Origin: a virus | IMG/VR virus record: IMGVR_UViG_3300012931_000017 | Coordinates: 1 to 33,414 of that record | Reading direction: 5' to 3' (one strand) | Length of the DNA stretch: 33,414 bases | Shown here: piece after piece, positions 1 through 33,414 of the stretch | Layout: every line of letters starts with the position of its first letter | Position numbering within the stretch: position 1 is the first letter of the stretch | Program-made: the position numbers and the translations under genes | Notes under the pieces: generated by a model | Told to the model about the DNA's origin: nothing | Database searches by the model: none | What the model saw: only the letters and a program-made list of their open reading frames with translations

Positions 1-1964
1 ACCGATACATTACCTGATCCGTTATCATAGATTGAGCCAGAACCAATTAAAGTTGTATTAGTAAATCTTGCTGAATAATTAGTGGTTCCACTCCCACCAA
101 TAGCACTACCAGCAATATCTTTTACATAATTATAAGCAGTTTCACCTAAATGATAATAAGGACTAACACCGTATAGATTACTTAATAAACTATGATCAGA
201 TATTCCAGAAGAGTTAAATTGAGTTGTAAAAGCTGAGTCTATCTTAGTCGCGGTTGTAGCATTATACTGAACTATTATTCGTCCTACTAATATACAATGT
301 CCTGTAATAACTACAGGTAAATTACTTGGAATTGAAGCATTAAGTGCATCAGAATATTGATTATAATCAGAGGTTGATAAGACATAATAAATACGTTTAA
401 CAGCTCCAACAGTTCTATACATGAATCTAACTAAATATTTATTATTAGTTGAAGTAACTAAGTCTGTACCATCATCATATTGTGTATTATTATATTGAGT
501 ATTTTGAGTATAGGTCCAAGTTCCACTTGAATGATAGAATAAAAACATAGAATCGGTTAAACTATTAAATGATGGTAAGGAATTAGCTGTAGTACCTACA
601 TAAACTATGCCACTAGTTAAAGTTACATAACGAGTAGCAGATTCTCCAATAGCTAAACCACCATCAATAGATAAACGATACGGAGTAGTTTGTAATATAG
701 AAGCGTCTATCTTATTACTTAATGATATCCCATTAGATCCAAAAGGAGTATATCTAATTATATTACCTAATCTCCAAATTGCAGCTATACCAACAATATT
801 ACTATGATTAATTAAAGACTTATCACTAATTAATACATAAGAAGCAATTCCTAAACTATATTGAATAGTTAGATATTGTTGAGACCAATCAGAAGGAGTA
901 ATAGTTGCTTCAGCTACAGAAAAACTAGAAATTTCATTTTCCCAATTTGCATTATCTCTTAGATTACAAGTTGTAGAAGCTACAGTAAATGAACCATCAC
1001 CATTATCAGTAATAGTTGGAAAAGTTATTACATTAATTCCAGTACTTAAATCGGTATGAGTTGCATAAATATTAGTATCAATACTTGCTGAACCTGTAGT
1101 TAATTTAACAAATCCACTAATACTTGTTGATAAACTCGATAAACTATTTAAAATAGAATTATATTGTTGAGCACCAACATCACTATAAGATAATCCATGA
1201 GCTGCAAAACCAAAAGTAGTTGCACTTAAAGCTTTTAAGAAATGACCAGTAGTTAAATCAGAAACTGTATGATAACTAGAAACTAATTCATGAGGAACTG
1301 TAGAAACTCCAGTTATTATTTCGTCTAAATTTCTATAATTTACAATTCCAGAATCTTCTTGAACTAAAACTCTTGTAGGATTTGATGTTAAATGAGACAA
1401 GCCATCAATTCTTAATCCACCAGCTATTTGTAAACCTTTACTTGTAATAACTGTACTTAAAGTTTCTCTAATAGATGAATTGCCTAATTTTCCTTCTAAA
1501 CCATTTGTAAATTTAACTATATAATCATTTAAACCTAACCCATGATTATGATCAACAACATCTACAGCGGTTATTGGCGTTGCTGAAGTTTCAGTACCAC
1601 CATAGGTAGTAGATGAAATATTTTGATTAACCCAAGATCCATTAATATAAACTAAAGCTTGACCATTTGTAGGATTTTCTATTTCAACATCGGTTAAATC
1701 GTTCAAACTAAGATTATCATTTAAATGATTTATTATTTCTTTAGAGAATGATTTAACTATAGCTTCTAATCCAGTTACTTTAGTTTTCTCATAAGTCATG
1801 ATTCGGCTATCATCAACATTTAGTGATAACTGATCAACTTGAGATAATTTTTCAGGAGAGAATGGATTAATAACTACTTTATTAGAAGATGAAATAGTTT
1901 GATTCATCGTAACTTTTTCTAACTCTAATAAAATATCAGATTCTAATAATGAGCTATTTAACAT
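1..1964 (-). CDS. Tail fiber-like structural protein, 5'-partial in window (C-terminus lies beyond position 1)
   Basis: Open minus-strand frame from ATG at 1962-1964 (MLNSSLLESDILLELEKV...) to the window edge, with AGGAAA ~10 nt upstream of the ATG. It is >650 aa and S/T/G/N-rich (...TITPSDWSQQYLTIQYSLGIASYVLISDK...GSGTTNYSARFTNTTLIGSGS...). It sits directly downstream of the gp5-like spike gene. It is absent from the ORF track only because it runs off the edge. Confidence 0.6.
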   Translation of the reverse strand, partial: MLNSSLLESDILLELEKVTMNQTISSSNKVVINPFSPEKLSQVDQLSLNVDDSRIMTYEKTKVTGLEAIVKSFSKEIINHLNDNLSLNDLTDVEIENPTNGQALVYINGSWVNQNISSTTYGGTETSATPITAVDVVDHNHGLGLNDYIVKFTNGLEGKLGNSSIRETLSTVITSKGLQIAGGLRIDGLSHLTSNPTRVLVQEDSGIVNYRNLDEIITGVSTVPHELVSSYHTVSDLTTGHFLKALSATTFGFAAHGLSYSDVGAQQYNSILNSLSSLSTSISGFVKLTTGSASIDTNIYATHTDLSTGINVITFPTITDNGDGSFTVASTTCNLRDNANWENEISSFSVAEATITPSDWSQQYLTIQYSLGIASYVLISDKSLINHSNIVGIAAIWRLGNIIRYTPFGSNGISLSNKIDASILQTTPYRLSIDGGLAIGESATRYVTLTSGIVYVGTTANSLPSFNSLTDSMFLFYHSSGTWTYTQNTQYNNTQYDDGTDLVTSTNNKYLVRFMYRTVGAVKRIYYVLSTSDYNQYSDALNASIPSNLPVVITGHCILVGRIIVQYNATTATKIDSAFTTQFNSSGISDHSLLSNLYGVSPYYHLGETAYNYVKDIAGSAIGGSGTTNYSARFTNTTLIGSGSIYDNGSGNVS

Positions 1965-1980
1965 TTATAAAATTTCCTAT

Positions 1981-2748
1981 TTAAACACAAATATTACCAG
2001 CATGAGGGAGACCAGTTAATGGATCAACAGGAATAGAATTCATTGGTCCAACATTAGAAGGAACTACAAGAGTTCCCGTTAATTCTAATGTAACAGAATG
2101 ATCTATTTTTACATAACCACCACTAATAGTAATATTTCCATCTTTTTCAATCTTTATTAAACCTATATTATTATTTTTTATTGTATGGTCGCCTATAACT
2201 GTATGAACTTCATCTTTTTTAACTAAAGTATTTTCATTACCATTAATTAATATATTAGTATCACCATCTTTATTTATCTCAAGATTATTTCCAGAATTAT
2301 GATGAAATATAAACTTTTTAGTTTTTCTATTCATTGTTAGATAATCACCTTCATCAGTTTGGAAGATAACCATAGTATCTGGATAATTTTCTAATCTCAA
2401 ACTAGATAATTTATTTTTATCATTAACTTTGGTTGAATAATGAGGAAAGTATATATCATCATTATCAAAGTAAACTTTTACTATTGTATTAATTGGAGGA
2501 ACTACAAATGAACCAATAGTAGAACCTATAAAATTAAAATCTGGTTGAGCCCACGGAAGATCATTATTTGGTATCTTATCAAATATACCAAAAACCTTAA
2601 TTTGACATCTTCCTTCTTTTAATGGATCAATATTATTAATAACTTTTCCTACATAACTTTTATTATAAATATCACCATCAAAACGATCAATAACCGCTTC
2701 AAGTAATGAGCTTATATCTTGAGAAAGGAAATCTCTCATGTTTTCCAT
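1981..2748 (-). CDS. Baseplate central spike protein (T4 gp5-like N-terminal OB-fold plus C-terminal beta-helix; no lysozyme domain)
   Basis: Track ORF is 1981..2832. The motif YVGKVINNIDPLKEGRCQIKVFGIFDKIPNNDLPWAQP matches the gp5/VgrG OB-fold signature (T4 gp5 FVGVVEDVMDPQKSGRVRVRV...LPWA). The C-terminal repetitive segment IGDHTIKNNNIGLIKIEKDGNITISGGYVKIDHSVTLELTG looks like a beta-helix. My preferred start is the ATG at ~2746-2748 (MENMRDF...). The extension to 2832 overlaps the upstream gene by 74 nt. Confidence 0.65.
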   Translation of the reverse strand: MENMRDFLSQDISSLLEAVIDRFDGDIYNKSYVGKVINNIDPLKEGRCQIKVFGIFDKIPNNDLPWAQPDFNFIGSTIGSFVVPPINTIVKVYFDNDDIYFPHYSTKVNDKNKLSSLRLENYPDTMVIFQTDEGDYLTMNRKTKKFIFHHNSGNNLEINKDGDTNILINGNENTLVKKDEVHTVIGDHTIKNNNIGLIKIEKDGNITISGGYVKIDHSVTLELTGTLVVPSNVGPMNSIPVDPLTGLPHAGNICV

Positions 2749-2758
2749 TATGCACCAT

Positions 2759-3910
2759 TTAAACTGATTGTGAACGGTTATATCCATTTCTATGAATGGA
2801 TATATGTTTTTTATAAAGAGATGAATTACCAAAGCTATGAGTTATACCAGAAACTATATATTCACCAGACTGAACTTCATCTAATTCAACTCTTTGTAAT
2901 GAATTAACCATTAATATTATAGTATCAAACAATTTAACTGAACTAAGTGAATTTATATTTAAAACTGTTGAAATATTAAAAATATTTTTAAAATATACAT
3001 TTTGTAGTTTAGCTTTAAAATAATCAGCAAATACATTATTTGTAAAAATAGGAAATGTTTTTACATTTACAGTTTTATCATAAGATTTGTTACTAATTTC
3101 TGTTAATGGATGATAATCTTTATTTACGTTAATTTCATTCAATTTTGAAGAATCATAATAATTACCAGTTAAACCATAACCATAATTCATATTAAAATGT
3201 TTAGTATAATTAGCTGTATTAAAAGAATTATACCAAATAGTTTTCTTATCTTCTTTATTAGTAAACTCATATTTATTAAAATTCTCAAGACTATAAATAG
3301 CTTTGGTTGAATAAGATTTATTAATTTCTGATTTTAATGATGTATAATTTAAGTTTCCGAAAATATCAGCATAGCAAAATATAACATCATCACTACAATA
3401 AGCTCGTTCAACTATATGTTTAATAAACTGAAAATTTGACTGATTAATTTGTAACCAAGTCATCATATCAGAAGTATTAAGATTAAGATTTTTATTAAAT
3501 TTTAATTTTAATTCATTACTTATCTGACTAATAACTTGAGAAGAATTCATATTTTTAAAACTTCTAGTTTTAGTAAAATATAAATCATTAGTTTGTAAAA
3601 TTCCGGATAATGTTATTAAAGAAGCTTTATTTCCTTCTATATTATCAATAACTTTATTAATTATTTCAAACTGTGCATGAAATATATGTTCATCTTCAGG
3701 ATTTACACCCACTTCAATATCTAAAATCGAGTTATCAAGAATAGGAAAGTTTTCAGTTAAATAACCATCATCTAATATAGAAATTTCAATTCTTGGTAAT
3801 ATATCAAAAATCCATTCTCTTATTACACAATTAGAAATATTCTTTGGAATTAGTGGGTGATCATCAATAGAAAGTTTACAATAATAGTTCTGAAAAAATG
3901 AATAATCCAC
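2759..3910 (-). CDS. Baseplate hub protein (gp27-like by size and position); GTG start
   Basis: 383-aa ORF immediately upstream of the gp5-like gene. Its size matches T4 gp27 (391 aa). The start codon is GTG (plus-strand 'cac' at 3908-3910), overlapping the upstream TAG as TAGTG. No diagnostic motif was recognised. The call rests on synteny and length. Confidence 0.4.
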   Translation of the reverse strand: MDYSFFQNYYCKLSIDDHPLIPKNISNCVIREWIFDILPRIEISILDDGYLTENFPILDNSILDIEVGVNPEDEHIFHAQFEIINKVIDNIEGNKASLITLSGILQTNDLYFTKTRSFKNMNSSQVISQISNELKLKFNKNLNLNTSDMMTWLQINQSNFQFIKHIVERAYCSDDVIFCYADIFGNLNYTSLKSEINKSYSTKAIYSLENFNKYEFTNKEDKKTIWYNSFNTANYTKHFNMNYGYGLTGNYYDSSKLNEINVNKDYHPLTEISNKSYDKTVNVKTFPIFTNNVFADYFKAKLQNVYFKNIFNISTVLNINSLSSVKLFDTIILMVNSLQRVELDEVQSGEYIVSGITHSFGNSSLYKKHISIHRNGYNRSQSV

Positions 3911-4245
3911 TAGTTATTTTCATCCTTTTGTTTCTTCCTTACATTAGTATAAAAATTCTCTATATCTGCTAATGCAGGAACTACTATTACTTCACCCGGA
4001 ATTATATCATTCCAAACATCAATGATATTATTAATTTTACAAACTATCCACCAATAATCAGGTTTTCCATATAATTTAAAACTTAATAAATCAGGATTTT
4101 GTATATCATCATCTTCTAATTGATAATATTGAACTTCATTATTATATACAAAACACGTGTCAAAATAATCATTAATAAAGTGATAATATAGTTTATCATC
4201 AATTACTTCGGTTTTTACAAAATTAGTTCTATTCCATCTTGACAT
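3910..4245 (-). CDS. Small baseplate protein with a LysM-like segment (gp53/P2 gpX-like?)
   Basis: 111 aa. The segment DLLSFKLYGKPDYWWIVCKINNIIDVWNDIIPGEVIVVP fits the LysM-like pattern (hydrophobic-YG...W.I...N.I.d...I.pGq.l.iP). AGGAAC sits 8 nt upstream of the ATG. Confidence 0.35.
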   Translation of the reverse strand: MSRWNRTNFVKTEVIDDKLYYHFINDYFDTCFVYNNEVQYYQLEDDDIQNPDLLSFKLYGKPDYWWIVCKINNIIDVWNDIIPGEVIVVPALADIENFYTNVRKKQKDENN

Positions 4246-4258
4246 TTGTTAGTTCCTG

Positions 4259-5191
4259 TTAAGCAAAAACACCAGAAGATTGAGAAATATTAACTCTTTT
4301 ACCGTTACTTATTATATCAACCCGTTTTATTCCATCATATTCATCTAATAGCATTTTATATCTTGAACCAATACTTAATTCTAAATCAACATGAATTGGA
4401 CCAGATTCACTACAATGTTCTGAAAAATTTGCAGTTACAGACTCTAAAATCATATTTCTTAGTGTTAACCAATTACCTAATATTACTGATATAGTTGGTG
4501 GAGATTCAGTTAATCTTATCTCTTCATTAGATATTTCATTATAAACATTAGTGGCAAAATTTTTAAGAGTTTTTGGTAATTGATCTCTTATACCTTGAGC
4601 TACCATTTGCAATCCATTTTCTATACCTAGTTCAGCTTTACCTATTAAATTTCTTGCTGTTTCATTAGGAATTTTAGCAATAACGGCTTTAATAGCATTA
4701 TCTAATTGAACACTCATTTTTGATCTTGGTAATGTTAAAGCCATTAATGTTATTGCCGCTTTAATAGCTTTACCTGAGTTATCATCATCTAAAACTCTAA
4801 TACTTATAGGTAAACTCAAATGACTTCCACCAGTATAAAATTTCTTCGATTGTAAATCAGTTTCTGCTGTTGCTCCACCAACCGTAACAAGAGCTTTAGC
4901 TGCTTGCATTATCTGAGTTTTTAAAGGTGTATTACTTACCAAACAACCTAAAGCTGTATCAGCTTCCAATTCTCTCCAAACTGCATTAGTATTAAGAGAA
5001 ACTCCACCTTTCATAACTCCAACTACTCTTAATGGAACTTCAGCTTCATTATCAGTTAAAGCACGTCTTTCTTCCGACTCAATAACTACCTTATATGCAC
5101 CAGTACTTGCGTATAAGGTTTTATTAAATGAATCAGTATTAAATACACTTAAATTATCTAAGTCTTTAATATATGAGGAAATGGAAACCAT
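4259..5191 (-). CDS. Baseplate or tail-tube associated structural protein (gp48-position)
   Basis: 310-aa ORF directly downstream of the tape-measure gene, as gp48 is in T4. No motif was recognised. Confidence 0.3.
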   Translation of the reverse strand: MVSISSYIKDLDNLSVFNTDSFNKTLYASTGAYKVVIESEERRALTDNEAEVPLRVVGVMKGGVSLNTNAVWRELEADTALGCLVSNTPLKTQIMQAAKALVTVGGATAETDLQSKKFYTGGSHLSLPISIRVLDDDNSGKAIKAAITLMALTLPRSKMSVQLDNAIKAVIAKIPNETARNLIGKAELGIENGLQMVAQGIRDQLPKTLKNFATNVYNEISNEEIRLTESPPTISVILGNWLTLRNMILESVTANFSEHCSESGPIHVDLELSIGSRYKMLLDEYDGIKRVDIISNGKRVNISQSSGVFA

Positions 5192-5197
5192 TTATTG

Positions 5198-6934
5198 TTA
5201 TTTCCTTGCATTAACTGCTATAACTTGTTTTTGAGTAATTTTTGTAGCATTAATCTTATTTTCTTCTGCTATTTTGACTGCTAATTTATTTATAGATTCA
5301 TCAGCTAGTTTTAATACATAATTAGTTTCTTTACCAAATAACTCATTATCTATTCTCCTAACATTATTATTATTAGCTGAGTCTTGTCTAACTCTAGCCA
5401 TTTCTATATGCTGAGGATCTTTTGAAGAGTATGGTTGAACAAAACCATATTTATCTAATAAACCTAATTCTTTTAGTTTTTGAACTTGTGCTGACTGAAT
5501 ATCTATAGCATTTCCATAATTATGTTTAGAATATCCTGGTCTTGCTACAGGTGTACTTCCCATTAATCCTGCTTGTTTATCAGACCATAACTTCATTTGA
5601 TCTGAAAAGCTTCTATAACCAGAATTAACTTGCAAAACATCTTTAGTTAATAAATTATATTCTTTAGCCATTTTTTCAAATTTTCCGAACATTTCTTTAT
5701 TTAAATTAGCTGTATCAACACCATAATCAGCTCTTTTATAATAATTCTCATTTTTTGCTGGTGTATTAACTTCAGCATTATTATTAACTAATAAATCTTT
5801 AGGTTTTAATTTACCTACTAAATTTTTAACCGATTTACCAATTTTTGAATCTTTTAACGATTCTATCCAATCTACACTTGAGTATAAAGCATCACCTAAA
5901 CCAGGAACAAACATATTAGCCATTTTTGCTAATTCTTTTGTTGATTCAAATGGATCTTTAACAAAATTATTAATAGCGTCGAATGATTTAACTATTTGTC
6001 CAATAACTGGAATATCTCTAATATCAGTATGTTTTTTCTTTGGATCTGCTTCCTCTGCTTTCCCAAAGACTCCAAAATCTTTCATTAGCAATAAACCATC
6101 AATAACTAAAGATATTGCAGTTCCAACACCTGGAAACATTGATGCAACACCGGAAGCTATTTCTCCTATACCACCAATTATATCACCGTTTTTAAATCTT
6201 TCAATTCCAAAGAAAATACCCAAAATAGTTCCAACACCCGGAATCTTTTTTAATAAAGTTTTAGCAGTATTTCCTAACATTTTTCCGCCAGCTTTTTCAG
6301 CTACTTTACCAAAAATATTAGTTATAGGTTTTAAAAATTCTCCAATATTTTTAGCGAATTTAAAAACCGAATTTAATGGCTTTGTTATAGAATTTAAGAT
6401 TGGTTCTATAAAACTTTTAGCACTTTTGAGTAATGGTTCAGTAATCTTTGAAAATAATTTAGAAAAAGGTTCTGTTATTTTAGGTAATAGTTTAGCCATA
6501 CCTTTAATAGCAGAGGGAATTCCTTTTTGAATTAACCAATCAAAAGGTTTTAGGAGAATTTTAGTTGGAAGATATTTGGTTAATGCTTTAATAATATCAA
6601 ATAAAAATTCTTTCTTTCCTGTTAAAAGATAACCAGCTAATCCACCTAATCCTAATAAAGCTCCTAAACCTGTTAATAATCCGGATTTTTTCTTTTTAGT
6701 TTCATTAAGAGTTTCGATATCAACTTTTAAAATTTTATCAAGAATTAAATTTTCTTTCTTCATTAACTCTTCAGTTAAATCTTTCTTAACTAAAAATCTA
6801 TCTTTCTTTTGAGTATTATCTTCAGTATTTTTACTCGATTTTATAAAACTAGATATATTAGTTATAAATTTATTCTGAGTTTCTATTAACTTATCTATTT
6901 GTTGATCTCTTTTCTTATCTTCTGCTGAAGTCAT
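5198..6934 (-). CDS. Tail tape-measure / hub protein (gp29-like) with C-terminal peptidase M15 (VanY/LAS-type) peptidoglycan hydrolase domain
   Basis: 578 aa. It has Gly-rich hydrophobic segments (LLTGLGALLGLGGLAGYLLTG; IPGVGTILGIFFGIERF...GGIGEIASGVASMFPGVGTAISLVIDGLLLM) typical of tape-measure proteins. The C-terminus carries the M15 zinc-peptidase motifs NSGYRSFSDQ, YSKHNYGNAIDI (SxHxxGxAxD) and DPQHIEMA. AAGAGG precedes the ATG. Confidence 0.7.
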   Translation of the reverse strand: MTSAEDKKRDQQIDKLIETQNKFITNISSFIKSSKNTEDNTQKKDRFLVKKDLTEELMKKENLILDKILKVDIETLNETKKKKSGLLTGLGALLGLGGLAGYLLTGKKEFLFDIIKALTKYLPTKILLKPFDWLIQKGIPSAIKGMAKLLPKITEPFSKLFSKITEPLLKSAKSFIEPILNSITKPLNSVFKFAKNIGEFLKPITNIFGKVAEKAGGKMLGNTAKTLLKKIPGVGTILGIFFGIERFKNGDIIGGIGEIASGVASMFPGVGTAISLVIDGLLLMKDFGVFGKAEEADPKKKHTDIRDIPVIGQIVKSFDAINNFVKDPFESTKELAKMANMFVPGLGDALYSSVDWIESLKDSKIGKSVKNLVGKLKPKDLLVNNNAEVNTPAKNENYYKRADYGVDTANLNKEMFGKFEKMAKEYNLLTKDVLQVNSGYRSFSDQMKLWSDKQAGLMGSTPVARPGYSKHNYGNAIDIQSAQVQKLKELGLLDKYGFVQPYSSKDPQHIEMARVRQDSANNNNVRRIDNELFGKETNYVLKLADESINKLAVKIAEENKINATKITQKQVIAVNARK

Positions 6935-7089
6935 TACGAACCTCTTAATAAATTTTCTAATGAATTTTTTGGTTTTTGATTTTGTAGTTCTTCTATCATT
7001 TTTTCTACTTGATATAAAAACTCAAAATATTCTACATCATCAAAAGAAAATGGACTAATTGAAAAAAATCTAGCTAACTTAAAAGACAT
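6934..7089 (-). CDS. Small hypothetical protein (51 aa), translationally coupled to the tape-measure gene
   Basis: It is not in the ORF track (below its length threshold). Hand translation of the minus strand between the 7100 gene and the tape-measure gene gives MSFKLARFFSISPFSFDDVEYFEFLYQVEKMIEELQNQKPKNSLENLLRGS*. Its TAA overlaps the tape-measure ATG as TAATG. Coordinates are ±2 nt. Confidence 0.35.
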   Translation of the reverse strand: MSFKLARFFSISPFSFDDVEYFEFLYQVEKMIEELQNQKPKNSLENLLRGS

Positions 7090-7099
7090 ATCTAAAATA

Positions 7100-7858
7100 T
7101 CAGTTAGACTTATATTTGGGAAGAAAGAATTCTTCTCGAAACGTAACCCCTTTTAAGGTAGTTCCTCCACATTTAGGACATTCAACTAATAATTCAGACT
7201 TAATTCCAAAATTCCATTCTTCCATTTTACTCAATATATAACAATAGTTTTCCGGATTCTGATTAATTAAATATTCATATTTTTCAATTAGTTCAAGTTC
7301 CTTTCCATTTATCTTATCTATTGATACAGCCATTCCTGCAATTTCATCATCCAAATCTTTGTAAATAGGCAAGTAAGCTGTTTTAAAAGATTTCAATCTC
7401 TTCTCATCTATAATTTTTGGAAAATGAAAAACTATTTCATCTTCATTTTTAGTCTTAAATGTAAGGTTGGCTAACGAAAAACTATCCTTCAAATATTGAA
7501 CTTGTAAATTTGATAATTTAAAATCAAATGAAACTTCTTCTTTGCAATTTGAACAAACAAAATCTTGAGAATATCCTGATTCTCTATAAGTATTAGCTCT
7601 TAACCAAAAGATTAAAAATAGTTTGTCAGATGATAAAATATCTTCAATCTTGATTCCACGTATACATTTCTTTAAAATATCTAAAATTATAGAGTCTGCA
7701 TTTTCTTCAGTCATTGAAGATAGTCTTTTAACTTCTAATAATTTTAATGGTCTTCCTTCAATTTTAACATTACCATATAGTTTACATTTACTTGGAAAAT
7801 CAGTTATCTCATAATAAATTGGTTCAGTATCACTCATTTTTCTTAAACTCCATTTCAA
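7100..7858 (-). CDS. Hypothetical protein with CxxC...CxxC zinc-ribbon (possible baseplate hub/assembly factor)
   Basis: 252 aa. It has CSNC...CPKCGG cysteine pairs. It sits between the tube-like genes and the tape-measure gene. No family was recognised. Confidence 0.3.
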   Translation of the reverse strand: MKWSLRKMSDTEPIYYEITDFPSKCKLYGNVKIEGRPLKLLEVKRLSSMTEENADSIILDILKKCIRGIKIEDILSSDKLFLIFWLRANTYRESGYSQDFVCSNCKEEVSFDFKLSNLQVQYLKDSFSLANLTFKTKNEDEIVFHFPKIIDEKRLKSFKTAYLPIYKDLDDEIAGMAVSIDKINGKELELIEKYEYLINQNPENYCYILSKMEEWNFGIKSELLVECPKCGGTTLKGVTFREEFFLPKYKSN

Positions 7859-8922
7859 ACAGGTTTATTCAATACATTCTTCCTAAATTGTTTTTTATCT
7901 ACAGGTTTCTTTTCCACTGGTTTAGCCTGTTTAACTTTATTCAAATTAGTTTTATTAGGATTCTTCATTACTGGCTTCTTAACTACAGGCTTATTTTCTA
8001 TTGGTTTAGCAACGGGTTTCTTAATTTCTGGTTTAACTATTTTCTTTTTTTCCTCTTCCTGTTGCTTCTTTATTATAGGTCTTCTATCAATAGTTTGATA
8101 TTTAGGAAGTTTATGAACTACAGGTTCTGCTTTTTTAGTTGGTGTATTATGCTTTAAAGCATTCTTTTTTGCTTGTTCAGCTCTATCTTGATATAATTTA
8201 GTCTTCGCTGTTGGTTGATATTTTCTTTCAAATTCAGCCGCTCCAGCTTTAGTTCTTTGTTCTAAATCATTATGGGTTTTACCTTTCTTCATTTTCTCTT
8301 CTCTAGCTTTCCTTAATTTTTCCATAGAAGCATGACGTTCTTTAGCCATCTCATGACGCTCTTGAGCTCTTTGTTCTACACTAGCAGCTTTTTTAGCTCT
8401 TTCTGCAGCTTTCTCTTCTCTAGCTTTCCTTAATTTTTCCATAGAAGCATGACGTTCTTTAGCCATCTCATGACGCTCTTGAGCTCTTTGTTCTACACTA
8501 GCAGCTTTTTTAGCTCTTTCTGCAGCTTTCTGTGAATCTGATTTTTCTTTTTCATCACCACGCCAAGTTTTTATGGCTGTTTTTTGTTTTCTTTCTCTTT
8601 CTTTGGATAATTTAGACTTAAAACGTTCATCTTCTGAAGAACTTCTTTTTTGTTTTAATTCTGCTTGTTTAGCTTCACGAGCCTTTTCTGAAGCAGTTCT
8701 TCTTTGATCTCGCTCTAATTTAGCTTGATCTCTTTTTTTATCCATTTCTGTTTGACGAGCTTTTCTATCACTTTCTTTTGAAGCTCTAAGTTTATCCATC
8801 TGCTTTTGACGTTTAAGTCTATCTTTTCTATTTGAACTATACCATTTTCTATTTTGGTCTCTTTTTGTAGCTCTCATAAAATTAGATAGAATTCCAGCCT
8901 TTTCGATTATTATATCACCCAT
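7855..8922 (-). CDS. Highly charged K/E/R-rich repeat protein carrying an internal 39-aa tandem duplication and a C-terminal KPV-type low-complexity tail
   Basis: 355 aa. SMEKLRKAREEKAAERAKKAASVEQRAQERHEMAKERHA occurs twice in a row. The C-terminus is ...KPVAKPIENKPVVKKPVMKNPNK.... Function is unknown. It could be a tail-assembly chaperone or tape-measure-associated protein. Confidence 0.5.
   Translation of the reverse strand: MGDIIIEKAGILSNFMRATKRDQNRKWYSSNRKDRLKRQKQMDKLRASKESDRKARQTEMDKKRDQAKLERDQRRTASEKAREAKQAELKQKRSSSEDERFKSKLSKERERKQKTAIKTWRGDEKEKSDSQKAAERAKKAASVEQRAQERHEMAKERHASMEKLRKAREEKAAERAKKAASVEQRAQERHEMAKERHASMEKLRKAREEKMKKGKTHNDLEQRTKAGAAEFERKYQPTAKTKLYQDRAEQAKKNALKHNTPTKKAEPVVHKLPKYQTIDRRPIIKKQQEEEKKKIVKPEIKKPVAKPIENKPVVKKPVMKNPNKTNLNKVKQAKPVEKKPVDKKQFRKNVLNKPV
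8293..8526. repeat. Perfect 2 x 117-bp direct tandem duplication inside CDS 7855..8922 (in frame, 39 codons per unit)
   Basis: The block ...ttctcttctctagctttccttaatttttccatagaagcatgacgttctttagccatctcatgacgctcttgagctctttgttctacactagcagcttttttagctctttctgcagcttt occurs twice back to back (~8293-8409 and ~8410-8526). No mismatch was visible. Confidence 0.85.
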
Positions 8923-8925
8923 GAG

Positions 8926-9573
8926 TCAAACCCCTAAAATATTTGTTACAATTTCAGTTTTTAATTTTTCTTTTGCTAATGCTTTTATTGGTAAAAATTT
9001 AACTATATCAGCACAAAAAGTAATCGTATATTTTATAGAATCATTAGCAGAATAATCAAATTGTGCTGGAGTTGCATTCTGAAAAAATAAATTCTTATAC
9101 CAAAACATATTTATAGGTATTCCTTGATCATCTTCAGTTAATACAACCATATTATCTATTCTATTATCTAATTGACTTCTATAAGTTCCATCATCTCTAA
9201 CTATCTTCTTCTGCAAATAATTTATAAAATATGCTATAGTTCCAAATTCATCTTCTTCAAACTCTACATCAATATCTAAACCATTAAAATCACTCATTAC
9301 TGGATAAGCTTTAGCTAAAGGGCCATATTTAACTACTTCTTTTGAAAAAGAATATTGTGGTAGTGTTATACTCTTTATATGCCAATGTGATATAATTGGC
9401 ATCGAACCAAGACCTTTAGCTTGTTCGGCTAATCCTTTTACAGTATTTGTATTTAAAAACTGATTATCATCCCAAAATGTTACAAAGAATTTGTAATTTT
9501 TTTGTATAGTTTTAAATATTTCAAGATTTGAATAAAAACCTTGTAGTTCAAGGTTGTTAATTCCAACAGGCAT
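8926..9573 (-). CDS. Tail-tube-fold protein (possible gp54-like baseplate/tube initiator)
   Basis: 215 aa. The C-terminal ...AQFDYSANDSIKYTITF resembles the FDYW C-terminal signature of the two tube paralogs. AGGAGG sits 6 nt upstream of the ATG. A TATAAATA late-promoter motif (minus strand, ~9587-9594) lies 14 nt upstream. Confidence 0.4.
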   Translation of the reverse strand: MPVGINNLELQGFYSNLEIFKTIQKNYKFFVTFWDDNQFLNTNTVKGLAEQAKGLGSMPIISHWHIKSITLPQYSFSKEVVKYGPLAKAYPVMSDFNGLDIDVEFEEDEFGTIAYFINYLQKKIVRDDGTYRSQLDNRIDNMVVLTEDDQGIPINMFWYKNLFFQNATPAQFDYSANDSIKYTITFCADIVKFLPIKALAKEKLKTEIVTNILGV

Positions 9574-9597
9574 GTAAACCTCCTACGTTATTTCTAT

Positions 9598-10152
9598 TTA
9601 TAAAATAGGAAGATTAGAATTAATTAGTTTCCAATAATCAAAATTAAAATTAACGTCATATCTTATAGCTTCATTTCCACTCATATCCAAAGTTACTTCA
9701 TTTATACTTAATGGATATACATTTCTTAATTCTATTATTTTACCAGTAGATTTACCGTTAAACTTTAATAATTTAATTAACATAGTTTTGGCTATAATCT
9801 TTGTGGAACTAAGTGATGCAAAACTACTATTTTGATCAACTCCTACTATTTTTTCCATCCAAGTGTATATCATACTTAATACATCTTGATTTTCAGTTTC
9901 TTCCATTGATAATGTAATATTATTATCAAATAAAGTTCTACTCGGAATTGATTGTTTAAATCCATAAAACCAAGTATCTATAGTTTCTATTACTCTACCT
10001 GGTGTAGTTATAGCCTTTATTCTTAATGATAATTTATCTTGATTTATAATATTAGAAAGAGGGGAAGTAAAATCTAATATATCTACTTCCCACATAAAAT
10101 TTCTAAGTATATCTGGTTGATCTCTTAATCTACCTTCAATAGTATAATTCAT
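9598..10152 (-). CDS. Tail tube protein (gp19-like), paralog 2
   Basis: MNYTIEGRLRD...MEETENQ...KFNGK...VNFNFDYWKLI. It is clearly homologous to ORF 10343..10909 (IEGRL, EETE(D/N)Q, KFNG, FDYW) and to the T4 gp19 C-terminus (LALDYWE). Confidence 0.7.
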   Translation of the reverse strand: MNYTIEGRLRDQPDILRNFMWEVDILDFTSPLSNIINQDKLSLRIKAITTPGRVIETIDTWFYGFKQSIPSRTLFDNNITLSMEETENQDVLSMIYTWMEKIVGVDQNSSFASLSSTKIIAKTMLIKLLKFNGKSTGKIIELRNVYPLSINEVTLDMSGNEAIRYDVNFNFDYWKLINSNLPIL

Positions 10153-10154
10153 TT

Positions 10155-10328
10155 TTACGTAATCGTCGCTGAAGTTGCTATTATTCCAGTTCCATCTCTA
10201 TCTATCTTCTTTACTATAACTTTCAAATTAGTTGAAGCATCTATATAAGATATATATAAATCTCTTCCATTTATAGTTATATCCACAATCGTAACAGCTT
10301 CACCATCTAAAGTACAGGATAAATTCAT
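10155..10328 (-). CDS. Small hypothetical protein (57 aa) between the two tube genes
   Basis: Not in the ORF track. A strong RBS TAAGGAGAACTT precedes the ATG at ~10326-10328. The sequence is MNLSCTLDGEAVTIVDITINGRDLYISYIDASTNLKVIVKKIDRDGTGIIATSATIT*. Its stop lies 2 nt before the tube-2 ATG. Coordinates are ±2. Confidence 0.4.
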   Translation of the reverse strand: MNLSCTLDGEAVTIVDITINGRDLYISYIDASTNLKVIVKKIDRDGTGIIATSATIT

Positions 10329-10342
10329 AAGTTCTCCTTAAA

Positions 10343-10909
10343 TTAAACCTTTACCAAATCCCAATAGTCAAACTGAAAAGCCGCGGATCTCATGACGCTA
10401 GAATTTGAACTCATAGCTAAAGGGCTTTCACCAATCGTAGAAGGCCAAGCATTTACACATCTAATCATATTTTCCATAAGCTCACCATTAAACTTATACA
10501 TTTTAATGAAAATATTAGTAGTCTGACCAGATCTTTTACTTTCAGCTAATGCATGACCAGCATCATTATCCTCAGCTTTAATATTAAAAATCTGATTTTG
10601 CCATTCATATAATGCTTTGGTAATAACTTGATCTTCAGTTTCCTCAAAATCAATACTCAAAACAGATCCTAAATTTAATCGACCAGGATAAAATTGAGTC
10701 ATTCCCATAAAATATGATTCTATTGGCGTATTGGATCTATCTGGAATAGATGCAGTTTTAGCTCTTACTATAAAAGGTTCTTCATCTGATATTGTAGTTA
10801 TTATATTTGAAATTTCAGGAAATGAAACCTCAAACAAAAAATCCCTCTGAATATCTTTATTAGCTTTTAATCTTCCTTCAATAGAAAATTGTGGCATTTT
10901 ATTCTCCAT
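10343..10909 (-). CDS. Tail tube protein (gp19-like), paralog 1
   Basis: ...MPQFSIEGRLKANK...FEETEDQ...KFNGE...AAFQFDYWDLVKV. GGAG sits 8 nt upstream of the second ATG (M5, ~10895-10897). That ATG is the likely true start, consistent with paralog 2 starting MNYTIEGRL. Confidence 0.75.
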   Translation of the reverse strand: MENKMPQFSIEGRLKANKDIQRDFLFEVSFPEISNIITTISDEEPFIVRAKTASIPDRSNTPIESYFMGMTQFYPGRLNLGSVLSIDFEETEDQVITKALYEWQNQIFNIKAEDNDAGHALAESKRSGQTTNIFIKMYKFNGELMENMIRCVNAWPSTIGESPLAMSSNSSVMRSAAFQFDYWDLVKV

Positions 10910-10913
10910 TTTT

Positions 10914-10942
10914 ATAGTGGAAGACTATAAATCTTCCACTAT
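10914..10942. other. Perfect 10-bp palindromic hairpin between the sheath and tube genes
   Basis: atagtggaag - actataaat - cttccactat. On the plus strand it is followed by attttttat, so it is terminator-like for antisense transcription. It lies immediately 5' of the tube gene RBS. Confidence 0.4.
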
Positions 10943-10953
10943 ATTTTTTATAT

Positions 10954-12720
10954 TTAAACTTCCGTTGTAGTAACACCAGTACGAGTCACAATAGTTTTTA
11001 ATGAAATATATTCGATGGTTTTTGTTGGTTGAACAAAAACATTTACATCAAGTTCATTAGCATCAATTACTTGTTGAGTATTATTTTCTTCATCACACTG
11101 AACTGTATAAGCATATAAACCTTCTTGACTCTTAATTGGAGCTAAGAATGAATCTAAATTACTCCAAATTCTAAGTCTAGTCTTTGCTGTATTATTTACA
11201 TCCAATACATAACTCATAAGTGATCTAGCCATAGACTTCCGGATATACACTAATAACATACGTACATTTATTCTATCTAATGCTGAAGCTTTTCTTTGAC
11301 AAGTTTTTTGTCCCCAAAGTACATGACCAATTCCTCTAAAATATCGGGAAGTATTAATATTTCTATCATACAACTGTCCAATCTCAGGTTCAGACCATAC
11401 TTTATTTACTCCAACAATTGGTAATATTCCTCTAGTCATACCTGCGGGAGATTGTCCAATAGTGGCATCAGTCTTTGCAATTACCGCTCCTGCTTGAATT
11501 GATTTTGGTAAATAAACATATTTTGAATTATATTTATCATAAACTTTATCCCAACCAGCATAAGCAAATACATAAGAAGGATCAGTGTATCCACCCTGTT
11601 CGGCAGTCCAAATTTGTTGAACTGTAGTATCGGTAACTGTACCAGATTGAGTAACCATATAACAATCTTTTCTATAACCAACCACATTTTGACAAACTAA
11701 TTGTTTAACATTCATACTATAATCAGGAACTAAAACTATACTTATATCATATTCATCTTTGTTTTTAAAGTAATCCCAAACCGAATAATATGTTCCAATT
11801 CCAGATTTAGCAACCTGATTACCACCAGATAATCTAATTAAGGAGGCATTTTTAACACCAAAATAATCACCAGTACTTAAAAATTGATTAGGATTTGTTG
11901 ATTGAGTTATAGTAGTTGCATTATCATTTACATCTACATAAATTAAACTAGATTTTCCATTAACCACATCTTTGATAAACAATTGATCATTATTTCCATC
12001 AAGTTGTGATCTCAAAGTTCCATAGAATGTTTCTTGAGGATATAAAGATAACGCACTAGTAGAATTACTAGTTTGAGTAAATGATTCCCAAGTTTCAGTT
12101 GTTTCTTTCTTATATACATTGATTTTAAATACACTATTAGCAATAGTCATAGCACTAGTCGGAATTGCACTTGTTGCATATCCTACAGGCAAATCATCAT
12201 AAGAATAGAACCAATCGGATGCAGAAGTTAAAGTCTCAATTGTTACAGCTATATCATTTCCCCAATCACCAGGAGAAACAGCACCAATAATCATTTGAGC
12301 ACCTGACATTGGAGCATTATCAATAGCATAAATTGAATCTATCTGATCAGCTACAGGACCAGCACTAGCTCCTATATTTGCAACTGAATAACCTAAAGCA
12401 TTAGTTCCAATGCCTGTTTTTGCAAAGTAATCTTCTGTTGCAGTAGCGGCACGAATTACGTATAATGAGCTTGATTCTTGTAAAAAAGCCAAAGATGCAT
12501 AAGCACCATATCCATAAACTAATGAAGTTCCAGATATTACTGGTTCTCCAAATTGTTCTATAAAATCTTGATCACTAGTAACTAATACTGGTCTATTAAC
12601 AGGCCCTTTTGGAGAAGTTATTACTATAGCTCCAGTATTAGTTCCAGCTCCAATAGTTAATTCGGATTTATCAATTTCTTGTTCATTAACATTTGGAGTA
12701 TTTGTTTTTCTTCCAGCCAT
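10954..12720 (-). CDS. Tail sheath protein (gp18-like)
   Basis: 588 aa. The C-terminal block ...YAYTVQCDEENNTQQVIDANELDVNVFVQPTKTIEYISLKTIV matches the conserved sheath C-terminus (T4 gp18 ...VVCDESNNTPDVIDRNEL...). AGGAGGG precedes the ATG. A TATAAATA motif lies at ~12774-12781 on the minus strand, 54 nt upstream. Confidence 0.85.
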   Translation of the reverse strand: MAGRKTNTPNVNEQEIDKSELTIGAGTNTGAIVITSPKGPVNRPVLVTSDQDFIEQFGEPVISGTSLVYGYGAYASLAFLQESSSLYVIRAATATEDYFAKTGIGTNALGYSVANIGASAGPVADQIDSIYAIDNAPMSGAQMIIGAVSPGDWGNDIAVTIETLTSASDWFYSYDDLPVGYATSAIPTSAMTIANSVFKINVYKKETTETWESFTQTSNSTSALSLYPQETFYGTLRSQLDGNNDQLFIKDVVNGKSSLIYVDVNDNATTITQSTNPNQFLSTGDYFGVKNASLIRLSGGNQVAKSGIGTYYSVWDYFKNKDEYDISIVLVPDYSMNVKQLVCQNVVGYRKDCYMVTQSGTVTDTTVQQIWTAEQGGYTDPSYVFAYAGWDKVYDKYNSKYVYLPKSIQAGAVIAKTDATIGQSPAGMTRGILPIVGVNKVWSEPEIGQLYDRNINTSRYFRGIGHVLWGQKTCQRKASALDRINVRMLLVYIRKSMARSLMSYVLDVNNTAKTRLRIWSNLDSFLAPIKSQEGLYAYTVQCDEENNTQQVIDANELDVNVFVQPTKTIEYISLKTIVTRTGVTTTEV

Positions 12721-12810
12721 GTTTAGGCCCTCCTGAATTATATAAAATAAAATTATTTCAAACTATCTAATTCTATTTATAATTTTAAAAATCTAAACAT
12801 GGCGAGTCTA

Positions 12811-13908
12811 CTAGTCGTCATCAAAGTTAGGATCATCAGCATCTTGATCAGTAAAAACTATAGGAGCATCTGAGTCCCATCTATCATCTATCTTAAACTT
12901 ATCTTCTATTGACTTAATTCCTACATTCTTTCCATCAAATAGTTCAGTTGTTACAAAATATAAAGCCCATAATAAGCTAGTCACAGAATCATCATGTGCA
13001 TATTCTGGAGATTGATATATATTAGGCTTAATTTCTTCATATAAACTAAGTTCATATATAGTTTGTCTATCAACTAACTTTAACCAATGACTTTCTAAAT
13101 ACCTCTTTAATAATAAATTGGCATTTAGTTTAGTCTTCTTTGTAGCCCTTATACCTAGTCCCTTAGCATCACAATTAATTATAGCATCACATTCATGATC
13201 ATTCCAAATTATATCAGCAACTAGTGACCCTACACCATTATTCTCAATCATCATATTAGCATTATTATAATATTCCGATATAGATACACTAATTTGAGCA
13301 AATTTACTTATTTCTAAAGTATTAGTTCTAAAAACGGCAACCTGTTCAATATCAAGTTCTGAATTTATCTTCAAAATCTGAATAACAGCATAATCATGTC
13401 CAATTCCTTCAGATGAATCTATTCCCATTATATAAAAAGCATTAGGAATCGGATGTTCAAATATTTGAAGTATACCATTCCACTTAGTGTCTATAGGATC
13501 TATAGTTTCTAGTCTCTCCAATACTTCACTATCTATTAATGTATTTGTTGAACCAATAAATTTACAGTTATGATTCAATATATTATTAGCAAAATATCTA
13601 TGAGTGTCTTTTACCTCTAATACATCAAAAACTAATTCCTTTTTTCCAGTTTCTATATTTATTATAGTTTTATAACAGTTCTGGGATTCTAATACTTCTC
13701 CAATATTAAGTTCACAAGCTTCAACTTCTAAATCATCTATTACAAATACATGATGATAAGTTACAGATATGGTTGAATTATCTTCTAAAGTAAATGTTAG
13801 TAAGTCCTGCTCTCCAAGACAAGCTAATCCATCAAAGTCCTTATAGCCTTCATCAGTTTCAATCTGTAGTCCTTCAAATTTTCTGATTTCAATCATATTT
13901 TTATCCAA
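12811..13908 (-). CDS. terL: Terminase large subunit fragment 3: IntC half of split intein 'b' (aa 1-114) fused to the C-terminal nuclease domain extein
   Basis: The N-terminal 114 aa end ...VFDVLEVKDTHRYFANNILNHN|C (intein blocks F/G, terminal HN plus Cys+1). They are paralogous to the IntC half in ORF 16430..17857. The extein ...CKFIGSTNTLIDSEVL...FYIMGIDSSEGIGHDYAVIQIL...YAHDDSVTSLLWALYF is colinear with T4 gp17 ([13 protein letters not shown]...[21 protein letters not shown]...GYHDDLVMSLVIFGW). The track start is TTG. The ATG at M5 (MIEIRKF..., 13894-13896) is more likely. Confidence 0.85.
   Translation of the reverse strand: MDKNMIEIRKFEGLQIETDEGYKDFDGLACLGEQDLLTFTLEDNSTISVTYHHVFVIDDLEVEACELNIGEVLESQNCYKTIINIETGKKELVFDVLEVKDTHRYFANNILNHNCKFIGSTNTLIDSEVLERLETIDPIDTKWNGILQIFEHPIPNAFYIMGIDSSEGIGHDYAVIQILKINSELDIEQVAVFRTNTLEISKFAQISVSISEYYNNANMMIENNGVGSLVADIIWNDHECDAIINCDAKGLGIRATKKTKLNANLLLKRYLESHWLKLVDRQTIYELSLYEEIKPNIYQSPEYAHDDSVTSLLWALYFVTTELFDGKNVGIKSIEDKFKIDDRWDSDAPIVFTDQDADDPNFDDD
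13567..13908 (-). mobile_element. Split intein b, C-terminal half (IntC-b, ~110-114 aa)
   Basis: Residues 1-114 of ORF 12811..13908. The TxxH-like block is STISVTYHHVFVIDD. Block F/G is VFDVLEVKDTHRYFANNILNHN, followed by Cys+1. Confidence 0.8.
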
Positions 13909-14070
13909 ATAAAATCATAAACTTCTCTATCATCAACTGTAGTATGAGCTATTTCATCCTTAGTTTTAATTTATAAAGGTCTATCTTGTCCAAAATATAA
14001 TAAACACTTAAATGCCTTTGTTTAATAAATAACCAAATAAATCCTAACAACCATTCGATAGTAAATTTCA

Positions 14071-14433
14071 TTAGTCTATTTTTTCCTTTTCTATAGTTCC
14101 ATCTTTCTTAACCTCTATATTTAAAAACTCATGATTCTTCTTTAATCTATTTTGTATTTCTTCTTTAGCATCATCAGGAAGTTCCTTCTCATATTTAGCC
14201 TGACAATCATTTACTCCACGTCCACATATCTTGGCTATCTGCTTATCTAACCATTTTACAAAAAATTTCTTCGTAATAGGGTTCCAATACCATGTAGTCT
14301 TCCTATTGTTAGCCCAGTGTATAAATCCCCTATAAATAATAGGAATTATTATCACTAACATCCCATAAAAAGCTTTCGCCCATTCTGAATTAACATACAA
14401 ACCAAAAAAATTAACTATTTCCGTTGAGTCCAT
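14071..14433 (-). CDS. Small membrane protein (one predicted TM helix), unknown function
   Basis: 120 aa. The hydrophobic stretch is AKAFYGMLVIIIPIIY. GAGGA sits 6 nt upstream of the ATG. It lies between the two halves of split intein b. Confidence 0.5.
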   Translation of the reverse strand: MDSTEIVNFFGLYVNSEWAKAFYGMLVIIIPIIYRGFIHWANNRKTTWYWNPITKKFFVKWLDKQIAKICGRGVNDCQAKYEKELPDDAKEEIQNRLKKNHEFLNIEVKKDGTIEKEKID

Positions 14434-14440
14434 ATAATCC

Positions 14441-15007
14441 TCACTTAAATTTAATTATCTCCCGTGAACCATCTTTTGAACTAAATTCGCAAGTCCTTAC
14501 TTCCATCTCCTTACCTTCAAAATATGATGAATCAAATGAAAGGTTTTCTTTTATTCCCTTCTTTATATATGCTATCGTACAATGAGCTATATACTTTGGA
14601 AAATGATTCTCAAAATCTATCCTACGCTTCAATAATGAGTTCAATTCCCGTAACCTTTCAGATTCAATCTCTATCTTCATTACATCACAGTTATCATTCT
14701 CAAAAAAAGAAATCTTCCCGAATCTAACTTTGAAAGGTTCTATTTTTGAAATTATTGGCCTAATCTCCTTGGCTTCTGATGATATTATTCCATATAATAT
14801 AGTGCAGTGAGGATCTAAATCCCTTCCACAATCATCATTTTCTCCCATATATAAGTAGTCATATATTATATGGGAATATCCAAAATCTATTATCTCTTTA
14901 CTTAGTTTATCATCAATGTTAAATTGCAATGATGAATAATTATGACTAATCTCAGTTCTATCCATGATAAATCCTTTCCAAAATCGTTGTTTGAAAATAT
15001 TTATCAT
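14441..15007 (-). CDS. 2H phosphoesterase superfamily protein (LigT / cyclic-nucleotide phosphodiesterase-like; two HxT motifs)
   Basis: Two H-x-T-x motifs are spaced ~75 aa apart: DPHCTILYG and IAHCTIAYI. This is the hallmark of the 2H family. The likely true start is M15 (MDRTEI..., ~14965), which has AAAGGA 9 nt upstream. Confidence 0.6.
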   Translation of the reverse strand: MINIFKQRFWKGFIMDRTEISHNYSSLQFNIDDKLSKEIIDFGYSHIIYDYLYMGENDDCGRDLDPHCTILYGIISSEAKEIRPIISKIEPFKVRFGKISFFENDNCDVMKIEIESERLRELNSLLKRRIDFENHFPKYIAHCTIAYIKKGIKENLSFDSSYFEGKEMEVRTCEFSSKDGSREIIKFK

Positions 15008-15017
15008 TTTAAAACTT

Positions 15018-15218
15018 TTAGTTCTCTACATTATTACATCTATTGCAAATTCCGATAATCTCTTTCTTTGGTTGTTTACATCTACACGTTTCCGTTGAAC
15101 CGCATCTCTTACATTTTAACTTTAAATGATGGTTGGGTTCTGGATACTCCTTCCTTATTTCATCAAAACTCTTATTATTTTCTTCATTATATATTAAATA
15201 ATCTCTAAATTTCATCAT
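15018..15218 (-). CDS. Small zinc-ribbon protein (CxxC-x5-CxC-x10-CxxC)
   Basis: 66 aa: ...CKRCGSTETCRCKQPKKEIIGICNRCNN. GAGAGG sits 5 nt upstream. It overlaps the 3' end of the HNH gene by 14 nt. Confidence 0.45.
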   Translation of the reverse strand: MMKFRDYLIYNEENNKSFDEIRKEYPEPNHHLKLKCKRCGSTETCRCKQPKKEIIGICNRCNNVEN

Positions 15219-16320
15219 GCAACCTCTCTTTTAATAATTTTATAAAATCCTCAGAATTAAGTTTACCTTTTGCACTATTAGTTTGCCTTCCGCAAATAAC
15301 TAAATTATCTATTCCACCAATTATTTTAAAATCTACATTATTTTTAAATCCATAACTTATACTTATTTTGTGATCTATAGTTGGTTGAAATAAATTGTTA
15401 CTTAAATTTATATCAGGATTTATTTTTCTAAATTCTTCATTTAATATCAATTTATCTCTGGTATAATAGTCTAAACCATCCCAGTTCTCAAATAATATTT
15501 TAATATGTTTTCTAGTTTCATTCCAAACTGTAGTATAATAATAATGAATTTCATCTAAATTATCATAAACATACCAATTTTTATTATTAATATTAGTTTC
15601 TCTAACCTTTTCTCTCACCCAGTCTAGTTGCATAACATTATCAACCGAATACCTATTTCTACACGTTATCCTTATAGATTCTGCTATCTTCTCACAAACC
15701 CAATCTAATTTCATATTATGGTCAACGCCATATCTATCAATCAATGTATTAGTTCTATGGTCATTAACTAATCTAATATTCTCTTCAGTCCAGAAAGCCT
15801 TTCTCTTTTCATTTATCTCTTCCTTATTTTCTTCTAAAGCTTTTTCCCTCGCATCCTTAACATGAGGTAATTGCAAAGTTTCCTCTATTCCATACTTTTT
15901 AAAATTAGCTTCCCTTATCCTCTTCTTTCCTATCTCACAACCAGAAAAACTCTTAGTTCCATATTTTAATAAATTAGTTTTTTGAGTCTTCTCTATTACA
16001 GCTCTTTTACTTTCTTCATTTGAAAATAGTTTCTTCTTTATATCACTTAATTTCTTTCTTGATTCCTCTGTTGCCTTTGTACATTTACAACTACAATAAG
16101 GTCTATAACCAACTAAAAATCCTACAAATTTAGTTTCTTTTCCACAAGCTAAACATTTTCCTTCATTCTCTTTTTTATAAAATTTATCATAATATTGCTT
16201 CTCAGTTATATCACCATGATAAACTTTTAAATGACATCTGTAAAAATCACACCACCTATAAAATGTAGTCTCTTTACCACAAATTGAACAAACAAACTTA
16301 ACATTTCTGTCAAATTTCAT
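15205..16320 (-). CDS. Freestanding HNH homing endonuclease with N-terminal Cys-rich DNA-binding module and repeated DNA-binding motifs
   Basis: The C-terminal HNH motif is PTIDHKISISYGFKNN...DNLVICGRQTNSAKGKL. The N-terminal VCSICGKETTFYRWCDFYRCH...EGKCLACGKETKF module is homologous to the N-terminus of ORF 24255..24770. An internal repeat is KLDWVCEKIAESI / QLDWVREKVRETN. AAGGAG precedes the ATG. Confidence 0.75.
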   Translation of the reverse strand: MKFDRNVKFVCSICGKETTFYRWCDFYRCHLKVYHGDITEKQYYDKFYKKENEGKCLACGKETKFVGFLVGYRPYCSCKCTKATEESRKKLSDIKKKLFSNEESKRAVIEKTQKTNLLKYGTKSFSGCEIGKKRIREANFKKYGIEETLQLPHVKDAREKALEENKEEINEKRKAFWTEENIRLVNDHRTNTLIDRYGVDHNMKLDWVCEKIAESIRITCRNRYSVDNVMQLDWVREKVRETNINNKNWYVYDNLDEIHYYYTTVWNETRKHIKILFENWDGLDYYTRDKLILNEEFRKINPDINLSNNLFQPTIDHKISISYGFKNNVDFKIIGGIDNLVICGRQTNSAKGKLNSEDFIKLLKERLHDEI

Positions 16321-16429
16321 ACCTTTACTCCTTTTTTATTTTTATAAATATTGTTATAGAGGTTCTGGAAATTTACTCGCCAGATAGTTTAGATTTACGC
16401 TAATAAATCTAAACTTACCTCACTTTTTA

Positions 16430-17857
16430 TTAATTATTCCAATTCCATAATTCACCGAATGTCAACGTTTTCTTTTCTCCATTCTTATTTATATTTATAC
16501 GAGAAGTTTTTTCAGAACATGCGTATTCCTGATTAAAAAATACAACCCCTCTATCTCTTATTAGATTTTTCTTAAAATTTTCGTCACGATCAGGATGTTC
16601 CCACCAATTTACTTTAACTGGGAAGAATGTATTTTTACCTTTAACTGCATCAATCCAGATATTATAATAATGATTCATACCATTAGGAGTAGAGACTATA
16701 ATAATTTTAGTAGTTTTACCAGAAGAGATAGTAGGCCAAACTGAATCCATAAATTCAGAGGCTATATTAGAAGCTACAAAAGCGAACTCATCTAAAAATA
16801 GACAATTAGAAACTAGTAAACCATTAGCATAAAATCTATTACCATTAGCTACATTAAGTAAATCGTATACATAAGGACTTATGCTTAGATTTTCTGTAGC
16901 GGTAACAGTTTCAAAACCATCTTTAGATTTAATAGAATCACCAACTTTATAAAAATGTCCAAATTGTTTTTCATTATCATTAAAAAACACTTCATGCCTT
17001 CTAGTTAATTCAAGGAATGAATTGTCTGTTGTGATTTTTAGAATATTATTATTTCGTACTTTCTGTTCAGATAGACCATAAAAATTTTGAAATCCATTAG
17101 GAGTTAAGACATCATATTTGGTATTAAGGAATATATTAAACTTCTTTCTTATTTTATCATTAAATAAAAGTCTTAGTTCTTTGATAGTAACATCGGATAC
17201 TTCTTTGGTTAATTTATCTCTAATGGTTACTTTATTATTTTCCGTTAGGCAGTTTATAGAATAACCTCTAATAGCAGAACTAGCTGTTGATGCTGATAAT
17301 ATTCTAGTTCCATTACCTAAAGTTATAGAAGCTTTATTCCACCCACCTTCAACTATACCTGGTTGTAACCAATAAGGTAAATTCTCATAAACCATTTTTA
17401 TTCTATTCATAATTTCAATAGCAGTTTTCTCTTTATTAGCTAAAACAGCTACTGTTTTATGTTCATTAAATATTGCGTAGTGAGTTAAATAAACTGAAGA
17501 AACTGTAGTATTATGTGAGAGTATTCCTGAAGTGTAATATGTATGGTTTTCTGAACCAACCGATAAATCATACATACTTTCTTTATAACCAAGATTCCTT
17601 ACCGATTTAACAGATTCTAATCCAGTCTTGGTTATTATCCTTTGCCCAATTTTCAAATCCTTCGTAAAGACTTCATTGTAAAATTCATCCATTACAATGT
17701 GATCATCGGCACATTGTAATGTATAATTGTCAGTTGATAGTTCCCATACTTCAAATTCTATAGTTTTATTGGTATGAGTTATATCTTCCCATCCAGTATC
17801 AGTCTCTACTTCCCAGTCATCAACTTCAAACGTTTCAATAAACTTATCTGCTATCAT
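16430..17857 (-). CDS. terL: Terminase large subunit fragment 2: IntC-a (aa 1-116), ATPase-domain extein, contiguous mini-intein (aa 203-351), extein with Walker B, then IntN-b (aa 447-475)
   Basis: The extein TTVSSVYLTHYAIFNEHKTVAVLANKEKTAIE...LQPGIVEGGWNKASITLGNG...STASSAIRGYSIN is colinear with T4 gp17 [29 protein letters not shown]...LQPGIVEWNKGSIELDNG...ASSPDAVRGNSFA. The following extein CLFLDEFAFVASN...SSGKTTKIIIVSTPNGMNHYYNIWIDAVKGK matches MIYIDECAFIPNF...SSGRRSKIIITTTPNGLNHFYDIWTAAVEGK. The segments between are intein-like (see intein features). Confidence 0.9.
   Translation of the reverse strand: MIADKFIETFEVDDWEVETDTGWEDITHTNKTIEFEVWELSTDNYTLQCADDHIVMDEFYNEVFTKDLKIGQRIITKTGLESVKSVRNLGYKESMYDLSVGSENHTYYTSGILSHNTTVSSVYLTHYAIFNEHKTVAVLANKEKTAIEIMNRIKMVYENLPYWLQPGIVEGGWNKASITLGNGTRILSASTASSAIRGYSINCLTENNKVTIRDKLTKEVSDVTIKELRLLFNDKIRKKFNIFLNTKYDVLTPNGFQNFYGLSEQKVRNNNILKITTDNSFLELTRRHEVFFNDNEKQFGHFYKVGDSIKSKDGFETVTATENLSISPYVYDLLNVANGNRFYANGLLVSNCLFLDEFAFVASNIASEFMDSVWPTISSGKTTKIIIVSTPNGMNHYYNIWIDAVKGKNTFFPVKVNWWEHPDRDENFKKNLIRDRGVVFFNQEYACSEKTSRININKNGEKKTLTFGELWNWNN
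16433..16519 (-). mobile_element. Split intein b, N-terminal half (IntN-b, 29 aa) ending at the ORF stop
   Basis: ...FNQEYA|CSEKTSRININKNGEKKTLTFGELWNWNN*. The extein FNQEYA plus CKFIGSTNTLIDSEVL (from ORF 12811..13908) aligns without a gap to T4 [22 protein letters not shown]. IntN-b is similar to IntN-a (KIRIRNKNTGKIVELSIGQF vs RININKNGEKKTLTFGELW). The Cys codon aca is at 16517-16519. Confidence 0.75.
16805..17251 (-). mobile_element. Contiguous 149-aa mini-intein (no endonuclease domain) inserted just upstream of the terminase Walker B
   Basis: It interrupts RGYSIN|...|CLFLDEFAF (T4: RGNSFAMIYIDECAF). It starts with Cys (CLTENNKVTIRD...; the tgc codon is at 17249-17251). It contains the T-x-x-H block ELTRRHEVF. 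It ends ...NRFYANGLLVSN followed by Cys+1. The penultimate residue is Ser rather than His. Confidence 0.75.
17510..17857 (-). mobile_element. Split intein a, C-terminal half (IntC-a, 116 aa)
   Basis: MIADKFIETFEVDDWEVETDTGWEDITH...YTLQCADDHIVMDE...MYDLSVGSENHTYYTSGILSHN|T. Block F/G is (D-L-x-V...H-x-Y...GIL-x-HN), followed by Thr+1. That Thr restores the P-loop GK-T. The Asn116 codon is att at 17510-17512, and the Thr codon agt is at 17507-17509. Confidence 0.85.
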
Positions 17858-24847: not shown

Positions 24848-26086
24848 TTAATATCCGGCGATGATCTTCGATAAATTTGAATATTGAACAAGCCTATAAT
24901 ACCGACCTGCCCCAAGTAAGCTATCAGTAACTGCATAACGACTTCTAACACCAATAACAGGAGAAAAGTCTCTATAATCAGTAGCAGTATTCATAGCATT
25001 CATGATATAAGGAGAGAGGATGACACCCGCGTCATTTTGACCTTCGCCTTTATAACCAACTAGAGCATAATCACCAGAAGCATATTGATCACGGAACACT
25101 TTAATAGTAGAATTAATAGTACCGATTTCAGCTACACCTGCTTGAGTAGGATTAACTTTAGGATCATTTCCGCAGAAGTTAGGTCTTGCTGCTTGGAGAG
25201 CAGTAGCCACAGCTGGAGAAACGATAGCAAAGTTACCAGCACCTCTACGAGTAGTAACGGCAATAGTATTAGACTGATGAACGATAGAAGTAACGATAGA
25301 ACTAATCTGTTCTTGAGACCATCGACCATCAACAAAAGAAGTACCAGAAGTTGCGTTAAGATCTAACTGTTTAGCAGCTGCCCCACCAGTACCAGTAACA
25401 GCAGTAGTTTTCAACTTACCGATTATTTCTCTATCCATTTCAGCAATGATTTCATATTGAAGAACTCTTACAATTTCTCTCTGAATATCAATATTTTGCA
25501 TTGCAGAAATATCTTCAGCAGCTTCAAGACTAAAAGATGCTGCTAATTTTCTTGATTTAGCGGTAATAGCTACGCTTTCAAGGATTAATTTAAGCTGAGG
25601 GAAATCCGTACCAATTTTCCAAGCTTCCGCTTCAGATGTCGAAGCACCAGTACCAGCACCAGAGGTCGAATAAGTTGCTGAAGTACCAGAAGTAGAACCT
25701 GAGAAACCAGAATAAATAGGAACCTGATCCCAAGCTGCTTCAGGGCCATTGACACCAGAACTTTCACCATAGATAACACGAAGTACATAAGCTAATCCAA
25801 CTGGAGTATTCATAGCTTGGATACCTACGCAATTTTGAGCAAAGAGAGCCGGAAAGGTTCTTCTCATAAGAGCAAGAGAGATTGGTTTATAGGCAGCACT
25901 AGCACCCAACTCACCAATAGAAGTAGTACTCATACCTTCGTTCATCACTTTAATATTATCTTGAGCTTCCATAAGAATCGCCATATTTTCTTTAAGATCC
26001 TCAGAAAGATTTTCGATAGACATAGAGCCTAACTCAGCTGTATTACTCCATTTAGTAATAAGCTCTTGAATATTTGTTTTTTCCAT
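24848..26086 (-). CDS. Major capsid protein (gp23-like)
   Basis: 412 aa. ...KPISLALMRRTFPALFAQNCVGIQAMNTPVGLAYVLR matches T4 gp23 ...PLVRRVFPELIAHE(I/V)VGVQPM..P.G. GGAGGA sits 9 nt upstream of the ATG (plus 'cctcc' 26096-26100). Confidence 0.85.
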   Translation of the reverse strand: MEKTNIQELITKWSNTAELGSMSIENLSEDLKENMAILMEAQDNIKVMNEGMSTTSIGELGASAAYKPISLALMRRTFPALFAQNCVGIQAMNTPVGLAYVLRVIYGESSGVNGPEAAWDQVPIYSGFSGSTSGTSATYSTSGAGTGASTSEAEAWKIGTDFPQLKLILESVAITAKSRKLAASFSLEAAEDISAMQNIDIQREIVRVLQYEIIAEMDREIIGKLKTTAVTGTGGAAAKQLDLNATSGTSFVDGRWSQEQISSIVTSIVHQSNTIAVTTRRGAGNFAIVSPAVATALQAARPNFCGNDPKVNPTQAGVAEIGTINSTIKVFRDQYASGDYALVGYKGEGQNDAGVILSPYIMNAMNTATDYRDFSPVIGVRSRYAVTDSLLGAGRYYRLVQYSNLSKIIAGY

Positions 26087-26103
26087 TTATAGAATTCCTC
26101 CGT

Positions 26104-26886
26104 TTATTTAAAAAATTTCTTAGCTTCTTCAACTGCCGAATATTCATTTTTATTTAATGGTTTCTTTTCGACTATAATTCCATCACCTTCTACTATAACT
26201 TCAGCAGAAGATTTTGATGTTGCACCTTTATTTTCTTCACTAATTACAAGATCAATCATAGCATCAATATTAGTTTTTACATCGTCGAATTTTTTATTTT
26301 CAAACATCTTAATAACTCTATCTTTCTGAACATCATTAAGACCAGATACGCTTTCAGAGATAAGAGTTTTGACAGATATTTTTTCTAATGTTTCGGATAA
26401 TGTAATTTTTTCTGCCATTGATTCAGAAAGCTGTTTTGAAAGATTTTCATTTTCAACTTTCAATTTACTTACTACACCAGAACCTTCAAGATCTAAATCT
26501 AAAAGATTATCAGAGAATAATTTTTTAATTCCAACAATAACAGGTTCAAGAGTTTCATTAAGTGCTACTTTTGAAATAAGATCATCTGAAATTTTAGACT
26601 CAATAAGATTATCAATAGTTGTATCAAGTTTAACAATCAAATCTTCCTCTAATTTTTCCATTTTTGCATCATAATCTTTTGCAATTTCTACTTTCAATGT
26701 TTCTTTTGTTTCTTCAATGAGTTTATCAGATGCTTCTTGAATAGCTTTAGTTTTCTCTTCAACTATCAAATCAGAAATCTTTTTAGATTCCTCAGTAATA
26801 AACTCTTTAAGTTGTTCTTGAAAAACTTTAAGATCTTCTTCCGTAAGAACATCTTTAAATTTCTCAATAATTTTTTCAATCACCAT
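26104..26886 (-). CDS. Prohead scaffold protein (gp22-like)
   Basis: 260 aa, acidic and coiled-coil-like (E/K/L/I-rich). It sits between the protease and capsid genes. GGAGG lies 8 nt upstream. Two TATAAATA motifs on the minus strand (plus 'tatttata' 26917-26924 and 26952-26959) lie in the 93-nt upstream gap. Confidence 0.55.
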   Translation of the reverse strand: MVIEKIIEKFKDVLTEEDLKVFQEQLKEFITEESKKISDLIVEEKTKAIQEASDKLIEETKETLKVEIAKDYDAKMEKLEEDLIVKLDTTIDNLIESKISDDLISKVALNETLEPVIVGIKKLFSDNLLDLDLEGSGVVSKLKVENENLSKQLSESMAEKITLSETLEKISVKTLISESVSGLNDVQKDRVIKMFENKKFDDVKTNIDAMIDLVISEENKGATSKSSAEVIVEGDGIIVEKKPLNKNEYSAVEEAKKFFK

Positions 26887-26979
26887 ATTTTTAAACCTCC
26901 ATTTAACAATTAAGTATATTTATAATTCAATTAACTAGTTTAATAATTAAATATTTATAACTTATTAATAATCAATATT

Positions 26980-27639
26980 TTATAAATGAACATTACTCAA
27001 ATCATGTAAAAATTCATTCATATATTGAAGTAAAATTTTAGAGTCACCTTTTTTATCTAATTTTACTTCTAAATTTGATACAGCTACTTCAACTATTTGA
27101 CCACCTTCGGTTATAATATATTCTTTATTTTCAAGAATACCATCAACGAAGGCACCAGGAGCTGAAGGATCTGCAACTATATCAACAGTTATTAATCTAT
27201 AATCATCATTAACTACACAACCATTTACTGTACCAACACCTCTAGTACTTACACCAAGTCCGATTTTATCTTTTAATAGAACTTGAGCAATTAACCCTTT
27301 AGGTGTATCGAGTATTTTAGCTATTCCTATACCATCATTATCCATCATTTGTAAAGATTCGATGATATGACTAACTCTATCTAAGTTAATAGTTGGTGAA
27401 GGTGGATGATCTAATTCACCCATAGATCTTCGATTAACAATTTTATCTTGGAATTTGTTAATTTCTCGTTCACAAATAAGTTTTGGATATTTTCTTCCAT
27501 TTCTATTTTGAACTTCTGCTTGAAGAAATGGGCCTTTAATTTTATATGAAGGTTTTCCATTGTCAACACTTTCACATAAAATTTCTAAATCTTCATAAGA
27601 TAGAAATTCGGTTAAATATTTCAACATATTTCTCCTCAT
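26980..27639 (-). CDS. Prohead core protease (gp21-like)
   Basis: 219 aa. ...MGELDHPPSPTINLDRVSHII...GLGVSTRGVGTV resembles T4 gp21 (GELDHP / G(F)STRG). It sits in the conserved position upstream of the scaffold gene. Confidence 0.7.
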   Translation of the reverse strand: MRRNMLKYLTEFLSYEDLEILCESVDNGKPSYKIKGPFLQAEVQNRNGRKYPKLICEREINKFQDKIVNRRSMGELDHPPSPTINLDRVSHIIESLQMMDNDGIGIAKILDTPKGLIAQVLLKDKIGLGVSTRGVGTVNGCVVNDDYRLITVDIVADPSAPGAFVDGILENKEYIITEGGQIVEVAVSNLEVKLDKKGDSKILLQYMNEFLHDLSNVHL

Positions 27640-27782
27640 TTAGAAGAATTTATAGTCTTTAAAACTTCAGATTTCCTTTCTTCTATTTTAGTTCTAATTT
27701 TATTTTCTGCTACTTGAACTACACTATTAACAATTGATGCATAATCATTGTCAAGTAACATTTGAGTTAATGTATCTTTCAT
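27636..27782 (-). CDS. Small hypothetical protein (48 aa), possible gp67-like prohead core protein
   Basis: Not in the ORF track. AGGAGA sits 7 nt upstream of the ATG (27780-27782). The sequence is MKDTLTQMLLDNDYASIVNSVVQVAENKIRTKIEERKSEVLKTINSSK*. Its stop overlaps the protease ATG as ATGA. A TATAAATA motif lies at plus 27801-27808. Confidence 0.5.
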   Translation of the reverse strand: MKDTLTQMLLDNDYASIVNSVVQVAENKIRTKIEERKSEVLKTINSSK

Positions 27783-27795
27783 ATAATAATCTCCT

Positions 27796-29436
27796 TTATT
27801 TATTTATAGTTTGATCGGTATTTGTTGATGTATCAGTTGGTTGATTAGCTGTTACATCAGGAACTGGATTAGTTTCATAGGGATTAATTGGTGGATAATT
27901 AGCAGCTATCTCAGCAGCTTCAGCTAATTCTTTATCAATTAAAGTTTTATTTAAGTTAAACTCATCATCAGTCATTTTAAAGTATCTTTTAAGAACAAAT
28001 TCCTTTGAGAATAATCCTTCAGACTGATTAATATTATCTCTACTAGCTATATAACCCGCTACTGAAGATAATACTCCAAGTCTAGCTTCACGAATTTCTA
28101 TTTCTTTAAATTCTTTAAATAAATTAGATTTACAAAATTTAATATCATAAAACTTTCTATCCAAATATTCTTCAGGAATACCACGCATTCTTAATAGAGT
28201 AAAGAAAGGATTTAATATAAAATATTTAAACCTTCTTTGAAGTTTCTCAATAAATCTAGCAAATTTTATTTCTTCTTTAGTTATTTCTCCCATCTTTCCA
28301 GAAGAATATGGCCCTTGAGCTTGATCAGTAACCCATCTAGAAGTTGGAAGTCTTAAAGCTTTATATAATTTTTCTTTAAACCAATCTAGATCAGTTATTT
28401 CACCAAGATTCATTGCTCCACCAATAGTAGTAACTGTAGTTCCATGTCCAGAATCATCTGTTCCAAACCAAATATCATGAGACATAGTTTGTATATTCTG
28501 AGCAGAGTCAATATTTCCTGTAGCTGGATCATATAAATTTTTAGTTCTATATCGCTTCATGACGCCTTTGATATATTCTTCAGACTTACCTTTTGGCATT
28601 CTTCCTGTATAAATATTCCAAATTCGTCTTTCTGGTGCTCTAACTAATCTATAGATAACAATTGAATCTTCTAAACTCTTTAACATATTATATACTTTAA
28701 CAGCAGATTCAAGAAATCCTCTAATATCTAATTCATTTTCACCAATAGAACCATAATTAGAATAAGCTATTTGATTAGGTTCAAATGGTGTTTGATTTTT
28801 AAGATTAGCTTGTTTATACGTTCTAATTGGAGAATTAGCTATTTGAACATAACCAGCTAAAAGACCATTTTTATAAACTGGAGCCATAGTAAAAGAGGGC
28901 AAAATTTTAATTCCAATTATATTATCACCAGCATCATTAGTTATTAATTCACCATACAATTCACCTTCTATTAACCATCTTTTAAAGTATTCTTCTCCTT
29001 TTTCTGGAAAATTTAAAACATCATTAATAAAATAAGAAAAAGCAGAATTTATTCTTTTCTTTATTCCAGAAGGAAGTTCAGTCTTAATATCTAAAGTTAA
29101 AATTTCTCCATCATCATTATTATCAACTATAGAGTCATTTATTATACTTTCCAAAGCATCCATAATTTCTGGATACAAACTCATTTCTCTATATTTTAAG
29201 ATTCTTGCTCTTTTATTTTCAAATAGAGGGGCAAAGTCTAAATAAGTTACATCAGAATCGGAAAAGTAACCAACACCATTAGTATCATATAAATAATCTA
29301 ATTCTTGGGTTGAAGTTCCTTGACTATTTTTTATAGTTAATAATTTATTAACATAAGCATCTTTATCTTGTGCATCAGCGAATTGTGGTGCATAAGGATT
29401 CAATTTTAATAAATCTTTTAATGAACTTTTAATCAA
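27796..29436 (-). CDS. Portal protein (gp20-like); TTG start
   Basis: SIVIYRLVRAPERRIWNIYTGRMPKGKSEEYIKGVMKRY matches T4 gp20 [38 protein letters not shown]. ...WFKEKLYKALRLPTSR matches WFRQALYMALRVPLSR. The start codon is TTG (plus 'caa' 29434-29436), with AAGGG 8 nt upstream. Confidence 0.9.
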   Translation of the reverse strand: MIKSSLKDLLKLNPYAPQFADAQDKDAYVNKLLTIKNSQGTSTQELDYLYDTNGVGYFSDSDVTYLDFAPLFENKRARILKYREMSLYPEIMDALESIINDSIVDNNDDGEILTLDIKTELPSGIKKRINSAFSYFINDVLNFPEKGEEYFKRWLIEGELYGELITNDAGDNIIGIKILPSFTMAPVYKNGLLAGYVQIANSPIRTYKQANLKNQTPFEPNQIAYSNYGSIGENELDIRGFLESAVKVYNMLKSLEDSIVIYRLVRAPERRIWNIYTGRMPKGKSEEYIKGVMKRYRTKNLYDPATGNIDSAQNIQTMSHDIWFGTDDSGHGTTVTTIGGAMNLGEITDLDWFKEKLYKALRLPTSRWVTDQAQGPYSSGKMGEITKEEIKFARFIEKLQRRFKYFILNPFFTLLRMRGIPEEYLDRKFYDIKFCKSNLFKEFKEIEIREARLGVLSSVAGYIASRDNINQSEGLFSKEFVLKRYFKMTDDEFNLNKTLIDKELAEAAEIAANYPPINPYETNPVPDVTANQPTDTSTNTDQTINK

Positions 29437-29450
29437 TTGTAAGCCCTTCG

Positions 29451-29981
29451 TTAAGGTATAAAATTAGCATATTTAGCTTGAATCTGTTTTATAGTTACAC
29501 CATAATAAGTTTTACCATAAAATTTCATTACTTCATCCAAATCTTCTAGTCTAATTTGTCTCAGATTAGATATATTTATCTCATCATAATTTCTAAAACC
29601 AAAACTACTCTTCTTCATAATTCTTGGTAATGTATCTTCATTTAAACCAGGAATTTTTATAATTCCACCTTTTTCAAAATATTTAAAAGCTACAACTTTG
29701 ATTTTATTTAACCACCATTGTCTAGCTTTTATTGGTAAATGATGAAAATTTAAACCTACACTACATACACCTTGAGTCTTTTCAACTTTTCTTTCAAATT
29801 TAAATCGTTTAAATATAAAACATAATGGTTTAAAATCGTAATATTTTAATTCTGATTTTGGATAATTAGTTTTAAATTCATAACTATAAGTATAAAAATA
29901 ACCAGTTTGAATTTTTGAAGCTCTCGGAAAGGTTTTCAGAAAGTTATTATATTCAACTATTCTTCCATAATCATCGCTCAT
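29451..29981 (-). CDS. Hypothetical virion/assembly protein
   Basis: 176-aa ATG-start ORF upstream of the portal gene. No motif was recognised. Confidence 0.4.
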   Translation of the reverse strand: MSDDYGRIVEYNNFLKTFPRASKIQTGYFYTYSYEFKTNYPKSELKYYDFKPLCFIFKRFKFERKVEKTQGVCSVGLNFHHLPIKARQWWLNKIKVVAFKYFEKGGIIKIPGLNEDTLPRIMKKSSFGFRNYDEINISNLRQIRLEDLDEVMKFYGKTYYGVTIKQIQAKYANFIP

Positions 29982-30328
29982 TTTTCAACCGAAAATAAAG
30001 GATCATGTATGATTGTAGGTTTTTTAGAATTTTTACAAGTTTTCTTATCAAATCTTTTTTGTAACATTACTCTCGGACCAGGACCCATATTTCCAATACT
30101 TCCTGTAGTTATTTCTTGAGGATTTCCTACAGCGGCTTCTCCATCTTCAGATAATCCTAACATTTTCTTCATTACACCAACAACTATCGAGTAATATTTA
30201 TCATCTGAACTTTTAACATCTGGATATTGTTTTGAAACTATATCTTTGGCTTTATTCCACGATTTCTCAACTTCAGATGTTTTCTTTTTTGTTTTATCTG
30301 CAAAAAATTTTAAAATATTAGCTGGCAT
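29978..30328 (-). CDS. Hypothetical protein
   Basis: 116 aa. It overlaps the next gene by 4 nt. Confidence 0.4.
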   Translation of the reverse strand: MPANILKFFADKTKKKTSEVEKSWNKAKDIVSKQYPDVKSSDDKYYSIVVGVMKKMLGLSEDGEAAVGNPQEITTGSIGNMGPGPRVMLQKRFDKKTCKNSKKPTIIHDPLFSVEK

Positions 30329-30340
30329 ATAATAAACCTC

Positions 30341-30589
30341 TTAATTATAATTAAAGTTATCGGAAATTCCATTTGATCTTAGGTCATGAGCAAACTCAGA
30401 CCAAAATTTATTTATAAAATCTAAATCTAATTCTTTTCCATATTCATTAATAAGTTCAATAAAATTAGTTTCATCTAATGATTTAATATTCTTATTTTTC
30501 AAAAAAGATATAAAATCCATTACTTGTTTATATTCTGGAAATAAAACATATTCAACTAAATAGTTATCTATATATTCATTAAACTTCAT
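30341..30589 (-). CDS. Hypothetical protein
   Basis: 82 aa, ATG start. It overlaps the upstream gene by 11 nt. Confidence 0.35.
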   Translation of the reverse strand: MKFNEYIDNYLVEYVLFPEYKQVMDFISFLKNKNIKSLDETNFIELINEYGKELDLDFINKFWSEFAHDLRSNGISDNFNYN

Positions 30590-31007
30590 TTAAAAGTTCC
30601 TCCTGTAAATCTTCATGTAATTTAAGTATAAGAAGTTCTTCTAATGGTTTAGAATACTTCTCCTGAAGATTATTTATGTCCTTATTCAACCTAAGTATTT
30701 CAGCTCGTTGTTCTACATTACCTTTTATATTAAGTTTATCATACATATTAGTGTTTAATGTTCTTAAATATAAAAATTTATTCAAATTAATAAGTTTAGA
30801 TCCTAATAACCTCTTTAATTTGTATACAAATCTATCTAAAATAGTTAAGGCATCCTTTTCCTTGTCTGTTTTAGGAACCCGAATTACTTTACCTTGTTTG
30901 TCGATTAATTTAAATTTATAAGCATCTGTACTTGTTATAGGATTTATTAATTTCTTTAAAAGAATAAAAGTTATTATTGAATCAATATTATTTTTCATTA
31001 CCACCAA
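30579..31007 (-). CDS. Hypothetical protein (track start TTG; ATG at codon 4)
   Basis: 142 aa. Its predicted C-terminus is coiled-coil. Confidence 0.35.
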   Translation of the reverse strand: MVVMKNNIDSIITFILLKKLINPITSTDAYKFKLIDKQGKVIRVPKTDKEKDALTILDRFVYKLKRLLGSKLINLNKFLYLRTLNTNMYDKLNIKGNVEQRAEILRLNKDINNLQEKYSKPLEELLILKLHEDLQEELLNEV

Positions 31008-31603
31008 CCATTTTGAAGATTTTTAAAATTACCTTTATCAAATGAATCTGGTTGCTGAAAAGGTAATTCACTTGTTTTAATATCATAATGTTCATTCTTA
31101 TAAGGTTTAACCAGAAATGTCCAACTATGTTTGTGTTGCAAAAACATAGTATCCTCATGAGTTAAATCAACTATCTCATAATAATAATTAGCATATACAG
31201 ATTTTATAATATCACCAACTTTAGGTTTATATGCTGATAATTGAGGTTGTAAATAACCATTAGAATCTCTTAATGAAGCATTTTCAAAATGTTTTTTTGA
31301 AACATTTACTTGAACTAAATCAAATGGTTCTAGTCCAAATGGAGTTGTATTATTATCTTCCTTGGGTAGCTCTAATAGTGACATGAAAGCAAAACAACGC
31401 TCATACCTTCTATCATTATCTTCTCCCCAAATTTTATTATAAGAAGTGTCAAAAGTTAATATATAATATACCATTTCTACACCATGAATATTATAACATT
31501 CAGCTAACATTGAATCATATAGTTGGCGTTCATTGTCATAAGCTGAACTTTGGAATTGAAAATATTCATTTTTCTCTCTATCAAAATCATCAAAATTTCC
31601 CAT
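30998..31603 (-). CDS. Hypothetical protein
   Basis: 201-aa ATG-start ORF. No motif was recognised. Confidence 0.4.
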   Translation of the reverse strand: MGNFDDFDREKNEYFQFQSSAYDNERQLYDSMLAECYNIHGVEMVYYILTFDTSYNKIWGEDNDRRYERCFAFMSLLELPKEDNNTTPFGLEPFDLVQVNVSKKHFENASLRDSNGYLQPQLSAYKPKVGDIIKSVYANYYYEIVDLTHEDTMFLQHKHSWTFLVKPYKNEHYDIKTSELPFQQPDSFDKGNFKNLQNGWW

Positions 31604-31616
31604 AATAAACCTTTAT

Positions 31617-31997
31617 CTAATAATTTTTTGAATAAGGATCTCCAAATAAAATATCAACCTTTTCTTTATTTATTTCGGCCGTTACATCTCGAATATCATC
31701 ACTATATATTAAAACTTCAAATTGATTATATAATTTAACCAAAAGAGTCATAATATCTAATTCTAAGCTCAATAATCCAACATAAACAATTTTATTATTA
31801 GTAGATGAACTAAACCATCCATCAGTAAATACACTAAGAGTTTCTATAGGAACCCAACCAGCTGTATAAACTCTAGAAATTTCATCTGATAATTCAGATT
31901 CTGTTGAGTCATACCAACCAAGAGTGTATACACTTATAGGATTTAATTCTCCAACAAAATCCCAACCAGTATAGATATTTAATGTTGAACCAAACAT
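31617..31997 (-). CDS. Hypothetical structural protein, N-terminus paralogous to ORF 32769..33414
   Basis: MFGSTLNIYTGWDF... compares with MFGKTTDLYTITEF... in the last ORF. Confidence 0.4.
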   Translation of the reverse strand: MFGSTLNIYTGWDFVGELNPISVYTLGWYDSTESELSDEISRVYTAGWVPIETLSVFTDGWFSSSTNNKIVYVGLLSLELDIMTLLVKLYNQFEVLIYSDDIRDVTAEINKEKVDILFGDPYSKNY

Positions 31998-32022
31998 AAT
32001 TTAAAATTTCTCTTATGTTAAA

Positions 32023-32748
32023 TTAACTAATAGTTCTTTCTGTATCAGTTCCAGTTATTACAAATAATGATGTAGTTCCATCTTGTTTATAATAAGTAAA
32101 TACATTTCCACTAACTGTTATTCTTCCATTATTATAAGCTAATAAAATTTCTAAAATTTCAGATACAGTCTTTGTATCAACAGTTCCAGCCAAAATATCA
32201 GCAACAGTTATATCATTTAATATTCCCGAATCTTGAACTCGTACATTCAAATTCGATCCACTAAATGATAATAAATCTGTTTTGGCTTTGATTGAAGTTA
32301 TATCATCATTATTTGGTTCTATATACGCACTAGTTGCTAATCGTGTATTAATTATAGTATTAGACGCCGGATCTGTTGGTAAATTATCAGTTTTGGATTT
32401 TATTGTAATAATATCATTGTTTATGTCTTCTTCTGTTAGTTGTACTAATATAGTTTGAGTTTCTATTTCAACGGCATCTAAAGTAATAGACATATAACTA
32501 TCACTACCAGAATTTGGATTCATTTCATTTTGTGTTAAAGATAATTGCCATAAATTACCAATTATTGTTGGCGTGGATGTAATATTATGAGCAGATAAAC
32601 TACTACCATCACTCCATGAATATGATTGAATTGATGCACTAGTTAAATTATTCCAAGCTGAAGTTGAATAATATTCAAAAGTATTTGCATCAATCAACGG
32701 AAATGCTAATGTAGTTGCAACATTTTTTATTCTTATTTCAGAAGCCAT
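32023..32748 (-). CDS. Hypothetical S/T/N-rich structural protein
   Basis: 241 aa. It shows fiber- or decoration-like composition. Confidence 0.4.
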   Translation of the reverse strand: MASEIRIKNVATTLAFPLIDANTFEYYSTSAWNNLTSASIQSYSWSDGSSLSAHNITSTPTIIGNLWQLSLTQNEMNPNSGSDSYMSITLDAVEIETQTILVQLTEEDINNDIITIKSKTDNLPTDPASNTIINTRLATSAYIEPNNDDITSIKAKTDLLSFSGSNLNVRVQDSGILNDITVADILAGTVDTKTVSEILEILLAYNNGRITVSGNVFTYYKQDGTTSLFVITGTDTERTIS

Positions 32749-32768
32749 ATATTCTCCAATTAAAAATT

Positions 32769-33414
32769 TTAAAAAATTCCTCTAAAAATTCCTCTAATAA
32801 AATTAGTAGTTCTATGTTTTATTGAACTATCAGCCCGTACAAAGAAATTAACTGTATTACTAGTGTCAGATGGTATTGTATCTGATGTAGCTGTTATAAA
32901 AATAGTATTTAATCCAATATTTATCTTATTTGATAAAATATTAAAACTTCCTGTTTGATTACTATCAACCTGTATATTATTTTTAAATAATTTGTAATAT
33001 AAAGTTCCTGTTCCAGTTGCTGTTACTGAAAATGTTGACGTTTGTCCTAACTTTATTGTATCAGATTCTGGTTGTACCGTTATTGTTGCTGGAGTTTTTG
33101 ATGTCGATCCTCCTCCAAGTGTAGAAAGATCCAAAACTTCTGGAACCCATGTTGTATCACTTGGATTAACAGCTCCAATATAAGAAGGTAGTGTAGTAGA
33201 TAAATACGGATGAGTTGTATAACCACCATCAGCTATTGTTGTATCTCCTGAAACTGAAAAGGTTCCTTTAGAAATATATTTTGAAGAATATAAATCGCCT
33301 GTTGCTACCGTGAAATGCTTTGCACTTCTACCATAAGCAGTATTGAATTCCGTAATAGTATACAGATCAGTAGTTTTACCAAACAATATAGGTTTTGGTG
33401 TATTGGTAGTATTT
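32769..33414 (-). CDS. Ig-like (BIG2-type) domain structural protein, probably 3'-partial at the window edge (N-terminus may lie beyond 33414)
   Basis: The track start at 33386 is TTG. The frame stays open to the window end. ...TITVQPESDTIKLGQTSTFSVTATGTGTLYYKLFKNN... is typical of phage Ig-like decoration or fiber domains. Confidence 0.45.
   Translation of the reverse strand, partial: NTTNTPKPILFGKTTDLYTITEFNTAYGRSAKHFTVATGDLYSSKYISKGTFSVSGDTTIADGGYTTHPYLSTTLPSYIGAVNPSDTTWVPEVLDLSTLGGGSTSKTPATITVQPESDTIKLGQTSTFSVTATGTGTLYYKLFKNNIQVDSNQTGSFNILSNKINIGLNTIFITATSDTIPSDTSNTVNFFVRADSSIKHRTTNFIRGIFRGIF

Follow-up and report, generated by a model that had tools for sequence, protein, structure and literature searches.

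The 578-aa protein described here is likely the tail tape-measure protein, equivalent to T4 gp29, of an uncultured, low-GC and distant member of the T4 superfamily, and would cut peptidoglycan on entry by means of an embedded M15 peptidase domain. The combination of an M15 domain in this protein and a central spike without an enzyme domain is real and conserved. The window (the whole 33,414-nucleotide stretch analyzed) contains all ORFs named in an earlier, sequence-only reading, at the same positions and on the minus strand. The genes of the tail module are as follows.

1981 to 2787, minus strand: central spike of the gp5/gpV/VgrG type; OB-fold and beta-strands, without an enzyme domain (Pfam, PHROG, AF2, Foldseek)
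2759 to 3910, minus strand: putative hub protein, 383 aa, placed like gp27 (position only)
3910 to 4245, minus strand: gp53-like small baseplate protein, 111 aa (phrog_7145 and phrog_1269, baseplate wedge subunit, E ~1e-10 to 1e-11)
4259 to 5191, minus strand: gp48/PmgG-like baseplate-to-tube junction protein, 310 aa (phrog_1114, PmgG-like, E 1.3e-11)
5198 to 6934, minus strand: tape-measure-like protein, 578 aa, that fills the T4 gp29 slot and contains an M15 peptidase domain (ORF, synteny, AF2 model, PHROG)
7100 to 7837, minus strand: gp26-like baseplate hub protein directly upstream of the tape-measure gene, 245 aa (Pfam T4_baseplate PF12322, E 5.7e-13)

The complete LAS/M15 signature noted in the sequence-only reading was borne out by domain searches, structure prediction and conservation. 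The domain and its motifs lie at these positions.

5390 to 5737, minus strand: M15 (VanY-like, LAS fold) zinc-peptidase domain, residues ~400-515 (Pfam, phmmer, AF2, Foldseek, conservation)
5597 to 5620, minus strand: motif GYRSFSDQ, residues 439-446
5501 to 5530, minus strand: motif SKHNYGNAID, residues 469-478
5408 to 5419, minus strand: motif DPQH, residues 506-509

Pfam VanY (PF02557) matched residues 410-488 with an E value of 2.4e-11 and 44 bits, above the curated threshold of 25 bits. VanXYc, LdcB and Ply500 were phmmer matches in the PDB, and the catalytic motifs of 4MUR aligned with SGYRS..Q and PGYSKHNYGNAID. Residues ~400-515 were modeled by AF2 with a block-mean pLDDT of ~87-97, and Foldseek matched the model with a probability of 1.0 to LdcB (4mph), Ply500 (2vo9), VanY (5hnm) and LysB4 (6akv); both methods thus point to the LAS alpha/beta fold. 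All elements of the LAS signature are present, namely H-x6-D, a distal His preceded by an acidic residue at a distance of three positions, and a conserved Arg. H471, D478 and H509 are the predicted zinc ligands and D506 the predicted acid/base residue, and these four, together with R441, align to the VanXYc motifs. R441, Q446, H471, D478 and H509 are each at least 90% conserved (alignment A1), while position 506 is Glu in most homologs and Asp in the 578-aa protein, P0011 and P-HM2. Rather than being lost in homologs, the motifs SxHxxGxAxD and [ED]xxH are kept in all 12 M15-bearing loci. As three independent contigs carry an identical 578-aa protein, it is not an assembly fusion.

Calling this domain an endopeptidase, as the sequence-only reading did, goes further than the comparisons allow. 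The nearest sequence relatives are carboxypeptidases (VanXY, VanY, LdcB), and the protein scored far under every cut-off of the NCBIfam equivalogs VanXY, VanY, LdcB and MepK. The best structural superposition is with the phage L-Ala-D-Glu endopeptidases Ply500 (TM 0.57, rmsd 3.0) and LysB4 (TM 0.57), and that with LdcB is poorer (TM ~0.44, rmsd 6.6). Ply500, LysB4, T5-type M15 endolysins, VanY, LdcB and VanXY have the LAS fold and the zinc-binding and catalytic motifs in common with the domain, but all of them are free-standing enzymes. Due to identities of 18-23% and the widely missed NCBIfam cut-offs, cleavage specificity is not transferable to the M15 domain.

The absence of a lysozyme from the gp5-like spike, also proposed previously, was confirmed. 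The maximal spike ORF spans 1981-2832 and the gene caller reports 1981-2787 (268 aa); alignment with homologs (A5) suggests that the true start is the Met at 2748, giving 255 aa. Pfam detected Phage_base_V (OB) alone (E 3e-5), phrog_430 matched the OB region only (E 1.3e-15), and neither Pfam nor PHROGs gave a GH24 lysozyme domain. At 255-268 aa, the protein is too short to leave space for one. Its AF2 model consists of an OB barrel followed by all-beta structure, with no alpha/beta enzyme domain. Foldseek matches were eCIS/VgrG spikes and the spikes of P1, R2 pyocin and P2 (entries 7aef_q, 7b5h, 9vzk_q from P1, 4s37 from R2 pyocin, 3qr8 of P2 gpV, and 3pqi), and T4 gp5 matched through its OB domain alone (27% identity over 89 columns). 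On this model, the protein fits the simple central spikes of the gpV, VgrG and eCIS type, with an OB-fold and then a predicted beta-helix needle. Likewise, the ~60 spike homologs are 204-298 aa long, and 58 of 60 are without a lysozyme domain (PF04717 or no domain recorded). A search of the 33-kb window and 10 kb beyond it, which covered all but ~64 kb of the source contig, gave no separate lysozyme spike and no further peptidoglycan hydrolase. To describe the lytic domain as relocated is nevertheless T4-centered, implying that the T4 arrangement is ancestral; enzyme-free OB plus beta-helix spikes are the usual form (P2, Mu, P1, pyocins), and the M15 domain is not a lysozyme.

Outside the M15 domain, the AF2 model of the 578-aa protein is all-helical, with DSSP helix at residues 4-374 at low pLDDT. 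The remaining parts of the protein are listed below.

6680 to 6934, minus strand: N-terminal charged helical region, residues 1-85 (composition, AF2 helices)
6617 to 6679, minus strand: glycine-zipper hydrophobic segment LLTGLGALLGLGGLAGYLLTG, residues 86-106 (hydropathy, conservation)
6077 to 6283, minus strand: family-defining Gly-rich core, residues 218-286 (alignment A3)
5201 to 5317, minus strand: conserved C-terminal tail, residues 540-578, L..S/TI..LA..I....K.N...........R (alignment A1)

We propose that these form, in order, a charged coiled coil, Gly-rich hydrophobic segments, a helical linker, the M15 cassette and a C-terminal tail. Residues 1-85 (23.5% K+R, 18.8% D+E; helices 4-35 and 53-80) are probably a proximal coiled coil, by likeness to the coiled-coil domain of the T4 tape measure. 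Hydrophobic peaks fall at 84-106 and 252-292. Segment 86-106, with a Kyte-Doolittle peak of 1.76, 33% Gly, no charged residues and conserved G97, G98, G101 and G106 (A1), is a candidate membrane-inserting helix. The Gly-rich core has the consensus KKIPxVGxxxGxxFGxxRxxxGDxxGxxxExxSGxxSxxPGxGTAxSxxxD, with 16 columns invariant over 44 proteins, and is common to cyanophage and Campylobacter phage proteins. The sequence-only reading had the protein ending in the M15 domain, but residues ~516-578 extend past it. The conserved tail of ~60 aa after M15 makes the enzyme an internal cassette. This tail (helix 545-561, pLDDT ~77-79) is kept regardless of the enzyme type ahead of it (A1), and we propose, by analogy with the C-termini of the T4 and A-1(L) tape measures, that it anchors the protein in the hub or the distal tube.

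The gene lies within a tail-tube/hub module beside hub and tube-initiator genes, in agreement with the earlier view of its product as a tape-measure/hub protein. The order gp26-like, 578-aa protein, gp48/PmgG-like, gp53-like, hub and spike was found in 16 related loci, and the module order is also seen in the Prochlorococcus cyanophage P-HM2, where gp26-gp51 is followed by a 610-aa 'peptidase' composed of the Gly-rich core and VanY, and gp5 has Gp5_OB without lysozyme. The gp48-like assignment of the 310-aa neighbor has a precedent in P1 PmgG, which was re-assigned as gp48-like (PMC9024508). The Pfam Phage_gp53 match of the 111-aa protein is weak (E 0.0025). The 383-aa protein showed no significant matches to the PDB, T4 gp27 or the P-HM2 tail protein, and the 16 loci keep its slot next upstream of the spike.

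Length and architecture argue for a tape measure: the protein is long, mostly alpha-helical, carries hydrophobic segments and has 578 aa compared with 590 aa for T4 gp29. PHROG tape-measure matches were weak (phrog_4372, E 3e-5; phrog_4200, E 2e-4), several PHROG matches were to 'endolysin' or 'peptidase' families and came from their M15 or Gly-rich parts, and a Pfam search did not match PF25671 (gp29). Alignment of the Gly-rich core with T4 gp29 residues 282-333 by hhalign was likewise weak (E 0.0017, probability 16%), with gp29 matches confined to one stretch of 47-50 columns. The syntenic analogues in S-CREM2, gp208 (GH19) and gp209 (GH24), were each found in the virion with >70 peptides, and the S-CREM2 tail measures 418 nm.

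This lack of significant homology to gp29 would also be expected if the true tape measure were another gene, such as the K/E-rich repeat protein at 7855-8922 (316-355 aa), and the 578-aa protein an ejected inner-tail or hub effector. The K/E-rich protein shares the operon and is predicted to be extended, but it has neither a hydrophobic segment nor a family match and would span only ~50 nm. As P-HM2 and S-CREM2 also have a long enzyme-bearing protein right after gp26/gp51, and the 578-aa protein nearly equals gp29 in length, we regard this as very improbable.

Alternatively, the 578-aa protein could be an endolysin or membrane-tethered lysis enzyme that acts from within late in infection. Homologs are indeed labeled 'endolysin' or 'peptidase' (CPt10, P-HM2, S-CREM2; PHROGs 13118, 34252 and 38472), the M15 module is similar to lysins that phages encode on their own (e.g., that of Vibrio phage Va1, 31% identity), and no second lysin was found within the 33-kb window. 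However, the gene occupies a fixed slot of the baseplate-hub operon, neither a holin nor a spanin was seen in its surroundings, and its analogues in S-CREM2 are abundant in the virion. Furthermore, 400 of the 578 residues form a tape-measure-like helix and glycine-zipper region, and the post-enzyme tail is conserved. Since about 30 of the 44 family members have no detectable lytic domain, lysis is not the function of the family. We therefore consider a lysis enzyme quite unlikely. Classification as an endolysin was rejected on the hub operon, the 400-aa non-enzymatic N-terminal region and the largely enzyme-free relatives.

The comparison with related phages further supports a tape measure in which the slot is conserved and the enzyme varies. 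Relatives retain the flanks of the protein in this slot but carry GH24 lysozyme or SLT in place of M15. Over ~350 N-terminal residues, the proteins of loci L010 (M15) and L016 (GH24 lysozyme) are 63% identical, and their C-terminal tails are nearly the same, but their central ~200 residues are unrelated; P0015 carries SLT at the same place. In these alignments the enzyme family is exchanged as a cassette at one site. Locus L088 has Phage_lysozyme2 in the gp5-like protein, and its 584-aa protein in the tape-measure slot, adjoining gp26, is without a lytic domain. T4 gp29 homologs have PF25671 as their sole domain.

These swaps also bear on whether the M15 domain of such a tape measure breaches the wall at all. 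It could instead be a carboxypeptidase that trims stems, with roles such as entry-site marking or remodeling or a superinfection block, or a structural or plug domain with retained catalytic residues. The top sequence matches are DD-/LD-carboxypeptidases and dipeptidases (VanXYc, LdcB, VanY), carboxypeptidases trim stems without opening the sacculus, and the many relatives without a lytic domain imply that the tape measure may not need to cut the wall. On the other hand, the endopeptidases Ply500 and LysB4 superpose better than LdcB, cutters of the glycan strand (GH24, SLT) take the M15 site in relatives, and the distribution is complementary to that of a lysozyme-bearing spike, as in L088. 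The exchange for GH24 and SLT speaks for sacculus opening as the function under selection, and a non-breaching M15 domain is, in our view, unlikely, if somewhat less so than the other two alternatives.

For the wall-breaching tape measure, a broader reading can be formulated to which we give even weight for and against. Gly-rich-core proteins following gp26/gp51 would be the gp29 equivalents of non-Tevenvirinae T4-superfamily phages, so far unrecognized as such, with a fixed enzyme plug-in site that is exclusive of a spike lysozyme and a cassette whose type would indicate the cell-wall chemistry of the host, also for uncultured phages. It would cover the clade of the 578-aa protein, T4-like cyanophages and Campylobacter Eucampyvirinae. 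The plug-in site would lie just ahead of the C-terminal anchor, with M15, GH24, SLT, PF18013 and possibly GH19 as cassettes that close relatives exchange. Gly-rich-core proteins are at present labeled 'endolysin', 'peptidase' or 'membrane protein', and one paper proposed capsid packaging for such 'endolysin'-labeled proteins. If the reading is true, a widespread annotation error affecting virion tape measures of marine T4-like and Campylobacter phages labeled as endolysins would be corrected. The 63% identical flanks around unrelated enzymes would represent a clean natural cassette exchange at one tape-measure site, of use in engineering virion-associated lysins, and would lend comparative support to myovirus tape measures as ejected effectors besides rulers.

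During entry, sheath contraction would drive the enzyme-free OB and beta-helix spike through the outer membrane, after which it would be shed. The tape measure, with its tail probably docked in the hub or distal tube, would leave the tube C-terminal part first. The M15 domain would then fold in the periplasm, or arrive folded, and cut peptidoglycan peptide stems locally, and the hydrophobic segments may aid an inner-membrane DNA conduit. The virion location, tube orientation, release timing and cleaved bond in this scheme are those we infer for the 578-aa protein. In T4, gp29 has its C-terminal part at the distal end, and this part is exposed first after contraction (bioRxiv 10.64898/2026.03.06.709160), and tube delivery of a tape-measure-borne enzyme would fit these data. 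Three to six copies of a folded ~13-kDa M15 domain would be tight in the tube lumen, and transit may be unfolded.

The idea of a tape-measure-borne lysin has already been published for P1, whose tape measure Sit has an SLT domain and whose gp5 is without lysozyme; the authors propose that Sit supplies the missing activity (PMC9024508). As tape-measure-borne lysins and enzyme-free spikes are both documented, the general picture is unchanged. P1 is likewise a myovirus with a gp5-like needle without lysozyme, a long helical tape measure that carries a hydrolase close to its C-terminus, a PmgG-like counterpart of the 310-aa neighbor and a baseplate spike chain (9vzk_q) that matches the spike model. 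However, Sit, at 1140 aa, carries a lytic transglycosylase rather than an M15 peptidase, and the head and packaging genes of P1 are not T4-like. Lytic domains also occur in the tape measures of T5 (Pb2), mycobacteriophage TM4 and phiIPLA35, which are ejected into the envelope (reviewed in PMC6116005). These share the embedded peptidoglycan-cleaving domain but belong to non-contractile tails and use other enzyme families. T4 itself shares the operon logic (gp26, gp51, gp27, gp29, gp48, gp54), the OB-fold of the spike and, in gp29, a domain succession that runs from coiled coil through hydrophobic segment and helical region to C-terminal anchor, but its GH24 lysozyme resides in gp5, gp29 carries no enzyme, and homology of gp29 to the 578-aa protein is not significant.

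A close counterpart is PHM2_022 of P-HM2, which is annotated as 'peptidase M15B and M15C' rather than as a tape-measure protein. It occupies the slot after gp26/gp51 in a phage whose gp5 is without lysozyme. The two proteins can be aligned only in the Gly-rich core (40% identity over 136 aa) and the VanY domain that follows, with SxHxxGxAxD and DxxH; their N- and C-terminal regions are unlike, and the C-terminal tail motif is absent from PHM2_022. This likeness extends to homologs of PHM2_022 in T4-like cyanophages.

The sequence-only reading had placed the lytic domain of this virus in the 578-aa tape-measure-like protein and described the gp5-like spike as lacking a lysozyme domain. This observation was confirmed, and its interpretation, that the peptidoglycan is breached by an endopeptidase delivered through the tail tube, is partly supported. 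The window (GC content of ~28%) covers the structural block of an uncultured virus, a distant T4-superfamily member, with Pfam matches to Portal_T4, Gp23, T4-gp15, the T4 prohead protease and scaffold, and a T4-type terminase. Its portal shares only ~31% identity with cyanophage portals. As a megablast search with 12 kb of the window returned no match among 50,697 phage records, the virus has no close cultured relative. All genes discussed here lie on the minus strand, and those surrounding the 578-aa protein are arranged as follows.

10954-12720, minus strand: sheath gene, with two tube-like genes next downstream
Downstream of the tube-like genes and before a K/E-rich repeat protein, minus strand: 215-aa ORF
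After the K/E-rich repeat protein and before the 578-aa gene, minus strand: gp26-like hub protein (PF12322)
5198-6934, minus strand: 578-aa protein, after the gp26-like gene
4259-5191, minus strand: PmgG/gp48-like protein, 310 aa
3910-4245, minus strand: gp53-like small protein
2759-3910, minus strand: 383-aa protein in the gp27 position (by position only)
1981-2787, minus strand: gp5-like spike
1-1964, minus strand: fibre-like ORF of at least 827 aa, directly after the spike and continuing past the contig end

The 383-aa protein is named gp27-like by position only, because PDB yielded no match to it in phmmer or profile searches and hhalign comparisons with T4 gp27 and with the P-HM2 tail protein were not significant. 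Likewise, the 310-aa gp48-like protein had no sequence match in PDB. The slot after the spike is hypervariable in relatives (loci L006-L053): its products can be as short as about 116-170 aa or as long as 2230 aa, a pattern expected of a host-range determinant that is attached close to the spike.

The VanY/M15 domain of the 578-aa protein scored 44 bits in Pfam, where the cut-off is 25 (E value, 2.4e-11). In phmmer alignments against PDB, SGYRS..Q and PGYSKHNYGNAID lined up with the catalytic motifs of VanXYc, LdcB, and Ply500. The AlphaFold model was confident in this domain only (residues ~400-515; block-mean pLDDT of ~87-97) and elsewhere helical and of low confidence, the pattern expected of a tape measure. 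Foldseek matched the domain to LdcB, VanY, Ply500, and LysB4, each with a probability of 1.0, and the tightest superpositions were with phage L-Ala-D-Glu endopeptidases. The three motifs noticed earlier are located at residues 439-446, 469-478, and 506-509. Within them, R441, Q446, H471, D478, and H509 reach at least 90% conservation across 15 full-length homologs, and SxHxxGxAxD and [ED]xxH were kept in all 12 M15-bearing proteins (IMG/VR and P-HM2). A chance match as the source of these motifs is ruled out by the Pfam score, the conservation, the AlphaFold model, and the Foldseek matches, and a fusion created by misassembly is ruled out by the identical ORF on three independent contigs, the longest of which (97.8 kb) ends 517 bp past the window start. 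The [ED]xxH motif begins with Asp in the window protein, P-HM2, and the homologous protein P0011 and with Glu in most homologs; T5-type M15 lysins also have Asp at this position. The closest sequence matches of the domain are carboxypeptidases, its closest structural matches are phage endopeptidases, and all NCBIfam equivalog thresholds were missed by a wide margin. The tape-measure protein had been described as ending in the M15 domain. The domain is present but internal rather than terminal, as ~60 residues including a conserved tail come after it.

The 578-aa protein occupies the position of T4 gp29, and the order gp26-like protein, 578-aa protein, gp48-like protein, gp53-like protein, hub, and spike was kept in 16 related IMG/VR loci. 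A glycine-rich core, KKIPxxGxxxGxxF..GD..G...E..SG..S..PGxGTA.S...D, is invariant among the 44 proteins of the family and was also found in Campylobacter phage proteins annotated as "endolysin" or "membrane protein." PF25671 (gp29) did not match the 578-aa protein. In hhalign comparisons of the family with T4 gp29, the same ~47-50 columns aligned each time (window residues 233-279 with gp29 282-333), the best result having an E value of 0.0017 and a probability of 16%. As both single-versus-profile and profile-profile comparisons stayed non-significant, membership in the gp29 family is not claimed. The tape-measure assignment therefore rests on position, length (578 aa versus 590 aa for T4 gp29), predicted architecture, and weak PHROG tape-measure matches. 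The predicted architecture comprises a charged coiled coil, a glycine-zipper hydrophobic segment (86-106), a second hydrophobic block (252-292), a linker of helices, and an anchor at the C terminus.

A K/E/R-rich protein at 7855-8922 (minus strand; ORF of 355 aa, gene call of 316 aa) was considered as a rival tape measure or as a chaperone. It sits between the tube-like genes and the gp26-like gene, contains two near-identical ~38-aa repeats (AAERAKKAASVEQRAQERHEMAKERHASMEKLRKAREEK), and had no match in Pfam or PHROG. In the Campylobacter phage CPt10 (L002), a 1172-aa protein (6987-10505) labeled "endolysin" in RefSeq has the Gly-rich core of the family and no lytic domain by Pfam, and its gene lies just upstream of that for a "baseplate tail-tube junction protein." This protein is probably a mis-annotated tape measure.

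The enzyme within this family is an exchangeable cassette. Among the 44 proteins, VanY was found in 8 by Pfam (12 by motif search) and Phage_lysozyme in 2; the rest had no Pfam match. The proteins of L010 (M15) and L016 (GH24) share 63% identity over ~350 N-terminal residues and a nearly identical C-terminal tail, whereas the ~200 residues at their centre show no relationship. In L016, the enzyme matches gp5-type PHROGs in their lysozyme region. Likewise, the homologous protein P0015 carries an SLT domain in place of M15 between conserved flanks, and P0030 carries PF18013. The replacement of M15 by glycan-strand cutters at one site argues that the selected function is opening of the sacculus.

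The spike, called at 268 aa by the gene caller, matched only the Phage_base_V OB domain in Pfam. Its predicted model consists of an OB barrel followed by beta-strands, and a fold search matched it to eCIS/VgrG spikes, the P1 spike, the R2 pyocin spike, and P2 gpV, and to T4 gp5 over the OB domain only. Among 60 spike homologs (204-298 aa), 58 have no lysozyme domain (their records list PF04717 or nothing). No other peptidoglycan hydrolase was found among the 31 other ORFs of the window or in the 10 kb beyond its right end. T4 gp5 carries the lysozyme (PDB 1K28), and T4 gp29 is without an enzyme domain. The reversed case also occurs in one relative (L088), where a 298-aa gp5-like protein contains Phage_lysozyme2 and the 584-aa protein in the tape-measure slot, adjoining gp26, has no lytic domain. 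Although the sample is small, these cases suggest that tape-measure-borne and spike-borne enzymes are alternative solutions. In distant loci with enzyme-free tape-measure-like proteins, 10 downstream proteins had no structural or lytic-domain Pfam match, their only matches being thymidylate synthase Thy1 and a weak DUF.

The Prochlorococcus phage P-HM2 has a similar arrangement: gp26 and gp51 precede a 610-aa protein with the Gly-rich core (40% identity over 136 aa) and VanY, annotated in GenBank as "peptidase M15B and M15C"; next come a hypothetical protein, a "tail protein," and a gp5 of 928 aa with Gp5_OB and no lysozyme. In contrast, the peptidase of A-1(L) is located in the hub and not in the tape measure. 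In the long-tailed Synechococcus phage S-CREM2 (OR473000, L086), the slot after gp26 is occupied by two adjacent, very long proteins (4484-13555), followed by a gp5 without lysozyme. These are gp208 (1565 aa; GH19 at 1341-1440) and gp209 (1456 aa; Phage_lysozyme [GH24] at 550-661), both abundant in the virion and annotated as "endolysin." Because gp208 matched the family profile weakly (E value, 0.0025; probability, 12%), it is taken as a syntenic analogue and not a homolog. The summed length of both proteins at 1.5 Å per residue is ~450 nm, the tail measures 418 nm, and we speculate that they measure it jointly.

Lytic domains in tape measures are already known from T5, TM4, and phiIPLA35 (PMC6116005), and a tape-measure family in PHROG, phrog_16823, already aligns with the M15 region. 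Our literature searches found no explicit statement on cyanophage tape measures with VanY or peptidase domains. The recognition that genes labeled "endolysin" or "peptidase" in far-T4 phages probably encode tape measures is modestly new, and so is the clear evidence that cassettes are exchanged at one fixed site.

In the A-1(L) tape measure, the last ~20 residues form a tripod at the distal end. In T4 gp29, the N-terminal coiled coil adjoins the DNA, and the C-terminal loop is found at the distal tube or hub; after contraction the C-terminal half is exposed first, followed by membrane engagement of the hydrophobic segment (bioRxiv 10.64898/2026.03.06.709160). By analogy with both, residues 540-578 of the 578-aa protein may serve as the anchor, and the M15 domain, directly before this tail, would be the first globular element in the periplasm once the spike is shed.

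At the right window edge, a 205-aa ORF (32769-33414, minus strand) constitutes the C-terminal portion of a 1244-aa protein (L087:6246-9980) that contains TIG and Pel9A-like beta-helix domains and is probably a tail-spike or depolymerase. The large terminase gene (12811-19341, minus strand) seems to be broken up ("fractured") into three ORFs, the breaks being two split inteins whose N-fragments are very short. One contiguous mini-intein lies within it as well, and Intein_splicing was matched by Pfam in 2 ORFs. The 129-aa ORF ends in ...PRQAGK|CINYWGK. The 475-aa ORF starts with ~115 IntC-like residues (...GILSHN|TTVSS), contains the mini-intein (YSIN|CLTENN...LLVSN|CLFLDEF), and ends in ...QEYA|CSEKTSRININ, and the 365-aa ORF has an IntC-like start (...NILNHN|CKFIGS) followed by Terminase_6C. 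Between the pieces lie homing-endonuclease-like ORFs (314 aa; DUF7487, 371 aa), a 2'-5' RNA ligase, and a 120-aa ORF. This arrangement resembles the "fractured genes" and the AceL-TerL atypical split inteins from metagenomes. Between a terminase fragment and an HNH gene, a 269-aa GDSL/SGNH-type hydrolase (19346-20155, minus strand; Pfam Lipase_GDSL, E value of 4e-5) could be an esterase with cell-envelope polymers as its substrates.

Follow-up and report, generated by a model that had tools for sequence, protein, structure and literature searches.

A contiguous mini-intein, predicted to splice, in the ATPase core of a T4-type phage large terminase

The large terminase (TerL) gene of this phage contig is divided into three pieces by two split inteins, and its middle piece carries a further segment of 149 residues immediately ahead of the Walker B strand. 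Is this segment an intein, could it splice without the histidines that usually stand near the C-terminal end of such elements, and how is it related to the split inteins of the same gene? We read it, with a probability of roughly 0.88 and on the strength of homology and a structural model, as a functional class-1 mini-intein, i.e., one HINT domain and no homing endonuclease, belonging to the AceL-TerL/GOS-TerL/Cat family and placed in the ATPase core of a T4-type TerL before the Walker B β-strand, from which it is predicted to splice. It is an ordinary addition to a known intein family that leaves the known working principles of inteins unchanged, and its chief interest is that it represents, in one uncut chain, a lineage that occurs split in other phages.

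The window, by which we mean the whole stretch of 33,414 nucleotides that was analysed, comes from a metagenomic contig, and that the phage is viable is an assumption. The pieces of the terminase and the genes among them lie as follows.

12811 to 13908, minus strand: TerL piece 3, in which a 114-aa IntC (...NILNHN) precedes the C-extein CKFIGSTN..., which bears the nuclease domain
15205 to 16320, minus strand: free-standing homing-endonuclease-like gene downstream of piece 2 (Pfam DUF7487, 1e-11; PHROG 3339 and 12131)
16430 to 17857, minus strand: TerL piece 2, comprising the IntC of split intein 1 (17510 to 17857), extein, mini-intein, extein, the IntN of split intein 2 (16433 to 16519) and a stop
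17844 to 18788, minus strand: free-standing endonuclease-like gene between pieces 1 and 2 (weak Pfam matches only)
18952 to 19341, minus strand: TerL piece 1, the N-extein to Walker A (CPRQAGK), then a 35-aa IntN (CINYWGK...)

When the mini-intein and both split inteins are removed in silico, a 526-aa T4-type large terminase results, which aligns with T4 gp17 (3ezk_A, E=1.6e-73) without a gap across all three junctions and gains matches to Terminase_6N (4e-19) and Terminase_6C. A full set of intact structural genes is present in the surrounding 33 kb, and the piece 2 protein (P0001) is found in identical copy on three public contigs. Both PHROG families matched by the gene at 15205 to 16320 are annotated 'homing endonuclease', and the gene at 17844 to 18788 combines an N-terminal C2H2 zinc finger with a weak restriction-endonuclease-like C terminus. 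By eye, the C-terminal motif of the latter resembles an ORF lying between the TerL pieces of another locus (L003).

The mini-intein itself comprises 447 nt, or 149 codons, in frame within an uninterrupted 475-aa ORF (16430 to 17857, minus strand), and its junctions, marked here by slashes, read AIRGYSIN/CLTENN...LLVSN/CLFLDEFAF. Its elements and immediate flanks are the following.

16787 to 16804, minus strand: C-extein Cys+1 and Walker B strand CLFLDE (aligned with T4 gp17 251-MIYIDE-256, spliced product against 3ezk_A)
16805 to 17251, minus strand: the mini-intein, 149 aa, predicted class-1 (Cys1...Ser148-Asn149), from direct sequence reading, family homology and an AF2 model
16805 to 16810, minus strand: Ser148-Asn149, block G, with penultimate Ser and terminal Asn (Asn invariant; VSN end common to the closest same-site alleles)
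16862 to 16864, minus strand: Asp130 codon GAT, block F position 4 (codon read; invariant in the alignment)
16994 to 17005, minus strand: block B Thr83-Arg-Arg-His86, TxxH (codons read; alignment of 16 contiguous TerL inteins)
17132 to 17161, minus strand: loop of residues 31-40, where family members are split or bear insertions (model pLDDT and split alleles)
17249 to 17251, minus strand: Cys1 codon TGC, N-terminal nucleophile, block A (invariant in the alignment)
17252 to 17269, minus strand: N-extein RGYSIN (aligned with T4 gp17 245-RGNSFA-250)

On the minus strand the codon of Asn149 (AAT) occupies 16807-16805 and that of Cys+1 (TGT) 16804-16802. The preliminary description, made from the letters alone, had placed a contiguous intein of this length between RGYSIN and CLFLDEFAF, just upstream of Walker B, and its coordinates and junctions prove exact: one open frame runs through residues 1-149, and the spliced product puts the junction before T4 gp17 residues 251-256. 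Cys is found at positions 1 and +1, block B has its Thr-x-x-His and block F its Asp. Four positions (C1, H86, D130 and N149) are invariant in an alignment of 16 contiguous TerL inteins, with relatives 24-43% identical, and position 83 is Thr or Ser throughout. All four blocks that had been singled out for checking, A, B, F and G, thus retain their Cys1, TxxH, F:4 Asp and terminal Asn, but the block F His and the penultimate His are missing. A class 3 intein, recognised by a missing N-terminal nucleophile and a Trp-Cys-Thr triplet with Cys at F:4 (PMC4031507), can be ruled out, as Cys1 is present and F:4 is Asp130 with no Cys there. The GC content of the mini-intein (26%, against 28.5% for the window) gives no signal of foreign origin.

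The gapless alignment of the spliced product puts the insertion point between A250 and M251 of T4 gp17. Among the 120 best homologues, 83 have RGxSxx running directly into hhhhDE, with no insertion of any kind; the unrelated sequence that might have been expected there in intein-less terminases, had the preliminary description been mistaken, is absent. Another eight carry an insertion at exactly this point, of 128-405 aa and of the form Cys...[N]/C, and in the one of 405 aa (P0031) no endonuclease domain is recognisable. A protein with the same IntC1...IntN2 layout and 61% identity (P0003) has the site empty (RGYTIN-SLFLDEFAF). On sequence comparison, therefore, the segment is what an intein should be, an in-frame insertion at a conserved site that is precisely missing from homologues. 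The intein is contiguous in 28 of the 44 alleles that we count at this site and split in the other 16, and our search of the literature library found no description of an intein at this Terminase_6 site. The intein of the closest allele (L005) is 43% identical to the mini-intein, against 72-81% for the flanking exteins, a divergence that fits either relaxed constraint or allele replacement. Lacking an endonuclease, the mini-intein could be passed on vertically, or it could spread through co-conversion with the endonuclease genes on its two flanks, 485-593 bp away.

Membership of the AceL/GOS-TerL ("Cat") family of phage TerL inteins rests on homology searches with the 149 residues alone. Against 1.84 billion representative proteins, phmmer returned 315 matches at E≤1e-3, 27 of them at ≤1e-10 and the best at 2e-24, far more than chance would give; all those inspected were elements in terminases that run from Cys to Asn and are followed by Cys, Ser or Thr, and more than half of the best matches were N-terminal IntC fragments from split TerL genes. 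Of the proteins with solved structures, the engineered TerL intein CatC is the closest in sequence (6dsl_B, E=4e-7, residues 41-146). In the profile search that the preliminary description proposed, curated intein profiles score the mini-intein below their cut-offs (Pfam PF14890, 14.2 bits against 35.8; TIGR01445, 13.7 against 24.5), and the C-terminal profile TIGR01443 does not match its VSN end, but the similarity to HINT domains is clear from phmmer, CatC and the predicted fold. Other searches added little: a word-indexed protein search with the mini-intein alone gave nothing at E≤0.01; a scan of IMG/VR with it gave one locus (L004), a split intein at another site in another type of TerL; megablast of 6.6 kb of the window against a phage collection gave no match; and scans with the split allele P0123, itself on a contig of 951 nt, gave no further locus.

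The AF2 model (pLDDT 94.5, pTM 0.89) is a single HINT domain, all-β with one short helix, in which only residues 31-40 are of low confidence (mean pLDDT 74). All 48 Foldseek matches in the PDB at E≤1e-3 are inteins or related HINT-type autoprocessing domains; ranks 20-47 include two BIL2 entries, a bacterial intein-like domain and a pair of Hedgehog autoprocessing domains. Sequence homology and modelled fold both point to HINT. About 40 residues separate H86 from D130, and neither profile searches nor the single-domain model gave a match to LAGLIDADG, HNH or any other nuclease family, in keeping with the earlier statement that the element is endonuclease-less.

If splicing proceeds as predicted, an N-S acyl shift at Asn(-1)-Cys1, aided by Thr83 and His86, would be followed by trans-thioesterification onto Cys+1 with Asp130 coordinating, then by cyclisation of Asn149, for which neither of the customary histidines, penultimate or block-F, is available, and lastly by an S-N shift that would create the peptide bond of ...RGYSIN-CLFLDEF.... 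Excision in cis would yield the 526-aa terminase once the two split inteins had also spliced in trans. As the mini-intein sits in the ATPase core, the unspliced terminase must be inactive, and it is conceivable, if unlikely, that splicing serves as a conditional switch, gated by the environment through a Cys1-Cys+1 disulfide or temperature, which times the assembly of the packaging ATPase and for which the intein is kept without an endonuclease. The position in the ATPase core, the cysteines at both 1 and +1 and the lack of an endonuclease domain are circumstantial points in its favour, as is the clustering of TerL inteins at ATPase motifs, where splicing before complex formation has been discussed as needed (PMC5050341). 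However, no sequence feature specifically indicates regulation; close relatives without the mini-intein show it to be dispensable, and its sporadic presence and strong site fidelity (nearest neighbours share the site in 100 of 168 cases, against 33 expected) are in keeping with a selfish mobile element. One short β-strand of T4-type TerL accommodates at least five distinct insertion points.

The lack of both histidines bears on whether the mini-intein is functional. G:6 is Ser148, and the block-F His (F:13) is replaced by Asn138/Arg139 within GNRF; together with the sub-threshold scores of the curated profiles and a divergence far beyond that of its flanks, this might suggest a decayed, splicing-dead intein that has lost C-terminal cleavage, in a non-functional TerL copy such as that of a defective phage. 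We regard this as very unlikely. The indispensable residues (C1, T83/H86, D130, N149 and C+1) are all intact, and the open reading frame, the complete structural genes around it and the recovery of the protein on three contigs likewise speak against decay. Approximately 5% of functional inteins have no His at G:6, which makes the block G His typical rather than obligatory; neither His is universally required, and the F:13 position is described as 'less conserved' (PMC4031507). The preliminary description was right about the penultimate Ser (VSN/C), but at this site it is no oddity: 13 of the 44 same-site alleles have it, including most of the closest relatives, which marks a clade rather than decay. 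The nearest alleles P0002, P0123, P0139 and P0142 share the VSN-type His-less motif. Within the family as a whole, penultimate Ser occurs in 32 of 269 unique tails, half of which (16 of 32) also lack the block-F His (GN[RK]F..VSN); the His-less motif thus recurs in about 16 distinct members, at several sites, and this recurrence, in the nearest alleles as across the family, points to selection. The block-F His is missing in 7 of the 16 aligned relatives, and in 118 of the 269 tails positions -12 to -9 contain no His.

We also considered R139, an Arg/Lys at position -10, as a compensating basic residue and rejected it, since its occurrence shows no significant association with penultimate Ser (Fisher p=0.15); in His-containing inteins, too, Arg is the residue found most often at -10, and no residue compensating for the missing histidines was identified in the mini-intein. 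That the insertion is not an intein at all, being instead either a cleavage domain of the bacterial-intein-like (BIL) kind or some unrelated accessory domain kept in the mature terminase, is scarcely credible despite the sub-threshold curated scores, for it interrupts an essential enzyme in its most conserved strand and runs from Cys1 to Asn/Cys, 83 homologues lack it with no residual sequence, fold matches at E≤1e-3 are nearly all inteins, the Cat/AceL-TerL inteins, with which it shares homology, have been seen to splice in experiments (PMC11766414), and BIL domains, which sit in variable regions of non-conserved proteins and usually lack a +1 nucleophile, are ruled out by the Walker B location and Cys+1.

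The mini-intein had been described as of a different type from the two split inteins in the same gene. This holds for architecture, one TerL hosting a contiguous mini-intein (a single frame, not two polypeptides with an IntN of about 25-37 aa) alongside two split ones, but not for lineage: fusing the halves of each split intein in silico gives sequences that match the mini-intein over its whole length at about 25% identity (E 6e-15 and 1e-9), and all three belong to one TerL intein family. This low identity and the empty site in P0003 are consistent with the repeated independent invasions of TerL that had been suggested. The match of split alleles to the mini-intein starts at its residues ~35-48. 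One split allele, that of locus L007 (ENA ERZ28615217, P0139), has the same insertion point and the same VSN end (RGMSVN/C...IIVSN/CIFLDE) and, with halves fused, aligns end to end at 37% identity (E=2e-27). Unlike the mini-intein, it is broken at 32/33 by a 290-aa GIY-YIG-like gene, whose matches to Pfam SegE_GIY-YIG and GIY-YIG fall just under the cut-off, and it would therefore need to trans-splice.

We tentatively propose, as a possibility that we hold with some doubt, that the mini-intein may show a Walker-B-site TerL lineage in its natural, unsplit condition, a lineage whose intein has repeatedly been broken at the loop ~31-40 by free-standing endonuclease genes, possibly with re-fusion there. 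Were this so, sites at which contiguous and split versions both occur in nature, the window and L007 being an example, would document the origin of atypically split inteins, and a cut at 32/33 should yield a His-independent (VSN) atypical split intein with an IntN of ~32 aa. A lineage that occurs whole in some phages and in others is split, at a fixed loop, around an endonuclease gene offers a natural series with which to test the 'fractured gene' model for the origin of split inteins, reportedly set out by Dassa et al. in 2009. For engineering, the mini-intein is a compact Cat/AceL-TerL relative and a potentially useful scaffold, predicted to work without either of the histidines of Asn cyclisation. 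For annotation, it and many relatives fall under the curated Pfam/TIGRFAM intein thresholds, and terminases that bear such inteins may appear over-long or fragmented.

Among known systems, the best structural match to the model is the VidaL intein (PDB 6VGV; Foldseek E=6e-9, TM 0.78-0.80 over 145 residues), despite a sequence identity of only 21%. The mycobacteriophage TerL inteins, especially TerL1-e in Walker B, also target the ATPase motifs of large terminases and have been shown experimentally to splice (Kelley et al. 2016, PMC5050341). However, the TerL1-e host is of the Terminase_1 family, the sole Terminase_6 site described (f) is in the C-motif (PMC5050341), and the intein lineages differ from that of the mini-intein. 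Two cultured phages, Vibrio phage vB_VmeM-32 (KU160494) and Nitratidesulfovibrio phage SRB7757 (PV062637), carry single-chain members of the same family, of about 137-141 aa, in T4-type TerL, in records that hold no intein annotation. These lie six residues downstream of the mini-intein site, after the Walker B Asp-Glu (YVDE/C...SHN/CAF), and retain both the penultimate His and the block-F His, neither of which the mini-intein has.

AceL-TerL, GOS-TerL and Cat (6DSL) share with the mini-intein a T4-type large terminase host, Cys1 and Cys+1, the class-1 mechanism predicted for it and a similar overall size. In contrast to its single chain, they are split after about 25-37 residues between two genes, and they end in SHN rather than VSN. 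Judging from the junction of P0159 (TNGIVSHN/CEFLGSSN) and from the C-extein of AceL-TerL, which we take to begin CEFL, their site appears to be not that of Walker B but the downstream 'QE../CxFxGS', where the second split intein of the window resides. Splicing has been established experimentally in this Cat/AceL-TerL family (PMC11766414).

The insert lies in a gene for a T4-type large terminase (TerL, gp17-like). Three minus-strand pieces encode this protein, and two atypically split inteins, whose N-fragments are short (35 and 29 aa), join them. IntN and IntC denote the N- and C-fragments of a split intein, and slashes mark splice junctions.

Features of the terminase region
18952-19341, minus strand: TerL piece 1, N-extein to Walker A (CPRQAGK), then a 35-aa IntN (CINYWGK...)
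17844-18788: endonuclease-like gene between pieces 1 and 2
16430-17857, minus strand: TerL piece 2, in order a 116-aa IntC (...GILSHN/TT), an 86-aa extein, the 149-aa insert, a 95-aa extein and a 29-aa IntN (CSEKTS...)
16805-17251, minus strand: mini-intein, 447 nt or 149 aa, read directly from the DNA, as were the next three
17251-17249, minus strand: Cys1 codon, TGC
16807-16805, minus strand: Asn149 codon, AAT
16804-16802, minus strand: Cys+1 codon, TGT
15205-16320: endonuclease-like gene between pieces 2 and 3
12811-13908, minus strand: TerL piece 3, a 114-aa IntC (...NILNHN/CKFIGS), then the nuclease domain

The codons place Cys1, Asn149 and Cys+1 exactly where the preliminary description had them, with Ser148 as the penultimate residue of a 149-aa segment (AIRGYSIN/CLTENNKV...YANGLLVSN/CLFLDEFAF), and the frame of the 475-aa host ORF is open throughout. 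Since identical copies of this 475-aa protein (P0001) occur on three public contigs, the longest of 97.8 kb, a one-off assembly artefact is unlikely. Joined in silico, the exteins give a 526-aa protein that matches T4 gp17 (3ezk_A, E=1.6e-73) without gaps at all three junctions, and that matches the Pfam domains Terminase_6N (4e-19) and Terminase_6C. When gp17 residues are counted from the alignment of the spliced product to 3ezk_A, the insertion point falls between A250 and M251, directly before the Walker B strand 251-MIYIDE-256. A gap of 2.5 kb with four ORFs separates the halves of the second split intein (the endonuclease-like gene, a 66-aa ORF, a 2H-phosphoesterase/RNA-ligase-like ORF at 14441-15007 and a 120-aa ORF); the classic 'fractured gene' arrangement has fewer intervening genes, a single endonuclease.

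The window, with a GC content of 28.5%, appears to come from a T4-like myovirus that is uncultured, branches deeply and infects a low-GC host. Its major capsid protein (24848-26086) shares only about 31% identity with T4-like cyanophage counterparts, and a megablast with 6.6 kb of its DNA matched nothing in the phage collection. The structural module holds further free-standing endonuclease-like genes (20149-20454 and 23713-24770), namely a 101-aa HNH protein, a zinc-finger ORF (24255-24770), whose N terminus resembles by eye that of the endonuclease-like gene at 15205-16320, and an adjacent 180-aa ORF (23713-24255). The tail/baseplate region carries a 355-aa Lys/Glu/Arg-rich ORF (7855-8922, minus strand) in which a segment of about 33 aa (AAERAKKAASVEQRAQERHEMAKERHASMEKLRKAREEK) is duplicated almost exactly.

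Curated intein profiles score the insert below threshold (Pfam Intein_splicing, 14.2 bits where 35.8 are required; TIGR01445, 13.7 where 24.5 are), and the C-terminal model TIGR01443 misses the VSN end while matching the SHN terminus of the adjacent split intein. Similarity is nevertheless clear by other routes. The closest sequence match of solved structure is CatC (6dsl_B, E=4e-7), engineered as a consensus of the AceL/GOS-TerL inteins, which are atypically split, and HMMER, run exhaustively on 1.84 billion representative proteins, returned 315 relatives at E<=1e-3, 27 of them at <=1e-10. On re-alignment of all collected proteins, the hosts are terminases and every relative domain with a located C terminus ends in Asn or Gln followed by Cys, Ser or Thr. 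In an alignment with 15 contiguous relatives (24-43% identical), C1, H86 (block B), D130 (block F position 4) and N149 are among the invariant columns, and position 83 varies only between Thr and Ser; together these residues make up the defining active site of a class-1 intein (nomenclature after PMC4031507). Ser148 stands in place of the usual penultimate His. An AlphaFold2 model built on this alignment is a single, mostly β domain (pLDDT 94.5, pTM 0.89), and all 48 Foldseek matches in the PDB at E<=1e-3 are inteins or related HINT-type autoprocessing domains, led by the VidaL intein (6vgv, E=6e-9, TM 0.78-0.80), the TFIIB and RadA mini-inteins, PolB16 and gp41-1. The 149 residues contain no endonuclease match and have no room for one, in keeping with the proposed endonuclease-less mini-intein. 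Taken together, these features argue for a genuine, splicing-competent mini-intein, to which we assign a probability of roughly 0.88.

The missing His could be read as a lesion, but a penultimate Ser recurs both at this site and across the family. Forty-four inteins in the collected family occupy the exact site, with penultimate His in 25, Ser in 13, Lys in 3 and Thr, Ala and Gln in one each; the VSN end is found in most of the top-scoring relatives (P0002, P0123, P0121, P0139, P0142, P0166). Family-wide, Ser occupies this position in 32 of 269 distinct C-terminal motifs, and 16 of the 32 also lack the block-F His, as here, often as GN[R/K]F..VSN. The recurrence marks the His-less form as a conserved variant, not a lesion. 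The fast Npu DnaE intein ends in ...ASN. In the literature, the His at G:6 is absent from about 5% of functional inteins and neither His is universally required (PMC4031507). Tested as a possible compensation, a basic residue at position -10 showed no significant co-variation with penultimate Ser (p=0.15).

One correction concerns the family relationship. The mini-intein had been called different in type from the two split inteins, which is true of architecture but not of descent: with halves fused in silico, both align with it end to end at about 25% identity (blastp E=6e-15 and 1e-9), the three measure 149, 150 and 142 aa, and both break points fall at mini-intein residues ~35-38. They lie in loop 31-40, where split family members start and where alone the confidence of the model is low (pLDDT 74). 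The gene thus houses one intein family in two architectures, and the low mutual identity of the three would agree better with separate acquisitions than with a recent duplication. With this exception, the observation is confirmed and its interpretation supported.

A split counterpart exists at the very same site. In a metagenomic contig (ENA ERZ28615217, 794-3681), TerL is broken there by an atypically split intein (RGMSVN/C ... VSN/CIFLDE), with piece 1 ending ...IRGMSVN/CVGSDTKITIRSKVTGEIKYVSMRELENILRK and IntC ending ...NNIIVSN/CIFLDEVAF. The halves are separated by a GIY-YIG-like gene of 290 aa (Pfam SegE_GIY-YIG and GIY-YIG, both slightly below cut-off), and the fused intein aligns with ours over its full length (37% identity, E=2e-27). 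Across 168 family domains, the nearest neighbour occupies the same site in 100 cases against 33 +/- 6 expected, a strong site fidelity, and shares architecture in 101 against 84 +/- 8, a weak clustering; contiguous and split forms therefore seem, from these sequences, to have interconverted repeatedly.

Among the 120 best TerL homologues, the site is empty in 83, where RGxSxx runs directly into four hydrophobic residues and Asp-Glu, and eight carry a 128-405-aa Cys...Asn/Cys insertion at the exact position. In very close relatives, occupancy alone varies: P0002 (62% identical) is occupied and likewise ends LLVSN/C, P0003 (61% identical, same IntC...IntN layout) is empty (RGYTIN-SLFLDEFAF), and P0102 is empty with Cys at +1. 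Such sporadic presence among very close relatives is the pattern a mobile element would leave. With Hint similarity clear and nothing inserted in intein-less homologues, both grounds for doubt named in the preliminary description, absent Hint similarity and an unrelated insertion in intein-less terminases, fall away. In P0031 (residues 210-614), the insertion reaches 405 aa, ~260 of them unrecognisable, low-complexity-looking sequence in the family's split-point loop; Pfam detects no endonuclease domain in it, and it may have arisen by in-frame joining of pieces that were once separate.

The mechanism is most likely ordinary class-1 cis-splicing (steps as in PMC4031507), in which a thioester would form at Cys1, aided by Thr83 and His86, followed by transfer to Cys+1 coordinated by Asp130, cyclisation of Asn149 and an S-N shift. 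Because the insert breaks the core strand bearing the Walker B Asp-Glu, the gp17 alignment suggests that the ATPase could not form before the mini-intein leaves, an argument also made for mycobacteriophage TerL inteins (PMC5050341). Lacking its own endonuclease, the mini-intein would be unable to home alone; with free-standing endonuclease genes 593 bp and 485 bp away, spread by co-conversion during their repair events is plausible. The closest relative (P0002, Logan ERR14794621 contig, 1021-2914) has the same three-intein layout, with TerL pieces 1 and 2 only 40 nt apart and no endonuclease gene between the split-intein halves. Its identity to the window is a mosaic (IntC1, 72%; extein before the mini-intein, 81%; mini-intein, 43%; extein after it, 72%; IntN2, 34%) compatible with allele replacement as well as with inteins drifting faster.

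Around the Walker B strand of T4-type TerL, a stretch of about 9 residues holds at least five distinct insertion points (RGxS/C, RGxSxx/C, hh/ChDE, hhh/CDE and DE/CAF; e.g., P0150, P0144, P0229, P0087, P0185), all with Cys+1 and all occupied by members of one intein family. In P0009 (residues 202-479), P0020 (204-484) and P0143, two inteins flank the strand with 6-8 extein residues between them (e.g., ...SHN/CVFVDE/CIGGDS...); together with a Walker A-site intein fragment, this makes three inteins in one ATPase domain. In the predicted proteins P0175 (C terminus), P0225 (172 aa) and P0259 (129 aa), an intein C terminus is followed directly or after one Cys by the IntN of another split intein (SHN/CITGDNTV..., SHN/C/CVSGDTF..., SHN/CVFGDTKI...), which implies that inteins stand in tandem, separated by one extein residue at most; two of these polypeptides seem to consist of intein halves only.

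The searchable literature yielded no description of an intein at this Terminase_6 site. An intein specialist would find nothing surprising here; the natural contiguous/split allele pair and the crowded insertion points in one strand are useful for studies of split-intein origin. The cultured phages vB_VmeM-32 (CDS 1102-3216) and SRB7757 (2641-4716) carry unannotated contiguous relatives, which differ in lying six residues downstream, at DE/CAF. As the annotated vB_VmeM-32 CDS seems to begin with a split-intein C-fragment (...NIASHN/TTVTA), its N-terminal TerL piece may be elsewhere, perhaps at the opposite end of that linear record. The first atypically split terminase intein was noticed by Dassa et al. 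2009 (PMC2677866), and biochemical characterisation exists for AceL-TerL, GOS-TerL and Cat (reviewed in PMC11766414). Mycobacteriophage TerL inteins likewise cluster at ATPase motifs, one of them in the Walker B of Terminase_1 (PMC5050341).
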